Part shown: piece after piece, positions 1 to 64,000 of the stretch | Numbering within the stretch: the first letter of the stretch is position 1 | How the letters are laid out: each line of letters opens with the position of its first letter | DNA from: Deltaproteobacteria bacterium | GTDB taxonomy: Bacteria; CALINM01 | Direction: 5' to 3' | Length of the DNA stretch: 64,000 nt | Assembly: GCA_037442505.1 (NCBI GenBank) | Contig: JBBIPZ010000007.1 | Location: 3,758-67,757 of the forward strand | The notes under the pieces: model-generated | Database searches by the model: none | What the model was told of the DNA's origin: nothing | What the model saw: only the letters and a program-made list of their open reading frames with translations | Made by a program: the position numbers and the translations under genes

Positions 1-1
1 C

Positions 2-1219
2 CCGAAAACAGAGTCTATCCCGATATTTTATCTCAACGACAAGACTATACATCTTTCGCATTTTAGAAGGAATACAGATCATTTTATTATAAAGCCTTTT
101 AATGTTGATGAACTGAAAAGGATTTTAACTGCGGCAAGAAAAAAGATACTCAATACTACATACTTTAAAAAGGAAGACGAGTTCTCTGGCAATTTAAAGC
201 AGATGCAGATGCCCGACTTGTTGCAGGTGCTCTCAATGAATCAAAAGACAGGCAATCTTTATGTTTATTCAGATACATCTAACAAGGAAAAGAAAGCGAT
301 CGTCTCTTTATATAAAGGCAGAATTATCAATGCGTCGCTACCAAAAATATCTGGTTTAAAGGCAATGTATAGAGTACTCGCAATCAAAGACGGTTATTTT
401 TGTTTTGTGCCAAGCGAACCAGAACTTCCTCATGTTATTTCCGAATCTGCTGACAGCCTTATAATGGAAGGATTAAGACAAAACGATGAAATGCAGGAAA
501 TCAGAAAGAAGTTAGGTGGGGGAAAACTTAAAATTTATCTCAATGTAAGTTTGGAAAAACTACCACAGGGATTAAGACCCAAGACGCTTGAAGTAATCTC
601 TGCCATAGATGTATTTCCCGATTTAAACGAGTTGATTGATAATGTGAGTGTGCTTGATTATGAAGTTTTAAAAATAATACAGGGGTTAAAGGAAAAGAAT
701 GTTATCAGAATTGAGGAAGTGTCTGATGCTCTCCCAACAAATAACATTACGTTTTCTGCAGACCTTTTACTTGAACTTAAGAAGGCAATAAATAAGAGAT
801 ATTATGGATTGCAGCCACCGTATAATCTCGTAATGCCAGTATTTATAGAGGGTTATAACACGGAGCCTTTTCTTAAAAATTTGATAAAGTTTAATTTTAC
901 TCCCTATAAAAAGGATATGCTATCTCTCAGGCAAAAAGAAAAAAATATAGGGTTTTTAGGTATGCTTAAGCTTGTAGATAGTCTAAATGTTATCCTTGTG
1001 TATTTTAATAATTTTGTGCCGTTTAAACCTTTTTTTAATGCGTATCTTTCTCGCTGTTTAGGGGCGCTAATTGTTGGGGAAAAGGACAGATTTAACTATG
1101 TAGTCAATTTTTTTGGTAAAAAAACCGCGTTTATCGCTTTAAAAGATTTATATAATTTTGAGGTTTTAAAAAAGGCTATAGAAAAGATTTTTGAAAATTT
1201 TATTAAGGAGAATATATGA
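2..1219 (+). CDS. Response regulator (5' partial), receiver-like C-terminus fused to a DUF4388-like domain and an unassigned C-terminal region
   Basis: Frame 2 is open from the window edge. Translation reads ...DHFIIKPFNVDELKRIL (receiver alpha5-like), then LLQVLSMNQKTGNLYV...GRIINAS, which resembles DUF4388. Stop TGA at 1217-1219. Confidence 0.55.
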   Translation, partial: PKTESIPIFYLNDKTIHLSHFRRNTDHFIIKPFNVDELKRILTAARKKILNTTYFKKEDEFSGNLKQMQMPDLLQVLSMNQKTGNLYVYSDTSNKEKKAIVSLYKGRIINASLPKISGLKAMYRVLAIKDGYFCFVPSEPELPHVISESADSLIMEGLRQNDEMQEIRKKLGGGKLKIYLNVSLEKLPQGLRPKTLEVISAIDVFPDLNELIDNVSVLDYEVLKIIQGLKEKNVIRIEEVSDALPTNNITFSADLLLELKKAINKRYYGLQPPYNLVMPVFIEGYNTEPFLKNLIKFNFTPYKKDMLSLRQKEKNIGFLGMLKLVDSLNVILVYFNNFVPFKPFFNAYLSRCLGALIVGEKDRFNYVVNFFGKKTAFIALKDLYNFEVLKKAIEKIFENFIKENI

Positions 1220-1866
1220 TAGATTTGCACACTCATACGATATTTAGTGATGGAGAACTAATACCTTACGAATTAGTGCGTAGAGCTGAGGAAAAAGGGT
1301 ACAAAGTCATAGCACTGACAGACCATATCGACTTTTCAAACATGGATTTTGTGATACCCAGAATTGTCTTAGTTGCAGCAAAGATTAACAAAGAAAACAG
1401 AAAGATAAAAGTGATTCCCGGCTGTGAGTTGACCCATATTCACCCTGATTCGTTTGCTGAAGCTGTAAAAAAGGCAAGGAAGTTGGGTGCAAAAATCGTT
1501 GTGGCACATGGAGAAACACCTGTTGAACCGGTGGCTAAAGGGACGAACATTGCCGCAATAAAAGCTGGTGTTGATATTATTGCTCATCCCGGACTTATTA
1601 CAGAAGAAGAGGCAAGGTTAGCGGTAAAAAAGGGAGTTTTTTTAGAGATTACAGCAAGAGGTGGTCATAATATAACTAACGGATATGTTGTAAAATTGGG
1701 TTTGGCGACTAAAGCAAACTTTGTAATTAATACTGATGCACATGCACCTAAAGACCTTATTAGTAAAGAATTTGCAATGATTGTGGCGCTTGGAGCTGGA
1801 TTAAGCAAGAAACAGTTTGAAAAAAACTATGAAAGGTTAGGTAACTGGTTATCGTCTATCGTATAG
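1216..1866 (+). CDS. PHP-domain metal-dependent phosphoesterase (histidinol-phosphatase-like)
   Basis: N-terminus MIDLHTHTIFSDG...ALTDHID matches the PHP His-rich motifs. SD AAGGAG at 1205-1210. ATGA overlap with the upstream gene. Confidence 0.6.
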   Translation: MIDLHTHTIFSDGELIPYELVRRAEEKGYKVIALTDHIDFSNMDFVIPRIVLVAAKINKENRKIKVIPGCELTHIHPDSFAEAVKKARKLGAKIVVAHGETPVEPVAKGTNIAAIKAGVDIIAHPGLITEEEARLAVKKGVFLEITARGGHNITNGYVVKLGLATKANFVINTDAHAPKDLISKEFAMIVALGAGLSKKQFEKNYERLGNWLSSIV

Positions 1867-2045
1867 AAGATAAAATAATCCCTGACTTTATATTTCACTT
1901 TTTTTCATCAAGATTTGTTGCAAACTTTCTTGGATTTTATATACCAAATCTGTGTGATATCAGGGAGTATTTACTTGAAAATCTTGAAGATGTAGAGCCG
2001 GGATTTTTAAAGGTAGCATTTGCTCAGTTTGATGAAAATGTTGTT

Positions 2046-2456
2046 TTGCAAGGTTTTGATGACAGGGTAACGCTTGATAACCTGTATACGTTTTTACGGT
2101 ATCTTTTTAAACATTACTCAAAAATAAGGCGCTTCTTTGAGGATAAAGGTGAAACATTTTTTATCGAAATTCACTTTCAGTTACCATTTATTCACAAAAG
2201 TATTCTTAAAAGTGAACAGAAAAAGGCCTTGTTTGCACAAAATAAGGTCAGGTTTTATAATACATATCGACAAAATTTAAGGGGCATCCTTTTAATTACT
2301 AAAGATGAAAACGAAGCGAAATTATTACAACCTAAAGACCACATATTATTAAATATCCCTGCAAACTCAAAAGAGTTAAATCTTTGTCTGGCATATCCCA
2401 TCCCATTAAAAGTTTATTGGAACAAAGTTCTAGACGAATTTAAACACTTTTTTTAA
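2046..2456 (+). CDS. Hypothetical protein (136 aa; TTG start, possible upstream GTG at 1950)
   Basis: Open frame only; no recognisable motif and the start is uncertain. Confidence 0.3.
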   Translation: MQGFDDRVTLDNLYTFLRYLFKHYSKIRRFFEDKGETFFIEIHFQLPFIHKSILKSEQKKALFAQNKVRFYNTYRQNLRGILLITKDENEAKLLQPKDHILLNIPANSKELNLCLAYPIPLKVYWNKVLDEFKHFF

Positions 2457-2512
2457 TTCCTCTTGCAAAACACATTTATAATGCTTATTCATATTTTTGA
2501 GGAGGAAAAGTT

Positions 2513-5107
2513 ATGATAGACTTTGAAAAATTTACTTACAAGGCTCAGGAGGCGGTTCAGTCTGCTTACATTTTAGCTCAAAACAAGCAAAATCAGGCAA
2601 TAGAGCCTGAGCATCTTTTGTTGACACTGTTTTCAGATGCGAATTCTGTGCCTTCACAGGTAGTTGGCAAAATAGGGGGCCAGTTAAAAGGCTTAACTAA
2701 CAGGTTAGAGAGTTTGATCGACAGGTTACCTAAGGTTACAGGTGGAAAAAGCTTCATCTCTCCAAACTTAGAAAAGTTATTGACTGAAGCCTGGAATGCA
2801 AAAGATGCGTTAAAAGATATGTATGTAAGCACTGAACATCTCTTGCTTGGTGCCACGCACTCAGAACTAAAAATATCAAATATTCTTAAAGAGTTTGGTA
2901 TTACAAAAGATGCGATACTTTCTGTTCTTCAAGAAATACGGGGGAGTCAGACCGTTACAGATCAGAATCCTGAAGACAAATATCAGGCTATCAATAAATA
3001 CGGTAAAGACCTGACGGAACTTGCCAGGAAGGGCAAACTCGATCCTGTGATTGGCAGAGATGAAGAGATAAGGCGAGTTATACAGGTGCTATCAAGGCGA
3101 ACAAAAAATAATCCTGTATTAATCGGAGATCCAGGTGTTGGTAAGACAGCAATAGTGGAAGGACTTGCGCAGAGAATTGTGTCGGGTGATGTCCCCGAGA
3201 TGTTGAAAAACAAAAAAGTAGTGGCACTTGATATGGGCTCTCTCATTGCAGGCACAAAGTATAGAGGAGAGTTTGAAGACAGATTTAAGGCGCTACTAAA
3301 AGAAGTTGTCCAGTCTGAAGGCAAGATAATTCTCTTTATTGATGAGCTTCATACAATTGTAGGGGCTGGGGCTGCAGAAGGTGCACTGGATGCAGGTAAT
3401 ATGATAAAGCCCGCTCTTGCGAGAGGCGAACTGCACTGTATCGGTGCAACTACTATTGACGAATACAGAAAATATATCGAAAAAGATGCCGCTTTAGAAA
3501 GACGTTTTCAACCAGTGATGGTGGAAGAACCATCAGTAGAAGATACTGTTTCGATTTTAAGGGGATTAAAGGAAAAATACGAAGTTCATCATGGTGTAAG
3601 AATCAAAGACAGTGCGATTGTGGCTGCTTCATATCTGTCAAATAGATATATTACTGGTAGGTTTTTGCCTGATAAGGCTATCGATTTAGTCGATGAAGCT
3701 GCTTCGCGTCTTCGTATAGAAATAGACAGCGTGCCTACAGAGATAGACGAAGTACAGAGAAAACTTATACAGCTCGAAATTGAAAGACAGGCGTTAAAAC
3801 GTGAAAGTGATGAAGCTTCTTTAGAAAAGCTGACAGAAGTTGAAAAGGAAATAGCAGAACTGAAAGAAAAACTTAACGGTCTCAAGTTTAGCTGGGAAAA
3901 AGAAAAGGGTAAGATTACCGAAATAAGGTTGTTGAAAGAAGAGATTGAAAAGATGAAGCTTGAAGAAGCCGAAGCTTTAAGAAAAGGTGATTTGAATAAG
4001 GCATCCGAAATTAAGTATGGCAAATTGCTAAATTTACAGAAAAAACTTGCCGAGAAAAATCAGGAACTTAAAGATATACAAAATAACAGACAGATGTTGA
4101 AAGAAGAAGTGGACGAAGAAGATATCGCCAAAATTGTCTCTAAGTGGACAGGGGTACCCGTTTCGAAACTTTTAGAAGGAGAGCGTGAAAAACTGATAAA
4201 AATGGAAGAAATGCTTAGTTTAAGGGTAGTAGGCCAGAAAGAGGCTATAGAGGCGGTTGCTAATGCTGTAAGAAGAAGCAGGGCAGGGTTGCAGGATCCT
4301 AATAGGCCTATTGGTTCTTTTCTTTTCTTAGGACCTACTGGTGTAGGTAAAACGGAACTTGCAAAGGCGTTAGCTGAATTTCTCTTTGATGATGAAAAGG
4401 CTATAATAAGGGTCGACATGTCAGAGTATATGGAGAAACATACGGTTTCAAGGCTAATAGGTGCCCCTCCCGGATATGTTGGTTATGAAGAAGGTGGATA
4501 TCTTACAGAGGCGGTAAGAAGGAGACCTTATTCTGTTATTCTACTTGACGAAATAGAAAAGGCACACAGTGATGTGTTTAACATCTTACTTCAGGTACTT
4601 GATGATGGGAGGCTAACAGACAATAAGGGCAAAACTGCCGATTTTAGAAACACATTAATAATAATGACTTCCAATTTAGGTAGTCAATACATTCTTGATG
4701 AATCCTTAAGTTACGAAGAGATGAAAGATAAGACCACAGGCTTACTTAAAAGCTATCTAAAGCCAGAATTCTTAAACAGGTTGGATGAAATTATAATATT
4801 CCATCGCTTGAGTGAAGAACATATAAAGATGATAGTTGATATTCAGCTAAAGTATATAAAGAAATTGCTGGCTGATAAAAATATTAGTATTACTCTTGAT
4901 GATAAGGCTAAACAGTATCTGGCAAGAGAAGGTTTTGATCCTGCATTTGGTGCCAGACCTTTAAAGAGGCTGATTCAAAAAGAGATACAGAATAAGTTAG
5001 CATCTTTGATATTGCAGGGAGAAATTAAAGAAGGTGATGAGGTAACTATCAGTTATAACGATGCTTTGACAGAGTTGGAATTTAAATGTATTAAACGACA
5101 AAACTGA
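2513..5107 (+). CDS. clpB: ATP-dependent chaperone ClpB
   Basis: 864 aa. Two AAA+ modules (GDPGVGKT and GPTGVGKT Walker A) separated by a long coiled-coil middle domain. SD GAGGAGG upstream. Confidence 0.95.
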
Positions 5108-5161
5108 TGATAGTGGCAAGTTCACATCGCCAGACCATTGGTGTTTAATTTATAAATTTTT

Positions 5162-5220
5162 AAAATCATTTAAAATGATTTTGAAAGCCTTTGCAAGGTT
5201 TTGCAAAGGCTTTATTTTTA
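5162..5220. terminator. Bidirectional intrinsic terminator between convergent clpB and cysE
   Basis: Perfect 13-bp inverted repeat AAAGCCTTTGCAA-ggtt-TTGCAAAGGCTTT followed by a T-run. A second AT-rich hairpin sits just upstream. Confidence 0.5.
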
Positions 5221-5910
5221 TTCTTTTTTGCCAGGTTCAGTTCTATCGAATGAACAGGTTGTAAACTCTTTGTGTTCCTTGGTGAGTTCTATAAGTCTTG
5301 TCTCTATGTCTCTAAGTTGATCCATCAGGCATTGCAGCACCTGTGCCTCTGGATCTGGCAACTTCTCGTCAACTTTAACACGAGCTTTTCCGCGATATGT
5401 AATTCTACCTGGCACACCAACCACAGTTGAATCATCTGGAACATCTTTAACAACAACAGAGCCCGAACCAATCAGGCAGTTGTTCCCAATCACTATTGGT
5501 CCTAAAACTTTTGCGCCCGCGCCTATAACCACATTATTACCAATGGTAGGATGTCTTTTACCCTTTTTCCATGATGTACCACCTAAAGTTACCCCATGAT
5601 AAAGTGTGACGTCGTCGCCTACTTCTGCTGTTTCTCCAATCACCACACCCATACCGTGATCAATGAAAAACCTTTTGCCAATCTTTGCTCCGGGATGTAT
5701 CTCAATTCCTGTTAGAAATCGAGCGATGTGAGAGAGAAATCTTGCTAAAAGTCTGAAATTTTTTCCCCACAAATAGTGGTTAACTCTATGAAAAAGTAGT
5801 GCGTGAAAGCCCGGGTAACATAGAATAATCTCAATTACACTTCTTGCAGCCGGGTCTCTTTCAAAAACCGAGTTGATGTCCTCTTTAATAGTTTTCAAAA
5901 ATTTGAACAT
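5218..5910 (-). CDS. cysE: Serine O-acetyltransferase
   Basis: SATase N-terminal helical domain followed by a hexapeptide-repeat left-handed beta-helix ([38 protein letters not shown]). Confidence 0.85.
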
Positions 5911-5918
5911 AATATTAG

Positions 5919-7559
5919 CTAAAATTTGATTGGGAAAATTATCCCAACCTCCGTTCCAATATCTTTTTTACTTTTATAATACACCTTTGCGTTATGAAAT
6001 ACAACCACACGTTTAAGAATATTCAAGCCAAGAGTAATAAAATCACCTTTCAGGTTAGTTTCAAAATTGTCTTTTGTTAGATAATTATTTATAGCATTAA
6101 GGACATTTTGTGGCATTCCACTGCCAGTATCTATAATACGTAAAACAGCATTTTTATCTTCCATTGATAGAACTAACATAATTTCGCCTTTATCAGGTGT
6201 GTATTTAATTGCGTTCCTTATAAGATGGAGAAAAGTTTGTGAAAGCATCAACTGTTCCCCTTTTATTACTATCGAAAAATTGGGTATATTCAGGTTAACT
6301 TTAATTTTCTTTTCGTCCAGCTCTTTTTCCACACGGCCGATAATGTTTTTAATAAGGTAAGTAAGGTCAATATCTCTTAGCATATAACGATCTTTTTCAA
6401 GGTTTAGACGTGCTAAAAATATTAAATCTTCGATAGTATTGTAAAGTTTTTCGGCACAAGTAAGCATTATGTCTATGCTCTGCTCTTGAAGAGGGGTTAG
6501 CTCTCCTAACTCCTTGTTTTTAAAAAGCTTTAGATAGCCAAACAGCGGTGTCAATGGGGTCTTAAATTCATGTGAGATACTTTGTAAAAAGTTACTTTTC
6601 ATTCTATCCAGATCCTTTAGTTCTTCATAAGCCTTTTCAAGCTGTCTCGTTTTTTCTTCCACGCGCTTTTCTAAATCTCTTTTTGTATCTTCCAGCTCAG
6701 CTGTTAATAACTCTAACTGCTGATTAGAAGCCTGCAGTTCTTCGTTCATTCCTTTTATTTCTTCAAATTGTTGCTCCAATTCCTGTTCGTTTTCTTGTAA
6801 CTTTTTAAGTGTTTCACTTATTATCTCGCCCAACATTCGCATTTCGCTACTCTTAAAGTCTCTAACTTCTACGTCATCAATGATGTTATTTTCCTCATAG
6901 TCTTTGCAAAGCCTGGATAGTTTAAAAAAGTCTTTCAAAAAGTTTTTATATAGTATGGTGGCAATAGTTATAATAAAAATTAAGGCTACCAATGAATAAA
7001 ATGAATAAAACAGAGGAAATATTGTAACTTTTTTGAGTAAATTATCGTGATAACTGCTTTCCATTCTTTTTAATGCATCCCGCACCGTTTGTGATAAACG
7101 CTCATAGTCAATTTTCTCATTCAGTATCTCCTGCGCTTTTGTTTCGTCATAAAGGTATTGAAAACTTAGCTTTAAAATATTATCGTTTTTAATCAGCATC
7201 TTTTCTAATGTTTCACTTAAAGTTTTTATGTTTGAGTCGCCTCTTTTATGACAATCGATACATCCATAATATTCAAATTTTTCATTAAAAACATTACGCA
7301 TGTCTTCGATTTTTTTTCGAACATCATCAAGATTCAATTCAACGGGAGTCTTCGATAACAATTTTTTCTGTATGAAAAGAGAATTTACCTGTCTATCTAT
7401 AATTATTGTGAGCTGATACAGTTGTTCTTCAAGCAACAGCAAGTCTTCATGTATTTTTAAAAATGATCTTGTTTCCTTGTAAAGTTTTATAGAAAAGAAA
7501 ACACCTGATAAAAAGAAAATACAGCAAAAAAACGTAACCCACAGAAAAGATTTCTTCAT
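5919..7559 (-). CDS. Sensor histidine kinase with a periplasmic domain carrying a CXXCH motif
   Basis: TM helix at aa 6-24, periplasmic stretch to about aa 180 containing GCIDCH (aa 99-104, nt 7245-7262), a second TM helix, a coiled coil, HisKA (SHEFKTPL) and HATPase (DTGSGMP). Confidence 0.85.
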
Positions 7560-7599
7560 TTAGCGATATTATATCATTAATTATTAGAAAGGTTAAAGA

Positions 7600-7628
7600 G
7601 AAAAAGGGCTTTTTCAAGCCCTTTTCAA
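7600..7628 (-). terminator. Hairpin terminator after the permease gene
   Basis: AAAAGGGC-tttttcaa-GCCCTTTT stem-loop flanked by A/T runs. Confidence 0.4.
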
Positions 7629-7631
7629 ATG

Positions 7632-8954
7632 TTATTTAAAAAACACGAAAGTTATCAAAATAAATAGAGGTATCAAAATACCGCAAGACCATGCCATATA
7701 GCCAAAAAATGAAGGCATTTTTATATCATTTTCTTCACAGATTGCCTTTACCATAAAGTTAGGTCCATTGCCAATATAAGTATTTGCACCCATAAAAACC
7801 GCACCCACAGAGACAGCGCGTAAATAAATTTCCGGTATACCAATAATCAAATTATCAACAATGCCTTTATACTGCGCCACACTTTGGGCAGTAGTGGCAA
7901 AGACTAAATAAGTTGGTGCGTTGTCAAGAAAGCTTGATAGGATACCAGTAGCCCAGTAGAATTGCCATGGCTCTGTTACACCCAATTTACTTCCGTTAAC
8001 TTGTAACATTTGCATAACAGGCACCATAGTTACAAAAATGCCGAAAAAGAGAATTGCCACTTCAATAATTGGATGGTAGGTAAATGCATTTTCTTCTCTT
8101 AAAGCTACAGGTGTAAAATAAATTGATGCTAATGCAGAGGCAATCATCATTGCTTCTCTTATAATGGGAGGAACGAAAAATGATACAATTACAATGAGTA
8201 AAAATAGAAAGTTGAGCTTACCCCTGATCTCAAGTTTTTTTTCGGGCAGCTCACCTAACGTTTCGGCTAATTTAGTTCTGTCTTCCTTTTTGATGAAATG
8301 GTTATCTAACAGAAAAAATATAAAAAGAAGTATTCCCACTGCAAAAAGCCAGAAAATAACTAGTTTAAATGTCCAGAAAAAGGGAACTCCTCTTAAAAAA
8401 CCAAGAAATAGTGGGGGATCTCCAAGTGGCGTTAATACTCCACCTATGTTAGATACCAAAAAAATAAAGAAAACACATAGGTGTACAATATGTTTACGCC
8501 ATTTGTTGATACGTAAGATTGGACGTATCAAAACCATGCTTGCACCTGTCGTTCCGATAAAACTGGCAAAAAAGGCTCCGATAAAAAGTAATAGCGTATT
8601 AATTTTAGGTGCACCGTTTGATCCTATTCTAATAACTATACCACCAGAAATTATAAAGAGAGAGCCCAGTAAGATGATAAAGGATATATATTCACTTAAA
8701 GAGTGTATCAACAACATTTTTTCTTTTGAAATAATCAAAATAGCCGCTGGAATTGCAAGCAATAAAGAAACTAATCCGTAACGTTTACCCCACCACTCAG
8801 CGTTTATCAGGGGGAAAACTGCTATTGCGAGTAATAGAGCAACAAAGAAAATCCCGCTCCAGATAGGAAAATCAACATTATGAGCTTCTGAATGTTCCGA
8901 AGCAAAGGCAAGCACAGGAGTAAACACACTAAATAATAAAAGCATCTTTTTCAT
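7632..8954 (-). CDS. ArsB/NhaD-superfamily (ion transporter) permease with signal peptide
   Basis: 440 aa polytopic membrane protein whose two halves look related. The family call rests on overall resemblance only. Confidence 0.45.
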   Translation of the reverse strand: MKKMLLLFSVFTPVLAFASEHSEAHNVDFPIWSGIFFVALLLAIAVFPLINAEWWGKRYGLVSLLLAIPAAILIISKEKMLLIHSLSEYISFIILLGSLFIISGGIVIRIGSNGAPKINTLLLFIGAFFASFIGTTGASMVLIRPILRINKWRKHIVHLCVFFIFLVSNIGGVLTPLGDPPLFLGFLRGVPFFWTFKLVIFWLFAVGILLFIFFLLDNHFIKKEDRTKLAETLGELPEKKLEIRGKLNFLFLLIVIVSFFVPPIIREAMMIASALASIYFTPVALREENAFTYHPIIEVAILFFGIFVTMVPVMQMLQVNGSKLGVTEPWQFYWATGILSSFLDNAPTYLVFATTAQSVAQYKGIVDNLIIGIPEIYLRAVSVGAVFMGANTYIGNGPNFMVKAICEENDIKMPSFFGYMAWSCGILIPLFILITFVFFK

Positions 8955-8972
8955 TTTTAGCCCCCAAAATTC

Positions 8973-9827
8973 TTAGAATATCGAACGAGAAAGAACACCT
9001 TTTTTTAGATCATCTTCAATATGTTCAACTTCTTTTAACTTTTTTAAAGATTTGATGATTCTTTGTTTTGTTTCTTCTCCACTTACGATTCCCTTCACGA
9101 CAAGTTTTTTGCCACCTTTTGATGCCTCTAACTCAATTTTTCCTTCATTTAACAGTTCATTTTTAAAAAGTATAAGCTCAGCTCTTTTTTCTATTAATCT
9201 ATTTTGAAGCTGCTCAATTGCCTTTGCTTCATCTATCCTTTCGTTATACTTTCTCACAAAATTACAGGTCAACTCAACTGCTTCTTCGATGTTAATGTGA
9301 CTGAAATTAAATACAAAGAAAAACATTAAAGGGTCAAGAAGTTCTCTGTCAAAATAATAATTGATAAACTCATTTTTCTCTTTGTCCCTTTCTTTTATAA
9401 GGTCAAACGCTTCTTCAGGAGATATTTTTTTTATATCTGCAACACGTTTTATACGATCTGCCATTTTAGCAACAATCTGAATAGAAATGACATTTTCTAT
9501 GCCTCCTAAAATTATGTGTCCAGCTCTTCCAACAAAAACAATATCTCCTTTTAAAGCCAGATCATAGATTGAAGCAGATAACGCTGTTTTGTAAAAACTT
9601 TTACTTGTGAACAATTCTTCAAATCTTTCGAGAAATGAAGGTGTATCCTCTTCATCTGTAATATCTGAAATAAATGGGAATTCATCTTTGCTTTTAATCT
9701 GTTTGTTTAAATAATCTTTGTCAACGAATTTGAAATTAAGACATTGTGATAATTTTTTTGCAAACTCAGTTCCACCAGCACCATACATTCGTGAAATACA
9801 AATTATTGCCATACTTCCTCCCCCCAC
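8973..9827 (-). CDS. Cytidylate kinase-like family (PF13189-like) protein with a C-terminal coiled-coil extension
   Basis: N-terminus MAIICISRMYGAGGTEFAKKLSQCLNFKFVDKDYL resembles the Cytidylate_kin2 family. SD GGGGGGAGGAAG upstream. Confidence 0.5.
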   Translation of the reverse strand: MGGGSMAIICISRMYGAGGTEFAKKLSQCLNFKFVDKDYLNKQIKSKDEFPFISDITDEEDTPSFLERFEELFTSKSFYKTALSASIYDLALKGDIVFVGRAGHIILGGIENVISIQIVAKMADRIKRVADIKKISPEEAFDLIKERDKEKNEFINYYFDRELLDPLMFFFVFNFSHINIEEAVELTCNFVRKYNERIDEAKAIEQLQNRLIEKRAELILFKNELLNEGKIELEASKGGKKLVVKGIVSGEETKQRIIKSLKKLKEVEHIEDDLKKGVLSRSIF

Positions 9828-9897
9828 CTATATTTTTATTTGCAAATAATTTCGTTTAATATATACTAAACCAAAAATCTAGTCAACACGGAGTTAA

Positions 9898-10956
9898 ATG
9901 ATGAGAAGATTTTTATTCTGGATGGCCGTTTTTTTTGGAATTTTCTTAACAATATATTCGGTAAGAATTTTGGTTAGAGAACGCGATATGGCAAGGGTAA
10001 ATGTCAAACAATTTAAAAAAGATTTTTTTACTGTAACTTCTCCTGATCTTTTTGCCGAAAGAAATATATTAGAAGTTTTTTACAAACGCTATGGTGTTAA
10101 ACTTAAGTTTAGTTTTAAAAATAATTTTGAAGACTATTTGGCACTGAAATGGGATAGTGATGCTGTTATTTATCCCTCATTTGTCTATGATAATTTAATG
10201 CAATCACAAATGCTTAAGGTGATAGACGTACAAAAGATTCCAAATATTAAGTCGTTAATGGAAGACACTAAGTCAGAAATGATGGGAAAATATAATAAAA
10301 GTGGAGTTTATGCTATTCCTGTAGCGTATGCCCCTTATGCGATGTTTTTTAGTAAGTCACAACTTAAAGAATCTACATCTGGAAAAGAAATTATCGCTCT
10401 TACTCCTTCTATAGCTTTAGCTGACAACATTGGTTCACTTTTGATGCTTTGTAAGATTTACAAACTTCCTGTTCAAGAAACATCTATTAAGCAGCTGAAA
10501 AAAATTTTAAAGAACAAAACAGTTACATTTTTTAATCCAGACGAACCGATAAGTATGTCAAAGATACTTACTGAAGCCAAACCACGTCTTATACTTGCTC
10601 CCTCATATAACAAAAATATTCTTGAAAGGGAGTTCGGTAGCTTTGAAATGATACTGCCATCAGAAGGAAGTTATGCAGAAAAGTACCTTGTTTCGCTTCT
10701 GAAAGACGATGAGACAGAACTTTCTCACGTGTTTTTAAATCATCTGATTGAGCCATTAATACATAGAAACCTTGCGGAGGTTATGGGCATTGGTATTACG
10801 AACTATGCTGCGATGTCAAATATCACGCCAGTTCTTTATAACGGTTTAAAAATGAACGATCCTGAATATTTGAAAGATATGTTTGTGATTAATAGTGAAA
10901 AAGATTATGCGAATGCTAAGAGAGTTTTTGAACAGTTAAAAGCTGATGTTAAATAG
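9898..10956 (+). CDS. Membrane-anchored PotD/PotF-like family-1 solute-binding protein (orphan, no cognate PotABC)
   Basis: N-terminal TM helix, then a PotD-like pattern (LEVFYKRYGVKLKF...WDSDAVIYPS...GVYAIPVAYAPYAMFF). Confidence 0.4.
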   Translation: MMRRFLFWMAVFFGIFLTIYSVRILVRERDMARVNVKQFKKDFFTVTSPDLFAERNILEVFYKRYGVKLKFSFKNNFEDYLALKWDSDAVIYPSFVYDNLMQSQMLKVIDVQKIPNIKSLMEDTKSEMMGKYNKSGVYAIPVAYAPYAMFFSKSQLKESTSGKEIIALTPSIALADNIGSLLMLCKIYKLPVQETSIKQLKKILKNKTVTFFNPDEPISMSKILTEAKPRLILAPSYNKNILEREFGSFEMILPSEGSYAEKYLVSLLKDDETELSHVFLNHLIEPLIHRNLAEVMGIGITNYAAMSNITPVLYNGLKMNDPEYLKDMFVINSEKDYANAKRVFEQLKADVK

Positions 10957-10992
10957 TAGATTTTAAATGCCTCAAATATAAATTTAAAGACG

Positions 10993-12429
10993 TTAGGCAA
11001 TTTGATTTAAATTATAGCGTTCTTTAAGGATGTTTTGTAAAGTTTTAATTGTCTTTAAACCTATTTTAAGGCGTTCCATTTCGATATGATTCAGGTCATC
11101 AGGTGATATGTAGTTTGATGGGTCTCTGCCATTAGCAATATCCATTAATTGAGATTTAAGACGTATATGTAGAAAAAAATTGAAACTCGTATCTATTTCA
11201 AGCAGTTCCTCGTCTGACAAAATTCTTAGCTCCATAAGTTTATTGATCTTTGCCTTTGTGCCGCTATCAATGATTCCAGCATCCAATGCAAGTACCTTTA
11301 CTCCTTCTGTTATGGGGAATATTCCAGCCTTTTTAACATCAAACCTGCCTTTATAATTGCCAGTTTTTTCAACTTTTATATTGCCAAAAAATGTAATTGG
11401 TGGGGGAAAGCGAAGTACATTTTTAGCCATGTGTGCAAGAAACAGTTTATTTTCATTTACTAAATTAAGAACAGTTTGTTTGAGTGATTTTTCAAAAGAA
11501 GGATTACCATAAATTGTTCTCAAATCAGAGAACATACTGTAGTTTAGAGTATTTTCTGGTTCAGGAATTTTTATCCACTTAGACAAAGAAATCTTCCACT
11601 GTGATAGGCTTTTTCGCCAGCTTGCATTTTTTGCCATAATGCCACCAGAACATTCAGGAATACCAATATAGATTAAGTTATCAATGATTTTTTGCGAAAA
11701 ATCCTCAATAAGCTTAACATCTCTATCGTCAAGTGCATCGTTATATACAATTGCGTTATCTTGGTCAGTTTTCAGAGTTTGCTCCATTCTTCCTTCACTC
11801 CCCAAAACAAGAAAAGAAAAGCCCTCTGGCAATTCAAGATAATTATCTTTGATAGTAATTGCAATCGTCTGCAAAATAAGAGAATCATTTATATGAGATA
11901 TAAAACGAATGATATCATGAGTTCTTATGCCAGATCTTAACATATACTGCAATAAGCTCGTAGATTTTTTGTTTATTTTTCGAAGATCGTCAAGATTATT
12001 TGCGTATTCTAACTCTCTAATAAAATAAAGAGGGGTGTTGGTTTGAAACTTTATGATATCTGTGTCTGTTATAATTCCAGAAAGCTGTCCCATCTCGTTT
12101 ACAACAACAAGCCGGTGGATGTTTTGTTTAGTCATTCTGTAAATTGCTTCAAAGATATAATCTTCTTCTCTAATCGTCATGACTGGAAAAGACATTATTT
12201 CAGAAATTTTTATGTTAGTGGAACGCCTTTCAGCGATAACCTTGTTTCTAAAATCTCTATCTGTCACTACACCAACGGGTATCCTGTCTTCACAGACCAC
12301 AATGCCAGAGACTTTTTTTTCCTTCATATATTTTGCGACTTCATCTAAGGATGCGGATGGAGAACATGTATACACATCTTTTTTGCTTAACTCTTTTACT
12401 TTAACGAAGAATAAGGATGTATCATTCAT
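10993..12429 (-). CDS. CBS-pair protein with a DUF294 putative nucleotidyltransferase domain
   Basis: Two CBS motifs at the N-terminus, then GSEGRMEQTLKTDQDNAIVY nucleotidyltransferase-like motif and a DUF294 C-terminal region. Confidence 0.6.
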   Translation of the reverse strand: MNDTSLFFVKVKELSKKDVYTCSPSASLDEVAKYMKEKKVSGIVVCEDRIPVGVVTDRDFRNKVIAERRSTNIKISEIMSFPVMTIREEDYIFEAIYRMTKQNIHRLVVVNEMGQLSGIITDTDIIKFQTNTPLYFIRELEYANNLDDLRKINKKSTSLLQYMLRSGIRTHDIIRFISHINDSLILQTIAITIKDNYLELPEGFSFLVLGSEGRMEQTLKTDQDNAIVYNDALDDRDVKLIEDFSQKIIDNLIYIGIPECSGGIMAKNASWRKSLSQWKISLSKWIKIPEPENTLNYSMFSDLRTIYGNPSFEKSLKQTVLNLVNENKLFLAHMAKNVLRFPPPITFFGNIKVEKTGNYKGRFDVKKAGIFPITEGVKVLALDAGIIDSGTKAKINKLMELRILSDEELLEIDTSFNFFLHIRLKSQLMDIANGRDPSNYISPDDLNHIEMERLKIGLKTIKTLQNILKERYNLNQIA

Positions 12430-12454
12430 AATTCAAATTATAAAGGATTCGCAA

Positions 12455-12490
12455 ACAAAAAAAAAGGGTGTATCTTGGCGATACACCCTT
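12455..12490 (-). terminator. Intrinsic terminator after actP
   Basis: Perfect 11-bp stem AAGGGTGTATC-ttggc-GATACACCCTT followed by a T9 run on the minus strand. Confidence 0.65.
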
Positions 12491-12506
12491 TTGTAAAATA
12501 TACGAT

Positions 12507-14174
12507 TTAATGGAAAGAATCAAATTCGTCAGTAAGTTTTACTGGATAACGAAGGTGGTCAACCAGTTCCATAATTTTTTGTGATGGTGGCGGTGTTACT
12601 GCAGAAATTATCCAGCAGGAGAGAAAATTAAAAATCATACCAAACAGCCCTGCACCCTGGTCTTTAACACCTAATATGGGTTCTATTTTAGTTGGCCAAC
12701 CGAATTTTACGCTCGTAATATAGAATATGGTTATAAGTAATCCACCAAGCATACCAACCATCGCACCCTGTTTGTTTGTTCTTTTGTAAAAGACACCCAT
12801 AACGATTGCAGGGAAAAACGATGCTGCAGCAAGTGAGAATGCCCAGGCAACGATCTGGACGATAAAACCGATATTTTGCGAAGCGATTAATCCTGCTATT
12901 ACAGCAAACACACCGATAAGGGATTTACCCAAGATAACGCGTTGTGTTTCTGTAGCTTTAGGATTAATCATTCTGTAATAAAGGTCATGTGAAATAGCAG
13001 ATGCAATAACCATCAAAAGGCCATCAGCTGTCGAAATAGCTGCCGCTAAACCGCCTGCTGCAACCAGTGCAGAAACAATGTATGGTAGCTGTGCTATTTC
13101 TGGCATCGAGAGAACTACAACATCTCTGTGGATATTTAGTTCTGCGAACTGCAAGATGCCATCACCATTTGTATCGGTAACTTTAATCAAGCCTGCTTTA
13201 CCCCATGCAGCAACCCAATCAGGAAGTGCTGTAATTGATTTTCCAACAATATCGTGTAAAACGACATATTTCTGAAATGCTGCATAAGCAGGAGCTGTAA
13301 TGTAAAGTGCTCCGATAAAAATGAGTGCCCAACCAGCAGAATATCTTGATGCTCTAACAGATGGAACCGTGAAGAATCTCATCATAATATGGGGTAGCCC
13401 AGCTGTTCCGACCATTAAGATCAATGTAAGAACCCACATATCTACTGAATTTAGTTTTGTAAATGGCTCGATGTAAAGAGGTTTGATATTAAGTTCTTGC
13501 TCTTTTGCTACGATTTTATAAAGCAGATCACCGTAAGCAAGTTGTGGTAATGGATGTCCATACATTTTAAGACATAGAGCAGTAACAGGAATTAAATAAC
13601 CAATAATAAGGACGATATACTGAGCGCACTGTGTCCACGTGATACTTTTCATCCCACCCATAACTGTGGATGCAACAACAATTAATATTCCAACAGCGAT
13701 AGCAGCTCCCATTGGAAAGCCCAGCAATCTTGCCATGATTATACCTGCGCCTGCAACCTGTGCAATACAGTAAGTAAGACTGATAACTATAGCGCATATA
13801 ATAGCAACAACCCTTGCGGCATGACTTTCGTATCTATCACCTATAAAGTCTGGAGCAGTGTATTTTCCAAACTTTCTCAAATATGGTGCAAGAACGAGTG
13901 CCAACAATACGTAACCACCTGTCCATCCCATAATATAAGCTAAACCATCATAACCCAAGGCATTTAGCGCACCAGCCATACTAATAAATGAAGCCGCACT
14001 CATCCAGTCTGCGCCAACCGCCATACCATTCCATACTGTAGGAACTCTTCTACCTGCGACATAAAAGTCATCGGATTTTTTTGCCCTTGTAGAGAAGGCT
14101 ATGTACAAGAACGCAATGAACGTTCCAAAAACAACTATATAACCAATCATCTGATTACTCATAATTAATACCAC
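12507..14174 (-). CDS. actP: Sodium:solute symporter family transporter (cation/acetate symporter ActP-like)
   Basis: 555 aa, SSF-type topology and motifs, preceded by a DUF4212 small subunit gene. Confidence 0.8.
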   Translation of the reverse strand: MVLIMSNQMIGYIVVFGTFIAFLYIAFSTRAKKSDDFYVAGRRVPTVWNGMAVGADWMSAASFISMAGALNALGYDGLAYIMGWTGGYVLLALVLAPYLRKFGKYTAPDFIGDRYESHAARVVAIICAIVISLTYCIAQVAGAGIIMARLLGFPMGAAIAVGILIVVASTVMGGMKSITWTQCAQYIVLIIGYLIPVTALCLKMYGHPLPQLAYGDLLYKIVAKEQELNIKPLYIEPFTKLNSVDMWVLTLILMVGTAGLPHIMMRFFTVPSVRASRYSAGWALIFIGALYITAPAYAAFQKYVVLHDIVGKSITALPDWVAAWGKAGLIKVTDTNGDGILQFAELNIHRDVVVLSMPEIAQLPYIVSALVAAGGLAAAISTADGLLMVIASAISHDLYYRMINPKATETQRVILGKSLIGVFAVIAGLIASQNIGFIVQIVAWAFSLAAASFFPAIVMGVFYKRTNKQGAMVGMLGGLLITIFYITSVKFGWPTKIEPILGVKDQGAGLFGMIFNFLSCWIISAVTPPPSQKIMELVDHLRYPVKLTDEFDSFH

Positions 14175-14192
14175 CTCCCTTTTTTTTTAAAT

Positions 14193-14459
14193 TTATTCTT
14201 CTTCTGCAAAACCGTATTGTTTGTCCAGCTTGTCCATATACTTTGCATAAAAGAAAATCTCAGCAATAAAAATAATTACTGACCCCTGTGCCCCCATGTA
14301 GTATCCCATAGGAAACCCTAAAAAATTAATCTCATTCAAGCTTCTAACCACCATGATAGCACCCAGCGAAACGATAAACCAGATCACAATTAGAATTAAA
14401 ATAATAGTTACATTCTTCTTGTGATACTCTTCTAACTTAGCCTTATCAATTGTTGCCAT
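14193..14459 (-). CDS. Solute:sodium symporter small subunit (DUF4212-like)
   Basis: Start chosen at internal MATIDKAK, which has SD GGAGGTG 6 nt upstream. Motif FLGFPMGYYMGAQGS. Confidence 0.6.
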   Translation of the reverse strand: MATIDKAKLEEYHKKNVTIILILIVIWFIVSLGAIMVVRSLNEINFLGFPMGYYMGAQGSVIIFIAEIFFYAKYMDKLDKQYGFAEEE

Positions 14460-14788
14460 GCTTATCACCTCCTTTCTTTTAGTAGTTGCTAAAAATCTGT
14501 TTTTTTGACCTCCCTCCCTAAATATCAGACTTTTTAGCACCATCTTTTATTTAGTTTTCAATTTAAAAAATTGTTTTATTTTTGTCAATAAAAAAATGTT
14601 CTATTCCTATGATATTTTTTTCACAAGCGTTTAATTGATTAAAATTAAGATATTTTTTGTAATAAAAAAATATGTAAAATATTTCATATGGTTATGCAAA
14701 ATCATAAAAAGTAAACAACTTTAGAAAAATTAAGTCAAAAAAAGATGACGTTGATTTTTCCAATCTAACTTTGATAGACTTTACAGTG

Positions 14789-15559
14789 ATGAAAGTTTTT
14801 GTCGCGATATTTGTATTTTTTTTCGGAGCAGTAATTGGGAGCTTTCTCAATGTATGCATTTATCGTATTCCTCGCAAGATATCCATTGTTTTCCCTTCAT
14901 CATTTTGTCCTGCATGTAATAAGCCAGTTCCTACGCAATATAACATCCCTCTTTTAGGTTTTATCATATTATCTGGAAAATGCAAGTTTTGTGGGAAAAA
15001 AATTTCTTTTCGTTATCCATTTGTTGAGTTTGTTACCGGTTTAGCTGCGTTATTTTGTTATATATCGTTCACACCTTTACATGCACTTATCAACTTCTGT
15101 TTTATATCAGTACTTATTATTATTACATTTATAGACCTTGATTTTCAGATAATACCAGATGTGTTAAGTTTGCCAGGGATTGTAATAGCAGCTCTTATTT
15201 CATACTTTTTTTTTAACAGAAGTTTCACTTCAATTATCGTTGCTATTTTGGTGGGTGGTGGGATATTTTATTTAATTGGCGTTGTTTATGAGTTTCTTGC
15301 GAAACGTGAAGGTTTGGGTGGTGGGGACGTAAAACTTCTGGCATTTTTCGGTGCCTTCTTGGGGCTTAAATCTATACCTTTTATCATTTTAGTTAGTTCT
15401 TTAACTGGGACGATTGTTGGTGTATATCTTATGCTTTTTAAAGGTAAAAATTCTACGTTTGCAATTCCTTTTGGTCCCTTTCTATCTGGCGCTGCCTTTT
15501 TATACCTGTTTTTTGGTGAAAAGATAATAAACTGGTATTTAACCTTGTTTTTAAGATGA
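14789..15559 (+). CDS. pilD: Type IV prepilin peptidase (A24 family)
   Basis: MKVFVAIFVFFFGAVIGSFLNVCIYRIP, then a CPACNK...CKFCGK zinc-binding N-domain and a polytopic C-domain. The ORF could instead start at TTG 14771. Confidence 0.85.
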   Translation: MKVFVAIFVFFFGAVIGSFLNVCIYRIPRKISIVFPSSFCPACNKPVPTQYNIPLLGFIILSGKCKFCGKKISFRYPFVEFVTGLAALFCYISFTPLHALINFCFISVLIIITFIDLDFQIIPDVLSLPGIVIAALISYFFFNRSFTSIIVAILVGGGIFYLIGVVYEFLAKREGLGGGDVKLLAFFGAFLGLKSIPFIILVSSLTGTIVGVYLMLFKGKNSTFAIPFGPFLSGAAFLYLFFGEKIINWYLTLFLR

Positions 15560-15603
15560 AAGATGCAGATTTTAAACAATTTTATTGTGTAAAAGGAGGG
15601 GTT

Positions 15604-16164
15604 ATGACGGTTTACGAAGCAATTTTAAAACGAAGAAGTGTTAGAAAATTTAAACAGAAAGATATTCCTGATGATGTGCTTTTAAAAATGCTTGAAGCAG
15701 CAAGATTTGCTCCGAGTTGGGCAAATACCCAGTGTTGGCGTTTTATTGTAGTTAAAGAACGCGAAACAAAGGAGAAAATTTCAGATGCCTTTCCGCCAAG
15801 AAATCCCGGTTTTTCAAGTCTTATTAGTGCCCCAGTTGTTATTGTTGCATTTGCTGAAAAGTTTAAGTCTGGTTTTTACAAGGGAGAGGCATCTACAAAC
15901 AAAGGTGAATACTGGTATATGTTTGATGTCGCATTGGCATTGCAGAATATGGTGTTAACTGCATGGGAAGATGGTATTGGTTCTGTCTATCTGGGTCTTT
16001 TTGATGCTCAAAAAGTTGCCAATACGTTGAACATACCAGTAGATTATGAGGTGGTTGCGATACTGCCTTTTGGTTATCCTGACGAAGAACCTAAATGTCC
16101 ACCAAGGAAAAATCTGGAAGAGATTGTGTTCTATGAAAACTATTCCGAGTCAAAGGTAGAATAA
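15604..16164 (+). CDS. Nitroreductase-family NAD(P)H oxidoreductase
   Basis: MTVYEAILKRRSVRKF start with SD AAGGAGGGG. The ORF track shows a longer frame from 15556. Confidence 0.75.
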   Translation: MTVYEAILKRRSVRKFKQKDIPDDVLLKMLEAARFAPSWANTQCWRFIVVKERETKEKISDAFPPRNPGFSSLISAPVVIVAFAEKFKSGFYKGEASTNKGEYWYMFDVALALQNMVLTAWEDGIGSVYLGLFDAQKVANTLNIPVDYEVVAILPFGYPDEEPKCPPRKNLEEIVFYENYSESKVE

Positions 16165-16835
16165 ATAAGTTTTTTTGCCAATAAATCTGCAAAATTGCGA
16201 TCGTAGGGAACTTGCTTTAATATAAAGGCAGGTTCTCTTTCAAGTTCAATAATTAAGTATTTTGCAAGGTTATCAGAATTGTCAGGAACACCTACGCTAC
16301 CGGGATTTAACACATAGCCCTCTCTTGTCTCGATAATCATTGGCTGATGGGTGTGCCCGCAAACTATTATATCAACCATATTTTCGTTAAGTAGATTTTC
16401 TAAATAAAATGTCGAAGTGTTGAAATATATATAATTAGCAATCCCTTTTGGACTTCCGTGAACAAGCAACATCCTTTTCTTTTCAAAATGTAGCTCTATC
16501 TTTTGTGGTAGCCCTGATAAAAAATCTTTTACTTTTTCTGAAAGATTTTGTCTTGTCCACTGAAACACCTTTCTTCGTTCCTCTGGTAGATCTTTCTTTA
16601 GATACAGGATGCCTTCTTTTTCCTCTTTGCAAAGACAGGCTTTATCATAATTTCCAAGAATTGTGATAATGTTTTTGTCTATAATAAACTCAATAACCTC
16701 TTCAATCTGGGGGTAGTATCCAACAAGGTCTCCAAGCGCATAAATCTGGGACACACCTTCACTCTTTATGTCGTTATAAACTGCTTCTAAGGCGATAAAG
16801 TTTGCATGAATATCAGAAACTATTGCAATTTTCAT
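16140..16835 (-). CDS. Calcineurin-like metallophosphoesterase (YfcE/MJ0936 family)
   Basis: MKIAIVSDIHAN...GDLVGY...GHTH motifs. Overlaps the convergent nitroreductase gene by 25 nt. Confidence 0.7.
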   Translation of the reverse strand: MKIAIVSDIHANFIALEAVYNDIKSEGVSQIYALGDLVGYYPQIEEVIEFIIDKNIITILGNYDKACLCKEEKEGILYLKKDLPEERRKVFQWTRQNLSEKVKDFLSGLPQKIELHFEKKRMLLVHGSPKGIANYIYFNTSTFYLENLLNENMVDIIVCGHTHQPMIIETREGYVLNPGSVGVPDNSDNLAKYLIIELEREPAFILKQVPYDRNFADLLAKKLIYSTFDSE

Positions 16836-16898
16836 AATAAATATGTATAAAGCTAATTATAGATTTTTTCAAGCAAAACTTTTTTAAAAGGATTAGCT

Positions 16899-18656
16899 AT
16901 GGCAACCGTTAGAAAAAAGTTGGGTGAGTTGCTTATTGAAGCTGGATATATTAATGAAAAGATCCTTGAAGAAGCATTGAAAAATGCTGCGATGACAGGC
17001 AAAAGGATAGGAGAGGTTTTAATATCAGAGGGTTACATTACAGAAGATTTAATCGCTAAAGCGCTTGGTGAACAGTATAGGATTCCTTATATCGGAGAAA
17101 ACATTCTGGATGTTGAAAAACGTTTTGTTGATTTGATGCCCTCAGAACTTGCTTATAAACTAAATGCCTTGCCTATTTATGACACGCATACGGAAGTAAC
17201 TGTCGCAATAGTAGATCCTTTAAACATCAATGTAATGGATGAACTTAAAAGGTTTTTTAAAAAGCGTATAAAACCCGTTGTTACAACCGAAACATTAATG
17301 AAACAGGCTCTGAACAAATTTTATGCTACAAAAGGTGAAGATCTGGACAGAATATTAAAGCAGATCGATTTGAGGTCGTATGAAGCGAGAGCCTCAGACG
17401 AATCGCCTGAAAGATTGATGAGATTAGCTGAAGAAGCTCCAATTGTCCAGATCGTTAATGGGGTATTGATACAAGCCACTAATGATAGGGCAAGCGATAT
17501 TCATTTAGAAGGTGTAGGCAACAAATTGAGAATACGGTTTAGAATAGATGGAGTGCTACATGATATTGTTGAACTACCGAGGGCGTTGATGAATCCTATA
17601 ATTTCAAGAATAAAGATTATGGCAGATATGGATATTTCTGAAAAAAGACTGCCTCAAGACGGTCATATGCAGATGGAGGTCAGATTTCAGGAAGGTAGAT
17701 ACACCCTTGTTAGAACTTTCGTTGGCAGGTCTGTGTTGCGTTATGAAGAGCTAGAAGTTATTGATATAAGGGTGTCAACTACGCCTACCATTCAGGGTGA
17801 AAAGGTTGTGTTAAGGCTTTTAAAAAAACGAGACGAATTGCTTAACCTTGAAAATTTGAACATGGAAAGAGAGACCGTTGTTCGTGTAAGAAAAGCCTTG
17901 AACAGACCTTATGGTATGATTCTTATATCAGGACCTACCGGTTCTGGTAAAACGACGACTGCGTATGCCTGTTTAAAATATATCCACAAGAAAGAAAAAA
18001 ACATTATAACGATAGAAGACCCTGTTGAGTATCAGTTTATGGGTATAAATCAAATACAGATTAATCCAAAAATCGGCTTAACATTTTCGAATGCTTTAAG
18101 AAGCATATTAAGGCAGGATCCTGACATTATTTTAGTAGGTGAAATAAGGGATAAAGAGACAGCTGAAATTGCAATACATGCGTCTTTAACCGGGCATATT
18201 GTGATTTCGACAATACATACAAACAATTCAATAGCAACTATAGCAAGACTTCAGGATATGGGTATTGAGCCGTACCTTATATCTTCTTCTATTTCGTGTA
18301 TTATGTCTCAAAGGCTTTTACGCAAGATTTGCCCTTACTGCAAGAAGGATTACACTCCTATGGAGTCATTGATTGCTGAACTAAAGCTCCCCCCATTTAC
18401 AAAATTTTACAGAGGTAAAGGATGTCAAAAGTGTCGCGAAACGGGTTATATAGACAGAGTTGGAATTTACGAACTGCTTATTTTTACTGACAGGATAAGA
18501 GAACTTGTGTTAGCTAAGGCAGGCACAAAAGAAATTGCCGAAGCTGCGAAAAAAGAAGGATTTATATCGCTTGCAGAGGCTGGTATCAGGCTTGTTGTCA
18601 GCGGTATAACAACTATTGATGAAGTTGTTTCAGCCACATTGGAAGAGGGACTCTGA
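16899..18656 (+). CDS. pilB: Type IV pilus / T2SS assembly ATPase (GspE/PilB) with N-terminal GspE_N domain
   Basis: Walker A GPTGSGKTTT, Asp/His boxes, and the tetracysteine CPYC...CQKC motif. Confidence 0.9.
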   Translation: MATVRKKLGELLIEAGYINEKILEEALKNAAMTGKRIGEVLISEGYITEDLIAKALGEQYRIPYIGENILDVEKRFVDLMPSELAYKLNALPIYDTHTEVTVAIVDPLNINVMDELKRFFKKRIKPVVTTETLMKQALNKFYATKGEDLDRILKQIDLRSYEARASDESPERLMRLAEEAPIVQIVNGVLIQATNDRASDIHLEGVGNKLRIRFRIDGVLHDIVELPRALMNPIISRIKIMADMDISEKRLPQDGHMQMEVRFQEGRYTLVRTFVGRSVLRYEELEVIDIRVSTTPTIQGEKVVLRLLKKRDELLNLENLNMERETVVRVRKALNRPYGMILISGPTGSGKTTTAYACLKYIHKKEKNIITIEDPVEYQFMGINQIQINPKIGLTFSNALRSILRQDPDIILVGEIRDKETAEIAIHASLTGHIVISTIHTNNSIATIARLQDMGIEPYLISSSISCIMSQRLLRKICPYCKKDYTPMESLIAELKLPPFTKFYRGKGCQKCRETGYIDRVGIYELLIFTDRIRELVLAKAGTKEIAEAAKKEGFISLAEAGIRLVVSGITTIDEVVSATLEEGL

Positions 18657-19867
18657 TGCCAAAATTTTTTTATAGGGCAAGAGATAGGCAGGGAAAACTT
18701 TACGAAAGCTTTGTTGAAGTCCCATCAAGAGAAGATGCTTTAAAGATTGTTGAAAACGAGGGGTTAATTCCGCTTGAGGTTAAAGCATCAAGGCATTTTT
18801 TTTTAAAATTTAATTTAAATTTGTTTTCTTCAATATCTAAAACAGACATCATACTTTTTTCAACACAGCTTGCAACCATGCTAAAGGCTGGACTTCCTAT
18901 TACAAGGTCTTTAAAGGCGATACAAACACAGATAAAGTATAAACGTTTTCGAGATGCGATAGATAATATAGTACAAAATATCGAAAGGGGAAGGTCATTT
19001 TACAATGCACTAAGCCAATACCCGCAGTTTTTTGACAGTATTTATGTTGCAACTGTTCAGATAGGAGAGGTTAGTGGAAACCTACCCGAAATATTATTGA
19101 GGCTTGCTGAAAGCATCGAGAAAGACGAGTCTGTGAAACAGAAGATAAAGAACGCAACCCTTTATCCCAAAATGGTTGTAGGGGCAATATTTGTAGCAAT
19201 TATCATTTTGATAACCTTTGTAATTCCCAAGTTTGCCGCGCTTTATAAAGGGTTTAAGGTACAGTTACCTTTGCCTACAAGAATATTGATTGGCATTTCT
19301 GGTTTTGTTCAACATCATTGGCTAATCATCTTACTTTTTTTTCTATGTATTGTAGGCTGTTTCATATATTTAAAGCACACTTCAACTGGAAGAAGGATTT
19401 ACGATCCAATGATATTAAAACTGCCAATTTTTGGTGATTTGGCACTTAAAATAATTATGGTTAGATTTTCACGTTTTTTTTCATTATTATTTTCAAGTGG
19501 TGTGGTTATAACAAATATTCTCGATTTGTTGAAAGATGCGCTTGGTAACGTCGTTTTTAAGAAAAAGGTGCAGGATATTAAAAAAGATATTCTTGCTGGT
19601 GTGAGCTTTAGTGAGGCTGTTAGTAAGACGGGTTTTTTTACGCCACTGGTTCAGGAGATGATTAATGTGGGCGAAGAAACTGGTTCACTTGACGAGATGC
19701 TAAAGAAAGTGTCAGATTTTTACGAAAATGAGTTAGACTTTACTATCAAAAATTTGACCACTTTGATTGAACCGATTATGCTTGTTGTGATATTTGGTAT
19801 GGTATTATTCCTTGCTTTAAGCGTTTTTCTGCCAATGTGGGATATGGTAAAGTTTGTTAAAACATGA
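18656..19867 (+). CDS. pilC: Type IV pilus / T2SS inner-membrane platform protein (GspF/PilC)
   Basis: 403 aa, duplicated T2SSF domains. Start overlaps the pilB stop. Confidence 0.85.
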   Translation: MPKFFYRARDRQGKLYESFVEVPSREDALKIVENEGLIPLEVKASRHFFLKFNLNLFSSISKTDIILFSTQLATMLKAGLPITRSLKAIQTQIKYKRFRDAIDNIVQNIERGRSFYNALSQYPQFFDSIYVATVQIGEVSGNLPEILLRLAESIEKDESVKQKIKNATLYPKMVVGAIFVAIIILITFVIPKFAALYKGFKVQLPLPTRILIGISGFVQHHWLIILLFFLCIVGCFIYLKHTSTGRRIYDPMILKLPIFGDLALKIIMVRFSRFFSLLFSSGVVITNILDLLKDALGNVVFKKKVQDIKKDILAGVSFSEAVSKTGFFTPLVQEMINVGEETGSLDEMLKKVSDFYENELDFTIKNLTTLIEPIMLVVIFGMVLFLALSVFLPMWDMVKFVKT

Positions 19868-20241
19868 TGAAGTTCGAGCGCTATAAAAGATACACCTCTT
19901 TTGAAAACGCCCTCGTGTTTATCTTTATCCTGATAGTAGCAACATTATTGTTTTCGTATTTCAAAAAGTATGAAGATGTTATAAAAACTAAAGTTGCGAA
20001 TGAACAATTGTATCAGATAAATACTGCCATAGTCATTTATACTATAACTAAGGGTAAATTTCCTGATGATATAAAACAGCTTGTTACTGAAAATATGGTA
20101 ACTATTTCTGGCGAAACGTTTTTTAACAAAAAGTATATAGAAGGTTTGACTTTTGATAATGAAGGCTTCCCAATAGATCCGTGGGGTAATAGATACCGGT
20201 ATGATAAAGCTAAGGGATTGGTGTTCTTAGAAAAAAAGTAA
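19864..20241 (+). CDS. GspG-like pseudopilin / pilin with an atypical class III signal
   Basis: Hydrophobic N-terminal helix and a C-terminal FPIDPWGNRYRY motif (the GspG DPWG signature). The canonical G-F-T-L-I-E cleavage motif is absent (KRYTSFENAL). Confidence 0.4.
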   Translation: MMKFERYKRYTSFENALVFIFILIVATLLFSYFKKYEDVIKTKVANEQLYQINTAIVIYTITKGKFPDDIKQLVTENMVTISGETFFNKKYIEGLTFDNEGFPIDPWGNRYRYDKAKGLVFLEKK

Positions 20242-20301
20242 ATTTTTCTTGACAAACCCCCACCTTTACTAAAATAATCTTTAGAAAAAATTAGGAGGAT
20301 A

Positions 20302-20526
20302 ATGATGGTTTTGGGGGAGATAGAAAGAAATCAAACAGAAATACTTAGAGTTTCTTTGGAAAACTTTAAAGGCAGGGATTATATTGACCTTAGAATTTAC
20401 TATCTTGACGAAAATGGCAAAGAATGGAAACCAACTAAAAAAGGAGTCACAGTTGCACCTGATAAGCTTGATCAGGTGATTGGCTTTTTTGAAAAAGCCA
20501 AGGAAGAACTTGCAAAAAAACAGTAG
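20302..20526 (+). CDS. PC4-like single-stranded-DNA-binding small protein (YdbC/PF02229-like)
   Basis: 74 aa: RVSLENFKGRDYIDLRIYY.DENGKEWKPTKKGVTV... matches the bacterial PC4-fold pattern. SD AGGAGG. Confidence 0.5.
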   Translation: MMVLGEIERNQTEILRVSLENFKGRDYIDLRIYYLDENGKEWKPTKKGVTVAPDKLDQVIGFFEKAKEELAKKQ

Positions 20527-20589
20527 CACGTATAGAAATTCACTGTCATTACTAAATGTAAGGTTAAACTTTAATTTTTTGTAATAATG

Positions 20590-20623
20590 ATTGTTAACAT
20601 CTACTTAAATTAAGGTTGACAAT
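20590..20623 (+). promoter_or_regulatory. Candidate BirA operator overlapping the bioB promoter -35
   Basis: Imperfect inverted repeat ATTGTTAAC-N16-GTTGACAAT (one mismatch). The right arm contains TTGACA. Confidence 0.35.
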
Positions 20624-20678
20624 TCTGTGTGTAATTTATTAATATGTCTCTTGTTTTAATTAAACACAGGAGGCAGAG

Positions 20679-21656
20679 ATGTTATCGTATATAGAAAAGT
20701 TAAAAAATCAGGTGTTAGAAGGTTATGAGATAGCTCAATTAGAAGCGCTAAACTTATTTGAAGAGGGAATTAAATCACCATTTTATCTTTTGGCTGCAGC
20801 ATCAGATATAAGAGAACGATTCAAAGGCAAAAAGATAAATCTCTGTGGCATTGTTAATGCAAAGTCGGGTAGATGTGCGGAAAACTGCAAATTTTGCGCT
20901 CAATCATCTTACTATAAAACAGATGCGCCTTCTTATCCATTAATTTCTGCAGATGATATAATCTCACAGGCAAAGGCAGCAAAAGACAACGGAGCGCATA
21001 TGTTTGGTATCGTTACAAGTGGAACTAAAATTAGTAGTGACGCCGAGTGGGACGAAATTTTTATCGCTGTAAAAGGTATAAAAGAGGCTGGGATTTTACC
21101 CTGTGCTTCGCTTGGTATTCTTGACTATGATAAGGCTCTTGCTTTGAAAGAATCAGGGCTTTTTAGATATCACCATAATTTAGAAACCTCAAAATCTTTT
21201 TTCCCAAACATTTGTTCAACACATGATTATGAAGAAGATGTTAAAACCGTTGAAGCAGCAAAGGCAGCCGGGTTATCCACGTGTTGTGGTGGAATAATAG
21301 GTTTAGGCGAGACGATAGAACATCGGATAGAATTGGCAATCCTGCTTAGAGAACTTGATGTTGATTCTGTGCCGATAAACATACTCAATCCCATTGTTGG
21401 CACACCACTTGAAAATGCAAAAGCTTTATCTCCTATTGAAATTTTATGTAGTATCGCTATTTTTCGTTTTATTTTGCCCCAAAAAGATATTAAACTATGT
21501 GGCGGTAAGGAAAAAAATTTAAGACAGCTTTTGCCGCTTGGTATTATTGCAGGCTGTAACTCATTAATGACTGGCAACTATCTTACTACTGCAGGGAGGG
21601 ATACCGCTCTGGATTACGAAATGATTGCTGACTTAGGGCTTAAGGCTGTTATTTAA
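20679..21656 (+). CDS. bioB: Biotin synthase
   Basis: Radical SAM CxxxCxxC (CAENCKFC) and the BioB family pattern. Confidence 0.9.
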   Translation: MLSYIEKLKNQVLEGYEIAQLEALNLFEEGIKSPFYLLAAASDIRERFKGKKINLCGIVNAKSGRCAENCKFCAQSSYYKTDAPSYPLISADDIISQAKAAKDNGAHMFGIVTSGTKISSDAEWDEIFIAVKGIKEAGILPCASLGILDYDKALALKESGLFRYHHNLETSKSFFPNICSTHDYEEDVKTVEAAKAAGLSTCCGGIIGLGETIEHRIELAILLRELDVDSVPINILNPIVGTPLENAKALSPIEILCSIAIFRFILPQKDIKLCGGKEKNLRQLLPLGIIAGCNSLMTGNYLTTAGRDTALDYEMIADLGLKAVI

Positions 21657-21668
21657 TGGGGGCAAATT

Positions 21669-23513
21669 ATGATGGCAAAAGGAACGCACAAGATTCTTTA
21701 TCTTGGTGCAGATGATGTTTTTTTTAAAGAGCTTCAAGATATTTTTGTAAGTGAACCTGTTTTTTTGGAACATTTTTTAAGAGAGAGTCTTTCTTTTGCT
21801 ATCCTGCCACAAAAGGATTACTCTGTCATAATCGTTGACGCAGATTATAAAACCCCACTCACCTTTATAGAAACGCTTAGAGTGATATACAAAGATTTCT
21901 TTAAACCTTACATAATGCTTCTTGCTAAATTGGAACAGGTAAAATCTCTAAAAAATTTGATAAACTTTAAAAACTATCCTGATGATATCTGCCTTAAAAA
22001 CATCGATAAAAAATGTATTGCAAACCAGATACTTTTTGGTTGTTCGAGTTCTATATGCACAAAAGATGCTTTATGTAGCGCTGGGGAAATACAAAAAGGC
22101 GATTTTAAAGATTTATCTTATGGTAGTTTGTTGTTCAAGCTTTATAAGGAAAAATTTACTGGGAGACTGATAATAGACAGCTTTTCTGATAGGGCTGTTT
22201 TTTCATTTTTAAATGGGGAGCCTGTTGATATTAAATTCAACAGGATACTATTTACATTGGGAAGGATATTGCTAAGGCGTGGCCTTTTAGATGAAGAGAC
22301 ATATTTAAAATCTATGGAGTATATGAATGAAAAAAATATTAGGCATGGCGATGCATTGGTTGAGATGGGTATACTTTCAACATCAACAATAGTTGATATG
22401 ATTGAAGAGCAGTATAAAGAAAAATTGATGTTTTTCTTCTCAAAATTTAATGGCAATTTTTTGCTTGTCCAGAGTGATGTTGAGTTTACTATTCACCCGA
22501 AAGTGGACGTCTTTAATCTAATTTATGCAGGCGTAATGCAGTATTGTTCTGCTAAATATCTTACAGAGAAGTTTTTACTATATAAAAATAAATTCGTTGC
22601 ATTAACTGAAAACTTTACACTCTTTAATAAAAAACTCCCATTTACGGAGAATGAGCATCTACTGTTATCAAGATTAGAGTCTGCACCAGAATTGATAGAA
22701 GTTTTTGAAAGCACGTCACTCGATTTAACTCATATTTTAAAACTTTTCGAGATAATCACAATTTGTGAGATGGCAAAATTTGCTGATACTAAAGCAGATG
22801 CATTGGAGATTACTAAATGGACACAGCCAAAGATGATAGAATTAAAAAATAAGATTAATGCTGATTATATGAGTCTTAAAGAAAAAAACTATTATGAAGT
22901 GTTAGGATTAAAACAGGATTGTGATAACTCGGAGATAAAAAAACGTTACTTTGAGAAGGTGAAAAATTACCATCCTGATACTTACAATCATTTGGGATTG
23001 GACAAGGATTTGATGTCTAAGGTAAATGAAATGTTCCAGTTGATACAGATAGCTTATCAAACTCTCTCAAATCAAGAATCAAGAAAAAATTATGATGCTA
23101 TAATATCTTCAACTTTTGTGAACGAAGCGATGAAGAAGAGTAGTGACATTATCAATGCAGAGATTGCATTTAAAAAAGGAGAGTTCTTATTTAAGAAAAG
23201 AAATTATAAGGATGCAGAAGGCTACTTTAGAACAGCTGTAAATCTTTATTGGAAAGAACCAGAATATCTAATTAGCCTTGCTGTTACCCTGATGTTTATT
23301 GATAATAAAAAAATAGAAAAGCTGGAAGAAGCGAAATCTCTGCTCGAAAAGGCTATTTATATTAACCCTTATTATGACAAGTCTTATCATTATCTTGGTA
23401 TTTTTTATAAACTTACCGGAAATACAGCTGAGGCAAAGGCTTGCTTAAAAAAGGCGGTTGAGCTAAACCCTTCAAACAAAGAAGCGATCATGGAGTTAAA
23501 AAGCCTTGAGTAG
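21669..23513 (+). CDS. Multi-domain protein with a degenerate receiver-like N-terminus, a DUF4388-like domain, a J domain and C-terminal TPR repeats
   Basis: KILYLGADD...VIIVDADYKT (REC-like), LLFKLYKEKFTGRLII...NGEPVDI (DUF4388-like), YYEVLGL...KKRYF...HPD (J domain with HPD), TPR-like C-terminus. Sits between bioB and bioF. Confidence 0.6.
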   Translation: MMAKGTHKILYLGADDVFFKELQDIFVSEPVFLEHFLRESLSFAILPQKDYSVIIVDADYKTPLTFIETLRVIYKDFFKPYIMLLAKLEQVKSLKNLINFKNYPDDICLKNIDKKCIANQILFGCSSSICTKDALCSAGEIQKGDFKDLSYGSLLFKLYKEKFTGRLIIDSFSDRAVFSFLNGEPVDIKFNRILFTLGRILLRRGLLDEETYLKSMEYMNEKNIRHGDALVEMGILSTSTIVDMIEEQYKEKLMFFFSKFNGNFLLVQSDVEFTIHPKVDVFNLIYAGVMQYCSAKYLTEKFLLYKNKFVALTENFTLFNKKLPFTENEHLLLSRLESAPELIEVFESTSLDLTHILKLFEIITICEMAKFADTKADALEITKWTQPKMIELKNKINADYMSLKEKNYYEVLGLKQDCDNSEIKKRYFEKVKNYHPDTYNHLGLDKDLMSKVNEMFQLIQIAYQTLSNQESRKNYDAIISSTFVNEAMKKSSDIINAEIAFKKGEFLFKKRNYKDAEGYFRTAVNLYWKEPEYLISLAVTLMFIDNKKIEKLEEAKSLLEKAIYINPYYDKSYHYLGIFYKLTGNTAEAKACLKKAVELNPSNKEAIMELKSLE

Positions 23514-24675
23514 TTTTGAAATTCAGATACGAGAAGAACTTGAAAGTTTATCTGCTGATGGGCTTTTGCGAACTGTTGATAGTATTGAAACAGGGTGTTT
23601 TTCTCAAATCACGATTGATGGGCAAACATTTCTAAATTTTTGCTCAAATAATTATCTTGCTCTAAATGGACATCCTTATATCGCAAATGCAATGAAAAAA
23701 GCAATTGATCTTTGGGGAACATCCTGTTCTGCATCAAGATTAATTGTTGGCAGTATTAAACTTTTTGAAGAGGCTGAAGAGCGCTTAGCTGGTTTTAAAA
23801 GAAAAGAAGCTGCTTTAATCTTCCCTTCAGGGTATCAAGCCAATGTCTCGGTTATTGCTACCCTGGCATCGTCTGAAGATAACATATTTAGTGATCAGCT
23901 AAATCATGCAAGCATTATTGATGGTTGTAAGTTAAGCAGGGCAAAATTATCTATTTATAGACATAGAGATGTAAACAACTTAGAAGATTTGTTAAAAAAT
24001 TCAAAATCAAGAAGAAAGATTATCGTAACAGATGGTGTCTTTAGTATGGATGGTGATATTGCTCCTCTTAAAGAGATAAGCGAGCTTGCAGACAGGTACG
24101 ATGCAGTAGTTATTGTTGATGATGCTCATGCAACAGGTGTTTTGGGAAAGGACGGTAAAGGCACATTAGAACTGTTTGACTTACAACAAAAGAAAAACAT
24201 AATGGTGTTGGGTACAGGAGGGAAGGCCTTAGGCGTTGGTGGAGCATTTTTTTGTTGTCCTGACTATATAAAGCAGTATCTGATCAATAAATCGAGAGGT
24301 TTTATTTACACTACTGCCACTGTTCCTGCAATTCCCGCCGGGCTTATGGCTTCCTTGGATGTAATAGTTAATGAACCAGATAGACGAAAAAGACTACATG
24401 AGCTGTCTAATTATTTTCATCAGAGATTAAAGGCAGAAGGATTTATGACTTCCAAAACACCTTCCCATATATTGCCACTAATTATTGGAGACAATCAAAA
24501 GGTAATAGATATGGCATTGATTCTAAGAAAAAACGGCATATATGTTAAACCTATTAGATTTCCTACCGTCCCAAAGGGCACCGAGCGAATAAGATTTAGC
24601 CTGACCTCACATCACACAAAAGAAGATGTTGATAAGGTTATTGACATAATAAAATCATATATTTTATTGCGTTAA
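23506..24675 (+). CDS. bioF: 8-amino-7-oxononanoate synthase (PLP-dependent)
   Basis: AONS family pattern, PLP lysine region (SMDGDIAPL). TTG start overlapping the upstream stop. Confidence 0.8.
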   Translation: MSSFEIQIREELESLSADGLLRTVDSIETGCFSQITIDGQTFLNFCSNNYLALNGHPYIANAMKKAIDLWGTSCSASRLIVGSIKLFEEAEERLAGFKRKEAALIFPSGYQANVSVIATLASSEDNIFSDQLNHASIIDGCKLSRAKLSIYRHRDVNNLEDLLKNSKSRRKIIVTDGVFSMDGDIAPLKEISELADRYDAVVIVDDAHATGVLGKDGKGTLELFDLQQKKNIMVLGTGGKALGVGGAFFCCPDYIKQYLINKSRGFIYTTATVPAIPAGLMASLDVIVNEPDRRKRLHELSNYFHQRLKAEGFMTSKTPSHILPLIIGDNQKVIDMALILRKNGIYVKPIRFPTVPKGTERIRFSLTSHHTKEDVDKVIDIIKSYILLR

Positions 24676-24686
24676 AAGAGGTTGTT

Positions 24687-26030
24687 ATGAATATTAGAGA
24701 GAAAGATAAAGCGTATCTATGGCATCCATTTACGCAAATGAGAGATTGGTTGAGTGAAGAACCACTTGTTATCGAAAGAGGTGTGGGTAACTATCTTATT
24801 GATGATAAAGGAAATAAATATCTCGATGGCGTTTCTTCATTATGGGTAACTGTTCATGGACATAATCATCCTAAGATTAATGAGGCGATAAAAAATCAAC
24901 TTGACAAAATTGCACATTCTACAATGCTTGGGCTTACCAATCCCAAAGCGGTAGATTTGGCGGAAAAACTTATAAGTATAGTGCCTATGGGATTGAGAAG
25001 GGTGTTTTATTCCGACAACGGTTCCACATCAGTTGAGATTGCTTTAAAGATGGCTTTTCAGTATTTTCAACACAAAGGTAAGTTGTCCCGTACTAAATTT
25101 GCGTATCTAAGTAATGCCTATCATGGAGATACTATTGGAGCTGTGAGCGTAGGTGGGATAGAACTTTTTCACAGCACATTTAAGCCCTTACTTTTTGAAG
25201 GTTTCAAATTGCCATCACCTTATTGTTACCGTTGTGAGCTTGGTAAAGATAGAGAAAATTGCGGAAAAGACTGTTTGAAGAAAACTAAAGAGATACTTGA
25301 GAAAAACAGAGAAAAAATTGCAGCATTAATTATGGAGCCTCTTGTGCAGGGTGCTGCTGGAATGATAACACAGCCAGAAGGGTATCTAAGAGAAATAGCG
25401 GATATTTGTAAAGAAAACAATATACTATTGATACTCGATGAAGTTGCTACAGGCTTTGGTAGAACTGGCAAGATGTTTGCCTGCCAACACGAAGATGTTA
25501 CGCCCGATTTCCTTTGTGTTTCTAAAGGTATAACAGGCGGTTATCTGCCACTTGCAGCTACCATAACGACAGAAGATGTCTTCAATGCGTTTTTAGGGGA
25601 ATATAGCGAGTTTAAGACATTTTTTCATGGACATACATATACTGGAAACCCTTTAGCGTGCGCCGCAGCTATAGCAAATTTAGAGTTGTTCAACACTGAA
25701 CACACTTTAGAAAAAATGCAGGATAACATATCGTTTTTTGCGAAAAAGTTGGAGATGTTTAAGTCATATAAATATGTTGGTGAAGTGAGACAGCGCGGAT
25801 ATATGGTTGGCATAGAGATCGTAAAAGACAAACGAACAAAAGAGATGTTTCCTGTAGAAGACAAAGTTTGTATAAAAATCTCTGCAAAGGCAAGGGATTT
25901 TAATATTATCACGCGCCCCTTGGGTAATGTTCTTGTAATGATGCCACCGCTTGGTATTACAAAACAGGAGATAGAAATTTTATGCGAAGGTATCTACAAT
26001 AGTATGCTTATGATTCTGGAGAAAAGATGA
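24687..26030 (+). CDS. bioA: Adenosylmethionine-8-amino-7-oxononanoate aminotransferase
   Basis: WHPFTQM N-terminus and class III aminotransferase motifs. Confidence 0.9.
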   Translation: MNIREKDKAYLWHPFTQMRDWLSEEPLVIERGVGNYLIDDKGNKYLDGVSSLWVTVHGHNHPKINEAIKNQLDKIAHSTMLGLTNPKAVDLAEKLISIVPMGLRRVFYSDNGSTSVEIALKMAFQYFQHKGKLSRTKFAYLSNAYHGDTIGAVSVGGIELFHSTFKPLLFEGFKLPSPYCYRCELGKDRENCGKDCLKKTKEILEKNREKIAALIMEPLVQGAAGMITQPEGYLREIADICKENNILLILDEVATGFGRTGKMFACQHEDVTPDFLCVSKGITGGYLPLAATITTEDVFNAFLGEYSEFKTFFHGHTYTGNPLACAAAIANLELFNTEHTLEKMQDNISFFAKKLEMFKSYKYVGEVRQRGYMVGIEIVKDKRTKEMFPVEDKVCIKISAKARDFNIITRPLGNVLVMMPPLGITKQEIEILCEGIYNSMLMILEKR

Positions 26031-26674
26031 GATACTTCGTTACTGGAACTGATACTGGTGTCGGCAAAACGTATGTTTTATCGTTAATTCTCAAATTTTT
26101 TATTGCAAACGGTTATTATCCATCTGTGATGAAACCTATAGAGACAGGATGTAGTACATATAAAGGCGAACTTATTCCAGAAGATGGTTTGCAGCTTTCT
26201 GATATTGTTAAAATGAGCAACCAGTTAGATAAGGTTGTGCCTTATAGATTTGAGACACCAGTAGCACCTTATGTTGCATCACTTTTAGAAAATAAAGAGA
26301 TAGATTTAAATAACATAAAACAGCTTTCTGATAATCTCAAAGAGCCTTTATTTGTAGAAGGAGCTGGTGGACTAATGGTACCTATCAAGAGAAATTTTTT
26401 TATGATAGACCTTGTAAACTATTTAAATCTTGAAGTGATATTTATTTCTCCACTTCGCTTAGGAACAATAAATCAGACGCTGCTGAATATAGAAGCAATG
26501 GAAAGGCGTAACCTTAAGATAAAAGGCATAATTCTAAACGATACAGACGGTATAGTAACACCAGCAACAAGAACAAACCCTGAGGTATTAAAAGAGCTTC
26601 AACCTTATCCTGTAATTGCGGTTGTGCCTTACAAATGTTTAGCTTTACCTGATTTTTCTGCATTGTTGCGGTAA
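26027..26674 (+). CDS. bioD: Dethiobiotin synthetase
   Basis: P-loop GTDTGVGKT. ATGA overlap with bioA. Confidence 0.8.
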   Translation: MRYFVTGTDTGVGKTYVLSLILKFFIANGYYPSVMKPIETGCSTYKGELIPEDGLQLSDIVKMSNQLDKVVPYRFETPVAPYVASLLENKEIDLNNIKQLSDNLKEPLFVEGAGGLMVPIKRNFFMIDLVNYLNLEVIFISPLRLGTINQTLLNIEAMERRNLKIKGIILNDTDGIVTPATRTNPEVLKELQPYPVIAVVPYKCLALPDFSALLR

Positions 26675-26727
26675 TAAAAATAATTTCCTTTAAAAAAATA
26701 TAATTTTCTTGTTGTGAAAATGGCTTC

Positions 26728-26756
26728 TTGACAATTCATCTTTTTTTGCTATTAAT
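26728..26756 (+). promoter_or_regulatory. Sigma70-like promoter giving a leaderless transcript for the CODH cluster
   Basis: TTGACA at 26728-26733, then 16-17 nt to TATTAA/ATTAAT. The ATG at 26763 lies about 7 nt after the -10 and has no SD. Confidence 0.35.
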
Positions 26757-26762
26757 AACATT

Positions 26763-27971
26763 ATGCATCTGGTAATAATTGGTTTAAGTGCCGCAGGTCT
26801 TACTGCTTTGGATACACTTGTAAAACATGCTAAGGACTGTAAAATAACAGTAGTTACAGAAGAACGATATGAACCATATTCACGCTGTCTTCTAACTAAC
26901 TATCTTGGCACAGAAATTGGACTTGGTAACCTTTTTATTTCTAACTCATCATTGTATCCTGCTAATGTAAAATGTATTTTTGGTAAAAAAGTAGTTAGTA
27001 TTGATAAAGATTCTAAAAAGCTGATACTGGGCGATGGTAGTTTTATTTTTTACGATAAGTTATTACTTGCTACTGGTGCTGAACCCATTAAACCAGCTTA
27101 TGCACTTAAAGCTAAAAGAGTGTTTACGTTAAGACGCATTCAGGATGTTAGCAAAATTTGCGAAAAACTCAACGATAAGGCGATAGTATTGGGTGGTGGA
27201 TTTGTAGGGATAAAAACCGCTTATGGGTTGCTTGAAAGGGATGTTAGGGTAAATCTTGTTATTTCATCTGCATATCCGTTATCAATGATACTTGATGAAG
27301 AATTGGGAAAGATTGTCGAAAGAGAGTTAAAGGATCTTGGAATATCGGTGTTTACAAATAGCGATGTTGTTGAAATTGCAAAAAAGCCCAATGGCATTTA
27401 TGCTGTTTTATCGTCAAACAAAACATTAGAGAGCGATGTGGTCATTGTGGGAAAAGGCGTCACGCCAAGAATAGAACTTGCAGAATCTGCTGGTGTTGCG
27501 ATTAATAAAGGAATCCTTGTAAACAGCTTTTTAGAGACATCAGTAAAAGATATCTTTGCTGCAGGGGATTGTGTTGAGGCATATGATATCACAAGGAAAG
27601 ATAATTTTATTAACGCAATCTGGCCAAATGCTGTAGAACAGGGCTATTATGCCGCAATGAATATGTTAGGTAACTGCTTGAGTTATTCAGGCAGCATAGG
27701 TTGTAACAGTTTAAAGACTAAAACGTTTCATTTAATTACTGCAGGGATTCTAAAAGGTAAGGATGTAAAGACATATAGACATTATGTGGCATCAAAAAAA
27801 CAGCTTCGTGAAGTTGCTTTTATTGATGACATACCAGTAGGAATGGCATTTTTAAATTCATTTGAAGACGCAGGTGTGCTAGTTAATTTGATTAAAAGGG
27901 GAGAGCCTATCAATTGTTTTCCCGAACAGTTAGTTAACGGAGAATATAATTTACTGCAAAACTTATTTTAG
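26763..27971 (+). CDS. FAD-dependent pyridine nucleotide-disulfide-family NAD(P)H oxidoreductase
   Basis: Two Rossmann dinucleotide motifs (VIIGLSAAG; VLGGGFVG) and a possible redox Cys (YSRC). Confidence 0.7.
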   Translation: MHLVIIGLSAAGLTALDTLVKHAKDCKITVVTEERYEPYSRCLLTNYLGTEIGLGNLFISNSSLYPANVKCIFGKKVVSIDKDSKKLILGDGSFIFYDKLLLATGAEPIKPAYALKAKRVFTLRRIQDVSKICEKLNDKAIVLGGGFVGIKTAYGLLERDVRVNLVISSAYPLSMILDEELGKIVERELKDLGISVFTNSDVVEIAKKPNGIYAVLSSNKTLESDVVIVGKGVTPRIELAESAGVAINKGILVNSFLETSVKDIFAAGDCVEAYDITRKDNFINAIWPNAVEQGYYAAMNMLGNCLSYSGSIGCNSLKTKTFHLITAGILKGKDVKTYRHYVASKKQLREVAFIDDIPVGMAFLNSFEDAGVLVNLIKRGEPINCFPEQLVNGEYNLLQNLF

Positions 27972-27973
27972 AG

Positions 27974-28582
27974 GTGATTTTTATGAAAACAGTTATAGTT
28001 AAACCCGAACGTTGTTTAGGTTGTTTGCAGTGCAGATTTGCATGTGCAGTGGCACATTCAAGGTCGAAGGATAGCTACACAGCTATCCGAGAAACACCTT
28101 TATCAAAACCAAGAATTCATATCGGACTTTTTAAAAACGCATCTCCCTTCCCAAACAAGTGTCGTCATTGTGATCCGGCACCATGTGAGAGGGCTTGTAT
28201 AACAAGGGCAATTTATCGTAACGAAGAGAAAAATATTGTCCTTATAGATCCTACACGCTGTATCAATTGTGGTATGTGTGCAATGGCATGCCCATTTGGT
28301 GTTGTGAGGTATCATGTCCAATTTAACAACAAGCTTGCTGCGCATAAGTGTGATCAATGTATTTTGAGACAAAGCGAAGGAAATGTGCCAGCTTGTGTAG
28401 AATCCTGCAAGGTAGGAGCGCTCGTATTTGGTGAAATTAATCATGAAATGGATAAAGAAACTGCTAAAGTTGCAGAACTTGTATGGTTAGGCATCCGTGA
28501 TAAAACTGAAAAAAGTGATGATGGCTTTAACACTTTAAAAGATTATAAAGCAAAATTAATTGAGATTGCCAGAAGGAGGTAG
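27974..28582 (+). CDS. CooF-like polyferredoxin (several 4Fe-4S clusters)
   Basis: Repeated CxxCxxC...CP motifs (CLGCLQCRFAC; CRHCDPAPC; CINCGMCAMACP; CDQC...C). Confidence 0.7.
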   Translation: MIFMKTVIVKPERCLGCLQCRFACAVAHSRSKDSYTAIRETPLSKPRIHIGLFKNASPFPNKCRHCDPAPCERACITRAIYRNEEKNIVLIDPTRCINCGMCAMACPFGVVRYHVQFNNKLAAHKCDQCILRQSEGNVPACVESCKVGALVFGEINHEMDKETAKVAELVWLGIRDKTEKSDDGFNTLKDYKAKLIEIARRR

Positions 28583-28587
28583 AGCAC

Positions 28588-30456
28588 ATGAAAGACTATA
28601 AAGATTACAGTATATGTAGTGATGCTCAACTGATGCTTAAAAAGGCAGAAACGGATAATGTAGAAACAGTCTGGGACAGACACAAAAAACAACAACCTCA
28701 TTGTGGATATTGTGAATTGGGGCTTTCTTGTAGAATATGTGCTATGGGACCGTGTAGAATTGACCCTTTTGGCGAAGGTCCACAAAAAGGTGTCTGTGGT
28801 GCAGATGCTGATATAATGGTTTCAAGAAACCTTGCGAGGATGATAGCTGCGGGTTCGGCATCTCATTCTGACCATGGAAGAGATCTTGTAGAAGTGTTAT
28901 ATAAAATTGGTGAAGGTAAGACTTCAGGTTATACAATTAAAGACGCCCAAAAGTTGAAAACGGTAGCTAAAGAGTATGGCATTGACGTGTCTGGTAAAGA
29001 TGAAAAAAGTATTGCAAAAGAATTGGCGTTAGCAATGATGGAAGATTATGGGATGAAGAAAGAAGCGATTACTTTTATTTCGAGAGCTCCTGCGAAGAGG
29101 GTAGAACTCTGGAGAAAATTACGCGTTCTTCCGAGGGGAATAGATAGGGAAACATCTGAAATGATGCATCGAACACATATGGGGGTGGATAATGATTATG
29201 TGTCTATCCTTTTACAGGCAGTGAGAAATAGTCTTTCTGATGGATATGGCGGTTCAATGATAGGAACAGAAGTTTCTGATATCATTTTTGGTACTCCCAG
29301 ACCCGCTTTTTCTTCTGTAAATTTGGGCGTGCTAAAAGAAGATATGGTTAATATACTTGTCCATGGACATAATCCCGTTGTTTCAGAGATGGTTTTTCTT
29401 GCTGTTAACGACCCTGCTATGATTGATGAAGCAAAGAAGGTAGGTGCAAATGGTATTAATCTTGCTGGACTTTGTTGTACAGGCAACGAATTAATGATGA
29501 GAAAGCAGGTGCCGATGGCTGGTAATCATTTGATGACGGAGCTAACAATGGTTACAGGTGTTGTTGAGGCAATAATTGTTGACTATCAATGTATAATGCC
29601 AGCACTTGGAGATGTTGCAAAGTGTTATCACACAAAGCTCTTTTCTACATCTGATAAAGCTAAATTTCCTTTTATGGAACATATTGAGTTTAATCCTGAA
29701 AATGCAAAAGAACAGGCTTATAAAATTGTTAGCATTGCTATACAAAACTTTAAAAATAGACGAAAAGATCGCATTAACATACCTGTTAGTCCTGTAAAAT
29801 CAATGACTGGTTTTTCAGTAGAGTCTATCGTAGAGGCTTTGGGTGGTTCTTTAACACCGTTGATAGAAGCAATCAAAGCAGGCAAGATTAAAGGGGCAGT
29901 TGGTGTAGTTGGTTGTAACAATCCAAAAGTGAAACAGGACTATGGGCATGTTGAGCTTATTAAGAAACTGATTGCAAATGATATTCTTGTTTTGACAACT
30001 GGTTGTGCAAATGTCGCAGCAGGCAAGGCAGGATTACAGTTGCCAGAGGCTAAAGAAATAGCTGGATCAGGTTTAAAAGAAATATGTGGTGCACTGGGAA
30101 TCCCCCCTTCTTTACACGTTGGTTCTTGTGTAGATAATTCTCGTATTCTTGTTATAGCATGTGCATTGGCAAATGCCTTAGGTGTTGATGTCTCTGATCT
30201 GCCGCTTGCTGGTGCTGCTCCAGAGTGGTATTCAGAGAAGGCTGTGGCGATAGGTTTTTATGTGATGGCTACTGGAATATTTACAGTTTTAGGAGTAATG
30301 CCGCCAATACTTGGCAGTAAAAATATTACTAATCTTGCTATCAATGGACTAAAGGATGTTTTTGGAGCAGCATTTGCTGTTGAGCCAGACCCATTGAAAG
30401 CTGCGGATTTAATTATTGAACATATAAACCAGAAAAGGAAAAAGTTAGGAATCTAA
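28588..30456 (+). CDS. cooS: Anaerobic Ni-dependent carbon monoxide dehydrogenase catalytic subunit
   Basis: 622 aa. N-terminal [20 protein letters not shown] cluster-D/B motif; C-cluster ligand motifs GVVGCNN and [10 protein letters not shown]. Not the shorter hybrid-cluster protein. Confidence 0.85.
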
Positions 30457-30478
30457 AGATATAAATTGGAGGTTATTT

Positions 30479-31090
30479 ATGAAGGTTTTGATACCGTTTT
30501 ATTCTATGTATGGACATGTGTACAGATTGGCAGAAGCAGTGGCAGAAGGTGTTAGAGATGTTGAGGGAGCAGAAGCTATTTTACGACAGGTGCCTGAAAC
30601 ACTTCCTTTTGAAGTGCTTCAAAAAATGAACGCAGTCGAAGCAAAAAAGAGATTTGAACATATTCCTGTTTGTACTGTTGAAGAGTTAGCAGAAGCAGAC
30701 GCAATAATTTTTGGAACTCCTACAAGATTTGGGAATATGTGTGGGCAGATGAGACAGTTTTTAGATGCTACAGGACAGTTATGGCAGAAAGGTGCATTGG
30801 TTGGAAAAGTAGGAAGCGTTTTTGTCTCCACTGCGACACAGCATGGTGGACAGGAATCAACCATATTAAGTTTTCACATAACCTTGTTGCATCATGGAAT
30901 GGTGATTGTTGGTTTGCCGTATGCTTTTCAAGCACAGATGCGAATAGATGAAGTGATTGGTTGTTCACCTTATGGTGCATCTACAATTGCTGGTGGGATG
31001 GGAGAACGTTTGCCAGGTGAAACAGAACTTTTAGGAGCTAAGTTTCAGGGAAAACATGTTGCTACAATTGCTAAAAAACTGTTGAAGTAA
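30479..31090 (+). CDS. wrbA: NAD(P)H:quinone oxidoreductase, flavodoxin-like (WrbA family)
   Basis: [24 protein letters not shown] matches the WrbA N-terminus. Confidence 0.8.
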
Positions 31091-31156
31091 AACAAATATT
31101 ACTTGAAATTATTATACATTTATTTGACAATGGATTTATAAAAGTTAGGAGGACTT

Positions 31157-32383
31157 TTGATGCGATATTTAAAAGTGCTAAGTATTTTCTTTTGTGCTTT
31201 TATGGTAGTTGGTTGTGTGAGTTCAGGCACATATAAGGCTTGTTTATCCGATGTTGATGCCCTAAAAGGTGACAAAGCGAAGTTAGAGGATTTACTAAAA
31301 ACGAAAGACGCACAGTTGGAAGCATTGAGGGCTGAAAAGTCAAAATTAGAGGTAGATATTGCCGATAAATATAAGCAGAATAATCTACTTAAAGAAAAGA
31401 TAACCAATTTAGAAAAAGATATAAAAAATAAGGAAACTGAAAAAAAGGCTCTCGAAGAAAAAAATGCTAAACTTGAAAAAGATTACAATGAGTTGGTTAC
31501 AGAAAACTCTGACTTAAGAAAAACGTTATCTTCAAGCAAAGATGAGCTTACAAAAAATGTGTCGGAGCTTCAAACTAAGCTAAAAGAGAGAGAATCAAGA
31601 GTTTCTTTGTTAGAAGAGGATGTGCTCACTAAGAGCGGACAGATCGCAACGTTAAAGGATGAAATCAGAAAGAATAAAGAACAGATAACCGCATTGGTAG
31701 CAAGTATTAAGGAAAAAGAGGAACAAAAATCTTCTTTAGAAAAACAACTTCTTGAAAAAGACGAGCAGATAAAAAAAATGGAAAAAGATCTGGCTTCAAA
31801 AGATATTATGATAAATGACCTAAAAAATGAGATAAAAGCCCTTTCAACAGATAGAGCTAAAGTATTGGAGGAAAAAGAAAGGGCAATAGCTGAGCTTAAA
31901 AAGACTCACGACAAATTAATTGTAGAACTAAGCGAAGAGATTAAAAAAGGTGAAATAGAGGTTACTCAGTTGCGAGACAAACTCACTTTACAGATGGTTG
32001 AAAAAATTCTTTTTGATTCTGGCAGCGCAGAAATAAAAGGTAGTGGCAAAAAGGTGCTTGACCGTGTTGCAGAAATTTTGAAAAAGGTTAACGATAGACA
32101 GATCAGGATAGAAGGACACACAGACAACAAACCCATTGGCGCTAAGATTGCAAAGAAGTTTCCAACAAACTGGGAGCTTTCTACCGCAAGGGCCACAAAT
32201 GTGGTGAGATATCTTAAAGAAAAAGGTGGTATTGATCCCAGATACTTGAGTGCAGCTGGGTATGCGGAGTATAAACCAGTTGATACTAATGATACTGAAG
32301 AAGGTAGGGCTAAAAATAGAAGAATAGAAATCGTTCTGATACCCATTGAGTTAGAGACAACCAAGGTAATGACGACAAAATAG
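31157..32383 (+). CDS. Lipoprotein with a long coiled-coil stalk and a C-terminal OmpA/MotB peptidoglycan-binding domain
   Basis: Lipobox VVGC, about 250 aa of heptad-rich KE-rich sequence, and OmpA_C motifs (GHTDN...NWELSTARA...NRRIEI). Confidence 0.75.
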   Translation: MMRYLKVLSIFFCAFMVVGCVSSGTYKACLSDVDALKGDKAKLEDLLKTKDAQLEALRAEKSKLEVDIADKYKQNNLLKEKITNLEKDIKNKETEKKALEEKNAKLEKDYNELVTENSDLRKTLSSSKDELTKNVSELQTKLKERESRVSLLEEDVLTKSGQIATLKDEIRKNKEQITALVASIKEKEEQKSSLEKQLLEKDEQIKKMEKDLASKDIMINDLKNEIKALSTDRAKVLEEKERAIAELKKTHDKLIVELSEEIKKGEIEVTQLRDKLTLQMVEKILFDSGSAEIKGSGKKVLDRVAEILKKVNDRQIRIEGHTDNKPIGAKIAKKFPTNWELSTARATNVVRYLKEKGGIDPRYLSAAGYAEYKPVDTNDTEEGRAKNRRIEIVLIPIELETTKVMTTK

Positions 32384-32392
32384 CTTTTCTTA

Positions 32393-32425
32393 AAGAGGAC
32401 GTGAAATATCGTCCTCTCTTTTACT
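32393..32425 (+). terminator. Intrinsic terminator after the OmpA-like gene
   Basis: AAGAGGACG-tgaaatat-CGTCCTCT followed by a CTTTTACT T-rich tail. Confidence 0.5.
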
Positions 32426-32438
32426 CATTAACTTAAAA

Positions 32439-33314
32439 ATGTCAGAAAAATTATCAAATTTTTTTATTGCAATTATCGTTATAGCGATGGTGATATGGGG
32501 AGGCAGTTGGGTTTCTGCAAAGGCTATCGCCGGTAGTTATGACGCCAATATATTAACCTTCTTGAGGTTTTTCGTCAGTGCAATTTCGTTTATACCAATC
32601 ATCGTCTCAATGAGGCTAAATATTTTGTTAGATAAACACAGTTTAAAGTATGTTGTCATTGGTTCAGTTTCTATGGGGCTTTATTTCTATGTTTTTTTTA
32701 AAGGGCTCGAAACTGGGTATGCCAGTGTAGCAGGTGTTTTTGTAACATCATTAATTCCTATATTTACATTGTTGCTATCAAAAATTTTTTTTAAAAGCAA
32801 ATTTAGAACAATTGATTATATCGGCATTTCATTAGGGTTTATAGGTGGCGCTGTTATTATGAAGTTCTGGCAGTTAAATTTTGTTAATATTGTTAAATCT
32901 GGAAACATTTATTTTCTTTTTTGTCCCGTTTTATGGGCTATAGTTACAATATGTAGCGAAAAGTCTGCTGAAAAAATATCTCCGATAATCTTTAGTTTCT
33001 ACTGTTATTTAACTTCATCTTTGATATTTTTCATTTTATCAATTGATAAGCAGATGATATCCGTTTGTAATGGTGGTTTAAAATTATGGTTAAATATAAT
33101 CTATCTTTCTATAATATCGAGCACTTTAGCAACCACTGCATATTTTTATGCTACAAAGAAAATATCTTCTTATCGTGCAAGTTCTTTTGCTTTTATTGTT
33201 CCTGTTAGTAGCCTGATACTCAGTATATTGTTTCTTGGAGAAAAGCCTGGTGCAACAACCATATCTGGTGGCTTAATTTCGATTCTGGCAACCTATATTA
33301 TAAACTCAAAATAA
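32439..33314 (+). CDS. EamA/DMT-family transporter
   Basis: 291 aa, ten-TM duplicated EamA pattern. Confidence 0.7.
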   Translation: MSEKLSNFFIAIIVIAMVIWGGSWVSAKAIAGSYDANILTFLRFFVSAISFIPIIVSMRLNILLDKHSLKYVVIGSVSMGLYFYVFFKGLETGYASVAGVFVTSLIPIFTLLLSKIFFKSKFRTIDYIGISLGFIGGAVIMKFWQLNFVNIVKSGNIYFLFCPVLWAIVTICSEKSAEKISPIIFSFYCYLTSSLIFFILSIDKQMISVCNGGLKLWLNIIYLSIISSTLATTAYFYATKKISSYRASSFAFIVPVSSLILSILFLGEKPGATTISGGLISILATYIINSK

Positions 33315-33423
33315 AAAATAGTTTAGGGTTGTCTTTATTCTCAACATAGAGAGCTTTTAAAAAGTTCTCTTAATCTTAAGTTTCTCCACTGGTTACAAAA
33401 AAAACAAAACATCATTTTATTGT

Positions 33424-33452
33424 TGACAAGATATTTTTTATTATGTATTATT
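33424..33452 (+). promoter_or_regulatory. Near-consensus sigma70-like promoter (TTGACA-N17-TATTAT)
   Basis: TTGACA at 33424-33429, 17-nt spacer, TATTAT at 33447-33452. Confidence 0.35.
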
Positions 33453-33458
33453 TAACCA

Positions 33459-33507
33459 TACAATATTTCCCCCCCCAAAGGAAGGCATAGCCTTCCTATT
33501 TTTTTTC
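33459..33507 (+). ncRNA. Candidate sRNA or attenuator of about 50 nt (C8 tract plus terminator hairpin)
   Basis: Bounded by the promoter above and the GGAAGGC-ata-GCCTTCC hairpin with its T8 run (33481-33507). Confidence 0.25.
33478..33507 (+). terminator. Intrinsic terminator hairpin
   Basis: Perfect 7-bp GC-rich stem GGAAGGC/GCCTTCC, 3-nt loop, then TATTTTTTTT. Confidence 0.55.
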
Positions 33508-33600
33508 AAACATTTTTATAAAATCATCAGGTTGACAATTTTGCAAAAATGTTGTTTATTTATCATAAAGTAGAAGTAATATATAACAGTGAGGTAAAGT

Positions 33601-33996
33601 ATGGAAAAGATACTTGTAAGAACCACCAGAAGATTTGAGATTGTTGATTTAACAAGTCATGTTATGTCTATTGTATCAAAAAGTAGCATAGCTGACGGAT
33701 TATGTGTTGTGTTTTGTCCGCATACAACAGCTGCAGTTGCCGTAAACGAAAATGCAGATCCTACTGTAAAGCAAGATATCATATCAAAATTGGCTGAGTT
33801 GGTTCCGCAAAATGGAAACTATAGACATTTAGAAAAAAACTCTGATGCACATATCAAAAACGTTCTTGTTGGTCCTTCTTTAACTTTTATAGTAGAAAAC
33901 GGTAAGATCGAGTTAGGAACCTGGCAGGGTATATTTTTTATAGAAAGTGATGGACCAAGAAATCGAGAAGTGTGGGTAAAGGTTGTAGGAAAGTAG
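33601..33996 (+). CDS. YjbQ/UPF0047 family protein (secondary thiamine-phosphate synthase-like)
   Basis: 131 aa; the family pattern (TSHVMSIV...GLCVVFCPHTTAAVAVNE...GTWQGIFF) is recognisable. Confidence 0.7.
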   Translation: MEKILVRTTRRFEIVDLTSHVMSIVSKSSIADGLCVVFCPHTTAAVAVNENADPTVKQDIISKLAELVPQNGNYRHLEKNSDAHIKNVLVGPSLTFIVENGKIELGTWQGIFFIESDGPRNREVWVKVVGK

Positions 33997-34018
33997 CCAA
34001 CATCTAAGAAAGGAGAAA

Positions 34019-34462
34019 TTGATGGATCTAAAACAACAGCTTGAGCAAGAAATGAAAGAGGCTTTAAAGGCGAGAGATACTTTTAAGCTTAACGTTATAC
34101 GCTTTCTTTTAGCCCAGATAAAAAATAAAGAAATTGATTTGAGAAAACCTCTTAGCAATGAAGATATTTATAAAATAATACAGACACTTGTTAAACAGCG
34201 AAAAGAAAGTATCTCATTCTCTGAAAAGGCTGGCAGGACCGACCTTGTTGAAAAGGAGAAGGCAGAATTGAGTTTATTAGAAGCTTATCTTCCTAAGTCT
34301 TTGACAGAAGAAGAGATTAAAACAATCATAACAGATGTTATAAAAGAACTAAACGCTACTCAAAAAGATTTTGGTAAAGTGATGAAGGCACTAATGCCTA
34401 AAATTGCTGGTAGGGCAGATGGTGCAAAAGTAAATGAGCTTGTAAAAAAGCTTCTTGCTTAA
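34019..34462 (+). CDS. GatB/YqeY-domain protein
   Basis: 147 aa, YqeY-like pattern (LKEALKARD...YLP). Sits at the classic position upstream of dnaG. Confidence 0.8.
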   Translation: MMDLKQQLEQEMKEALKARDTFKLNVIRFLLAQIKNKEIDLRKPLSNEDIYKIIQTLVKQRKESISFSEKAGRTDLVEKEKAELSLLEAYLPKSLTEEEIKTIITDVIKELNATQKDFGKVMKALMPKIAGRADGAKVNELVKKLLA

Positions 34463-34486
34463 TTATTGTTTTTAAAAACTTCTTAA

Positions 34487-36217
34487 ATGAGATATTCTCG
34501 CACTGCTATAAGAGAGCTATTTAACATAGTTGATTACGTTTCTCGTTACGTTAATCTTAAAAAAAGGGGTAAGAACTATGTTGGGCTCTGTCCGTTTCAT
34601 CAAGAAAAGACACCTTCTTTTTCTGTCAGTGAAGATAAGCAGATATTTCATTGTTTTGGGTGTGGTATAGGGGGTGATTTAGTTCAGTTTCTAACAAGTT
34701 ATCTGAAGACCGATATATACGATGTGTTGACCCTTTTAGAGAACGAAAGAGGTGTTAAATTAATCGAAAGAGACAAAGATTATGAAAAACGTCAAAACAC
34801 TATAAATAAAATTTTAGCAATCAATAAAAAAGCTCTCGGTTTTTTTGTGAATAATCTTTTTAAAACAATAGATGGAGGAGATGCTCTCAAGTATCTGAAT
34901 AAAAGGGGTATAAATCTTAATACCGTTAAAAAGTTCCAGTTAGGTTTTGGTGGAAAAAGATGGGACGCTTTGGCTAACGAACTATTTAGAGCTGGTTTTA
35001 AAGAAGAAGAGATAGCAAAATCTGGTCTGGTAGTTTTTAACCAGACAGGTCGTCGAGATTTTTTTAGAAACAGATTGATTTTTCCAATTATTAATCAAAA
35101 AGGTGATATTATAGCATTTGGAGGAAGGGCGTTAGATGATAGTTTGCCAAAATATATAAATTCACCAGAAAGTGCGGTGTTTTCAAAAAGAAAGAATTTA
35201 TACGGTATAAATGTTGCTAAAGAAAACATAGTGTTAGATAAGACGGTTTTAATTGTTGAAGGTTACATTGATTGCATTTCTATGCATGAAGCAGGTTATG
35301 AAAATACTGTTGCAACGTTGGGAACGGCATTAACTGAGGAGCAGATTAAATACTTAAAAGGTTTTGCTGAACATTTCTATCTGATTTATGATGGAGATGA
35401 GGCAGGCAATAAGGCTGCCATTAAAGCCGTTGAGAGTTTTTTAAATTTAGGAATATCTCCTAATGTGGTAACATTACCAGCTGGCGAAGATCCTGATAGT
35501 CTTATTACGAGTGGAAAAATAGATGTTTTAGATGAAGCTGTTTCTAATTCTAAAAAAGGTATTGACTTTTTGGTGTCATTGTATAAAAATAAATACTCAC
35601 TCCAGACTTCTGAAGGCTTGAGAAGTTTTATTTATTCCTTAGGTGCGCACGTGCGAAATATCGAAAATCCAATTGAGAAAGAGATTATTTTGAGAGAAAT
35701 CTCGGAGATAACAGGTATTAAAGCTGAAAAAATTTCTCAAGTTTTTATCCCCGGCAATGCTGTAAAACATCTGCAGATAAACAAAGAGACAAATGAAGTT
35801 TCCTATGCAGACACAATCGTATCTTTCCTATTGAATAAACCAGATTACAATGATTATATTGATAATGACGTTTTATCAGAATTACCTGAAGATTATAAAG
35901 AAGTAATAAACAAGGTAGTTAAGGCGGATAGACATGATGAACTTTCAGAAAATGCGAAAAAATTATACTCTAAATTGGCTATATTGAACGTTGATAATCA
36001 GCAAGTAAATGAAGATGCATTTTTTGACACAATCAGGTTTATCAAACGAAAAAAGATTAAAGAAGAAAAAGAGAAAATAAACGAGCTGATAAAGGCTGAA
36101 GAAAGTGGTGCTTCACCGGATTTTAAGAAAATATTTATGTTGCAAGAAGAGAAAAAGAAACTAACACAGCTTGAACAGAGACTTTTAAAAAGGAGTAATA
36201 TAGGTTATGAGGTCTAA
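34487..36217 (+). CDS. dnaG: DNA primase
   Basis: Zinc ribbon [13 protein letters not shown]...CFGCG and a TOPRIM domain (EGYIDCIS...YDGDEAG). Confidence 0.9.
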
Positions 36218-37925
36218 AAAAAGTATCAGGGAAGAAGTTGCCGTTGAGGAGATGCTTGCCAAAGGCAAAAAAAAGGGTTTTTTAACTTATGACGAATTAA
36301 ATGACATGATTCCTGAAGATTTTAATACTGAAAATATCGATGAAGTTATATCAATCTTTGATGAGATGGAAATACCTCTCGTTGATGGTATTCAAAGTGT
36401 TCCTTCTACGCGTATTTATGAAGAAGAGGAACATGAAGAGTTTGACGAGCTCGAAGATGAACTTAAAAAGGTGAGTGATCCAGTAAGGCTTTATCTAAAA
36501 GAGATGGGGTCTGTTAATCTGCTTGATCGTGAAGGCGAGATCGAGTTAGCTAAAAAAATTGAAGAGGGAAATGACAGTATTATTCGCGCAATAATTTCTT
36601 ATGTGCCTGTTTTTGAAGAATTTTTAAGTTATGGCAAAAAGCTGGATGACCCTGAATTTGACATAAGCGAAATTACAAAAGAAGTTGAGGAAGATACTTA
36701 CGAAGATGAAGAGAGAGAGTTAACAATTGTCAGCACCCTAAAAGAATTTTTCGATAATTTGAATAAGAAGTATGCTGAGCTAAGAAAACTCAAATCAAAT
36801 AAGAACGCCAGAAACGATAAAAAGATAAAAAAGGTTGAAGACGAAATTGTTCAGATTATTAAAAGCATTAGTATTAATGAAAGTTTAATTGATAAGTTCA
36901 GGACAAAGATGCAATATGATTACGATGAAAATTTTGGAAATATAATTAAAAATATTGTTTCAGACGTGCAAGAAAAGCTTGAATTATCATACAAAAAGGC
37001 GGAAGAGATCGTTTCATTGCTATTGTCAAATGAGAATGTGTCTCCTAAAAAAGTTGGTTTAACAAAAGAAAAACTTACTAAGATAGAAAAAATTGTAAAG
37101 GCAAAGGCGACTGTATTAGCTAAAAATGAAAAAAAATTGGATATATCTGAGAAGAGACTGGCAGAACTGTTAAATCAATTAAAAGAGGGTGATAGGAAAA
37201 AGAGAGATGCAAAAAATCAGTTAGTTAACGCTAACCTTCGCTTGGTGGTGAGTATTGCAAAAAAATATACAAACAGAGGTTTGCAGTTTCTGGATCTGAT
37301 ACAGGAAGGCAATATTGGGTTAATGAAGGCGGTTGATAAGTTTGAGTACAAAAGGGGATATAAGTTTAGTACCTATGCAACATGGTGGATCAGGCAGGCG
37401 ATAACAAGGGCAATAGCCGATCAGGCAAGGACTATAAGAATTCCTGTTCATATGATCGAAACTATCAATAAGCTTATCAGGGAGTCAAGGGCTCTTGTTC
37501 AGGAGTTAGGCAGGGAACCAAATGCAGAAGAGATTGCCGAAAGGACTGAACTGCCCGTTGAAAAGGTAAGAAAGATTTTAAAAATTGCGAAAGAGCCTAT
37601 CTCTCTTGAAACACCTATTGGAGAAGAAGAAGACAGTCATTTAGGAGATTTTATTGAAGACAAAAAGACTTTATCGCCTGTAGAAGCCGTAGTACAAAGC
37701 AATTTACAAGATGTTGTTGCAAATGTTTTATCAACATTAACTTCACGTGAGGAAAAGGTTATAAGACTAAGATTTGGTATTGGCGAAAAATATGATCACA
37801 CTCTTGAAGAAGTAGGTCAGGCTTTTAACGTCACAAGAGAAAGGATCAGGCAGATAGAAGGTAAGGCTTTGAGGAAATTGCGTCATCCTATCAGAGCGAA
37901 GAAACTTAAGAGTTTTGTCGAATAA
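36207..37925 (+). CDS. rpoD: RNA polymerase sigma-70 factor RpoD
   Basis: Regions 1.1-4 present ([38 protein letters not shown]) with an acidic non-conserved insert. Confidence 0.95.
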
Positions 37926-37937
37926 AATCAGAGGAGG

Positions 37938-38495
37938 GTGGTTATGGAAATTTCTGTTTACTACAACAATTTGAATTCAAGTGATGCAATCAAAAGTTAT
38001 GTTGAAAACAAGATTGGCAAAGTTAAAAAGTATTTAGATGAGCCTATCAATGCTCAGGTGACACTGTCAGTTGAGAAACTTAATCACATCGTAAAAGTAA
38101 ATTTGAATGCACATGGTTATGTTATTCATGTTGAAGAGAAGGATACTAATCTTTATTCTGCAATTGATTTAGTTGCAGACACATTAGAAAGAAAAATCAA
38201 AAAGTATTTAGAAAGAATAAAAAAAGATAAAAATAATAAGAAAAAATCTGCAGAAAAAACAATTTTAGGAAAGGAAGAGGTGTTTTCTCTTTCAGAAGAA
38301 GCCTCCGAAGAGAAGAAAATAATCAAAGTGAAAAATTATGAAATCAAAATGATGGACACAGAAGAAGCAGCTATGCAAATGGATCTATTAAATAGGGATT
38401 TTCTTGTTTACATAAGTAACGAATCAGATGCAGTAAGCGTAATTTACAAGAGAAAAGATGGTAATTATGGTTTGATAGAGGCTAAGGTAAAGTGA
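37938..38495 (+). CDS. hpf: Ribosome hibernation-promoting factor, long form
   Basis: N-terminal RaiA/HPF fold motifs (LDEPINAQVTLSVEK) plus a C-terminal dimerisation extension; 185 aa. Confidence 0.85.
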   Translation: MVMEISVYYNNLNSSDAIKSYVENKIGKVKKYLDEPINAQVTLSVEKLNHIVKVNLNAHGYVIHVEEKDTNLYSAIDLVADTLERKIKKYLERIKKDKNNKKKSAEKTILGKEEVFSLSEEASEEKKIIKVKNYEIKMMDTEEAAMQMDLLNRDFLVYISNESDAVSVIYKRKDGNYGLIEAKVK

Positions 38496-38531
38496 TAAAA
38501 ATACAAAAAAACGTTTTTAAATTTTACGAAG

Positions 38532-38561
38532 ATACCCCCTCCACAAGAGGGGGTATTTTAT
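38532..38561 (+). terminator. Intrinsic terminator after hpf
   Basis: Perfect 10-bp stem ATACCCCCTC-cacaa-GAGGGGGTAT followed by TTTTA. Confidence 0.6.
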
Positions 38562-38571
38562 ATTAAGGTCT

Positions 38572-39423
38572 ATGGATTTTTTTCTGATATCTGGAGTTTC
38601 TGGCTCTGGCAAGACAGTCTTTCTAAAGGCACTCGAAGATTCAGGTTTTTTTTGCGTGGATAACCTGCCTATTCCTTTATTAATTGATTTTCTTGAAGTA
38701 ATGCGTTCATCAGAAGAATTAACAAAAGTGGCGGTTGTAATAGATATTAGAGAAAAAAGTTTTTTAAAACAAACAACAAATCTGATAGAAAAGATTCAAA
38801 GCTTACCTTATGTTAATCTAAAAATTGTTTTTCTTGATGCAAGGGATGAGATTCTGGAAAGAAGGTATAATGAGACACGAAGAAAACATCCCATCGATAT
38901 CTACAATTTAGAGCAAAGCTTTGAAGAAGAGCGCAAGCAACTAAATGTATTTAAGGAAAAGGCAGACTTTATTATCGATACAAGTAGCTACAATAACTAT
39001 GATTTAAGAAAGAAAGCGCTAGAAATTGCCTCAGGCAAAATACGAAAATCCAGAGTATCTATAAAAATTACCAGTTTTGGATACAAGTTTGGGGTCCCAA
39101 GTGATGTAGATATAATGTTTGATATGAGGTTTATAGCCAATCCTTATTATATACCAAGTTTAAAAGATAAAACGGGCAAGGATTTTGAAGTAAAAAAATT
39201 TATAAAATCGGACCGCGTTTCTGTTGAGTTTATAAAAATGGCGAGGAAACTGCTTTTATTCATAATAGAAAATTTTGAAAAACAGGGAAAAAACTTTATA
39301 TCAATTGCATTTGGATGTACTGGTGGCAGACACCGTTCTGTTTATATGGCAGAGGTGTTTTATAAAATAATCCGCAATAAATTTCCTGACACACATATCT
39401 TACACAGAGATATAGGAAGGTAA
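38572..39423 (+). CDS. rapZ: RNase adapter protein RapZ (YvcJ/YhbJ, P-loop)
   Basis: MDFFLISGVSGSGKT Walker A and the family's C-terminal GCTGGRHRS motif. Confidence 0.85.
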   Translation: MDFFLISGVSGSGKTVFLKALEDSGFFCVDNLPIPLLIDFLEVMRSSEELTKVAVVIDIREKSFLKQTTNLIEKIQSLPYVNLKIVFLDARDEILERRYNETRRKHPIDIYNLEQSFEEERKQLNVFKEKADFIIDTSSYNNYDLRKKALEIASGKIRKSRVSIKITSFGYKFGVPSDVDIMFDMRFIANPYYIPSLKDKTGKDFEVKKFIKSDRVSVEFIKMARKLLLFIIENFEKQGKNFISIAFGCTGGRHRSVYMAEVFYKIIRNKFPDTHILHRDIGR

Positions 39424-39489
39424 CAATTTAACGTTCCCCTTTTTTTTGTTTTACTTGTTAAAACAAAATATGGGTTACAAACTGAGTCT

Positions 39490-39511
39490 ATTTTTGCTAT
39501 AATGATAATTT
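39490..39511 (+). promoter_or_regulatory. gyrA promoter with extended -10 (TGcTATAAT)
   Basis: TATAAT preceded by TGC. A weak -35 TTACAA lies 17 nt upstream. SD AAGGAGG follows. Confidence 0.4.
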
Positions 39512-39533
39512 GAATTTTTCAAGGAGGAGTTAA

Positions 39534-42005
39534 TTGGATAAGCTTAGTTTCGCACAAAACGAGATAAAAGTTAATATCGAAGACGAAGTTAAACAATCGT
39601 ACTTAGATTATGCGATGAGTGTTATAGTGGGTAGAGCATTACCTGATGCGCGTGATGGTCTAAAACCTGTACATAGAAGGATTTTGTATGCAATGTACGA
39701 CATGGGCAACGAGTGGAATAAACCTTACAAAAAATCAGCCCGAATAGTTGGAGATGTTATAGGTAAGTATCACCCACATGGCGATGCTGCTGTATATGAT
39801 GCAATTGTCAGGATGGCACAAGATTTTTCTTTGAGAATGCCATTGGTGGACGGGCAGGGAAACTTTGGTTCTATTGACGGCGATCCACCAGCAGCAATGC
39901 GTTATACTGAAATTAGAATGAAGCAGCTTGCTGGTGAACTTTTAGCAGATATAGATAAAGATACGGTTGATTTTATTCCAAACTATGATGGTTCTTTATC
40001 CGAACCAGTTGTTTTGCCAGCAAAGTTGCCTAACCTGCTAATAAATGGTTCTTCAGGTATTGCAGTAGGTATGGCGACAAACATTCCGACTCACAATTTA
40101 AGAGAATGCATAAATGCTGTCATTTATATGATAGACAATCCCGATTGTGAAATTGAAGATATTATTAGAATTATACCGGGTCCAGATTTTCCAACCGGTG
40201 CATATATTCACGGAAGGGACGAGATTGTCAAGGCTTATAAGACGGGAAAAGGCATAATTAGGATACGAGGCAAGGCAGAAGAAGAGTTGTTAAAGGGTGA
40301 TAAGCACGCAATTGTAATCACTGAAATACCTTATATGGTAAACAAAGCGGAAATGATAAAGAATATAGCTGAGCTTGTCAGGGATAAAAAATTAGAAGGT
40401 ATTTCAGAAATAAGAGATGAATCTGATAAAGATGGAATAAGGGTTGTAATAGAGTTAAAAAGGGATGCAAATGGACAGGTGTTACTTAACAATTTGTATA
40501 AATTAACAAGGTTAGAGGAATCTTTTGCTATAAACATGGTGGCGATAGTAAAAGGTCAGCCTCGCTTGCTTAACTTAAAAGAAATTCTGGAAATATTCAT
40601 TTCACATAGAAAAGAAGTGGTCATACGTAGAACAAAATTTGAACTTGCGGATGCGAGAAAAAGGGCACATATTTTAGAAGGACTTAAGAAGGCGATTGAT
40701 AACTTAGACCTCACAATTAAACTAATTAGAGAGTCAAAGTCACCAAAAGAGGCTAAAGAGTCTTTGATCCTTAACCTTGATATAACTGACGTACAGGCAC
40801 AAGCTATTATAGATATGAAGCTGGCAAGACTTACAGGGCTTGAGAGAGAAAAGATAGTCGAAGAGTTTATAAATATTATGAAGCTTATAGATGAATTGGA
40901 GTCTATTTTAAGAGAAGAAAGAAAGGTTTTTGATATTATCAAGAAAGAGTTAGAAGAGATAAAAAATAAGTATGGCGATGAAAGAAGAACAGAAATCGTT
41001 TCTTCTGGTGTAGATATTAACAAGGAAGACCTTATCGAAAGAGAAGACGTTGTAATCACACTTACTCATAAGGGCTTTATAAAAAGAACCCCGGTAACCG
41101 AATACAGCACACAGAAAAGAGGTGGTAAAGGTAAAACAGCAATAAATTTAAGAGAAAAAGATTTTATAATAGATCTCTTTATTTCTTCAACTCACGATTA
41201 TGTTCTGGCATTTACTTCTTTAGGCCGTATGTATTCTATAAAGGCTTATGAGTTTCCGGAGGCTGGCAGGAATGCCTATGGAAAAATTATTACTAACTTT
41301 TTCCAGTTGAAAGAAAACGAAAAAGTTACAAACTTAATAGCTGTCAGTGATTTTGACGTTGATAAAGACCTGTTTTTTGCAACTGAAAAGGGTGTTGTAA
41401 AAAGAACACAGTTGAGTTTTTTTAAGAACATCAGAAAAACGGGTATCAACGCTATTAACCTGCCAGAAGATGATTTTCTCATATCTGCAAATATCGTTGA
41501 TAGTGAAGACCATGTGATACTTTCTTCACGAAAAGGCAAAAGTATAAGATTTCCTATTAGTGATGTTAGAAGGGTAGGAAGGGCAGCGTATGGTGTTACA
41601 GGAATGAGTTTAGAGAAGGACGATAAGGTGGTGGCAATGGATGTGATTAAAGAAAAAACGGGAAGTTTATTAACAGTTACTACCTTGGGTTATGGCAAAC
41701 AAACAGAAATTAGCGAGTATCGTTTACAAAGTAGAGGCGGCAAAGGTATATTTACCATTAAGCTTAGCCAGAAAATTGGGGAAGTGCTGGGTGTCTTAAA
41801 AACCAATCCAGATGATGAAGTGCTTTTGATTTCAAGTTCGGGCAATATGATAAGGCTAGCCGTAAAAAATATTCCTGAATATTCGAGACAGAGTCAGGGT
41901 GTAAGGCTAATTAATCTTGCAGAAGGTGAGCAGATTGTAGCAGTTGCAAAATTTGTAGAAAAGGAGAATGGAGATGAACAAGAGCCAGAAAGTACAATAC
42001 TATAA
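39534..42005 (+). CDS. gyrA: DNA gyrase subunit A (TTG start)
   Basis: [17 protein letters not shown]...GLKPVHRR, active-site Tyr region, C-terminal beta-pinwheel repeats. 823 aa. No gyrB lies adjacent. Confidence 0.95.
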
Positions 42006-42933
42006 GTATCTTTTAATCGTTTTTTCGATATTATTGTTGTTTGGATGTGCGGAGAGAAAAGCAAAATCAAATTACAAGGTGGCTGAGGAGTTGTTCAAAG
42101 GTGGTAGCTATAAGGATGCTGCAACAAAGTATATAGAGGTTATCAAATATGAAAAAGATATTCCGGAAGTTGAGGATTCTTATTACAAGTTAGGAATTAT
42201 CTATTCAAAGTATCTCGATGATCCAGCTTCTGCAATCTTTTATTTAGAAGAACTGATTAAGCGATTTCCAAAGGCTAATAAGATGGCTCAAGCAAGGAAG
42301 GAGATTGGTTATAGTTATCTTTATAAATTAAATAAGCCGGACAAGGCAGTTATCGAGTTTGAAACAATCGAAAAAAACTTTCCATCTGTTAGCTTTCTTG
42401 ACGAGGTAGTTTATTTAAAAGGACAAGCATATCTTGCTCAGAAAAAGTTTGACCTGGCTGAAAAAACTTACGGTAACTTTACTGTAGTATTTAAAAACTC
42501 AAAATATTCAGAAGAAGTGGAATATAAATTAGGCTTGATAAAATTAAATCTCGGCAAAGATAAAGAGGCGAATGATCTTTTAAGACAGTTTATAGAAAAA
42601 TATCCTCAATCTTCTTATATACTACTTGCTAAGTTTGACTTAGGCAATTCATACGAAAATTTGGGAGATTTAAAAAAGGCTTTAGAAGTATACAAGAGTA
42701 TCGGTGGTGATTATCCAAATCAAGAAGCTTTACATACCAAGATTTCGAAGTTAGAAGAAAGATTAAAGAAAAAATCTAAGGCAGCTATTACAAGGACACC
42801 AGCATCTATTAAAAAGGCGAGAACCAATGCAGCTACCAGGAAGGTTCAGCCTAAAAAGAGTGCAGAGAAAAATAATACAAAAAAGCGTGCAAAGAAGAAT
42901 AATACAAAAAAGACGTCAAAAAAGAAAAAGTGA
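41968..42933 (+). CDS. TPR-repeat lipoprotein with a lysine-rich C-terminal tail
   Basis: Lipobox LLFGC, several TPR-like repeats, and a C-terminal KKxxxKK tail. Overlaps the gyrA 3' end; an alternative start is at 41974. Confidence 0.55.
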
Positions 42934-43346
42934 AAATTACAGTCATTACTTGTGGACGAGAAAAAGAAAAAGATTTTAAAGAGTATGAAGAAGATCTGAA
43001 AAAGAGAATTTCACCTTTTGCAAAACTTTTTTTGATATACGTCACGAAGGAAGCAGATTTTCAAAAATATATACCAATAGATAGTAATTTTTTCTATCTA
43101 CTTGATGCTAAAGGTAAAGAAGTTGATTCAAACGAGTTTTCAAAGCTTTTGGATAAAAGTGAAATAACTTTTCTTATTGGACCTCCGGATGGCTTTAGCC
43201 AGACATTTAAAGAAAAATTTAAAGATAGTGCATTGCCATTATCACTTTCTCGTCTAACCTTTCCTCATCGTCTTTGCAAGCTAATATTGTTAGAGCAGAT
43301 ATATAGAGGATTTTGTATCCAGAAAAATCTTCCTTATGCAAAATAA
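42930..43346 (+). CDS. rlmH: 23S rRNA (pseudouridine1915-N3)-methyltransferase RlmH (SPOUT)
   Basis: [16 protein letters not shown]... with the family's C-terminal motif. GTG start. Confidence 0.75.
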   Translation: MKITVITCGREKEKDFKEYEEDLKKRISPFAKLFLIYVTKEADFQKYIPIDSNFFYLLDAKGKEVDSNEFSKLLDKSEITFLIGPPDGFSQTFKEKFKDSALPLSLSRLTFPHRLCKLILLEQIYRGFCIQKNLPYAK

Positions 43347-43479
43347 AATTATTGGAAATGATTTAAAATTTTCTATCAGTTTAATAACTTACCGCTATGT
43401 TGCCATGGATGTATTCCAGAGTAAGATACCTTTTAGAAAAATATCAAGCTGGAGAAGTTTAATCGTTGTTTTTTATCTT

Positions 43480-44316
43480 TTATAAATTTTGTTTTATTGC
43501 AATCCCAAGTAAAACTCGCATTTTCTTTTCATTAAGTATAGATAAAGCATTGTTGAAAATCTTGGCTGCGTCTCTATTTTTAAAAATTGGGTTCAAAAAT
43601 GCCTTTGTTTGAAGTAGTTTATTATAAAAGTTTATTGAATTTTCTGAATCATCTTCTAAATGGGTAACCTTAAAGTTAAAGCTATTCAGTATCTTGACAA
43701 AAGTAGCAAAACTACACAACTGGCTTTCCATCTCATTATCACCCCATGGCAAGGGTAGAGAGATTTTAAAAGTTTCATCTGATAAAAACCATTCGTGGAA
43801 CACAATTTTCCCGTTATCTTTTAACACCCTTGATATCTCTGATATCAAACTGTTTTTATCTAAAATATTCATATTTACATGCTGGAGCCACACTATCTCG
43901 AACGTGTTGCTTTTTAAAGGGCATAAAATTGCGTCTCCGTTTACAAAAAAAAGCCTGGTTTTATCAATCTTGCAAAGTTGAGATAATTTTTTCCCTGTCA
44001 AGCTGTATTCATGAGATAGGTCAAGATTAACCACCGCAACATTAAATTTGTTGACAAGGAAACGAGCAACCCCTCCAATACCACCACCTAATTCTAATAC
44101 GTGTTCATAACCTGTGAAAGCTGCCATACGTGAAAGTTTTTCAGTTGCTTTGAGTCCGCCTGCATGAATCTGGTCAAATCTATTTAAGATTTCCGTTGTA
44201 ATATTTTCAATTTTTTGTGATTTTAGTAACTTTTGATAATCTTCAAACAGCGTTGAATTGTTAGACCGGATATTTACCATTTGCTTAATAATAAAAAAAT
44301 CAGAATATAAAGTCAA
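43480..44316 (-). CDS. Class I SAM-dependent methyltransferase
   Basis: Motif I LELGGGIGGVARFL and a post-I acidic residue. Confidence 0.65.
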   Translation of the reverse strand: MTLYSDFFIIKQMVNIRSNNSTLFEDYQKLLKSQKIENITTEILNRFDQIHAGGLKATEKLSRMAAFTGYEHVLELGGGIGGVARFLVNKFNVAVVNLDLSHEYSLTGKKLSQLCKIDKTRLFFVNGDAILCPLKSNTFEIVWLQHVNMNILDKNSLISEISRVLKDNGKIVFHEWFLSDETFKISLPLPWGDNEMESQLCSFATFVKILNSFNFKVTHLEDDSENSINFYNKLLQTKAFLNPIFKNRDAAKIFNNALSILNEKKMRVLLGIAIKQNL

Positions 44317-44389
44317 AGAAAAGAATTCTTAGAACTTTTTTAGATTTTGACACATCCTTTTTTTATGCTAATTTTACCTTAGATTAAAA

Positions 44390-45687
44390 ATGCTTCACCA
44401 AACTCTTGTGTATGTTTTGTTTTTTTCTCAGGCTTCTCCGGACTTATTTATGAGTTGCTCTGGACTAATTATCTAAAGATGTTCCTTGGGCATTCTGCTT
44501 ATGCTCAGTCTTTAGTTTTATGTATTTTTATGTGAGGAAATGGCTTTAGGCTCATATCTGGCTGTTTTTTTTCTAAAAAAATCAAAAAACCACTTTTAAT
44601 ATATGGAATAATAGAGTTCGTAATTGGAGCTTTTGCTCTTGTTTTTCACCTAATTTTCAAGACAATGTTAGATTTTTCATATGATATTGCAATTCCGTCA
44701 ATCGATAACAGTTTTTGGATTGTAGTTTATAAAATAACCATGTCATCGTTAATAATTTTTCTACAAACAGTGTTTTTGGGAATGAAGTTTCCACTATTGA
44801 GTTGTATTATCTACACAAAAGGTTATGGAGAAAGGGCAGTGGGTTTCACCTATGCTGCAAATACTATTGGGGCTATTTTAGGCGTAATCTTTGCTGTTCA
44901 TATAGGTTTTACTTTTCTTGGCCTAAAAAATTTGTTGTTTCTTGGTATTATACTTGACATATCTTTAGGGGTAATTCTTTTTTTCAATATACAGCGAGAA
45001 AAGAAGCCAGTTTTTTCACCCAAATTAATTTCAGTTTCAAGTTGTTCTTTAATTATTATCAGCTTTACGTTTTTAAATCTTGATAAATATAAACTTGCAT
45101 CTGGTGTTTGCAGAGAAGGTGTGATATTTACCACAAAGGATTACCATTTAAATTACTATAAAGATGGTAAGATAGCGAGTATCAGTGTTGTTGGAGATGG
45201 ACAATATGTTAGTATAAGGACGAATGGTAAATCTGATTCTGCGATTGCATTGAGTGAGGCAATTTTTCCTTCTGCTGATGAATTTACATCATCTTTAGCT
45301 GCATTGATCCCATACTTTTACAAACAAGATGCAAAAAATGTAGCAGTTATTGGCTTGGGAACTGGTCTAACATCACATGTTGCCTTACTTAATCCTAAAG
45401 TATCAAAAGTTGATAGCGATTTTCATCCAATTATTGAAAGAAATGGTCCTAAGTTAAGATTTTATGGAGCAGTGGCAAGGGAGATTTTAGAACTAAATAC
45501 GGGCAGTTTGCCAATTCTGGAACTGTTATTTAATGATAGCGAAAGTATTGTTAATGATATAACTCATACTCCATATTATCAGAAATCTTTCCAAGTTTCG
45601 TTAGCCACCAAGGCAAGAGACTTTATTTTAAAAGGTAACCCCCCTTCGATTTGCCAGCAAAACTGTTTACAGATATACAAAAAATAG
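44390..45687 (+). pseudogene. Disrupted gene for a spermidine-synthase-like membrane protein (N-terminal TM domain plus a degenerate SpeE-like domain)
   Basis: MLHQTLVYVLFF (frame 2), then FSGFSGLIYELLW...SLVLCIFM (frame 0, after the T7 run at 44419-44425), an in-frame TGA at 44532-44534, then EEMALGSYLA (frame 1), then KKPLLIYGIIEFVIGAFAL (frame 0, after the T8/A7 runs at 44564-44580), continuing into the 340-aa ORF. Confidence 0.45.
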
Positions 45688-45733
45688 TTAATTTTATCGA
45701 AAATAAAGAACTGATGAGTGGTCATTTCGGGTT

Positions 45734-46000
45734 ATGTTTAATCTTTTTTCTATCTTAATTCCAAATTTACCAGAGCAAGATGTTATGTTTATTTTAGATA
45801 AAATTGAAAAAAGTAAGAACTATCAAGAACTAAATTTTTTAGAAAAATTATGGTTAAAACTTTATAGGGCTATTAAGCAACGTGATTATAAGTCTATGAC
45901 GGTTATAGTAATGCAACTGCTGGAAAAAGATAAAGCCATGCCGCCTATAGATATAGAGTACCTGATGGCAGTATATATACTGGGAAACATTGTCTTATAA
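45734..46000 (+). CDS. Hypothetical small protein (88 aa)
   Basis: ORF only. Confidence 0.25.
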   Translation: MFNLFSILIPNLPEQDVMFILDKIEKSKNYQELNFLEKLWLKLYRAIKQRDYKSMTVIVMQLLEKDKAMPPIDIEYLMAVYILGNIVL

Positions 46001-46180
46001 CGAAAAGCGGAAGTAAAAAATTATTTGCAAGCCTCAGGCCGGATTATTTCTTTAACTGAAAATAATATCATTTTTAAATATCTCAAAAGCTATTGCGAGT
46101 GATACCAATACGAGATCCTTGAAAAGACAAAATCTTAAACTGTTGATTTTTAGTTTTAGAAGTATTAATTTAAATATGGT

Positions 46181-46924
46181 ATGTCACAAATACTTCTGTT
46201 TGAAAGTGTTTCAAAAACATACAATTTAGGCATTGGGAAGAAAAGGCTCCCTGTGCTTTTTGATGTCTCTTTTTCTGTTAATAAAGGCGAAGTTTTTGGA
46301 TTTGTTGGTCCTAATGGCGCTGGAAAATCGACAACCATAAAACTCATTTTAAATCTAATCTTTCCCGATAAAGGCAGGATTGAGCTATTTGGGAAACATC
46401 CGGGCAATGTGGAAATAAAAAGAAAGATTGGTTATCTACCAGAAATACCCTATTACTATGACTATCTTACTCCTTATGAACTTGCCTGGTTTTCTGGAAA
46501 AGTGGCTGGATTGGATGATGTAAATATAAAAAAGAAGGCAGAACATCTTTTTGGCTATTTTCTCTTTGAGCCTCATACAACAAAAAAGATTAAAGAACTG
46601 TCTAAAGGAAATGCTCAAAAAGCCGGTATCATTGCAACACTCATACACGATCCAGAATTTTTAATTCTCGATGAGCCAATGACGGGTTTGGATCCTATTG
46701 GCAGGAAGCTTGTAGGAGATATGATTTTAAAATTTAAGAATGAGGGAAAAACGATTTTTCTGACATCTCATATACTATCTGATGTGGAGCGTTTTTGTGA
46801 CACTATTGCGATAATCTTTGAAGGTAAAATAAAGCTTTTAGAGTCAAAAGAAGCACTTCTGAAAACAGGTAACAGTCTTGAAGATATATTTTGTGATGTA
46901 ATTGGACTTAAAGAGGTTAAATGA
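46181..46924 (+). CDS. ABC transporter ATP-binding protein (ABC-2 type)
   Basis: Walker A GPNGAGKST, signature LSKGNAQK, Walker B ILDEP. Confidence 0.85.
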   Translation: MSQILLFESVSKTYNLGIGKKRLPVLFDVSFSVNKGEVFGFVGPNGAGKSTTIKLILNLIFPDKGRIELFGKHPGNVEIKRKIGYLPEIPYYYDYLTPYELAWFSGKVAGLDDVNIKKKAEHLFGYFLFEPHTTKKIKELSKGNAQKAGIIATLIHDPEFLILDEPMTGLDPIGRKLVGDMILKFKNEGKTIFLTSHILSDVERFCDTIAIIFEGKIKLLESKEALLKTGNSLEDIFCDVIGLKEVK

Positions 46925-47736
46925 TGCTAAGTAGAGTTTATCCTTTCATTAAGATTACTGTTCTTGATGGGATAAGAAATAGGATTGTTATAGGTGTCAT
47001 TGCTTTATCAATTATATCTTGTTTGGCAAATATAGTGATAACAAATCTCGCGGCACAGGATGTGGGAAAGGTTGCAATAGATTTTGAATTGTCTACTTTT
47101 TCAATTATGGGGCTTTTTGTAATACTATTTGCCTGTGGCAATAGCCTCTATCGGGATATTGATAAAAAAACTGTCTCTTTAGCCATCAGCAGGGCAATTT
47201 CGAGAAAAGAGTATATTTTAGGTAGATTTGTTGGTTATCTGGTAACCTTAATTTTTGTTTCTTTCATATCTACCATCATAGGATTGATTACGCTTTATTT
47301 AATAAAATTTCTTCACCCTAAACATTTCGAACAGACTTTTGGAACTGTAATTTTGGCTCATCTGTTTGCATTTATTGGTTTTTCTATGCTTTTAACTGTT
47401 TTGATACTATTTTCTTCCTTAACTACAAGTTCTTATACGGCAATATTATTAACGATAATGATCTATTTTATTGGCAATTCTATTGGTGAGTTGAGAGATT
47501 TTGCAGAGTCTTTAGCTTCTGTTGTTGCGGGATTCCCGGAGTCATTTAAGGTGATGTTAAGGATTGTTCATTTCATTGTGCCAGATTTAGGAAAATTTGA
47601 TCTAAAAGTGTTTGCAGCAAATGTCTTGCCTGTAGATATCAGTTTTATTGTATTTTCGATAGCTTATGCAGTTGTTTACTGTATGATTTTACTGCTACTT
47701 TCGATGAAAGCCTTTGAAAAGCGAGAGTTTATTTAA
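46921..47736 (+). CDS. ABC-2 family permease
   Basis: 271 aa, six TM helices. ATGA overlap with the ATPase gene. Confidence 0.7.
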   Translation: MMLSRVYPFIKITVLDGIRNRIVIGVIALSIISCLANIVITNLAAQDVGKVAIDFELSTFSIMGLFVILFACGNSLYRDIDKKTVSLAISRAISRKEYILGRFVGYLVTLIFVSFISTIIGLITLYLIKFLHPKHFEQTFGTVILAHLFAFIGFSMLLTVLILFSSLTTSSYTAILLTIMIYFIGNSIGELRDFAESLASVVAGFPESFKVMLRIVHFIVPDLGKFDLKVFAANVLPVDISFIVFSIAYAVVYCMILLLLSMKAFEKREFI

Positions 47737-47740
47737 TGCT

Positions 47741-48592
47741 ATGTTAAAATTGAGAGAAAAGTTAATCTGGCTTTTAATCATCATATTATTGCCTTTGAAC
47801 TTTTTTTTTCTTGAAACATCAAGGATAAACAAACCACATTTAAAAGAAGAGAAACTGTTTTTGCCTGAGCCTTTTCTTAAAATTTTTGCAGGTGAGTTTA
47901 ATGGGATTATTGCAGACTTTTTAATAATAAATCTTTCGTCCTATTATGGCGGTATAATAATGGAAAAAAATGAAGCGGTAGAAAGGGAGTTTGATTATAT
48001 GTATAAAGTGTTGAAGGCTGCATCTACACTGGATCCTTATTATTTTGATACCTATTACTTCACACAAACAATAATAGGCTGGGATGCAAGAAAGCCAGAA
48101 ATGGCAATAGAACTCTTAAAAATCGGGACAGAGAAAAGGGCAAAGGATTGGCTGTTACCATACTGGATAGGTTTTGATTATTACTATTTCTTAAAAAACA
48201 AAAAATTAGCAGCCCACTACTTTAAAGAAGCAGCAAGTAGACCCGGCGCAACAGATTTATTGGTTTCAATGACTGCTATAGCTGGCTATGAAGGCGGAGA
48301 GACAGAGATGGCTATACTTTTCCTCGAAGATGCGATAACAAGGGCTGATGATGAATTTAAAAGGAGAAAATTTTTAACAAGACTTGATGCTTTAAAGAAG
48401 ATATTGTTTTTAGAAAAAGCTGTAAAGGCTTATGAAGCTAAATACAGAAAAAAGCCAGAACATTTACAGGAACTTGTTATAAAAAATATAATAACTAAAA
48501 TCCCTCGAGATCCCTATGGTGGTGAGTTTTATATTGACAACGATGGGAAAATTAAAACCACAAGTAACTTACGTTTTGTAAGAAAAAAGTAA
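47741..48592 (+). CDS. Membrane-anchored hypothetical protein with helical-repeat (TPR-like) features
   Basis: N-terminal TM helix (LIWLLIIILLPLNFFFL). No SD. The track offers an alternative TTG start at 47714. Confidence 0.35.
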   Translation: MLKLREKLIWLLIIILLPLNFFFLETSRINKPHLKEEKLFLPEPFLKIFAGEFNGIIADFLIINLSSYYGGIIMEKNEAVEREFDYMYKVLKAASTLDPYYFDTYYFTQTIIGWDARKPEMAIELLKIGTEKRAKDWLLPYWIGFDYYYFLKNKKLAAHYFKEAASRPGATDLLVSMTAIAGYEGGETEMAILFLEDAITRADDEFKRRKFLTRLDALKKILFLEKAVKAYEAKYRKKPEHLQELVIKNIITKIPRDPYGGEFYIDNDGKIKTTSNLRFVRKK

Positions 48593-49181
48593 TTTTCCTT
48601 AATCATATTAGCATATAAAAGGACAAAATATTTATCTTTTACTTTTGCCAAAGGAATTAAAAAACTAAATAAGTTTATTTTTTAGTTGCAATAACTAACA
48701 TTGCCTGTCCGGTAAAGCCTTTAATTTTTCCTATCAGAAATACTATGAATCCTAAGGGTAAAAGTAATCCCATTAATATCGGTTTTATTATTTTTTGTTT
48801 CTATAAAATTTTTCATTGATAGAATTATTTTTGTTTTTAATAAACAGACCTTGAATATAAGTCCCTATGCTTTCTGTGCATTTAATTATGGAAAGTGGTT
48901 CAAATTTGACATCCAACACTTTAAATTCTTCTGAATTTAATAAATAATTAATGCTTTTTTCGTTCCATCTTGTTAGATGATGAGGTGGGTAATCCCAAGG
49001 ACAGATTTGCATTTATATACCGAATTTTTAGGCTATTATAGCACAATATTGCATAGCAGGGGCAATTTTTTTATACAAAAACAACGTCAATATAGCTTTA
49101 CAAAAATTTACAGCTATTAATATTGAAAAAAATTTAGTGTGTGCTAATATTTAAATTAAAAAAAATTATGGGAGGCAAAAA

Positions 49182-50762
49182 ATGAAAAGGTTATTTTTAA
49201 TGTTGGTTCTTATACTTTTATTCTTTACCAACCATACCTCAGCAGCTAAGAAAATAGAAAAGGGAACTGCAGACAGCAAAGCTTGTTATCAGTGTCACGA
49301 TGAGATTAAGGCACTCAAAGAAGGTTCTAAACACGCGAAATTGGATTGTGGTCAATGTCACGGAAACTTATCTGAACACTTAGGGAATCCTGATACAAAA
49401 CCTTCAACAAATCTGGGACTTGATAACTGCGGCAGATGTCACAAAGACCAGTACGATTCATACTTTCAGGTAAATTATCATAAAAGAGCTAAGAAGGAAA
49501 AGGCAATCCCTGATGGTAGAGCACCACTGCTTGATAAGCTTCTTGCCGGTCATGGTTTTACAAAGGAGCATGCAGAGCCCAGAAGCCATCCCTTTATGTT
49601 AATTGACCATATCATTGTTGATAGAGCTTATGGTGGTAGATTCCAGTACAAAAACTGGGCTGATATAACAAAAACTGGTAAACCCTGGGATATCCTGATT
49701 GATACAAACAAGACAATTCCAGAATCTGCAAAAGCAGCAAATCCAACCTGCATTCAGTGCAAAACTTCTGATTTTGTAATGAAATGGGCATATTTAGGTG
49801 ATAAAAATCCAAAAGCAAAATGGGATAGAACATCAAATGTATTTGAAGTAATAAAGGATGCACAAAATCCAGTTGGTTGCATCCATTGTCATGATCCCCA
49901 TGCGGCAAAGGGAAGGGTAATAAGAGATGCCTTAATACGGGCGGTGCAAACATATGGAGATAGACCTTATAGTAAGAAAAATGACAAAAATGCTCTTGAT
50001 GTAAAAGAGTTCAGAGGCTATAGAAAGATTGGATTACTTAAGAAAAATGATTCAGTACTTATGTGTGCCCAGTGTCATGTGGAGTATGCCTGCAATCCTG
50101 GATTTGAGAAAGATGATTTTAACAAAAAGATAGGTTTTAATGACCAGAGAACCAATATATTCCCATGGAAGAATGTCTTTGATGTGCTTAAATTTTACGA
50201 TGAGATTAACTTTAGAGATTACAGACATCCAGTAACAGAGGCAAATCTGATTAAATTCCAACATCCTGAAACAGAGACGTTTTTTGACAGCAAACATGAA
50301 AGGGCAGGTGTAACCTGTGCTGATTGCCATATGGCAAAAACAAAAAATAAAGCTGGTAAAACTTATACATCACACTTTGTTGTAAGCCCGAGGGAAAATA
50401 TAAAAGGAACATGCCTCAAATGCCATAAAGACTGGACAGAGAAACAGGCAATATACACAATAGATAGCGTAAAAAACTATATAAAAGGAAAAATCAGAAA
50501 ATCTGAATACTGGTTGTCTCAGTTTATTGACAAGTTTGAAAAGGCAAAGAAGAAAGGTGTAAGCAAAGATGTGTTAAAAGAGGCAAGAAAACAGCATGAC
50601 ATAGCCCATGCTCACTGGGAATGGTGGACTGCAGAAAACTCCGATGGATTCCATAACCCTGACCAGGCAAGACAATCATTAGCAACATCTATCGAAGCTT
50701 CCAGGAAAGGAATAGAGATACTCGACAAGGCAATAAAGGAAAAGGTTATCACAGCCAAATAG
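49182..50762 (+). CDS. Octaheme cytochrome c nitrite reductase (TvNiR/ONR-like)
   Basis: Signal peptide. Eight heme motifs: CYQCH, CGQCH, CGRCH, CIQCK, CIHCH, CAQCH, CADCH, CLKCH. The fourth is a CXXCK, consistent with a Lys-ligated catalytic heme. SD GGGAGG. Confidence 0.8.
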   Translation: MKRLFLMLVLILLFFTNHTSAAKKIEKGTADSKACYQCHDEIKALKEGSKHAKLDCGQCHGNLSEHLGNPDTKPSTNLGLDNCGRCHKDQYDSYFQVNYHKRAKKEKAIPDGRAPLLDKLLAGHGFTKEHAEPRSHPFMLIDHIIVDRAYGGRFQYKNWADITKTGKPWDILIDTNKTIPESAKAANPTCIQCKTSDFVMKWAYLGDKNPKAKWDRTSNVFEVIKDAQNPVGCIHCHDPHAAKGRVIRDALIRAVQTYGDRPYSKKNDKNALDVKEFRGYRKIGLLKKNDSVLMCAQCHVEYACNPGFEKDDFNKKIGFNDQRTNIFPWKNVFDVLKFYDEINFRDYRHPVTEANLIKFQHPETETFFDSKHERAGVTCADCHMAKTKNKAGKTYTSHFVVSPRENIKGTCLKCHKDWTEKQAIYTIDSVKNYIKGKIRKSEYWLSQFIDKFEKAKKKGVSKDVLKEARKQHDIAHAHWEWWTAENSDGFHNPDQARQSLATSIEASRKGIEILDKAIKEKVITAK

Positions 50763-50774
50763 GCCATTAACTAA

Positions 50775-50805
50775 ATCTTGGGGGTGGTTAACCCATCCCC
50801 AAGAT
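50775..50805. terminator. GC-rich hairpin between the convergent nitrite reductase and radical SAM genes
   Basis: ATCTTGGGGGTGG-ttaa-CCCATCCCCAAGAT, an imperfect stem of about 12 bp. Confidence 0.4.
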
Positions 50806-50963
50806 CAAAATCGAAGCAAAAATACTTAACTAAAGAACGTGTGTTTGTACCGAACGAAACCGAGTGAAAGTGCAATAAATAACTTCTACTATCGAATCAA
50901 AGACTACAAAAGAAAATCAACAATGTAATTTATAGGTGTTGGGGAGCGAAATTGGATTTCAAG

Positions 50964-52496
50964 CTAATTTCTACAAACATCGTATTTTATCTGATTCATA
51001 GCTTTTGTTTTAGCCATTGAATGTTTATCAAAAATCTTCCTGAAATGATAGCCATAAATAGCAAAAGTAACTGCTAAAGATAGAAATTTTGGCTTTTTTA
51101 TAACAGACCAAGTAAGCAATTTCCAATAACTTAAGCTCCCCTTTTTTAAGATACCGAGAAGCAAAAGAGATTTAATAAAAGCAGTAAAAGATTCAAAACT
51201 ATAGTGAAACAGCTTAGGTTGTAATGGTTTATACTCGCTCAGAAACCTTTTGATGCGGTTGTATAAATATTTTGGATTGTATATTGTTTTTACAATTTTT
51301 TCATACCCATCAACTAACTTACTCATCTCCATCTTTGTTAAAATATTTGTTGAAAAATCAGTATTATCACCCGACATATATTTTAAAATTCGGTTCTCTT
51401 CTTTCATTTTTTTAAATAACTTTGTTCTAACAGGGGCGTTTAGTATCCCCACCATAGCAGTTACAATGCTTGATTTCTCAATAAAGTTTATCACTCTATC
51501 AAAGATATCGAGTGGATCATTATCAAATCCAACGATAAATCCAGCCATAACATCAAATCCGTAACTTTGTATCTTCCTGACACTTAAGAGCAAATCTCTA
51601 TTTTTATTCTGATTTTTGCTGCATTCTTCAAGACTTTCGTAATGAGGAGATTCTATGCCAACAAAAAGGTTTAAAAAATTGGCGGTAGCCATAAGCTTCA
51701 TCAACTCTTCATCATCAGCAAGGTTTATTGAAACCTGAGTTATAAAAGAAAAGGGGTATTTATTATTTTTTTGCCATTCGATAATTGCTGGTAGTATCTG
51801 ATCTTTTAATATTTTTTTATTGCTGATAAAGTTGTCATCTACAAAAAAAACACCACCTTGCCATCCTAAGTTATACAGTATGTCAAGTTCTTTTAATATC
51901 TGGCTACAACTTTTTGTTCTTGGTTTTCTACCAAAAAGTGCAGTTATATCACAAAAATCACATTCAAATGGACAGCCACGCGAAAACTGCACACACATAG
52001 ATGCATAGTCATTGAGATTAATCAGGTTATAAGATGGGATAGGACTTTTAGTTAAATCTGCCCAATCATCAGTAGAGTATAACGCTTTAGGCTCACCATT
52101 AGATAAATCACTGATAAACATTGGAATTGTAATTTCACCTTCATTTAAAACAAAATGGTCAACACCTTCAAAATCAGTGTAACGTGACGTAAATAAAGGC
52201 CCACCAGCAACAATTTTTTTATTGAAAGACTTTACCTTTTTAATAACTTCTCTAACTGATTTTTCCTGAACTGACATAGCACTTATAAATACATAATCTG
52301 CCCATTTTATCTGTTCATCACTTAGTTTAGTTACATTTAAATCAACCAATCTTTTCTCCCATTCATTTGGGAGTAACGATGCAACTGTAAGCAGTCCAAG
52401 AGGTGGAAAGCTTGCTTTCTTATTTACAAACTGAAGGGCGTATTTAAAGCTCCAGAAAGTTTCTGGATATTGTGGATAGACTAATAAAACTTTCAT
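50964..52496 (-). CDS. B12-binding-domain radical SAM protein with a DUF4070-like C-terminus
   Basis: N-terminal cobalamin-binding Rossmann-like region and CPFECDFCD (CxxxCxxC); 510 aa. Confidence 0.8.
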   Translation of the reverse strand: MKVLLVYPQYPETFWSFKYALQFVNKKASFPPLGLLTVASLLPNEWEKRLVDLNVTKLSDEQIKWADYVFISAMSVQEKSVREVIKKVKSFNKKIVAGGPLFTSRYTDFEGVDHFVLNEGEITIPMFISDLSNGEPKALYSTDDWADLTKSPIPSYNLINLNDYASMCVQFSRGCPFECDFCDITALFGRKPRTKSCSQILKELDILYNLGWQGGVFFVDDNFISNKKILKDQILPAIIEWQKNNKYPFSFITQVSINLADDEELMKLMATANFLNLFVGIESPHYESLEECSKNQNKNRDLLLSVRKIQSYGFDVMAGFIVGFDNDPLDIFDRVINFIEKSSIVTAMVGILNAPVRTKLFKKMKEENRILKYMSGDNTDFSTNILTKMEMSKLVDGYEKIVKTIYNPKYLYNRIKRFLSEYKPLQPKLFHYSFESFTAFIKSLLLLGILKKGSLSYWKLLTWSVIKKPKFLSLAVTFAIYGYHFRKIFDKHSMAKTKAMNQIKYDVCRN

Positions 52497-52499
52497 AAA

Positions 52500-52685
52500 C
52501 TAAATATTATTAAAACAACGTTCTAAAATAATGTCAACTAAAAATATCTTTGATTTTATGATATGTTGCCAGTTTGAATCCCCCTCTTTGCGAAAAGGGG
52601 CTGCGTGAGATTTCAAAAAAGTCATTCTAAGCCTCAGCTGATCAATCTGTCCATGTCTGTCTGAGTTTATATTAACAGTTTGCAT
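52500..52685 (-). CDS. Questionable 61-codon ORF immediately upstream of the radical SAM gene (may be a noncoding promoter region)
   Basis: Stop TAG 3 nt before the rSAM ATG, but there is no SD, and a TTGACA-N17-TTTAAT promoter lies inside its 3' end. Confidence 0.2.
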   Translation of the reverse strand: MQTVNINSDRHGQIDQLRLRMTFLKSHAAPFRKEGDSNWQHIIKSKIFLVDIILERCFNNI

Positions 52686-52722
52686 TGAATTAAATTAGGG
52701 TTTGTAATATTCTACAAGAAAT

Positions 52723-54078
52723 ATGTTTAGTAAAATTAATAAAAATAGAATTTTTGTAATAAAATCTGGAGCTTTACAACCCCGTCCTGTTGTTTACTGG
52801 ATGAGTAGGGAACAAAGAGTAAGCGATAATTGGGCGCTGATATATGCGCAGAATATTGCATTAACTCTAAAAGTTCCATTATTTGTTGTATTTTGCCTTG
52901 TTTCTGATTTTCTGGGTGCAACTATCAGACATTACGGTTTTATATTGAGAGGGTTACAACAGGTAAAAGAAAAACTTAAATTAAAAAATATTCCTTTTTT
53001 CTTGTTGAACGGTGACCCATCTATAAAAATCCCCGAGTTTTTGTCTGAAGTCAAAGCTGGGCTTCTTGTTACAGACTTTGACCCTTTGAAGATTAAGAGA
53101 ACATGGAAAAATGAAATATCTAAAAAAATTAAAATTCCGTTTCACGAAGTGGATGCTCATAATATTGTTCCTGTCAGATTTGTTTCAAATAAACAGGAGT
53201 ATGGTGCATATACAATCAGACCTAAAATTATGAGGTTACTCGGGGATTTTTTAACCGAGTTCCCTCAAATTGTCAGGCATCCAGAAACTGCAAAGGCTGG
53301 TAATAACTCAGTAGAACCGGTTGAAATGATATCTTTACTTAAAGTTGATAGAAGCGTGCCTGAAATTAGCTGGTTAAAACCGGGAGAGGATGAGGCACAA
53401 AAGATTTTAAATGACTTTGTTAAAAATCGACTTAATGATTATGCGTTTAAAAGAAATAATCCAGTGTTAAACGGACAGTCCAATTTATCTCCGTATTTAC
53501 ATTTTGGACAGATTTCAGCTCAGAGGGTTGGATTGACAGTTATGTCAGCGGATATAAGAGAGGATTCTAAAATGGCTTTTCTTGAAGAATTAATTGTAAG
53601 AAAAGAGCTTTCTGATAATTTCTGTTATTACAATGAGGATTATGACAAAATTTTAGGTTTTCCTGAATGGGCAAGAAAGATTCTTGAAAAACATAAAAAA
53701 GATAAAAGAGATTACATCTACTCATTAGAGGCGTTTGAATATGCTAAAACACATGATCCTTTATGGAATGCGGCTCAGATAGAAATGGTAAAAAATGGTA
53801 AGATGCATGGATATATGCGCATGTATTGGGCAAAAAAGATACTTGAATGGTCACCTACTCCTGAAGATGCTTTTGCAATAGCTATTTATTTAAATGATAG
53901 ATACGAGCTTGATGGAAGGGATCCCAATGGTTACACTGGCATTGCCTGGTCTATAGGTGGCGTTCATGATAGAGCATGGGCGGAGCGGAAAGTTTTTGGA
54001 AAAATAAGATATATGAGCTTTAAAGGTTGTCAGAGCAAATTTGATGTTCAAGGTTATATTAATAAAATGACAGAGTAA
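52723..54078 (+). CDS. phr: Class II CPD photolyase (deoxyribodipyrimidine photo-lyase)
   Basis: N-terminus ALQPRPVVYWMSREQRVSDNWAL is typical of class II photolyases. FAD-binding C-terminal domain. Confidence 0.85.
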   Translation: MFSKINKNRIFVIKSGALQPRPVVYWMSREQRVSDNWALIYAQNIALTLKVPLFVVFCLVSDFLGATIRHYGFILRGLQQVKEKLKLKNIPFFLLNGDPSIKIPEFLSEVKAGLLVTDFDPLKIKRTWKNEISKKIKIPFHEVDAHNIVPVRFVSNKQEYGAYTIRPKIMRLLGDFLTEFPQIVRHPETAKAGNNSVEPVEMISLLKVDRSVPEISWLKPGEDEAQKILNDFVKNRLNDYAFKRNNPVLNGQSNLSPYLHFGQISAQRVGLTVMSADIREDSKMAFLEELIVRKELSDNFCYYNEDYDKILGFPEWARKILEKHKKDKRDYIYSLEAFEYAKTHDPLWNAAQIEMVKNGKMHGYMRMYWAKKILEWSPTPEDAFAIAIYLNDRYELDGRDPNGYTGIAWSIGGVHDRAWAERKVFGKIRYMSFKGCQSKFDVQGYINKMTE

Positions 54079-54130
54079 AACTTTTGCAAAAATATATATA
54101 TTATAATATAATGAAAGGTGTGGAGGAGTT

Positions 54131-56533
54131 GTGAAAAAAGAAGTTTTTAAGATAGAGGGCATTCACTGTGCTTCTTGTATTTCCCGTATAGAAAATGCGC
54201 TTCTTAAACTTAATGGTGTAAAGAGTGTAAATGTTAGTTTGGCAAATGGAGTGACTACAGTAGTTTATGACGATGCTTTGCTTACACCATTGGTTTTTAA
54301 GTCTGAAGTTGAAGCTTTAGGTTATAAATTTCTTATAAAAAAAGAAAAAAAACTTATCATCAATGTCACTGGTTTACATTGTGCCTCTTGTGTTAGCAGG
54401 TTACAAGATCGTTTGAAAGAACAAATAGGTGTAATTGATGCAACTGTAAATCTTGCTACATCTAAGGCTTTTATCGTATTTTTCCCAAGCGAAATAAGTA
54501 TTGATAAAATAAAGAGTGTCATTATAGCTACTGGATATAGTGTTGCTGAACTTGAAGAAATTGATCCTTCAATTGAAGATATTAGGACATATAAAAAGAA
54601 TTTTAGTTATGCCGCTTTGTTTTCACTTCCTTTGTTTATCATAACGATGGCAGAACATTTTTACTCTTACAAAATTATTACAAACGATATACTGTATTCT
54701 ATTTTTCAATTTCTTTTGGCAACACCTGTTATTTATTTTGGCAGAAATTTTTATATTAATGGTATCAAATCTGTTTTAAAGGCTAAAACCGCAACTATGG
54801 ATACACTGGTAGCCTTAGGGACAGGGGCAGCCTATGTTTATAGCGTTTATGTGACGATTATGATTTTATTAAATAACAGTAATTTTAGTTCTATGCACCT
54901 TTATTATGAAACATCTGCTGTGCTTATATCGTTTATCTTGTTGGGCAGGTTTTTAGAGGCAAAGGCAAAAGGGAAAACTGGAGAAGCAATAAAAAGGCTA
55001 ATGGGATTGACGCCAAAAACTGCTACTGTAATAAGAGATACTACTGAACTTATTGTTCCGATAGATGAGGTATTGAAGGAAGACATAGTTTTAATTAAAC
55101 CAGGCGATAGAATTCCGGTGGATGGAGAAGTCATAGATGGCTATTCTTATATAGATGAATCAATGATTACTGGCGAAAGTGTTCCCGTAGAAAAGAAGGT
55201 TGGAGATAAGGTGATAGCAGGTACGATTAACGGAAATAAGATATTGAAGATAAAGGCTGTTTCTGTAGGCGCAGAAACATTGCTTTCTCAGATAATAAGA
55301 CTTGTTGAGGAATCGCAAGCCTCTAAAGCGCAAATTCAAAAGATTGCTGATAAGGTTAGTTCTGTATTTGTGCCAGTAGTTTTTATTATAGCTTTAGTCA
55401 GTTTTTTTACATGGATTGTCTTGGATTATGATACTGAATTTGCCTTTAGTTCGTTTATTTCTGTCTTAATTATTGCATGTCCATGCTCACTTGGTTTAGC
55501 TACGCCTACGGCTATTATTGTTGGAACTGGAATGGGAGCTGAGAGAGGTATATTATTTAAAAATGCAGAGGCGTTAGAAAAACTGGCAAAAGTAGAAATG
55601 TTGCTTATGGATAAAACTGGGACTCTAACATATGGTAAACCGGAAGTTGTTGATATAGTTAGTTATGGTATCAGTAGTGATGAATTGCTTAAAATTGCTG
55701 CTTCAATTGAAAAGGTTGCAACGCACCCTCTTGCAGATGCAGTAGTTAGAAAGTATTCTAACTCAGATTTCTATGAAATTTCTAATTTTGACACATTGCC
55801 TGGAATGGGCGTCCTGGCTACGATAAATAATGAAAAATTTTATTTAGGCTCAATAAATTTAATGAAAGAAATAGGCATAAAAATTGAAAATATTGTAAAT
55901 GATGTTTATTCTACAATTTATATTGCAAATGAGCAAAGTAGCGGAAAAAAGGATTTATTAGGTTATATTTCTGTATTTGACAAAATCAAAGAAGATGCTG
56001 AAGAGTTTGTCAAAAAAATGACTCAATTAGGAGTTAAGCTTTTTATATTAACAGGCGATAATGAAAAAGTTGCAGAGTATGTAGCCAAAACACTTGGAAT
56101 TGAGTATTATAAGGCAAACGTTTTACCTCACGAAAAACAACAAGTAGTTCTTGCCGAAAAAGAGAGATATAAATTTGTTGGTATGGTTGGTGATGGAATA
56201 AATGATTCTCCTGCCCTTGCAGCATCTGATGTCGGTATAGCATTTGGGTCTGGCACGGATATCGCTACGGAAACAAGCGACATTGTTTTGGTGAAACCTA
56301 ATTTGATGGGAATATATAAATTGTTACTGTTAAGTAAATTTACAATTAGCAAAATTAAACAAAACCTTTTTTGGGCTTTTATTTATAATTCAATTGGCAT
56401 ACCTTTGGCAGCTGGGTTACTTTACCCTTTTTTTGGTATTCAATTGAATCCAATGTTTGCAGGAGTTGCTATGGCTATGAGTTCTGTCTCAGTTGTCACA
56501 AATTCGTTGTTAATGAAGAGGAAACATATATGA
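54131..56533 (+). CDS. copA: Copper-translocating P1B-type ATPase with two N-terminal HMA domains
   Basis: Two GxHCASC metal-binding sites, CPC in the TM segment, DKTGT phosphorylation site, GDGINDSPAL hinge. GTG start with SD GGAGGAG. Confidence 0.9.
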   Translation: MKKEVFKIEGIHCASCISRIENALLKLNGVKSVNVSLANGVTTVVYDDALLTPLVFKSEVEALGYKFLIKKEKKLIINVTGLHCASCVSRLQDRLKEQIGVIDATVNLATSKAFIVFFPSEISIDKIKSVIIATGYSVAELEEIDPSIEDIRTYKKNFSYAALFSLPLFIITMAEHFYSYKIITNDILYSIFQFLLATPVIYFGRNFYINGIKSVLKAKTATMDTLVALGTGAAYVYSVYVTIMILLNNSNFSSMHLYYETSAVLISFILLGRFLEAKAKGKTGEAIKRLMGLTPKTATVIRDTTELIVPIDEVLKEDIVLIKPGDRIPVDGEVIDGYSYIDESMITGESVPVEKKVGDKVIAGTINGNKILKIKAVSVGAETLLSQIIRLVEESQASKAQIQKIADKVSSVFVPVVFIIALVSFFTWIVLDYDTEFAFSSFISVLIIACPCSLGLATPTAIIVGTGMGAERGILFKNAEALEKLAKVEMLLMDKTGTLTYGKPEVVDIVSYGISSDELLKIAASIEKVATHPLADAVVRKYSNSDFYEISNFDTLPGMGVLATINNEKFYLGSINLMKEIGIKIENIVNDVYSTIYIANEQSSGKKDLLGYISVFDKIKEDAEEFVKKMTQLGVKLFILTGDNEKVAEYVAKTLGIEYYKANVLPHEKQQVVLAEKERYKFVGMVGDGINDSPALAASDVGIAFGSGTDIATETSDIVLVKPNLMGIYKLLLLSKFTISKIKQNLFWAFIYNSIGIPLAAGLLYPFFGIQLNPMFAGVAMAMSSVSVVTNSLLMKRKHI

Positions 56534-57900
56534 GCTCTGTTCAACCAATAATTACGGACATTATCGAAAAGGACGAGTTAATGGAGCTTACATCTGATTT
56601 TTCTAAAAAGTTTGGTTTTTGTGCCTTTATTCTTGATTCCAAAGGAAAAATGATTGTCGAAAAACAGTTTATACCAGAGTACTGCGAACGTATTTTGAGT
56701 GTTAAGGAAAATGCTACTAAGTGTTATAAAGATACCATTTCAAAGATAATGTTAAACAAAGTGCTTTATGATGAATGTTGGGCTGGCCACCGTAAAATTA
56801 TTGTTCCTATTAAGTTCATGAACAATGTTATAGCTTACTGGATTACCTGTGGTATAGCATCAGATGTAAATGAGAAGTTTGTGCAAGCCTTAGCAAACAT
56901 GATTGACAGCTTTATAAACAAGTTTTTAAAATCTTACGAAAAGTGGTTTAATGAAAGAGAGTTTGCTACAAAGATTTTAAATAACCTTATTTCTCAGCAA
57001 GATTATGATCAGGTACTCGAAAAAATTGTATCTTCTGCTACAAAGATACTAAAAACGGATAGGACAACACTTTTTATATACGATGGGGGAAAGTTGGTAA
57101 GTAGAATTGCAGAAGGGCTCGAGCAGGAGATTGCATTAAATTTAGGGGAAGGAATAGCAGGAACCTGTGCGTTAAATAGAGAAATAATTGCTATTGATGA
57201 AGTTAAACCTGAAATTGGCATAAAATCGATTATAAAAGAGTATGAAGTTAAAAATCTAATTTGTGCACCAATAATATTCAAAAAAAAGTTGTTGGGTGTA
57301 ATAGAGTCTTTTAATAAAGGAACTTCTTTCACGATGAAAGATAGAAAACATATATCATATTTGGCAGATGCAGCTGCAATTGCACTTAATAATGCTCAAA
57401 CATTTGTTGCATTGCAAAGAATGTCAATATTGGACCCACTTACCCAACTTTACAACAGAAACTATTTTATTAGATGTCTCGAAAAGGAAACTACGAGACT
57501 GAACAGGTACTCTGGAGAGTTATCCCTTATGTTTATTGATCTTGATGACTTTAAAAAGTTTAATGACTTGTATGGTCATACTGTAGGAGATATTGTTCTT
57601 AAAGAGTTTTCAAACCTTATAAAAAACAACCTAAGAGACGCTGATATTGCTGCAAGGTTTGGTGGAGAAGAGTTTGTTGTAATGTTACCAAATACTGATA
57701 GAGAGGGAGCTTATAAAACAGCAGAAAGATTACAACAATCAATTAGAAATACTGAAATTGCGGGACATAAAGTTAGTGCGAGCATTGGTATCGCCTGTTA
57801 TCGGTTAGGGCTTACTGCTAAAATGCTAATTGATAGGGCTGACAAAGCTATGTATCATGTTAAGAGAACACAAAAGGGTACTATAAGCTTCTGGGATTAG
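56530..57900 (+). CDS. Diguanylate cyclase with PocR-like and GAF sensory domains (PocR-GAF-GGDEF)
   Basis: N-terminal Cys pattern C..C...C.AGHRKIIVPI (PocR-like), a GAF-like middle, and RFGGEEF in an intact GGDEF domain. ATGA overlap with copA. Confidence 0.8.
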   Translation: MSSVQPIITDIIEKDELMELTSDFSKKFGFCAFILDSKGKMIVEKQFIPEYCERILSVKENATKCYKDTISKIMLNKVLYDECWAGHRKIIVPIKFMNNVIAYWITCGIASDVNEKFVQALANMIDSFINKFLKSYEKWFNEREFATKILNNLISQQDYDQVLEKIVSSATKILKTDRTTLFIYDGGKLVSRIAEGLEQEIALNLGEGIAGTCALNREIIAIDEVKPEIGIKSIIKEYEVKNLICAPIIFKKKLLGVIESFNKGTSFTMKDRKHISYLADAAAIALNNAQTFVALQRMSILDPLTQLYNRNYFIRCLEKETTRLNRYSGELSLMFIDLDDFKKFNDLYGHTVGDIVLKEFSNLIKNNLRDADIAARFGGEEFVVMLPNTDREGAYKTAERLQQSIRNTEIAGHKVSASIGIACYRLGLTAKMLIDRADKAMYHVKRTQKGTISFWD

Positions 57901-59122
57901 ACAGAAGAAATGTAAAGAAGTCTGTAAAAAGATCGACAGGATTTTGTTGAGAAGCTTTTAGAGCTTTCTCTAAGTCAAATAGTTTAGTATAAGCTGCAAG
58001 TAATGTTTGTAGTGAAAATGGTAAAAAAGTCTGGTAACACTGAAAAAGATAGTAAGGATGTTGCTTTTTATACGCTGAGTTTTTTCTGTAAAAATTCATT
58101 TCAAAATCTCTATATTCTTTAAAGTCGTGTGGATGGGCATCTTCTTTCACCTTTATAGCGGTTTTAAGGAGGCTTTTTACAAGCCCTGCAAGCTTTATGT
58201 AGTCGTTTTTAGCGTTTTTCGTATTTGAGATAATTTTAAAAATATTCAAAAAGTCACCTTTCCTAATAAAATCTGCAATTTTAAGTGCATCAGGCACGTA
58301 GTCATCGTCAAATGCCTGTTCGATATCCTCTTTGGTTATTTCTTTTTTTTCAAAAACAAGCAAGTCAAGCTTATTAAGTGTTGCAGAAAGTTGGTCGCAA
58401 AGTAGAGCCCTTTCTTTTAAATAAAAGTAATCCTCTTTCGATAATTGTTTGTTAGATCTCTTAATAAAGTCTTCCAAGATTTTTTCTTTTAGGGCCGCGA
58501 TTTCCCGCTCACTCAATTTTTTTTCAACCATTTCGTAAATAGTTGAGTGTTTTTCAAAGATTTTATAATTTTTTGTCCTTTTATCAGCCTTTTCAGTTGT
58601 AATAACAAGATAATGCCCGCTGGGGATTTCATCTATAACTGATTGAAAATCAAAACTTTCTACAACAGGTAGCGTTTTGGGTAGAGGTGCATGGTTGAGT
58701 ATCTTTGTAATAAAATCAAAGTTTTCCAAATATTCTTCGAGATAAACTTTGATTTGACTTTTGTCATTAAGAATATCGCTATAATCTTCTTCAGACAGTT
58801 CTAAAGCCGATAAAATCTGTATTAGACAACCATATGCCTTTTCGAGATTATTCTCTAAGACAAGTTCTTGGCACTTTTCTATGAGCTTTTTAACATCTTC
58901 CTCTTGCTTGAAAATTGTCGAATTTTGTATGACAAAAAATTTGGGTGTTCCAAAAAGAGAGTATGTTTTTAAAGAAGTTTTTATTGATTGCCAGTCACTG
59001 TTGTTAGGGTCAAAATACTCGATATTTTCAGGATTAACTTTGTATTCTTCAAGTAGCTCTTTTAGCTTTTGCTTTTGAAAAAACTCATTGCCGATAATTA
59101 TAAAGATATTATCTTTTTTCAT
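57881..59122 (-). CDS. Probable DNA polymerase III delta subunit (HolA-like)
   Basis: N-terminus IFIIIGNEFFQKQKLKEL and SLFGTPKFFVI resemble HolA motifs. At 413 aa it is longer than usual, and the rest is weakly informative. Confidence 0.45.
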   Translation of the reverse strand: MKKDNIFIIIGNEFFQKQKLKELLEEYKVNPENIEYFDPNNSDWQSIKTSLKTYSLFGTPKFFVIQNSTIFKQEEDVKKLIEKCQELVLENNLEKAYGCLIQILSALELSEEDYSDILNDKSQIKVYLEEYLENFDFITKILNHAPLPKTLPVVESFDFQSVIDEIPSGHYLVITTEKADKRTKNYKIFEKHSTIYEMVEKKLSEREIAALKEKILEDFIKRSNKQLSKEDYFYLKERALLCDQLSATLNKLDLLVFEKKEITKEDIEQAFDDDYVPDALKIADFIRKGDFLNIFKIISNTKNAKNDYIKLAGLVKSLLKTAIKVKEDAHPHDFKEYRDFEMNFYRKNSAYKKQHPYYLFQCYQTFLPFSLQTLLAAYTKLFDLEKALKASQQNPVDLFTDFFTFLLSNPRSL

Positions 59123-59132
59123 AATTGTTCAG

Positions 59133-59152
59133 GGGGGAGAAGAATCTCCCCC
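59133..59152. repeat. Perfect GC hairpin between leuB and holA
   Basis: GGGGGAGA-agaa-TCTCCCCC. No T-run on the minus (coding) strand, so its role as a terminator is doubtful. Confidence 0.3.
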
Positions 59153-59161
59153 TTTATAACA

Positions 59162-60223
59162 TTAAAGATGCTCAACAACTAAGTTGCCAACTTCTTCAGT
59201 TGTGTAGCCCATTTTACCGGCTGCCAAACTTTTAAGTTTTTCAGTGATAACTTTTACCACGGCATTTTCAACTTTGTTCGCAGCGGATTCCTCTCCTAAA
59301 TATCTAAGTAACATCTCGCCTGCAAGAATGCAAGCAATTGGGTTTATAACGTTCATACCGGTATATTTTGGCGCAGAGCCTCCTATTGGTTCAAACATCG
59401 AAACGCCTTCTGGATTGATATTGCCACCAGCAGCAACGCCCATTCCGCCCTGAATCATAGCACCCAAATCAGTAATAATATCTCCAAACATATTGTCTGT
59501 AACAATCACGTCGAACCATTCTGGATTTTTTACCATCCACATACAGCAAGCATCAACATGAACGTAATCAGTTTGGATATCAGGGTACTCTTTTGCAACT
59601 TCGTTAAACGTTCTTTCCCACAAATCAAAAGCAAAGGTAAGTACATTTGTTTTACCACAGAGTGTCAATTTTTTTCTTTTGTTGCGTTTTCTTGTATATT
59701 CGAATGCAAAACGGATACATCTTTCAACACCTTTACGGGTATTAATAGATTCCTGAATTGCAACCTCATCCTTAGTTCCTTTCTTTAATACGCCACCCGC
59801 CCCTGCGTATAAACCTTCGGTATTTTCCCTGATTACGACAAAATCAATGTGCTCAGGTCCTTTATCTTTTAAAGGGCAGTCAACATTAGGATAAAGTTTG
59901 ATAGGTCTTAAGTTAATGTATTGATCAAGTTCAAATCTTAGCTTTAATAGAATACCCTTCTCTAAAATACCGGGTTTGACATTCGGGTGTCCAATCGCTC
60001 CTAAATAGATTGCATCAAATTTTTTTAGTTCTGTTGTCGCATCTTCTGGTAAAATGACTCCTGTTTTTAAATAGTTGTCTCCACCATAATTAAAATAAGT
60101 AAAATCAAAGTTAAAACCTGTTTTTTCAGAAACAGCTTTTAAAACTTTAACTCCTTCTCTTATAACTTCTGGTCCAGTACCATCCCCTGGTATTACAGCA
60201 ATTTTGTAAGTTTTCTTTGACAT
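59162..60223 (-). CDS. leuB: 3-isopropylmalate dehydrogenase family (LeuB-like; could be a tartrate/homoisocitrate DH paralog)
   Basis: IAVIPGDGTGPEV and NMFGDIITDLGAMIQGG signatures; 353 aa. No leuCD lies nearby. Confidence 0.7.
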   Translation of the reverse strand: MSKKTYKIAVIPGDGTGPEVIREGVKVLKAVSEKTGFNFDFTYFNYGGDNYLKTGVILPEDATTELKKFDAIYLGAIGHPNVKPGILEKGILLKLRFELDQYINLRPIKLYPNVDCPLKDKGPEHIDFVVIRENTEGLYAGAGGVLKKGTKDEVAIQESINTRKGVERCIRFAFEYTRKRNKRKKLTLCGKTNVLTFAFDLWERTFNEVAKEYPDIQTDYVHVDACCMWMVKNPEWFDVIVTDNMFGDIITDLGAMIQGGMGVAAGGNINPEGVSMFEPIGGSAPKYTGMNVINPIACILAGEMLLRYLGEESAANKVENAVVKVITEKLKSLAAGKMGYTTEEVGNLVVEHL

Positions 60224-60298
60224 AACTTAAACCTCCTGCCAGCGATTAATTTACCTCAAAAATTTGAAGTAAATTACTTTGGAATTGTAAAAAAGAAG

Positions 60299-60371
<73 letters not shown>

Positions 60372-60411
60372 ACTGTGTGAAATACTAATCTTAACCAAGT
60401 TGCGAGTAAAA

Positions 60412-60441
60412 ATTATAATCGTTTTGTAATATTTGTGTCAA
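60412..60441 (-). promoter_or_regulatory. tRNA-Phe promoter (TTGACA-N18-TATAAT)
   Basis: On the minus strand, TTGACA at 60441-60436 and TATAAT at 60417-60412, about 40 nt upstream of the tRNA 5' end. Confidence 0.4.
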
Positions 60442-60521
60442 TAAAAAAAAGACTATTTTAGACAAACAATCGTTTTATTATTCTTGACTTGTGATATTTA
60501 ATAAATTAATCTTTTATAGTA

Positions 60522-60884
60522 ATGTTAACGCTAAATTCTACCATAAAGGAAATTTTAGTTAGAGAGAACTCAGTAGAAGCTGCAATAATCCTTGATAAAG
60601 ATGGTATTGTTGTTGCAGAAGAGTCTAAATCTGGAGATAAAAAAGCTCAAGAGCTTGCTATAGAGTATGCCTCTGTTATGAAACAGATACTTAAGGTAAC
60701 AGACTACTTAAACATAGGGGCATTGGAAGAGATCCTTGTATATACTGAAAAAAGTATTATCGTAATAAGATTAATAACGAGAGAGTACTACCTGATTTTA
60801 ATAACCAACACTGATGGTAATATTGGTAAAGCAAAATATCTGGCAAAATTGACAGGTGAAAGGTTAGAAAAGGAGTTTAAGTGA
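60522..60884 (+). CDS. Roadblock/LC7 (MglB-like) domain protein
   Basis: 120 aa; EAAIILDKDGIVVA...ILVYTEKSIIVIRL resembles the Roadblock fold pattern. Confidence 0.65.
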   Translation: MLTLNSTIKEILVRENSVEAAIILDKDGIVVAEESKSGDKKAQELAIEYASVMKQILKVTDYLNIGALEEILVYTEKSIIVIRLITREYYLILITNTDGNIGKAKYLAKLTGERLEKEFK

Positions 60885-61321
60885 AGATACTCGTGATAAA
60901 TGGACCAAACTTGAATATGTTAGGTAAACGTGAGAAAGAGTTTTATGGAGATATAAATCTTGATACGATAAACTCAAATCTTACTAAAATTGCCGAATCC
61001 TTATCTGTTAGTGTAGATTTTTTTCAGAGTAATAGCGAAGGTTCTATAATTGATAGGATACATCAAGCTACAGATGTTGATGGGATGGTAATTAATTTAG
61101 GTGCATATACTCATACAAGCATCGCAATCAGGGATGCATTATTGTTATCTAAAAAGCCTTTTGTTGAAGTGCACCTTTCAAATATCTATAGTAGAGAAAT
61201 ATTCAGACAAAAATCTTTAATTAGCGATATTGCTATAGGGGTTATAGCAGGCTTTAAAGAAGAAAGTTATTATCTTGCACTTAACGCACTTGTTAAGTAT
61301 TTAAAATCTAATAAATTTTAA
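60881..61321 (+). CDS. aroQ: Type II 3-dehydroquinate dehydratase
   Basis: MKILVINGPNLNMLGKRE...YG...H motifs. Confidence 0.85.
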   Translation: MKILVINGPNLNMLGKREKEFYGDINLDTINSNLTKIAESLSVSVDFFQSNSEGSIIDRIHQATDVDGMVINLGAYTHTSIAIRDALLLSKKPFVEVHLSNIYSREIFRQKSLISDIAIGVIAGFKEESYYLALNALVKYLKSNKF

Positions 61322-61322
61322 A

Positions 61323-62363
61323 ATGGACTTTGAGAAAAGAATTTATAACGTTCAGAATGATATTTTGAGCAAAAAAAATAATGGTTTGCTTATTTTAGAC
61401 GTAGAAAATATCTTTTATTTAACTGGCTTCAGAGGGTCTTTTGCGGCGTTAGTTATAGTAAGGGATAAGGCTTATTTGCTTGTTGATGGTAGGTATTACG
61501 AAAAGGCAAAAATGGTTAGTAAGCATTGTAGAGTCGTATTATTTGAAAATTTATTCTTAGAAATAAATAAAATTTTGACTTCTGAGAAAATTAATGATTT
61601 ATATTTTGATGAGGAGGACATTAGAGTAGCGTTTCTTTCTCGAATAAAAAGGGAATTGAAAGAAGGCGTTAATGTAATCCCGACAAAAGATTGTTATATT
61701 AGAAAGCTTCGTATGGTAAAGGATGATTGTGAGCTTGAAATTATCAGAAAGGCTGTTAAAAAATCTAAAAAGATAATTGATAAATTTATAAAAAATTATT
61801 TAAAAACAGGAATTTCTGAGAAAGCATTGGCAGCTCAGCTTGAGTATATGATGAAAACAGAAGCAGATGGTATAAGTTTTGATACTATCGTTGCAAGTGG
61901 CCAAAATTCGTCTTTGCCACATGCCACACCTACGGAAAGAAAACTTTCATCACGAGATGTAGTGTTGATCGATTATGGGTTGAAGTGGAAAGGTTACTGT
62001 ACAGATCATACAAGAACTGTATTTTTAGGTGCGAACAGTTTAGAAAAATATTATAATATAGTACAAAAAGCAGTTGAAATAGGTCTGAGTTTTATTAAAC
62101 CAGATAATCCAATTAAACTTGTAGATGAGAGTATCAGGAGTTTTTTTGAAAAACAGGGTTTGCTTAAACATTTTTTACATTCTTCGGGACATGGAGTGGG
62201 AATTAATGTACACGAACCCCCTACTCTAAGTTATAAGACAGAAGGGGTTTTTAAAGAGGGAATGGTGTTAACCATTGAACCGGGGCTTTACTTTGAGAAG
62301 ATAGGCGGAATAAGATTAGAAGAAATGTTTGTGGTTACAAAAACTGGCTATGAAATATTATAA
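61323..62363 (+). CDS. pepP: M24B Xaa-Pro aminopeptidase
   Basis: Creatinase-like N-terminal domain followed by M24 metal ligands (D...D...HGVGINVHE...E...E). Confidence 0.8.
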   Translation: MDFEKRIYNVQNDILSKKNNGLLILDVENIFYLTGFRGSFAALVIVRDKAYLLVDGRYYEKAKMVSKHCRVVLFENLFLEINKILTSEKINDLYFDEEDIRVAFLSRIKRELKEGVNVIPTKDCYIRKLRMVKDDCELEIIRKAVKKSKKIIDKFIKNYLKTGISEKALAAQLEYMMKTEADGISFDTIVASGQNSSLPHATPTERKLSSRDVVLIDYGLKWKGYCTDHTRTVFLGANSLEKYYNIVQKAVEIGLSFIKPDNPIKLVDESIRSFFEKQGLLKHFLHSSGHGVGINVHEPPTLSYKTEGVFKEGMVLTIEPGLYFEKIGGIRLEEMFVVTKTGYEIL

Positions 62364-62377
62364 AAAATGGAGGTTAT

Positions 62378-62938
62378 ATGTATTCAACAGCAGATTTTAG
62401 AAAAGGCTTAAAGATAGTGTTTAATAATGAGCCTTACGAAATTATTGATTTTCAACATGTTAAGATGGGGAGGGGTGGCGCCATCGTAAGAACAAAAATG
62501 AAAAGCTTGAAAACGGGATACGTTATTGAAAATACTTTTAGGTCGGGTGAAAAGGTTGAAAAACCCGAACTTGAGGAACGTCCCATGCAGTATTTATATA
62601 AAACTGACGGAGGGCTTGTTTTTATGGACAACGAATCATTTGAACAGATTACAATTTCGGAAGATATGATTGGTGATGGTATAAATTATCTTGTAGAGAA
62701 TATGAATGTAGATGTTAATTTTTATCATGGAAAACCAATAGGTGTTGAAATACCAATGTTTGTTGAATTGAAAGTTGTGGAAACTGTTCCGGGAATTAAA
62801 GGGGATACTGCAAGTGGTGGCTCTAAGCCTGCAAAACTTGAGACAGGAGCAGTTATTCAGGTACCACTTTTCGTTAATGAAGGTGAAGTAATAAAAATCG
62901 ACACAAGGACAGGCACATATCTTGAAAGAGTAAGATAA
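62378..62938 (+). CDS. efp: Elongation factor P (Arg at the loop-tip position 32)
   Basis: 186 aa EF-P pattern. Loop HVKMGRGGAIVRTK aligns with B. subtilis VKPGKGSAFVR, placing R32 (AGG, 62471-62473) at the modified-residue position. Confidence 0.95.
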   Translation: MYSTADFRKGLKIVFNNEPYEIIDFQHVKMGRGGAIVRTKMKSLKTGYVIENTFRSGEKVEKPELEERPMQYLYKTDGGLVFMDNESFEQITISEDMIGDGINYLVENMNVDVNFYHGKPIGVEIPMFVELKVVETVPGIKGDTASGGSKPAKLETGAVIQVPLFVNEGEVIKIDTRTGTYLERVR

Positions 62939-62950
62939 AAAGGGGGGGTA

Positions 62951-63325
62951 ATGGCTTTTGCCGATATTAAATATTCAAATAACCATATGTGGGTTAAATT
63001 CAAAAGGGATAGAGCCGTAATTGGTGTTACAGAAAATCTGTTAGAAGGTGTAAACGAAATTGTTCTTGTGTCACTTCCAAAAGCTGGAGAAGAGATTACT
63101 AAAGACGATCTATTTGGCACCCTTGAAACGGGTTCAGATATCATAGATTTAGTTGCTCCTTTAAGTGGTGAGGTTGTAAGGGTAAACAACCTTGTCCAAG
63201 AAGATCCAGAAGTGTTGCTTGAAGATCCTTATGGTGATGGCTGGATACTGGAGATTGAATATTCTGACGAGGAAGAGGCCGAAAATCTTTTAGATCTTGA
63301 AGATTACGAGGCGATGACAGAGTGA
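62951..63325 (+). CDS. GcvH-family (glycine cleavage H / lipoyl-domain) protein lacking the conserved lipoyl-lysine
   Basis: Strong GcvH pattern (HMWVK...VIGVTENLLEGVNEIVLVSLPKAGEE...DLVAPLSGEVVRVN...DPYGDGWI). At the ESVKA position the sequence reads ETGSD, so Ser replaces Lys. Confidence 0.8.
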   Translation: MAFADIKYSNNHMWVKFKRDRAVIGVTENLLEGVNEIVLVSLPKAGEEITKDDLFGTLETGSDIIDLVAPLSGEVVRVNNLVQEDPEVLLEDPYGDGWILEIEYSDEEEAENLLDLEDYEAMTE

Positions 63326-63328
63326 AAA

Positions 63329-64000
63329 ATGGCGTTTAACAAAGCAAAAGTTCTTGAAGACATACAAAAGTATGTACAGAGAGGCCAGATCGACAAGGCT
63401 ATTGAAGAGTATGAACGAGTACTTAAAATAGATCCTCGTGATTATAAACTTCGTCAGAAGTTGGGCGACCTTTATCTTAGAAAGGGCAAGAACGCAGAAG
63501 CAGTAAATCAATACATCCAGGTTGCAGAATATTATATAAAAGATGGATTTTATCTTAAGGCGATTGCTTTATACAGTCAAATCTTAAGAACAGATCCGTC
63601 CAAACTTTCTATATATGAAAAACTTGCTGAGTTGTATAAGAAGCAGGGCTTGATAGGCGAAGCTGTAGCAAGATTAAGAATTCTTGCTGAGATATACGAA
63701 AAACAACGAAACCTTTCTGATGCAATGCAATCATGGGAAAAGATTATCAATCTGGACCCCGATAATGTCATTTACAGGGGCAAGTTAGTCGAATTTTATT
63801 TAAAGCAAGGGCTGGCTACAAGAGCTGAAGAAAAACTGAGGCAGGCTGTTGACTATTTTAAGAGCAAAGGTAGGTATGACGAAGTAGAAAAATTGATGTC
63901 ACATTTTCCCGGTGTGCTTGAGGAAGACAAGACTGTTGTTCTAAACTTAGCACGGACTCTTTTTTCGGAAGGTAAATATATTGAAGCGTTAGAAAAATTA
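63329..64000 (+). CDS. TPR-repeat protein (3' partial, runs off the window)
   Basis: ATG at 63329, 3 nt after the gcvH-like stop. Repeated TPR-like helices (AEYYIKDGFYLKAIALYSQIL...). Confidence 0.5.
   Translation, partial: MAFNKAKVLEDIQKYVQRGQIDKAIEEYERVLKIDPRDYKLRQKLGDLYLRKGKNAEAVNQYIQVAEYYIKDGFYLKAIALYSQILRTDPSKLSIYEKLAELYKKQGLIGEAVARLRILAEIYEKQRNLSDAMQSWEKIINLDPDNVIYRGKLVEFYLKQGLATRAEEKLRQAVDYFKSKGRYDEVEKLMSHFPGVLEEDKTVVLNLARTLFSEGKYIEALEKL

Follow-up and report, generated by a model that had tools for sequence, protein, structure and literature searches.

A histidine kinase with a conserved CXXCH motif in a predicted periplasmic four-helix bundle, paired with cysE: a candidate heme-c sensor

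In the window, i.e. the whole stretch of 64,000 nucleotides of deltaproteobacterial DNA that we analysed, the gene of a sensor histidine kinase (HK) is directly followed by cysE, and the predicted periplasmic domain of the kinase carries a CXXCH motif. Together, the strict conservation of this motif and its pairing with cysE point to a novel type of heme-based sensor for redox state or gases, equipped with a candidate heme and tied to sulfur metabolism. We regard it as rather probable that HK is an orphan kinase with two transmembrane helices, in which a NarQ/Tar-like four-helix bundle of about 154 amino acids has acquired one c-type heme, and that it is encoded by a leaderless operon coupling it to cysE. 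The features of this operon and of its borders are as follows.

5184-5213, no strand assigned: hairpin of 13 bp separating the convergent genes cysE and clpB, likely a bidirectional terminator ending the operon (terminator scan)
5218-5910, minus strand: cysE, serine O-acetyltransferase, 230 aa (TIGR01172, 262.4 bits against a cut-off of 210.65; Hexapep and SATase_N)
5911-5918, minus strand: 8-nt spacer between HK and cysE, with neither terminator nor Shine-Dalgarno sequence (sequence)
5919-7559, minus strand: HK gene, 546 aa (ORF; HisKA and HATPase_c; 12 distinct orthologues)
5931-6254, minus strand: HATPase_c catalytic domain, aa 436-543 (Pfam PF02518, E = 1.4e-13)
6402-6602, minus strand: HisKA/DHp domain, aa 320-386, with the phospho-acceptor His330 at 6570-6572 (Pfam PF00512, E = 3e-13)
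6603-6944, minus strand: cytoplasmic linker, aa 206-319, made of a helix, a connector and a long coiled coil (low-confidence full-length model)
6945-7025, minus strand: transmembrane helix 2 (TM2), aa 179-205, continuous with sensor helix 4 (hydropathy; model helix 141-214 or 141-224)
7026-7487, minus strand: periplasmic sensor domain, aa 25-178, a predicted four-helix bundle belonging to no Pfam family
7062-7064, minus strand: Met166 on helix 4, candidate distal heme ligand (kept in 11 of 12 orthologues)
7248-7262, minus strand: C100-I-D-C103-H104, candidate site for attaching a c-type heme, with the proximal histidine, located in the helix 2-3 loop (sequence; invariant in all 12 orthologues)
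7488-7547, minus strand: transmembrane helix 1 (TM1), aa 5-24 (Kyte-Doolittle hydropathy; continuous helix 2-67 in the AlphaFold model)
7568-7596, minus strand: promoter-like site, TTAACC, a 17-nt spacer and TG-n-TATAAT (consensus scan, 10 of 12 matches plus the TG extension)
7601-7626, minus strand: hairpin that terminates the CitMHS_2 permease gene lying upstream (-15 kcal/mol; z = -4.2 relative to shuffled sequences)

The kinase core is of the HisKA class: the H-box is intact, with H330 in a ten-residue stretch, and N and G boxes are present, the motifs comprising a 15-residue stretch together with GLNILK. The coiled coil of the linker contains the motif MNEELQxSNQQxE, which is invariant in the orthologue alignment columns. 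A HAMP domain in this linker was considered and dropped: Pfam returned no HAMP match in HK even at E ≤ 10, and the low-confidence full-length model (pLDDT 56) offers just a helix-connector-helix pattern. Hydropathy detects two hydrophobic segments in HK (aa ~5-24 and ~179-205). The cysteines are distributed between TM1 (residues 12 and 13), the periplasmic loop (100 and 103) and the cytoplasmic part (218 and 368), so that the sole periplasmic pair forms, with the adjoining H104, the CXXCH that had been pointed out in the original prediction. The GCIDCH stretch had then been positioned one codon (3 nt) off, at 7245-7262; its correct coordinates are 7248-7265. Topology was a check on which the idea of a periplasmic heme site could have foundered. 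The motif proved to lie in the segment flanked by the sole two transmembrane helices, across the membrane from the kinase core, and it is extracytoplasmic because the ATP-dependent core must be cytoplasmic; its location in an exported periplasmic segment is as expected of a heme-c site, and the motif is invariant in the 12 orthologues.

The check by homologues likewise went in favor of the motif, as both cysteines and the histidine are kept in all 12 distinct full-length orthologues, a conservation that is partly shared descent since the HK family is confined to one small lineage. Outside the motif, identity in the sensor domain falls to 12-28%, and the mean pairwise identity of the sensor is 28% (minimum 12%) as compared to 85% for DHp, the dimerization and phospho-acceptor domain (range 73-100%). 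Among the 154 periplasmic columns only C100, C103, H104 and K149 are invariant, and the chance that four random invariant columns include the three residues of the motif is about 7e-6. A glycine precedes the first cysteine in 10 of the 12 sequences, a feature shared with many c-type cytochromes. Near-invariance is also seen at Met166 and Glu167; the locus L029 has Thr-His at the Met166 position, and in L028 the neighbouring Glu is changed. His37 and His171 were rejected as distal ligands; invariant in three sequences, they are replaced by Gln or Asn in further orthologues. About one chance CXXCH is expected genome-wide (an estimate from typical Cys and His frequencies), which would leave room for a fortuitous motif in an ordinary ligand-binding four-helix-bundle kinase. 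Nevertheless, this explanation is effectively refuted by the conservation of the motif in all orthologues, down to a sensor identity of 12%, and when the 154 residues of the periplasmic domain, among them 2 Cys and 3 His, are shuffled, a CxxCH arises with P = 2e-4.

The AlphaFold model with a pLDDT of 81.5 consists of TM1, four helices and TM2. The domain is predicted to be all-helical, with no strands, and to form between TM1 and TM2 the periplasmic up-down four-helix bundle that characterizes 4HB sensors. The CXXCH occupies the loop joining helices 2 and 3, which has a low pLDDT in this cofactor-free model. Residues 25-178 of the window protein and of three divergent orthologues matched no Pfam family at E ≤ 10, 4HB profiles included, and there was no match of the HK sensor domain to PF11845 at E ≤ 10, or to PF01322 and PF07361. 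Sequence kinship with cytochromes was also considered and discarded: the profile search of the PDB matched cytochrome c555 and NrfA in their KGCxxCH motif only, with a per-domain E of about 60, inflated by a trimeric construct, and these matches do not represent homology.

The closest functional parallels are the members of the sCache_heme / DUF3365 / Tll0287-like family (PF11845), namely GSU0582, GSU0935 and GSU0303 of Geobacter, Tll0287 of Thermosynechococcus and DcrA of Desulfovibrio. As in HK, their single CXXCH is periplasmic and enclosed by two transmembrane helices of a protein that serves in signalling (HK, MCP or GGDEF), and the sensing of redox, NO, CO or O2 via the covalent heme has been proposed or shown for them (PMC8396549, PMC3460858, PMC12889525), as might hold for the candidate heme of HK. 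In GSU0582, GSU0935 and DcrA, the hemylated periplasmic loops are flanked by two transmembrane helices (PMC8396549, PMC12889525), and in Geobacter heme-c sensors a Met can be a switchable distal ligand (PMC8396549, PMC3460858, PMC12889525). These proteins adopt an alpha/beta Cache (PAS-like) fold in which a beta3-beta4 insertion bears the motif, in contrast to the all-alpha bundle of HK, which lacks both these hallmarks of sCache_heme and any sequence or Pfam similarity to the family. Thus, the analogy to heme-c PAS sensors that had been drawn from the sequence alone stands for function and falls for fold. The four-helix-bundle sensors NarX/NarQ, Tar/Tsr, Adeh_2942, LytS-N and QseE bind small ligands with no cofactor, mostly at the membrane-distal dimer interface, and none has a CXXCH; HK has no detectable sequence relationship to them, no P-box and no detected HAMP. 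The class II c-type cytochromes (cytochrome c', c556) and cytochrome b562 are also helical bundles, but they are soluble electron carriers or gas binders rather than membrane kinases. Class II members have their Met in helix 1 and their CXXCH in helix 4, close to the C-terminus, unlike HK, whose CXXCH lies between helices 2 and 3 and whose Met is in helix 4; HK is therefore not a class II cytochrome by this definition.

To date, periplasmic heme-c sensors are known on the PAS-like/Cache scaffold only (DcrA, the Geobacter MCPs, Tll0287 and the 2026 'sCache_heme' family), and the literature searched describes neither a four-helix-bundle heme-c sensor nor any four-helix-bundle sensor bearing a cofactor. 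We therefore regard HK, with its predicted heme, as a new fold variant of the periplasmic heme-c sensors. If the heme is indeed attached, the CXXCH would have been captured independently by a second major extracytoplasmic sensor fold, and a heme placed on a loop beside a membrane-entering helix would offer a simple system in which a ligand switch moves a transmembrane helix.

What follows on heme attachment and the Met ligand, on the signal and the motion that transmits it, and on any regulatory link to cysteine synthesis is our inference. Cys100 and Cys103 would hold the heme by thioether bonds and His104 would be its proximal ligand, in the loop of the short helix 2-helix 3 hairpin that belongs to the membrane-proximal half of the bundle. 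The distal ligand would likely be Met166 on helix 4, which is predicted to run unbroken into TM2; helix arithmetic puts Met166 level with the start of helix 3, and hence presumably close to His104. Helix 4/TM2 may shift when the heme changes its redox state, or when a small ligand such as sulfide, NO, CO or O2 takes the place of Met166, as occurs upon ligand binding in NarQ and Tar, and the signal would travel through the helical linker to DHp, thereby setting the autophosphorylation of His330. An extended -10 promoter of its own would drive the transcription of HK, the mRNA probably being leaderless, and with translational coupling to cysE the sensor would be made together with the enzyme of the first step in cysteine synthesis.

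Several features of the locus are consistent with such an operon. The -10 box ends 8 nt ahead of the ATG of HK in the window, and a TGnTATAAT-like box occurs 6-9 nt ahead of the start codon in each of the eight orthologous loci examined, none of which has a Shine-Dalgarno sequence upstream of the HK start; with so short a distance between the extended -10 box and the start codon, the HK mRNA is probably leaderless. The promoter scan disclosed no evident alternative promoter for cysE. The hairpin said to close the upstream permease gene was recovered as a stem directly after the CitMHS_2 stop at 7632. This hairpin, which insulates the HK promoter, is also found in L013 and L016. As anticipated, cysE starts 8 nt downstream of the HK stop on the same strand. 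The HK-cysE pair was found at 14 loci in three flanking contexts, with gaps of -4 to +8 nt, an arrangement that supports the predicted co-transcription far better than the window sequence alone could.

The original prediction was also right that no response regulator adjoins HK. The nearest one lies on the far side of the convergent clpB, at a distance of about 4 kb: a Response_reg+PatA_N gene at 1-1219 on the plus strand, cut by the window start, which occurs in one of the three flanking contexts only and does not travel with HK in other genomes. As no cognate response regulator adjoins HK in the window or in any orthologous locus, HK is an orphan. Regarding the host, a NrfA-family protein with seven CXXCH motifs is encoded at 49182-50762, which speaks for the production of periplasmic c-type cytochromes and implies a cytochrome c maturation system, and no ccm/ccs gene was identified in the 64-kb window. 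An outer membrane is indicated by an OmpA-family protein in the window and by LolA in a relative.

The CysE protein scores above the curated TIGR01172 cut-off and is a short form with the hexapeptide left-handed beta-helix. It differs from other CysE in being encoded in a two-gene unit behind a sensor kinase, and the HK-linked CysE proteins differ from canonical ones by a clade-specific C-terminal motif, ELTKEHxEFTxCS, and by the lack of the C-terminal Ile. In canonical cysteine synthase complexes, this Ile docks CysE into CysK. No HK-cysE operon is described in the literature searched.

Two other explanations bear on what the motif does and on what the pairing means. The CxxCH and Met166 could bind a metal in the periplasm, be it Cu(I), Zn or Fe, or act as a dithiol/disulfide redox switch, with HK sensing metal or thiol-disulfide status. 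CxxC is well known both for redox activity and for binding metals, soft metals are typically bound by Cys, His and Met, of which Met166 is nearly invariant along with Glu167, and the cysE partner hints at thiol metabolism, so that a link to cysteine supply could fit; moreover, no cytochrome family was detected in the HK sequence, its PDB matches being at the level of the motif. We nonetheless consider this explanation unlikely. Metal-binding and redox CxxC motifs need no histidine at the position that defines heme c, where His104 is invariant, the glycine that mostly precedes the first cysteine recalls c-type cytochromes, and the sensor domain has neither a thioredoxin-like nor a known metal-sensor fold. 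In both Systems I and II, the maturation machinery acts on an exported CXXCH, and HK would be such a substrate in a cell that matures c-type cytochromes.

Co-transcription is by itself no proof that HK regulates or senses anything related to cysteine. There is close to an even chance that the heme motif is real and the pairing functionally meaningless, cysE hitch-hiking on the HK promoter while HK controls unrelated genes via a distant response regulator. In line with this, cysE is the sole adjoining gene of sulfur assimilation, no response regulator accompanies the pair, all known instances come from one clade with CysE at least 80% identical, and CysE relatives at ≤71% identity, sampled at the single locus L024, stand in a different context with no kinase. 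Yet the pair has outlasted at least two rearrangements of both flanks with its tight spacing kept, the linked CysE share their own C-terminal motif in place of the usual ending, and cysE has no other evident promoter. Even less likely than a metal or thiol switch is that HK and CysE form a dedicated module, in which the periplasmic heme would respond to sulfide, to polysulfide or to the redox state of thiols (the product of the sulfur respiration of the lineage) and be coupled to the supply of O-acetylserine, either by autoregulation of the leaderless HK-cysE operon or by direct contact of HK with the clade-specific C-terminal tail of CysE acting as a 'trigger enzyme'. Were this so, HK would be the first cofactor-bearing four-helix-bundle extracytoplasmic sensor. 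If the heme is indeed attached, the strict pairing with cysE provides a testable hypothesis linking periplasmic redox/sulfide sensing with cysteine synthesis in an uncultured anaerobic lineage.

Most of the orthologues were reached via their CysE neighbours and through a second metagenome scan using the full-length alignment. The word-index homologue search and the first metagenome scan, performed with the sensor domain and the sensor profile, respectively, gave no match, and the window HK protein itself has no database record. The exhaustive phmmer search retrieved two 50%-cluster representatives only, and the whole-kinase scan of genome contigs yielded only unrelated kinase cores (23-31% identity). 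The word-index search with a three-sequence sensor profile returned a single protein, P0002, which was considered as a stand-alone sensor and rejected as such; its locus is of the same type as those of the full-length kinases L018, L021 and L023 and stems from a contig of 3.4x coverage, and P0002 is probably truncated or misassembled.

Our analysis supports the 546-aa histidine kinase as a candidate heme sensor and sharpens this reading, with a four-helix bundle rather than a PAS fold, Met166 as candidate heme ligand, and a conserved, very probably leaderless, kinase-cysE unit. The stretch 5218-7628 of the window comprises two closely packed genes on the minus strand, and all parts of the original prediction (the kinase, its motif, cysE after 8 nt, the terminator and the absence of an adjacent response regulator) were borne out, the coordinates of the motif being corrected. 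The features of the window are as follows:

1-1219, plus strand: gene with Response_reg and PatA_N (DUF4388) domains, cut by the window start, its first 67 codons being the end of the receiver domain
5184-5213: 13-bp hairpin between cysE and the convergent clpB
5218-5910, minus strand: cysE, starting 8 nt past the kinase stop codon
5919-7559, minus strand: kinase gene (546 aa)
7601-7626: stem of the hairpin closing the CitMHS_2 permease gene (−15 kcal/mol; z = −4.2 versus shuffles)
7632-8954: CitMHS_2 permease gene (Pfam), upstream of the kinase
49182-50762, plus strand: gene of a secreted seven-CXXCH protein matching the cytochrome c552/NrfA family

In the kinase, Pfam identified HisKA (aa 320-386, E = 3e-13) and HATPase_c (aa 436-543, E = 1.4e-13), and no family in the first 215 residues. 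Hydropathy revealed exactly two membrane-spanning segments, TM1 (aa ~5-24) and TM2 (aa ~179-205). The six cysteines occupy positions 12 and 13 (TM1), 100 and 103 (between the TM helices), and 218 and 368 (cytoplasmic part), so that C100-I-D-C103-H104 holds the sole Cys pair of the inter-helix domain. The GCIDCH motif is thus present as predicted, at nt 7248-7265, one codon off the nt 7245-7262 originally assigned. Its location was argued from hydropathy, the AlphaFold model and kinase logic. In the model, both TM segments are long helices that extend into the domain between them as its first and last helix; the kinase core directly follows TM2, behind which lies a Lys/Arg-rich stretch. Because it requires ATP, this core must be cytoplasmic and, with only two TM helices, residues 25-178 therefore lie across the membrane. 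An OmpA-family protein encoded at 31157-32383 and LolA encoded in a relative indicate a diderm organism, for which outside means periplasm. The CXXCH, flanked by the two TM helices, is hence extracytoplasmic and not cytoplasmic, in keeping with the original prediction, which had made topology decisive.

The sensor domain modelled by AlphaFold with a three-sequence alignment (pLDDT 81.5) contains helices 2-67, 78-98, 109-135 and 141-214, predicted to form a four-helix bundle (up-down-up-down) framed by TM1 and TM2. Helices 2 and 3 are joined by a 10-residue loop that holds the CXXCH. The model is of low confidence only there, as would be anticipated where a cofactor site is modelled empty. Helices 2 (21 residues) and 3 (27 residues) do not reach the length of the periplasmic portions of helices 1 and 4, from which helix arithmetic would place this loop in the membrane-proximal half, at about the height of helix 4 residues 166-172. 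A Foldseek comparison agreed with a four-helix bundle but did not reach significance, and Pfam returned no profile match for the sensor domain or three divergent orthologues, even at E ≤ 10. Sequence kinship to cytochromes was rejected, since the matches in a profile search of PDB sequences were limited to the short KGCxxCH stretch shared with cytochrome c555 and NrfA, a motif-level likeness and not homology. The analogy drawn earlier with the heme-c PAS sensors of Geobacter holds for function and fails for fold, the sensor being neither PAS nor Cache.

To our knowledge, all periplasmic heme-c sensors use a PAS-like/Cache scaffold, now sCache_heme (PF11845), of which the kinase lacks both the defining fold and the profile match. 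It has its fold in common with the NarX/Tar four-helix-bundle sensors, without sequence match to their profiles, and we know of none of these that bears a cofactor. Class II cytochromes c and cytochrome b562 are similarly one-heme four-helix bundles (the heme of the kinase being predicted), but their motif is C-terminal, whereas that of the kinase lies between helices 2 and 3. The literature outside subscription journals yielded neither a four-helix-bundle heme-c sensor nor a kinase-cysE operon, and the kinase family is restricted to one small lineage of uncultured anaerobes with low GC (34.6%).

When 1.84 billion cluster representatives were searched exhaustively with the sensor domain (phmmer), only two proteins were returned, P0001, an orthologue (68% sensor identity), and P0002 (25%). 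The latter is a 210-aa sensor-only ORF (locus L014, 3262-3894; TM1, CXXCH bundle, TM2) that stops straight after TM2; the sequence past its stop differs from full-length orthologous kinases at the same locus type, and contig coverage is 3.4x. It is likely truncated or misassembled, a stand-alone form being possible. The family was enlarged via CysE relatives (a tight clade of at least 75% identity) and their upstream genes, which placed a ~545-aa kinase directly upstream of cysE in each of the eight sampled loci (all with CysE of 80% identity or more), and via a metagenome scan with a full-length alignment, which added five loci. All 12 distinct full-length kinases possess the CxxCH, at position 98-100, with variable inner residues (ID, SN, IS, VG, FY, YK, SQ, QN, LY, IR), so that the conservation of both Cys and the His anticipated in homologues is clear. 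Over these 12 kinases, mean pairwise identity is 28% in the sensor domain (minimum 12%), 51% in the linker, 85% in the dimerization and phospho-acceptor domain (DHp) and 60% in the catalytic domain. Of the 154 columns of the periplasmic alignment, only C100, C103, H104 and K149 show no variation (D108, M166 and E167 being also invariant among the first eight sequences). The chance that four random invariant columns of 154 include C100, C103 and H104 is ~7e-6, and a shuffled sensor domain yields CxxCH with P = 2e-4. These alignments point to a scaffold that drifts fast while its cofactor motif stays fixed, as expected if sensing falls to a cofactor and not to a shaped ligand pocket.

Met166 of helix 4, kept in 11 of the 12 kinases, is therefore the best candidate for the distal heme ligand. 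His37 and His171, invariant in the three-sequence alignment, were rejected in this role, being Gln or Asn in several orthologues. Met166-Glu167 is replaced by Thr-His (NTHTH) in locus L029 (92-1732) and by Met-Val in L028 (3911-5551), which hints that the distal ligand may vary within the family, His for Met.

Regarding heme attachment, no cytochrome c maturation genes were identified within the window. The protein encoded at 49182-50762 falls far short of the NrfA equivalog cut-offs in score, so that a multiheme relative is more probable than a classical pentaheme NrfA; an ABC transporter pair and a 292-aa protein are encoded directly upstream. At related loci, cytochrome c7-like proteins adjoin Psr-type molybdopterin reductases. 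From these cytochromes, the lineage very probably owns a maturation system, and Systems I and II recognise little beyond an exported CXXCH. Heme c is carried on a periplasmic loop between two TM helices in DcrA and in Geobacter GSU0582 and GSU0935 (PMC8396549, PMC3460858, PMC12889525). A presumed maturation system, an exported CXXCH and such precedents together make hemylation of the kinase the most likely reading. The main alternative, which we regard as rather unlikely, is that the Cys, Cys, His and Met residues build a metal-binding site or act as a dithiol switch.

With heme c attached to Cys100 and Cys103, and His104 and Met166 as fifth and sixth ligands, we propose that reduction, oxidation or an incoming ligand would alter the Met-Fe bond and thereby displace helix 4. 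This helix is continuous with TM2 (141-214 in the sensor model, 141-224 in the full-length model), and its motion would be relayed via a helix-connector-helix segment, then a long coiled coil holding the invariant motif MNEELQxSNQQxE, to the phospho-acceptor His330. The anatomy is observed, and the remaining steps are modelled on NarQ/Tar signalling and the Met-switching Geobacter sensors. The very high DHp conservation among orthologues (73-100%) would imply a fixed partner regulator encoded elsewhere. As predicted, no response regulator gene adjoins the pair, the nearest lying 4 kb off, past clpB; this ORF, listed as 203-1219, runs open to the window start and matches 477-aa orthologues in loci L013, L015 and L016.

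The cysE product is a genuine serine O-acetyltransferase (262 bits on TIGR01172 versus a cut-off of 211), and a hairpin terminator does end the upstream permease gene. The kinase-cysE pair, for which co-transcription had been implied, is kept in 14 loci, where −4 to +8 nt separate the two genes, and has three types of flanks:

type 1: CitMHS_2 upstream, convergent clpB downstream
type 2: divergent nitroreductase upstream, co-directional NUDIX gene downstream
type 3: divergent transglutaminase-core gene upstream, clpB downstream

The physical linkage is solid; it may reflect a functional tie of the kinase to cysteine metabolism. The CysE of L024 (69% identity), a distant relative without the kinase, lies in a cysE-Aminotran_5 (cysteine desulfurase-type)-mnmA context. 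Kinase-linked CysE proteins share a C-terminal ELTKEHxEFTxCS (window 5218-5400; L013-L029; in fuller form ELTKEH(K/I)E(F/Y)T(S/T/A)C(S/P)), absent from the seven non-linked relatives compared, and end in charged residues, without the C-terminal Ile that docks CysE into CysK. In the NUDIX context (L018, L021, L022), a Psr/Phs-like cluster (4Fe-4S protein, NrfD, molybdopterin oxidoreductase, plus a cytochrome c7-like protein with a faint Pfam hit in L018) occurs ~3 kb past the NUDIX gene, consistent with a sulfur-compound-respiring lineage.

At all eight loci examined, an extended −10 box (TGnTATAAT or a close variant) ends 6-9 nt ahead of the kinase start codon, which no Shine-Dalgarno sequence precedes; hence the kinase mRNA is very probably leaderless, and translation of cysE is very probably coupled to that of the kinase. 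For the window kinase, a TTAACC −35 element lies at 17-nt spacing from the −10 box. A Shine-Dalgarno is recognisable for about half of the window genes (24 of 52 ORFs lack one). A TATAAT-like box close to the start without Shine-Dalgarno occurs at 7560-7596 and likewise at 12430-12450, upstream of a DUF294/CBS gene; this organism may commonly use leaderless mRNAs.

Elsewhere in the window, three plus-strand genes (26763-30456) encode a FAD-type oxidoreductase-like ORF, a CooF-like polyferredoxin ORF and a Prismane/CODH-family protein (Pfam E = 7.7e-184; the sole member scanned against Pfam), in what looks like a carbon-monoxide dehydrogenase module. The plus-strand gene at 21669-23513 encodes a 614-aa protein of unusual architecture, combining PatA_N/DUF4388, DnaJ and C-terminal TPR repeats.

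Follow-up and report, generated by a model that had tools for sequence, protein, structure and literature searches.

What is a gene for a predicted chaperone-recruiting protein doing inside a biotin operon? In the 64,000-nucleotide stretch of DNA analysed here, termed the window, biotin synthase is encoded next to an open reading frame, gene X, for whose presence an earlier note, made from the letters of this DNA, offered no functional explanation. The coordinates of the 614-aa gene given there are exact: X occupies 21669..23513 of the + strand and specifies a pseudo-receiver, a PATAN domain, a J domain and TPRs, in that order. Directly 5′ of it is bioB (20679..21656, +), for a Type II-like variant of biotin synthase with the Radical_SAM and BATS domains of Pfam and a score of 383 bits against TIGR00433 (cut-off 225). 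On the 3′ side are bioF for 8-amino-7-oxononanoate synthase (23506..24675, +; TIGR00858, 442.7 bits vs a cut-off of 426.45), bioA (24687..26030, +; Aminotran_3; TIGR00508, 563 bits) and bioD (26027..26674, +; AAA_26; TIGR00347, 161 bits), which shares its first 4 nt with the end of bioA. All four neighbours pass their NCBIfam equivalog cut-offs.

Both junctions of X are of the kind associated with translational coupling. The bioB stop codon, TAA at 21654-21656, and the ATG of X at 21669 are separated by a spacer of 12 nt (21657..21668, +; tgggggcaaatt), a length read directly from the sequence and as claimed earlier, within which GGGGG is the ribosome-binding site. At the other end, the TAG stop codon of X (23511-23513) overlaps the start of bioF, which is a TTG at 23506, with 8 nt shared. 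The description of X as embedded in the biotin gene string is thereby borne out. A promoter and terminator belonging to X itself had been raised as the alternative, and nothing convincing of that sort lies inside; scans of the biotin gene string for internal promoters and terminators gave counts equal to those from shuffled sequence. A search with Rfam revealed no riboswitch or other RNA family in the operon, its sole match in the window being a tRNA at 60299-60371.

The likely point of control is 5′ of bioB. A sigma-70-like promoter, TTGACA-18-TAATAT (20616..20645, +), identified by its consensus match only, agrees with 10 of the 12 consensus positions and ranks first among the + strand sites of the intergenic region 5′ of bioB. 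Its −35 box is overlapped by an inverted repeat, TGTTAACA-N14-GGTTGACA (20592..20621), which, from the operator consensus of Rodionov et al. 2002, we take to be a binding site for BirA. The palindrome is unique in the window (0.03 occurrences are expected from shuffles), and 13 of 14 X-family loci have an equivalent at a distance of 64-146 nt before bioB. A single BirA-type operator before bioB fits with one biotin-regulated transcription unit, and from this arrangement we infer that bioB to bioD are co-transcribed.

The family to which X gives its name is tiny, with some 17 sequence clusters among 5.8 billion proteins and identities ranging from 43 to 79%. It is restricted to a small group of uncultured anaerobes, represented by MAGs and metagenome contigs from hot-spring or sediment samples. 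X-bearing MAGs include GCA_026418415.1 / JAOABK01, JAOAGA01, JBEQAF01, CAZIMS01, CALINM01 and GCA_900174565.1. In every locus that encodes a member, about 14 independent ones (the window together with L001-3, L005-10, L017, L018 and L020-22), the gene order is bioB-X-bioF-bioA-bioD. The synteny check proposed in the earlier note therefore shows the insertion kept in every relative found. In gene-called relatives the junction between bioB and X is either a gap of 11-12 nt or a 1-nt overlap, and that between X and bioF is an overlap of 8-14 nt; the flanks of these bio strings vary, with at least three upstream contexts and several downstream. Compared with 70%-identical orthologues, for which synonymous sites are saturated, the pN of X is 0.17-0.19. 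This is within the range of the flanking enzymes (BioB 0.13, BioA 0.15-0.16, BioF 0.20-0.22 and BioD 0.25-0.26), and X is under purifying selection. The notion that X is not a real gene, or is a decaying insertion, can be given practically no credence: 16 of the 17 sequence clusters have an uninterrupted reading frame of about 615 aa (the remaining one is a 466-aa partial sequence), 117 columns of the family alignment are invariant, pN is far below pS and the AF2 models are confident, with pLDDT values of 81 and 90.

The N-terminal part of X, residues 1-126 (21669..22046, +), had been called receiver-like and degenerate, and both words are apt. Five strands alternate with five helices in residues 7-126 of the AF2 model, giving a CheY-like (beta-alpha)5 fold, and intact REC domains in homologues, P0033 and P0211 among them, align with it collinearly. 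Pfam Response_reg (PF00072) has no match on X at E<=0.01. In the phospho-acceptor pocket, D57 is conserved in 14 of 16 family members and is E in the other two, and K110 is invariant among the 16; in place of the acidic pair there is G13-x, D15 alone being kept, and the equivalent of T87 is hydrophobic. Because the pocket is incomplete and the Pfam model does not match, X is best regarded as having a pseudo-receiver.

The PATAN domain (DUF4388/PatA_N) that follows comprises residues 141-281 (22089..22511, +). The earlier assignment of a DUF4388-like domain is supported by PF14332, which matches residues 143-281 at E 8e-10 and 39.2 bits, above its curated cut-off of 25; since these residues cover 107 profile positions, the match contains an insert. 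This insert is helical, a homologue of MshEN, and consists of 53 residues (196-248; 22254..22412, +) with the 24+5+24 spacing characteristic of MshEN: TLGRILLRRGLLDEETYLKSMEYM, then NEKNI, then RHGDALVEMGILSTSTIVDMIEEQ. The MshEN of Vibrio cholerae MshE (PDB 5HTL) is likewise a four-helix module of 53 residues, in which a 5-residue spacer separates two repeats of 24, and its similarity to the insert is detectable in both sequence and structure. The setting differs, however, as MshEN leads a secretion ATPase in MshE whereas the module of X is set within the PATAN domain. The PATAN 'alpha-clip' insert is now, in this way, tied to the MshEN nucleotide-binding module. Residues 282-404 (22512..22880, +) then extend the PATAN module with helices and a winged helix; a profile search found 2910 relatives sharing residues 141-373 of X.

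The J domain, residues 407-476 (22887..23096, +), merits the term bona fide that the earlier note gave it. PF00226 is matched over all of its profile positions (1-63 of 63) at E 9e-18 and 64.6 bits, against a curated cut-off of 27.8, and AF2 models the region as helical. Its HPD motif, H435-P436-D437 (nt 22971-22979), does not vary in any of the 16 family members, and residues of helices II and III are invariant across the family. With this and the PF14332 match both real, the possibility that X would yield no J-domain or DUF4388 hits falls away. The C-terminal TPRs, also claimed earlier, are three repeats plus a capping helix (residues 482-613; 23112..23507, +), recognized by several Pfam TPR models at residues 496-610, above curated cut-offs, and by three-TPR matches in Foldseek to SGT, RPAP3 and OM64, for which target-normalised TM is 0.64-0.89 and mostly 0.8 or higher. 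In X, G504-E505 presumably occupies the place of G-N in EEVD-clamp TPRs, and having G-E there instead of G-N the TPR part is probably not a clamp for the Hsp70 tail. It is on account of its J domain that X is predicted to recruit DnaK. No dnaK gene is present in the 64-kb window. Neither Pfam nor NCBIfam gives X a match to the HscB family; what follows its J domain is TPR.

The gene with REC and DUF4388 domains at the start of the window had been considered a paralog-like relative. Both proteins match PF14332 and the relationship stands at that domain-family level, but beyond it the similarity is weak: BLASTP gives E=0.07 and hhalign a probability of 8% (E 0.004), which rules out close paralogy. 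The closer kin are elsewhere. By profile alignment X belongs, end to end, to a large existing family of REC-PATAN-DnaJ-TPR 'response regulators', an uncharacterised family of the Desulfuromonadales with at least 422 sequence clusters. Its canonical members are collinear with X (hhalign of the X family with P0211, probability 100% and E 5.6e-45; residues 3-606 of P0211, Geothermobacter hydrogeniphilus C2E25_13050, align with X-family residues 6-612) and share with it a length of about 630 aa, the PATAN domain with its helical insert, the J domain and the C-terminal TPRs. They differ in that X is only about 25% identical to them, in that they have a true receiver (PF00072, E 1e-20 to 1e-25) where X has none detectable, and in that their genes follow glnE in gatA-gatB-mtnA-glnE strings, outside bio operons. 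As the canonical receiver is intact and its gene is elsewhere, while the pocket in X is degenerate, phospho-control appears to have been lost as the gene entered an operon regulated by biotin. X can in that sense be seen as a case of rewiring of a phosphorylation-controlled family of J-domain 'response regulators', in which the receiver has decayed and control now resides in the operon promoter. A literature search found nothing on a J protein in bio operons and nothing on the REC-J family.

Would a biotin enzyme have use for such a protein? BioB is a radical-SAM enzyme with two Fe-S clusters, labile to oxygen and to turnover; it is inefficient and damages itself while turning over, and a standing question is what replenishes, in vivo, its auxiliary Fe-S cluster or, in the Type II enzyme, the extra sulfide. 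The BioB of the window has C43, G97, C128, C188, K260 and C262 (E. coli numbering), and among solved structures it comes closest to 8vdw and 8vcw, which are Type II BioBs. The C43/G97/K260/C262 pattern is common to its 120 nearest relatives, and the three closest inspected lineages lacking X, with BioB 70% identical, have a solitary bioB. BioB of this type therefore does not need X, and X as a partner specific to this BioB subtype is ruled out. In a comparison of BioB similarity, those linked to X are mutual nearest neighbours, a pattern compatible with a single insertion as well as with later losses. Lachowicz et al. 2024 (PMC10813225) searched by comparative genomics for a gene that helps Type II BioB and state that none of their attempts succeeded. 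An Hsp70, HscA, is reported to form a complex with E. coli BioB and to enhance cluster assembly in vivo (Reyda et al. 2009).

Taken with the invariant position between bioB and bioF, which suggests that biotin synthesis has a chaperone helper of its own, these features lead us to a tentative preference, held at somewhat less than even confidence: X would be a lineage-specific J-domain adaptor for a biotin-pathway client, most likely BioB, and one that has become fixed within the biotin operon. Supporting a client in the pathway are the invariant bio synteny, the coupling-type junctions, the operator, the selection on X, the intact J domain and the degenerate receiver pocket. The candidacy of BioB in particular draws on the reported HscA-BioB complex, the failed search for a Type II helper gene and the nearness of the window BioB to Type II. 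X would have descended from the REC-PATAN-DnaJ-TPR 'response regulator' family and have lost its control by phosphorylation. As transcription would start at the bio promoter under BirA control, and translation would be coupled to that of bioB and bioF, X would be made only during biotin making and in step with the enzymes. ATP hydrolysis by DnaK, triggered through the HPD-bearing J domain, would then load the chaperone onto whichever client is bound to the pseudo-receiver, the PATAN domain or the TPRs. A protein of the biotin pathway is the most probable client, with BioB, encoded immediately upstream, the first candidate; DnaK may then assist in its folding, in cluster insertion or regeneration, or in the clearance of damaged BioB. 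A sharper version, in which X is a biotin-regulated Hsp70 adaptor docking on the Type II-like BioB so that DnaK opens the enzyme for re-insertion or re-sulfuration of the auxiliary cluster, is improbable enough to be put forward as a speculation. If it were true, X would be the first 'helper' gene for BioB turnover, of a type that genome-neighbourhood searches have missed. A gene predicted to recruit a chaperone, and fixed between bioB and bioF throughout a lineage, is a concrete, clonable candidate for a BioB helper.

Several observations oppose a client within the pathway: the BioB variant occurs also in lineages without X, the X family is very narrow, and the PATAN superfamily is otherwise linked to signalling, type IV pili and cell polarity. 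In addition, pilB-pilC-pilin genes are directly upstream of the bio operon in the clade of 64-79% identity, to which the window belongs. X could accordingly be this lineage's REC-PATAN-DnaJ-TPR regulator acting on pilus, polarity or other non-biotin targets, with the bio operon supplying nothing more than a promoter; in that event the finding would be a mere curiosity of gene order. We consider this unlikely, though a serious contender. PATAN response regulators of Synechocystis bind PilB and PilC (bioRxiv 10.1101/2021.06.11.447907), a DnaK1/DnaJ3 system is linked to type IV pili in Nostoc (PMC9239167), and the PATAN insert of X is homologous to the N-terminal module of PilB/MshE. The canonical family, moreover, resides beside glnE, a different and equally arbitrary-looking operon to which it is equally coupled, so that tight embedding may be a habit of the family and not a pointer to the client. 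However, the clade of 43-50% identity (L006, L007 and L009) has no pilus genes at that position while keeping the bio context, and a link of X to the adjoining type IV pilus genes is thus seen in one clade only. X has kept its place between bioB and bioF, and the coupling-type junctions at either end, down to 43% identity, and a pilus or polarity factor produced under biotin limitation alone would be odd.

The MshEN-like insert raises a further possibility, that it binds c-di-GMP or another small molecule and that X tunes the activity or stability of biotin enzymes with the J domain as output. Beyond its exact spacing, the insert superposes on c-di-GMP-bound MshEN at 0.7 A, and T196, Y212, R225, H226, G227 and Q248 are invariant across the X family, implying a conserved site. 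Yet it fails the relaxed MshEN motif (Wang et al. 2016; PMC5013675) at three positions: in repeat 1 the first, T196, where [RKPN] is expected, and the last, M219, where [QNKRYWST] is expected, and in repeat 2 the second, H226, where a hydrophobic residue is expected. Single hydrophobic substitutions in MshEN lower affinity >10-fold (PMC5013675). The insert scores 24.4 bits against NF053729, under the NCBIfam cut-off of 38, and the same degenerate pattern is general to PATAN inserts. With the motif failed and the score under the cut-off, a functional c-di-GMP receptor is unsupported, and the ligand-sensing reading as a whole is a distinctly long shot. Slightly more doubtful still is a scaffold with no chaperone role, whose TPR and PATAN surfaces would assemble BioF, BioA, BioD and BioB into a metabolon and whose J domain would be vestigial. 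X does have several protein-protein interaction domains and would be made in step with the Bio enzymes through translational coupling, but the invariant HPD and helix II/III residues of its J domain argue for a working Hsp70 interface.

The J-domain adaptor that we tentatively prefer has partial counterparts in known systems. In the eukaryotic proteins DNAJC3 and DNAJC7, TPRs and a J domain are also combined in one protein, and the gene for AtcJ of Shewanella shares an operon with those for its partner proteins. None of the three has a sequence relation to X beyond the J domain, and their domain order and clients are other. AtcJ is a short J protein dedicated to one physiological task in bacteria (PMC6715715). 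Cyanobacterial response regulators of the PatA/PixG type share with X a PATAN domain (PF14332), with its alpha-helical insert, combined with a receiver, PATAN being regarded as a protein-protein interaction module (Makarova et al. 2006). In them, however, PATAN precedes REC, there is neither a J domain nor TPRs, and the functions are heterocyst patterning and pilus-based phototaxis with no biotin link. For the proposed role, a likeness is to HscB-HscA, a specialised J protein and Hsp70 that serve Fe-S cluster delivery. HscB is a small protein with a J domain and an IscU-binding helical domain, encoded in isc operons, while X falls outside the HscB family, having a pseudo-receiver, PATAN and TPRs and lacking the HscB-type C-terminal domain. 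What the two would have in common is that a J co-chaperone dedicated to one cofactor-related client is encoded in the operon of the pathway that it serves, and for an Hsp70 acting with BioB there is a published precedent (Reyda et al. 2009).

X, the 614-codon gene at 21669-23513 (+), begins 12 nt after the stop of bioB (20679-21656, +; TAA at 21654-21656), from which it is separated by a spacer containing a GGGGG Shine Dalgarno-like run and then its ATG. Its own stop (TAG at 23511-23513) overlaps the beginning of bioF, which starts with TTG at 23506 (+), and the position that the earlier note gave for X, the 12-nt gap and the overlap included, is exact to the base. With bioA (24687-26030, +) and bioD (26027-26674, +) next, all four bio genes pass their NCBIfam equivalog cut-offs.

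Full-length relatives of X are few. Among 5.8 billion proteins a word-indexed search yielded only 17 (43–79% identity), all from uncultured bacteria and 614–618 aa long except for one partial sequence of 466 aa. Contig look-ups, GTDB representative genomes and JGI metagenomes gave about 14 independent loci. The earlier note had proposed looking for the insertion in bio operons of relatives: by tblastn maps the order is bioB-X-bioF-bioA-bioD, with X kept between bioB and bioF, in all of them. At the bioB-X junction there is a gap of 11–12 nt or an overlap of 1 nt, and at the X-bioF junction an overlap of 8–14 nt. The upstream flank is pilB-pilC-pilin plus a PC4-like gene in the clade of 64–79% identity and DAHP synthase in the locus L009; downstream are TonB, hcp, UvrD and others. 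Non-synonymous differences from 70%-identical orthologues (pN; synonymous sites are saturated) are 0.13 for BioB, 0.15–0.16 for BioA, 0.17–0.19 for X, 0.20–0.22 for BioF and 0.25–0.26 for BioD, so that X is under about the same constraint as the enzymes.

In the window the upstream block, of type IV pilus or type II secretion type (14771-20241), comprises a prepilin peptidase (14771-15559), a PilB-type ATPase with an MshEN domain (16899-18656), PilC (18656-19867) and a pilin-like T2SSG protein (19864-20241); it is conserved in the 64–79% identity clade only. A 74-aa ORF (20302-20526, +) separates the pilin-like gene from the bio promoter; its counterparts in L001, L008 and L010 match PF02229 (PC4, a single-stranded-DNA-binding fold). 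The region 3′ of bioD (26763-30456) has a pyridine-nucleotide-disulfide oxidoreductase, a 4Fe-4S ferredoxin and hybrid-cluster-protein (Prismane) cluster, which is co-directional here; it recurs, inverted, at L001 14050-17739 and L008 13026-16713.

The earlier note placed X apparently in one transcription unit with the biotin genes, and a promoter and terminator scan inside the window's bio operon gave nothing, for X or elsewhere, beyond shuffle expectation. Upstream of bioB is a promoter-like site, TTGACA-18-TAATAT (20616-20645), with its −35 box overlapped by an inverted repeat, TGTTAACA-N14-GGTTGACA (20592-20621). The repeat is the sole copy in 64 kb (0.03 expected), and an equivalent palindrome is present 64–146 nt 5′ of bioB in 13 of 14 loci. 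We take it to fit the BirA operator consensus, reportedly published by Rodionov et al. in 2002. Given this operator-like repeat and the lack of internal promoter or terminator signals, the economical reading is that bioB to bioD would form a single biotin-repressible unit. (The only Rfam match in the window is a tRNA gene at 60299-60371, −.)

The domains that the earlier note read from the sequence are borne out, with all Pfam matches above gathering scores: DnaJ (residues 407-476, E 9e-18), DUF4388/PatA_N (PATAN; 143-281, E 8e-10) and several TPR models (496-610, best E 1.2e-11 for TPR_2). The HPD tripeptide is at 435-437. An AlphaFold2 model from a 16-member family alignment (pLDDT 81) has a receiver-like (beta-alpha)5 fold at 7-126, a beta-rich PATAN core at 141-268 with four helices inserted at 197-258, at 281-404 a helical and winged-helix extension, the J domain at 408-480, and a capping helix with three TPRs at 482-613. 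A separate model of 138-404 is very confident (pLDDT 90.5, pTM 0.86), and the TPR part resembles generic three-TPR domains (target-normalised TM-scores 0.64–0.89). Pfam Response_reg does not match the N-terminal domain, which aligns collinearly with intact receivers of homologues. K110 is retained, as is D57 (Glu in 2 of 16 members); neither the acidic pair (G13-x-D15) nor the Thr/Ser87 position is preserved. Fold, alignment and lost pocket residues agree with the degenerate receiver first suspected, and the domain is a pseudo-receiver, presumably not phosphorylated. It is the fastest-evolving part of the protein, only 31% identical between the window and L007 (10001-12009), whose X orthologue, from the CAZIMS01 MAG, is ~55 residues longer than the rest of the family and has a poorly aligned stretch between pseudo-receiver and PATAN.

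The PATAN "alpha-helical insertion" in general shares homology, in sequence and in structure, with the 53-residue MshEN c-di-GMP module. For X the homology is argued by the layout of residues 196-248 (22254-22412), TLGRILLRRGLLDEETYLKSMEYM-NEKNI-RHGDALVEMGILSTSTIVDMIEEQ, which is 24+5+24 as in that module, by an hhalign match with the N-terminal end of PilB from the window itself (E 1.8e-5), by MshE (5HTL) being the top PDB match of the family profile (E 6e-5), and by Foldseek superposition on 5HTL (0.7 Å over 54 columns). A role of the insert as c-di-GMP receptor is not supported: it fails the relaxed motif (PMC5013675) at T196, M219 and H226, and its NCBIfam MshEN score is 24.4 bits, below the cut-off of 38. 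We class it as MshEN-like in fold, not as a receptor. The ligand-contacting motif is degenerate in X and the canonical family alike.

That family came to light when 1.84 billion representatives were scanned in full by HMMER, using an N-terminal profile (residues 1-404, E≤0.001). Most of the 2910 proteins match in the PATAN module alone (141-373), within signalling architectures of various kinds. Some, ~630 aa long and with intact REC, DUF4388, DnaJ and TPRs, match from residue 4 to 401; this canonical REC-PATAN-DnaJ-TPR family has at least 422 sequence clusters, its named members being "response regulators" of Desulfuromonadales (Geothermobacter, Desulfuromonas, Malonomonas, Desulfuromusa). 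Because the X family aligns end to end with the Geothermobacter hydrogeniphilus member C2E25_13050 (probability 100%, E 5.6e-45, 25% identity), X is a divergent branch of this family of J-domain response regulators, known but uncharacterised, and one that has lost its receiver chemistry and moved into the bio operon. We found no paper on the canonical family or on a J protein in a bio operon. In three loci the canonical gene (L011 7001-8893, L012 7001-8905, L013 7001-8896) is directly 3′ of glnE in a gatA-gatB-mtnA-glnE string, at distances from a 4-nt overlap to a 24-nt gap, with a convergent PilZ-domain gene immediately downstream and no bio genes nearby. The MshEN-like N-domain of X. citri PilB binds a PilZ protein, and that complex (7lkm) is among the Foldseek matches of the X insert; by analogy, PilZ proteins might dock on the PATAN insert. 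The supposed paralogy of X with the gene at the window start (2-1219, +) reduces to a shared domain, at domain-family level. That gene runs off the window start, and shows the C-terminal part of its REC and a DUF4388 without helical insert. Next come a PHP-domain gene (1216-1866), an ORF without any Pfam match (2046-2456) and ClpB (2513-5107).

Of the parts of X, only the J domain has a biochemical activity that is established. J domains stimulate ATP hydrolysis in DnaK-type Hsp70s and thereby load the chaperone onto whatever their other domains have bound. That of X would act so on DnaK, for a client bound by the remainder of X. Taken together, the invariant operon position, the two-sided coupling, the biotin operator and the takeover of phospho-control by control from the operon indicate that the client belongs to the biotin pathway, and recruitment of DnaK for such a client from within the operon is our tentative preference, falling a little short of an even chance. 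The main rival, somewhat less probable, is that X still does an unrelated job, in signalling, pilus function or polarity, with the bio promoter serving only to express it. For it speak the known roles of PATAN proteins, the link of DnaK1/DnaJ3 to the pilus in Nostoc, the likeness of the insert to MshEN/PilB, and the canonical relatives, which are embedded just as tightly beside glnE.

BioB would be the best candidate client: bioB is directly upstream, the enzyme has two Fe-S clusters, there is an Hsp70 precedent, and the Type II enzyme appears to lack a factor. That BioB is in fact the client is doubtful. The precedent is the complex of HscA, an Hsp70, with E. coli BioB, reportedly described by Reyda et al. 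in 2009. Type II BioB catalysis appears limited by a missing factor, for which genome-neighbourhood searches were without success (Lachowicz et al., PMC10813225). Hsp70 recruitment from within the operon is a reasonable though tentative reading, which conservation strengthens. X would be a co-chaperone with a J domain, from the PATAN response-regulator lineage, in a metabolic context that is new and strictly conserved; its family is narrow, its function is one that we infer, and it offers a testable candidate for a long-sought BioB accessory factor.

The window BioB is nearest to two solved Type II enzymes, 8vdw (E 3e-93) and 8vcw, with E. coli 1r30 far behind. Its residues at the auxiliary-cluster positions are, in E. 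coli numbering, C43, G97, C128, C188, K260 and C262, as in all X-linked BioBs. The same pattern is common to the 120 nearest BioBs, including those of Syntrophales and Syntrophorhabdaceae, and three of the closest lineages (~70% BioB identity) have a solitary bioB with neither X nor bioFAD beside it, so this type of enzyme has no obligate need of X. These BioBs seem to form a third subtype, widespread and with an additional Cys at position 262: the G97/K260 pattern departs both from Type I (C97, R260) and from the Type II signature (S97, R260) (Lachowicz et al. 2024, PMC10813225).

Follow-up and report, generated by a model that had tools for sequence, protein, structure and literature searches.

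A FNOR-CooF-CooS gene cassette for predicted CO-to-NAD(P)+ electron transfer in a Deltaproteobacteria bacterium, with wrbA as a neighbouring gene

The presence of a Ni,Fe-CODH gene (cooS) in this 64-kb stretch of DNA (the whole of which is called the window below) raises the questions of where the electrons taken from CO would go and which of the adjacent genes take part. Four genes, all on the + strand, lie in the order FNOR (FAD-dependent NAD(P) oxidoreductase), cooF, cooS and wrbA, as the initial annotation had described, with HMM support for the assignments and with intergenic gaps of 11, 5 and 22 nt, respectively. With a probability of roughly 0.6, we consider region 26728–30456 to be a self-contained three-gene cassette with its own promoter and a leaderless first gene, encoding a soluble CO:NAD(P)+ oxidoreductase, to which wrbA does not belong but was joined by an inversion.

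Gene content was read directly from the sequence, as were the homology to AorC and AorA and the motifs for cofactor binding given below. Pfam scans of all ORFs of 110 aa or longer in the 64-kb window detected no acetyl-CoA synthase or hydrogenase genes, and the earlier statement that CooS is not accompanied by acs or ech/coo hydrogenase genes holds for 26 kb upstream and 33 kb downstream. The same scans detected no CRP/FNR-type, LytTR or Rrf2 proteins, and no CO-sensor gene was found within the 64 kb. The upstream flank of the four genes consists of bioB-(DnaJ/TPR)-bioF-bioA-bioD and the downstream flank of ompA-like, eamA, yjbQ, yqeY, dnaG, rpoD, hpf, rapZ and gyrA genes. The window also contains a photolyase gene, a hint of life near light and oxygen, and encodes an NrfA-like cytochrome c552.

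CooS (28588–30456, 622 aa) matched TIGR01702 with 721.2 bits (cutoff 478) and Prismane with E=7.7e-184, and its closest solved structure is the D. vulgaris CODH (DvCODH; 6b6v, E=5e-240). The ligands of the D-cluster (C39/C42), B-cluster (C48/C51/C56/C70) and C-cluster (H261, C296/C297, C335, C443, C473, C514) are identical to those of DvCODH, including the CxxC motif of the D-cluster, and the acid-base residues H96 and K551 are both present; the corresponding DvCODH residues include H266, C301/C302, C340, C519 and K556 (ligands according to PMC6168284). By these residues, CooS is predicted to be a complete Ni-CODH. Its D-cluster sequence, C39-GY-C42-ELGLS-C48, is the type III motif (Cys-X2-Cys-X5-Cys), which together with complete active-site motifs defines structural group E-2 (PMC6344411). 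The type III motif was found in every locus with a CooS at least 61% identical, and type II in most of those at 60% or below. Judged by the D-cluster motif, CooS is of the D. vulgaris type, structural group E-2; among solved CODHs it scored 801 bits with DvCODH, the E-2 representative, and 775 bits with the 632-aa CODH 6t7j, versus 534–544 bits with the clade F R. rubrum CODH and ChCODH-II. DvCODH has a dedicated CooC maturase and requires CooC to become activatable (PMC6168284); since a tblastn search with a Desulfovibrionaceae CooC query (E≤1e-3) gave no match in the 64-kb window, the activity of CooS would depend on a gene outside our view. The Desulfovibrionaceae loci nearest the D. vulgaris type have cooC directly after cooS and no adjoining FNOR or CooF; here cooS is accompanied by FNOR and CooF instead.

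FNOR (26763–27971, 402 aa; Pyr_redox_2, E=8e-53) fell below the cutoff of every curated family, the best NCBIfam match being PadH (214 bits, cutoff 475). Among solved structures it is closest to AorC (8c0z_E, E=1.9e-38), with an alignment (residues 3–391) spanning the full protein including the C-terminal domain, whereas the alignments with NADH oxidases and CoA-disulfide reductases stop at about residue 330–340 and leave out the C-terminal domain. Membership of the latter families was rejected, as the scores were 163 bits for CoA-disulfide reductase (cutoff 579) and 134 bits for NADH oxidase (cutoff 600). Other solved relatives include the NADH:rubredoxin oxidoreductase-type proteins 3klj and 1xhc. 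The nucleotide site of FNOR does not have the acidic residue present in AorC, so that either NAD or NADP may be preferred. FNOR also differs from AorC in having Cys42, which lies beside the FAD-binding Arg and corresponds in position to the redox-active Cys of NADH oxidases and CoA-disulfide reductases; this residue is kept in most orthologues with 46% identity or more, including close ones, and suggests that FNOR may perform a chemistry other than simple NAD(P)+ reduction. None of the FNORs of this type had been characterised biochemically by 2019 (PMC6344411).

The cooF ORF spans 27974–28582, and its likely start is the ATG at 27983, as it is preceded by a GAGGTGA Shine-Dalgarno sequence and gives the 199-aa length of the orthologues. 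The product (27983–28582; Fer4_11, E=2e-20) is a CooF-type polyferredoxin with 16 Cys residues arranged in four [4Fe-4S] cluster motifs, and its relatives in the PDB are 9mqx_E (a polyferredoxin subunit), HycB4/HycB3 (7qv7) and AorA (8c0z_C, E=9e-14). In both AorABC of Aromatoleum aromaticum (8c0z) and PadH/PadI of phenylglyoxylate dehydrogenase, an FAD subunit and a four-cluster ferredoxin join a metal-cluster catalytic subunit to NAD+, as would be the case here, although the catalytic subunit of AorABC is a tungstopterin protein and not a Ni-CODH. FNOR and CooF thus resemble an AorC-like/AorA-like electron-transfer pair, which would work like AorABC without being a member of that system.

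The alignment of CooF with AorA ends at residue 149 and leaves a C-terminal extension of about 50 aa with the pattern MDxET..LVYLGIR..YKxxLxEIxRR. It is kept in all trios with a CooF at least 58% identical, except one (L021, in which the tblastn match ends at residue 153), and is absent or different in other CooFs. AorA and HycB3/HycB4 filaments need C-terminal helices (PMC10413684), and another CODH cluster, of the Bfu type, has already been suggested to form a nanowire (PMC12318220). Given that FNOR resembles AorC, that CooF resembles AorA, HycB3 and HycB4, and that the extension is specific to these trios, it could be imagined that CooF polymerises via C-terminal helices into a nanowire like those of AorABC and HDCR, with CooS dimers attached and a single FNOR as cap. 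However, the extension shows no sequence relationship with the AorA helix and gave no significant alignment with the C-termini of AorA or the HycB proteins (the second HycB4 segment had an i-Evalue of 7.7), and an obligate CooS dimer complicates a simple decorated filament. We regard such a filament as improbable; it would in any case be a structural refinement compatible with the CO:NAD(P)+ oxidoreductase explanation.

For the preferred soluble CO:NAD(P)+ oxidoreductase, we infer the route of the electrons, the nucleotide that accepts them and the physiological function as follows. CO would be oxidised at the Ni-Fe-S C-cluster of the D. vulgaris-type CooS dimer, and the electrons would leave via the B-cluster and then the CxxC-type D-cluster, run along the four [4Fe-4S] clusters of CooF and reach the FAD of FNOR, where NAD(P)+ would be reduced. 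This path is supported by the homology of FNOR and CooF to AorC and AorA; in AorABC, cluster FS4 of AorA lies 9.5 A from the FAD of AorC, the site of NAD+ reduction (PMC10413684). The NAD(P)H formed may serve the cell's needs in respiration, biosynthesis or stress defence, apart from a part that could be passed to quinones through read-through of wrbA. The cassette is an ordinary example of a known three-gene module for which electron transfer from CO to NAD(P)+ is predicted.

The likeness to CODH-FAD/NAD oxidoreductase clusters noted earlier fits the published "FNOR-type" context (PMC4703632, PMC6344411). Such clusters, represented by GSU2095-2098 of G. sulfurreducens, the clostridial cooS-cooF-FNOR genes and those of Inoue et al. 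2019, share with the cassette a monofunctional CooS, a four-cluster CooF and a COG1251-type FNOR, and likewise form one operon without ACS/ECH and with the same predicted path from CO to NAD(P)+ (PMC4703632, PMC6344411, PMC11338639). The differences are that i) their order is cooS-(cooC)-cooF-FNOR instead of FNOR-cooF-cooS, ii) neither cooC nor an RcoM or Rrf2 regulator is near the cassette in the window, iii) CooS belongs to E-2 here, versus E-1 in Geobacter and C-1/C-2 in clostridia, iv) the first gene is most likely leaderless in the window, and v) the downstream fusion to wrbA is found in the lineage of the window only. The literature's one physiological case is that of G. sulfurreducens (PMC4703632), in which a CooS-CooC-CooF-FNOR module accompanies growth on CO with fumarate and extracts show CO-dependent NADP+ reduction (PMC4703632); CO-dependent NAD(P)+ reduction for FNOR-type clusters has been shown only in these extracts (PMC4703632). 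The initial annotation regarded the cluster as likely non-energy-conserving, which is apt for the CODH-to-NAD(P)+ step, as this has no coupling site, but is overstated for the module as a whole, since that of G. sulfurreducens accompanies CO-dependent respiratory growth (PMC4703632).

The order FNOR-CooF-CooS recurs in 24 of the 27 distinct loci with a CooS at least 68% identical, and two of the three remaining loci are cut by a contig end. The gene 3' of cooS is convergent or variable in most trio loci. The trio is therefore best described as a conserved unit, already known as the FNOR-type CODH context. WrbA (30479–31090, 203 aa), a type IV enzyme, scored 311.2 bits with TIGR01755 (cutoff 132.5) and 321.8 bits with NF002999 (cutoff 141) and is, by these HMMs, predicted to be a bona fide NAD(P)H:quinone oxidoreductase. 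Its earlier inclusion in the cluster did not survive comparison with other loci. No WrbA is encoded within 8 kb of cooS in any of the 81 other CooS loci examined; by synteny, wrbA is part of a housekeeping block (wrbA-ompA-like-yjbQ-yqeY-dnaG-rpoD), which in relatives occurs free of CODH; two related loci (L086 and L087) have wrbA with no CODH nearby; another (L084) has the trio but no wrbA; and in L085, whose CooS is 87% identical, the trio lies in inverted orientation, divergently from wrbA. A separate promoter and 5' leader precede wrbA in L085, L086 and L087. On these grounds, we rejected the idea that WrbA is a component of the CODH module; the comparisons indicate that it is a bystander set beside the cassette by a local rearrangement.

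We propose that an inversion in this lineage set the cassette head-to-tail ahead of wrbA, so that transcripts from the cassette promoter probably extend into wrbA. Two related contigs (L082 and L083) have the same co-directional trio-wrbA arrangement as the window, but they share the entire surrounding synteny and are not independent evidence for the linkage. In the window, wrbA is preceded by a GGAGGT Shine-Dalgarno sequence and separated from cooS by a 22-nt gap without a terminator, and it is probably co-transcribed with the cassette; no terminator-like hairpin was found in the intergenic gaps from 26674 to 32383. The tight linkage in the window, L082 and L083 could be functional and not accidental. 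In its strongest form, this would make the four genes a dedicated feeder from CO to quinone, running through CooS, CooF, FNOR, NAD(P)H and WrbA to menaquinone, with energy conserved only at quinol-dependent terminal reductases. Four co-directional genes with short, hairpin-free gaps, their retention in L082 and L083, a true quinone oxidoreductase by HMM, the use of the module by Geobacter for CO respiration (PMC4703632) and the NrfA-like cytochrome of the window are all consistent with such a feeder. It is nonetheless doubtful, as the wrbA genes of relatives are self-promoted, with CODH absent (L086, L087) or divergent (L085), as WrbA is missing near the 81 other CooS loci, and as L082 and L083 share one synteny. 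A combination of the two preceding ideas, in which a nanowire CODH (with a two-helix CooF extension and a single AorC-like FNOR cap) and the inversion-fused wrbA give a soluble route from CO to quinone, seems to us no less doubtful.

The occurrence of Cys42 in FNOR and of wrbA downstream raises another question, namely whether, as the initial annotation also considered, the CO-derived electrons may be used in oxidative-stress defence by reducing O2, H2O2 or quinones, either at FNOR itself in an NADH oxidase/peroxidase-like reaction at Cys42 or via NAD(P)H and WrbA. Such a role has been put forward for C. hydrogenoformans CODH-IV (CHY0735-0738), which also comprises CooS, CooF and an FNOR homologue and for which transfer of CO electrons to ROS detoxification was proposed (as summarised in PMC4703632), and O2 exposure reportedly induces a clostridial CODH-CooF-FNOR cluster (as cited in PMC6344411). 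It would agree with the cysteine that most orthologues with 46% identity or more have at the active-site position of Nox/CoADR, with the NADH:rubredoxin oxidoreductase-type relatives of FNOR, with the probable co-transcription of wrbA, with the photolyase gene, and with the CxxC D-cluster shared with DvCODH, in which this motif holds a [2Fe-2S] cluster and which is described as unusually oxygen-tolerant (PMC6168284, PMC9093221). However, neither AorC nor the CODH-linked FNORs of the Desulfovibrio type have Cys42, FNOR resembles AorC/PadH rather than Nox in its C-terminal domain, and the linkage to WrbA is limited to one narrow lineage as the product of a rearrangement. Furthermore, no rubrerythrin, rubredoxin or peroxidase gene adjoins the cassette, unlike the CODH-IV cluster, which by the same summary contains rubrerythrin (PMC4703632); here WrbA is the sole stress-linked neighbour, and its linkage to the module is not conserved. 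A role in oxidative stress, in the literature as well as here, is thus a hypothesis, and for this cassette we consider it unlikely, if somewhat less so than the filament or the quinone feeder.

Expression of the cassette is predicted to start from a sigma-70-type promoter (26728–26755, + strand) consisting of a -35 element TTGACA at 26728–26733, where the initial annotation had placed it, a 16-nt spacer and a -10 element TATTAA at 26750–26755; a strict consensus scan missed the site because the -10 element ends in A. Taken alone, the pattern does not significantly exceed chance expectation in the AT-rich window (1 found versus 0.57 expected), and the same -35/-10/ATG geometry is kept in six other loci (L082, L083, L002, L020, L013 and L085), including L085 with its inverted cassette. 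The ATG of FNOR (26763) lies 7 nt after the -10 element and no Shine-Dalgarno sequence was found ahead of it, unlike cooF, cooS, wrbA and ompA, each of which has a 6–7-nt match. Since, in addition, the ORF permits no start farther upstream and residue 3 already marks the beginning of the Rossmann motif, the FNOR mRNA is most likely leaderless, as had been suspected, with its 5' end no more than a base or two from the ATG. At the other end, the transcript may end with the gene that follows wrbA in its housekeeping block, which encodes an OmpA/MotB-like coiled-coil protein (31160–32383, + strand; OmpA domain, E=5.8e-22). An OmpA-like gene also follows wrbA in L082, L083 and L085, and a 440-aa gene without a Pfam match occupies this position in L086. 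The first terminator-like hairpin past the cassette, with an 8-bp stem containing 5 GC pairs and a T-rich tail, lies at 32394–32417 on the + strand, and two further + strand matches sit in the coding sequences of cooF (28271–28292) and eamA (32604–32616).

The ORF map and scans with Pfam and NCBIfam models confirmed four co-directional genes on the + strand, in the order given by the initial annotation: an FAD/NAD(P) oxidoreductase (FNOR, 26763–27971), the polyferredoxin gene cooF, the Ni-CO dehydrogenase gene cooS (28588–30456) and wrbA (30479–31090), separated by 11, 5 and 22 nt. FNOR is a flavoprotein with two dinucleotide-binding domains (Pyr_redox_2, E = 8e-53) which scored under all curated NCBIfam cutoffs, its top match being PadH. 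PadH is the FAD subunit of an NADH-dependent phenylglyoxylate dehydrogenase. The cooF ORF is open from a GTG at 27974; the favoured start is the ATG at 27983, which is preceded by GAGGTGA and gives a protein of 199 aa, as in the orthologues, with 16 cysteines and four [4Fe-4S] motifs. CooS scored 721 bits (equivalog cutoff, 478) and WrbA 311 bits (cutoff, 132.5). A biotin operon flanks the cluster upstream, and a housekeeping block (ompA-like, eamA, yjbQ, yqeY, dnaG, rpoD, hpf, rapZ and gyrA) downstream. The domain scans, which took in all ORFs of the 64 kb from 110 aa upwards, detected no acetyl-CoA synthase or hydrogenase, so that neither acs nor ech/coo genes adjoin the cluster, as had been proposed. 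No CO sensor or regulator of the CooA, RcoM or Rrf2 type, nor any CRP/FNR or LytTR domain, was found in the 64-kb window, a CooC query from Desulfovibrionaceae gave no tblastn match in it, and Rfam and tRNA scans returned a single tRNA-Phe, distant from the cluster.

A search with one genome per species yielded 80 loci, against which the proteins of the window were run by tblastn. FNOR, cooF and cooS occur in this order in 24 of the 27 distinct loci with a CooS at least 68% identical to that of the window, and two of the other three end at a contig edge. The trio loci span Nitrospirota/Thermodesulfovibrionales, Dissulfurispiraceae, Smithellaceae/Syntrophus and unclassified MAGs, and the same order is seen at 63–64% identity in loci of the Solidesulfovibrio/Desulfovibrio type, with cooC ahead of FNOR. 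The gene 3' of cooS is convergent or unrelated in most trio loci, and cooC lies within 10 kb in only about four. This arrangement has been published as the "FNOR-type" CODH context (PMC4703632, PMC6344411, PMC11338639, PMC13240472), and Inoue et al. noted that FNOR coexists with some E-2 enzymes. The locus is an additional member of this known kind of cluster and does not overturn current views; of the unexplained contexts in which anaerobic CO dehydrogenases occur, FNOR-type clusters are among the commonest, and up to 2019 no FNOR of the CODH-linked type had been characterized biochemically (PMC6344411). Some trio loci (L027, L028, L030, L019 and L023) have cooC directly upstream of FNOR (cooC-FNOR-cooF-cooS). 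FNOR is represented by two separate matches in locus L006, and the CooS matches are truncated in L070, L073, L077 and L078, which may reflect frameshifts, pseudogenes or assembly errors.

Comparison of the loci gave no support for a dedicated system of four genes that includes WrbA, which the initial annotation had counted as a member of the cluster. By tblastn, wrbA was absent within 8 kb of cooS in all 81 loci. It follows cooS only in two contigs with CooS 97% and 91% identical (L082 and L083), and these are not independent evidence because they share the entire surrounding synteny with the window. In a contig with CooS 87% identical (L085), bioFAD on the + strand is followed by cooS-cooF-FNOR on the minus strand and by wrbA-ompA-yjbQ-yqeY-dnaG on the + strand. 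The whole cassette with its promoter (L085 4133–7823, against 26763–30456 in the window) is thus inverted at the same site between bioD and wrbA, and is divergent from wrbA, ahead of which lie a separate promoter-like region and leader. A further contig with CooS 87% identical (L084) carries the trio beside the bio operon without wrbA, and two contigs with WrbA 86% identical have wrbA without any CODH: L086, with the full wrbA-(440-aa gene)-yjbQ-yqeY-dnaG-rpoD-hpf-rapZ block, and L087, which stops just beyond wrbA. These arrangements, which reveal the ancestral order, indicate that wrbA belongs to the housekeeping block. An inversion in the lineage of the window set the cassette head-to-tail ahead of wrbA, and their fusion is probably lineage-specific and incidental; a search of the window for flanking inverted repeats as its cause gave only short matches at chance level. 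Apparently "accessory" neighbours such as WrbA may be rearrangement artefacts and should not be read as parts of a pathway.

Since no terminator was found in the 22-nt spacer between cooS and wrbA in the window, and the first terminator-like hairpin (32394–32417) lies 3' of the ompA-like gene, wrbA is likely to be co-transcribed by read-through, and some functional benefit from this is conceivable. The spacer contains a Shine-Dalgarno sequence; the longer one of L083 showed no significant structure (z = -0.34).

The suggestion that the first gene is leaderless was upheld. The FNOR ORF has no possible start upstream of 26763, its FAD-binding fold begins at residue 3, and it lacks a Shine-Dalgarno sequence, whereas cooF, cooS, wrbA and ompA have anti-SD matches of 6–7 nt. 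Upstream of FNOR lie TTGACA (26728), 16 nt, TATTAA, 7 nt and the ATG. This pattern alone is not significant given the AT-richness of the window (one occurrence, with 0.57 expected), and a strict consensus promoter scan passed over it. The geometry (TTGACA, 16–17 nt, TAnnnN, 6–8 nt, ATG, no SD) recurs in six other loci (L082, L083, L002, L020, L013 and the inverted cassette of L085), in some of which FNOR is only about 50% identical, and a leaderless promoter of the cassette appears well supported by these sequence features. Loci of the Nitrospirota type have AAGGAGG leaders instead. The promoter travels with the cassette; upstream of the -35 hexamer no operator was detected among the window, L082, L083 and L084, which keep only the promoter hexamers. 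The inherited unit is a compact, apparently leaderless three-gene cassette carrying its own promoter, with an order constant across Nitrospirota, Thermodesulfobacteriota and the poorly sampled lineage of the window and an orientation that flips between close relatives. Several other genes of the window (5919–7559(-), 10993–12429(-), 16140–16835(-) and 50964–52496(-)) also lack a Shine-Dalgarno sequence and carry a TATAAT-like box 7–8 nt upstream of their ATG, which suggests that leaderless initiation is a habit of this genome and not a speciality of the CODH operon.

CooS (622 aa) shares 78–82% identity with proteins from MAGs of Nitrospirota and Thermodesulfobacteriota, whereas GyrA (39534–42005) is only 57–59% identical to its nearest relatives beyond a small uncultured group, which are from Thermodesulfobacteriota and "Deltaproteobacteria" MAGs. 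This difference suggests that the cassette has been either horizontally exchanged or unusually strongly conserved. In L084, the gene directly 3' of cooS (9920–10810(-)) is convergent, encodes an outer-membrane-type protein of about 300 aa and is annotated Phenol_MetA_deg, and convergent 300-aa ORFs, known by length and position, occupy the matching place in L020 and L002, which hints that these three cassettes may have a larger ancestral context in common.

The solved structure nearest to CooS is the Desulfovibrio vulgaris CODH (DvCODH; 6b6v, E = 5e-240), followed by a 632-aa CODH (6t7j); the CODH of Rhodospirillum rubrum and CODH-II of Carboxydothermus hydrogenoformans scored about 260 bits lower. 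The functional residues are complete (H261, C296/C297, C335, C443, C473, C514, K551 and H96) and coincide, after the alignment offset, with H266, C301/C302, C340, C519 and K556 of DvCODH (PMC6168284), and the B-cluster cysteines C48, C51, C56 and C70 are present. The N-terminal motif, C39-x2-C42-x5-C48, is the "type III" D-cluster motif, which binds a [2Fe-2S] cluster in DvCODH (PMC6168284) and defines structural group E-2 of Inoue et al. (PMC6344411). Among 84 related CooS proteins it is found in every one at least 61% identical, and the Cx7CC type in most of those at 60% or less. Motif type and nearest solved relatives would place CooS in group E-2.

The best solved relative of FNOR (402 aa) is AorC (8c0z_E, E = 1.9e-38, aligned over residues 3 to 391), the FAD subunit of the NAD+-reducing tungsten enzyme AorABC of Aromatoleum aromaticum; NADH oxidases and CoA-disulfide reductases (CoADR) align with FNOR only to about residue 330–340. 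CooF matched the polyferredoxin subunit 9mqx_E, the filament-forming HycB4/HycB3 of HDCR, and AorA. In AorABC, electrons leave the catalytic subunit along the [4Fe-4S] chain of AorA and reach the AorC FAD, where NAD+ is reduced; cluster FS4 and this FAD are 9.5 A apart (PMC10413684). The homology of FNOR and CooF to AorC and AorA offers a concrete structural model, in which the most likely path would lead from CO, oxidized at the C-cluster of CooS, through the B- and D-clusters of CooS and next along CooF to the FAD of FNOR, which would reduce NAD(P)+. In accord with this path, CO-dependent reduction of NADP+ has been measured in extracts of Geobacter sulfurreducens (PMC4703632). The second Rossmann beta-strand of FNOR ends in VISSAYPLS, without the acidic residue of AorC (VVEMGDR), and the nucleotide preference may therefore lean to NADP. 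FNOR has a cysteine, C42, beside the Arg that binds FAD, where NADH oxidases and CoADR have their redox-active Cys; C42 is kept in most FNOR orthologues at least 46% identical and is absent from AorC and FNORs of the Desulfovibrio type. FNORs of the Nitrospirota type (L001, L005, L007–L012, L014–L018, L025 and others) contain PYCRC and GDCC, with four cysteines near the flavin site that might form an extra redox centre or disulfide, where the window FNOR has PYSRC and GDCV.

The soluble CooS, CooF and FNOR contain no site at which the drop between CO/CO2 and NAD(P)+ could be coupled, and WrbA is likewise non-electrogenic; respiration can, however, be fed by NAD(P)H. The only physiological study of an FNOR-type module reported CO-dependent respiratory growth (PMC4703632), and the literature still treats a role in ROS defence as a hypothesis (PMC4703632, PMC6344411, PMC13240472). 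The interpretation of the cluster as non-energy-conserving is therefore partly supported, holding in the narrow sense of coupling within these proteins.

The C-terminus of CooF is formed by an extension of about 50 aa (residues ~150–199; 28430–28579) with the motif MDxET..LVYLGIR..YKxxLxEIxRR. This extension is found in all FNOR-linked CooFs at least 58% identical except that of L021, whose tblastn match ends at residue 153, and is absent or different in CooFs of other contexts. No significant similarity was seen between it and the helices that form filaments in AorA or HycB; a nanowire-type assembly of the complex is a possibility.

The biotin operon (20679–26674; bioB, DnaJ-TPR, bioF, bioA, bioD) is split by a gene for a 614-aa DnaJ/TPR/DUF4388 (PatA_N) protein (21669–23513), an insertion also present in L082, L084 and L085. 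Further downstream, the window encodes an NrfA-like cytochrome c552 (49182–50762), a DNA photolyase (52723–54078) and a heavy-metal P-type ATPase with two HMA domains (54131–56533), the photolyase being a surprise in a presumed anaerobe.

Follow-up and report, generated by a model that had tools for sequence, protein, structure and literature searches.

The DNA analysed here, referred to throughout as the window, is a stretch of 64,000 nucleotides of a metagenome-assembled contig (JBBIPZ010000007.1) from a deltaproteobacterium (assembly GCA_037442505.1). About 90% of it is covered by 54 intact long open reading frames (ORFs), and by far the largest gap between these, 1864 bp at 44317-46180, holds the locus under study; in a window so densely coded, a gap of this size indicates a disruption that exceeds chance. 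Translation of 44330-45760 in the three forward frames finds the pieces of one protein distributed between frames. The ATG at 44390 opens MLHQTLVYVLFF, the natural continuation of which, FSGFSGLIYELLWTNYLKMFLGHSAYAQSLVLCIFM, lies in a different frame and ends at a TGA; EEMALGSYLA is back in the first frame, that of the ATG; and KKPLLIYGIIEFVIGAFAL... is again in the second frame, where it continues into an ORF of 340 aa. A first-pass annotation, made from the letters of the window alone, had read these pieces as the membrane domain of a disrupted spermidine-synthase-like gene, and the frame-switched peptides that it listed (MLHQTLVYVLFF, FSGFSGLIYELLW...CIFM*, EEMALGSYLA and KKPLLIYGIIEFVIGAFAL) were reproduced by both three-frame translation and reconstruction of the protein. 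Elsewhere in the window there is no second copy (paralog) of the gene.

The features of the locus are as follows:

44390..46102, plus strand: remnant of the gene, very probably a pseudogene, with the original ATG and the original stop (TGA) as its ends (tblastn and DNA alignment with the intact ortholog of the close relative L088)
44665..45687, plus strand: the longest ORF left, of 340 aa, with an internal Met as its start (a separate predicted protein, entry P0001 of the protein collection)
45734..46000, plus strand: ORF of 88 aa, derived from the C-terminal part of that gene (match to the L088 ortholog)

The first-pass annotation had closed the disrupted gene at 45687. It extends beyond that, to the original stop at 46100-46102, which the alignment with L088 shows to be still conserved in the window copy. 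The region of the 88-aa ORF is 93% identical to residues 860-982 of the L088 ortholog when the stretch past its terminal TAA is counted.

Intact orthologs in syntenic position

The first-pass annotation had proposed a comparison with orthologs in related genomes, and these were reached by an indirect route. A homolog search with the reconstructed protein, a minimal reconstruction of 432 aa in which three indels were corrected, missed the close orthologs and returned only the 340-aa ORF itself and distant relatives (≤39% identity) that are 600-700 aa or more in length. Alignment to these distant homologs shows that ~230 aa are missing from the membrane domain of the window copy, together with most of its catalytic domain. 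A scan of genome contigs gave 395 members of the family, the nearest at 48% identity, and the species of the window was absent from the matches. Some of the other genomes have the gene in duplicate, as with L001/L015 and L002/L027. Syntenic contigs were instead found through gyrA, which lies 2.4 kb upstream of the locus, by way of its 90%-identity cluster. Contigs found through the nrfA cluster gave only non-syntenic contexts, and the contig of L089, on which an 823-aa GyrA represents the 90%-identity gyrA cluster, stops short of the locus.

Two of the genomes carry the comparison. The closer, L088, is the Logan assembly of SRR24079451. In two blocks, 29529-44793 and 45413-48595, its DNA matches that of the window at 96.3-96.5% identity. 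In L088 the place of 44390-46102 is taken by an intact gene for a protein of 982 aa (14833-17781). The second, L083, at ~70-77% DNA identity, shares with its relatives an intact 980-aa gene in the same position (15414-18356 in L083). The gene order common to the window and L088 is gyrA, a TPR gene, an rlmH-like gene, a methyltransferase gene, the 982-aa gene position, an ABC ATPase gene, an ABC-2 permease gene and a gene for a protein of 283/292 aa. By tblastn, the 982-aa ortholog of L088 maps to frames 1, 3 and 2 over 44390-46102, and the remnant amounts to 1713 bp of an ancestral gene of 2949 bp, the length of the gene in L088.

Architecture of the ancestral protein and what is left of it

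The product of the ancestral gene is an inner-membrane protein of 982 aa. Its N-terminal domain consists of two homologous, MFS-like halves with several helices each, and is joined to a domain of the spermidine-synthase fold and to a C-terminal extension of ~290 aa. The L088 ortholog matches the Pfam family Spermine_synth (PF01564) at residues 534-686 with 75.4 bits (cut-off 22.9) and the NCBIfam model NF037959, 'fused MFS/spermidine synthase', with 78.7 bits (cut-off 40); it differs from the latter in being about twice the length of the model, with the C-terminal extension, which has no Pfam family, as additional sequence. For the window copy, the 432-aa reconstruction gave zero matches in Pfam, Spermine_synth included, scored 26.7 bits on NF037959, under the 40-bit cut-off, and matched only the N-terminal membrane part of PRK03612 (E = 2.3e-11). 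The remnant still has recognisable N-terminal membrane helices of the NF037959 family, but it has no single reading frame and it falls outside the family on score, on the PF01564 domain and on a complete two-half membrane domain alike.

Comparison with SpeE drew on the model TIGR00417 and on the structures 2b2c, 1iy9 and 1inl. The catalytic domain of the ortholog aligns to these solved spermidine synthases (E = 2.6e-15 for 2b2c), but even the intact ortholog reaches only 86.4 bits on TIGR00417 against an equivalog cut-off of 249.55, and it has GLGTGL in place of GGGDGG and EPSNP in place of DSSDP (D-x-x-D-P). From general knowledge of these motifs, we take the changes to make an aminopropyltransferase role doubtful. 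With scores so far under the equivalog cut-off and with altered motifs, the function has to be called putative even for the intact protein of 980-982 aa, which is probably not a standard aminopropyltransferase. The region of the EPSNP motif has been lost from the window copy through a deletion. A literature search on membrane-fused spermidine synthases returned nothing relevant.

Nine lesions account for the whole difference in length

The lesions of the window copy were mapped base by base on a DNA alignment to the intact L088 allele. There are nine of them: four small frameshifting indels, one 10-bp deletion, two nonsense mutations and two large deletions. In the following list all are on the plus strand and all rest on the L088 alignment, with further evidence given in brackets.

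Lesion 1, 44420..44426: T8 to T7, a -1 frameshift after codon 12
Lesion 2, 44533..44535: GGA to TGA, nonsense, at Gly49 of the conserved FMGGMALGS motif (Gly in all aligned homologs)
Lesion 3, 44536..44539: GGT to GGAA, a +1 frameshift
Lesion 4, 44564: GG to G, a -1 frameshift, the neighbouring T8 and A7 being unaltered
Lesion 5, 44788..44793: in-frame deletion of 681 bp (227 codons), junction TTTCCA (also protein alignments)
Lesion 6, 45413..45415: in-frame deletion of 543 bp (181 codons), with ATA microhomology (3 bp) at the junction
Lesion 7, 45637..45644: AAAACCCCC to AACCCCCC (A4C5 to A2C6), a net -1 frameshift
Lesion 8, junction 45729..45730: deletion of 10 bp (AAAGATTAAC), frame shifted
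Lesion 9, 45998..46000: GAA to TAA, nonsense, at Glu949

Together these give 681+543+10+1+1+1-1 = 1236 bp, which is exactly the 2949 bp of L088 minus the 1713 bp of the window; the catalogue is thus complete. Counting the 10-bp deletion, five indels shift the frame. Four lesions are packed into 145 bp at the 5' end, and both large deletions are in frame, for which the chance is ~1 in 9; neither pattern is statistically compelling.

The disruptions seen in the first-pass annotation were real features whose positions had been given one base low, the T7 run lying at 44420-44426 and the in-frame TGA, which is genuine, at 44533-44535. The other two homopolymers that it discussed are a T8 at 44565-44572 and an A7 at 44575-44581. 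Its frame change at the T7 run stands, since L088 has T8 there, and this is the only change of homopolymer length among the three N-terminal frame changes. The second frame change exists as well, but it falls just after the TGA, at 44536-44539, and not in the T4/T5 runs of the span to which it had been assigned; the third likewise exists, but it is the loss of a G at 44564, on the 5' side of the T8 run, and not a change in the T8/A7 runs themselves. What had been described as a compressed SpeE-like domain is the 543-bp in-frame deletion after ...VSKVD. The 681-bp deletion, the frameshifts at ~45637-45644 and 45729/45730 and the TAA at 45998-46000 are additional to that earlier list.

The two large deletions fall in the membrane domain and in the catalytic domain. 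Lesion 5 is flanked by imperfect 15-bp direct repeats, GGGATGACGTTTCCA and GGAACGACTTTTCCA, which are identical at 12 of 15 positions with 6 bp exact at the junction, and which sit one in each of the homologous halves of the membrane domain; the residues lost, ~134-360 of the ortholog, comprise the last part of the first half and the bulk of the second. Lesion 6 takes residues ~571-751, which make up most of the Spermine_synth domain (TVEIE...DDAK...SEPSNPW...) and its catalytic core. The possibility that a catalytic domain, strongly diverged, follows ...VSKVD was dropped, as the comparison with L088 gives a clean 543-bp deletion followed by a well-conserved C-terminal extension.

At 45129-45138 and 45950-45954 the window copy also has apparent compensated indel pairs relative to L088 (-2/+2 and -1/+1 within a few bases), each of which alters 2-3 residues and keeps the frame. 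These were left uncounted as lesions, clusters of substitutions being equally possible.

Relaxed constraint on the lineage of the window

With L083 as the outgroup, the amino-acid differences between the window and L088 could be polarised. The gene has 25 derived changes on the side of the window and 2 on that of L088 (25 of 27 polarisable changes; binomial p = 5.6e-6), as against 50 and 45 in 15 flanking genes (50 of 95; Fisher p = 1e-4 for the comparison with the gene). With the central segment excluded the counts are 12 and 0, and for the central segment alone they are 13 and 2. The excess of 25/27 over 50/95 on the lineage of the window points to relaxed constraint on this gene, and we regard this outgroup-polarised comparison of sequences as decisive on that point. 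Two of the replacements in the window fall at sites that are invariant in every aligned homolog, T to I in DGKTA and F/Y to C in SGV[FY]R; at a third such site, the leading G of FMGGMA, the window has a stop codon.

Pairwise dN/dS between the window and L088 gives a less marked signal. The remnants have values of 0.40 (N-terminal), 0.19 (central) and 0.46 (C-terminal), and the whole remnant has 0.25 against 0.145 for the flanks over 5676 codons (Fisher p = 0.053). It should be noted as a counterpoint that this is only modestly above the flanks, so that substitutions have contributed little to the decay, and the indels are rather numerous in relation to them. The neighbouring genes, those for the divergent SAM methyltransferase, the ABC ATPase, the ABC-2 permease and the 292-aa protein, are intact and, with dN/dS of 0.11-0.26, still under constraint.

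The segment between the two large deletions, 44794-45412, stands apart. Its divergence from L088 is 9.4%, where the remainder of the remnant has ~3% and the mean is 3.5%; among 201 sliding windows no other is as diverged, although the contrast is not statistically compelling. The segment has dS of 0.26 and dN/dS of 0.19. Patches of comparable divergence occur at 51029-51728 and 36433-37332. The divergence of 44794-45412 probably reflects the recombination mosaic of these genomes, to judge from such patches, and it may inflate part of the asymmetry between the lineages.

A methyltransferase remnant, nrfA and other observations in the window

Two features lie downstream of the locus:

48675-49012, minus strand: Methyltransf_23 remnant, the C-terminal ~115 aa of a 300-aa protein, in two frames (homology)
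49182-50762: nrfA, cytochrome c552 nitrite reductase

The methyltransferase gene fragment that the first-pass annotation had seen ~3 kb downstream is real. Its 74-aa ORF (48788-49012, minus strand) matches Methyltransf_23 proteins: an exhaustive HMMER search found it 59% identical to residues ~186-249 of P0057 (E = 7e-18), and the minus-strand frame at 48675-48773 matches the C-terminus of the same 300-aa proteins. Pfam and a word-indexed protein search gave nothing for the 74-aa fragment. The remnant has lost the N-terminal ~185 aa, the SAM-binding fold included. Both the remnant and nrfA lie within 48596-50963, a block of 2.37 kb that L088 lacks, with 29 bp in its place; from this comparison the block would be a strain-specific insertion, deletion or relocation. 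In other relatives nrfA stands behind a pair made of a Tll0287-like histidine kinase and a response regulator, which is missing here.

Upstream of the locus, the TPR gene (41968-42933) has, in the lysine-rich stretch at its 3' end, a 25-bp imperfect tandem duplication relative to L088 (42854-42878), which alters the C-terminus of the protein (321 aa here, 326 aa in L088). The apparent non-coding gap of 437 bp at 20242-20678 contains an ORF of ~75 aa (MMVLGEIERNQTEILRVSLENFKGRDYIDLRIYYLDENGKEW...) with a good Shine-Dalgarno sequence, which is probably a small gene. Scans of the window for tRNAs and Rfam families found a tRNA-Phe at 60298-60371 and nothing else.

Discussion

The first-pass annotation had left two options for this locus, a genuine decaying pseudogene or localized sequencing errors at homopolymers. 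Our analysis favours the former: 44390-46102 is very probably a genuine, unprocessed pseudogene, the decayed ortholog of the 982-aa gene, with lesions that are known from one contig of a metagenome-assembled genome (MAG). The support comes from an intact ortholog at ~96.5% identity, the nine lesions, breaks of frame that are confined to the gene and amino-acid changes that are concentrated on one lineage. Three of the features by which a pseudogene is recognised, a homolog at the same position in a close relative, disabling lesions and relaxed constraint, are found here.

Sequencing and assembly are the obvious alternative source of such breaks, as the contig is a metagenome assembly, and according to this reading the gene would be intact in the organism, the breaks being homopolymer miscalls and mis-joins in the MAG contig. 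Lesions 1 and 7 (T8 to T7 and A4C5 to A2C6) do alter the length of a homopolymer, and no independent assembly of the deleted allele was found by exact-protein look-up or in scans of JGI metagenomes: exact-protein look-ups of the 340-aa ORF, the ABC ATPase of the window and the NrfA of the window led to no other contig, and JGI metagenome scans with a 20-mer spanning the junction of the 543-bp deletion and with a degenerate pattern for YELLWTNYLKMFLGH returned nothing. However, the other seven of the nine lesions (two nonsense mutations, GG to G, T to AA and the deletions of 10, 681 and 543 bp) are not changes of homopolymer length, and the identity at the junctions of the large deletions, 6 bp and 3 bp, is too short for an assembler to collapse. 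The intact ORFs of the window carry 92 long homopolymers (A/T of at least 7, C/G of at least 6), and over the ~21 kb aligned to L088 no other gene has a frame-breaking 1-bp indel; five small indels fall inside the 1.7-kb remnant, and the other indels in those ~21 kb are intergenic except for the 25-bp repeat change in the TPR gene, the only other one within a gene. Errors, moreover, would not strike this gene selectively and so would not produce the lineage-specific excess of amino-acid changes. We therefore hold it very unlikely that the breaks are artefacts, and the option of localized homopolymer errors is not supported. Expression of the gene as it stands, by programmed ribosomal frameshifting and/or by recoding of TGA as Gly, is next to impossible. 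The TGA does replace a Gly codon, GGA in the ortholog, and the first frameshift does lie in a slippery-looking T run, but TGA terminates 12 of the 54 long ORFs of the window, each of the two orthologs has one continuous frame that lacks shift sites, with GGA at the position of the TGA, and no such rescue could deal with five changes of frame, a TAA stop and a missing catalytic core. The first-pass annotation, too, had judged recoding to be unlikely.

A different reading would accept the deletions as real and see in them a live gene remodelled into a shorter functional membrane protein, consisting of the 340-aa ORF or of something longer, of which only the termini are decaying. That 681 and 543 are both multiples of 3, that the 340-aa ORF is uninterrupted and that dN/dS in the central segment is as low as 0.19 would all fit. 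Nevertheless, the 13 central changes on the side of the window, against 2 for L088, include the invariant sites (T to I in DGKTA, Y to C in SGVYR), and the low dN/dS goes together with a dS of 0.26, which fits an older or imported patch and not current constraint. The 340-aa ORF itself begins at an internal Met, ends out of frame, has neither the first membrane helices nor any of the catalytic core, and was found in no other assembly searched. We consider remodelling of this kind quite unlikely. There is an equally slim chance that the in-frame deletions came first, giving a shortened and catalytically dead membrane protein (the ~340-aa ORF) that was kept, or is still made, in a new role, or that T8 to T7 was a reversible off-switch that decay later fixed. 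A phase-variable homopolymer gene was also considered, given that T8/T7 differs between the strains, but it was rejected in view of eight further lesions, most of them irreversible.

On the preferred reading, that of a decaying pseudogene, all nine lesions were gained on the lineage of the window. A deletion between the short direct repeats of the duplicated membrane halves removed 681 bp, and one at a 3-bp microhomology excised 543 bp with the catalytic core; replication slippage or illegitimate recombination at repeats is the most likely origin of these large deletions, as suggested by the sequences of their junctions. The small indels and point mutations would have accumulated under neutrality. 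A full-length or catalytically competent product should then be impossible, and we infer that the function has been lost in this strain. Inactivation appears to be recent relative to the split from L088, because the outer remnants are still ~97% identical to the intact allele.

The pseudogene is of an ordinary and already-known kind, with nothing that differs in kind from bacterial pseudogenes formed by frameshift, nonsense mutation and deletion. It resembles these in having a syntenic intact ortholog in a close relative, multiple lesions that are mostly deletions and an acceleration on one lineage, and it is notable only for carrying nine lesions at ~97% identity outside the central segment. 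The likeness extends to known deletions between direct repeats, with the 681-bp deletion lying at imperfect 15-bp repeats and the 543-bp deletion at a microhomology of 3 bp.

For the annotation of this genome it follows that two predicted proteins which stand as separate entries in the protein collection searched, of 340 aa and of 88 aa, belong together and should be marked as a single pseudogene, 44390-46102. The locus also offers a fully mapped example of early gene decay between strains that are ~96.5% identical. For the family, a poorly understood one of large, membrane-fused, spermidine-synthase-like proteins, it would mean that at least one strain can do without such a protein, a strain in which the neighbouring genes, for a methyltransferase and an ABC-2 transporter, are still under selection.
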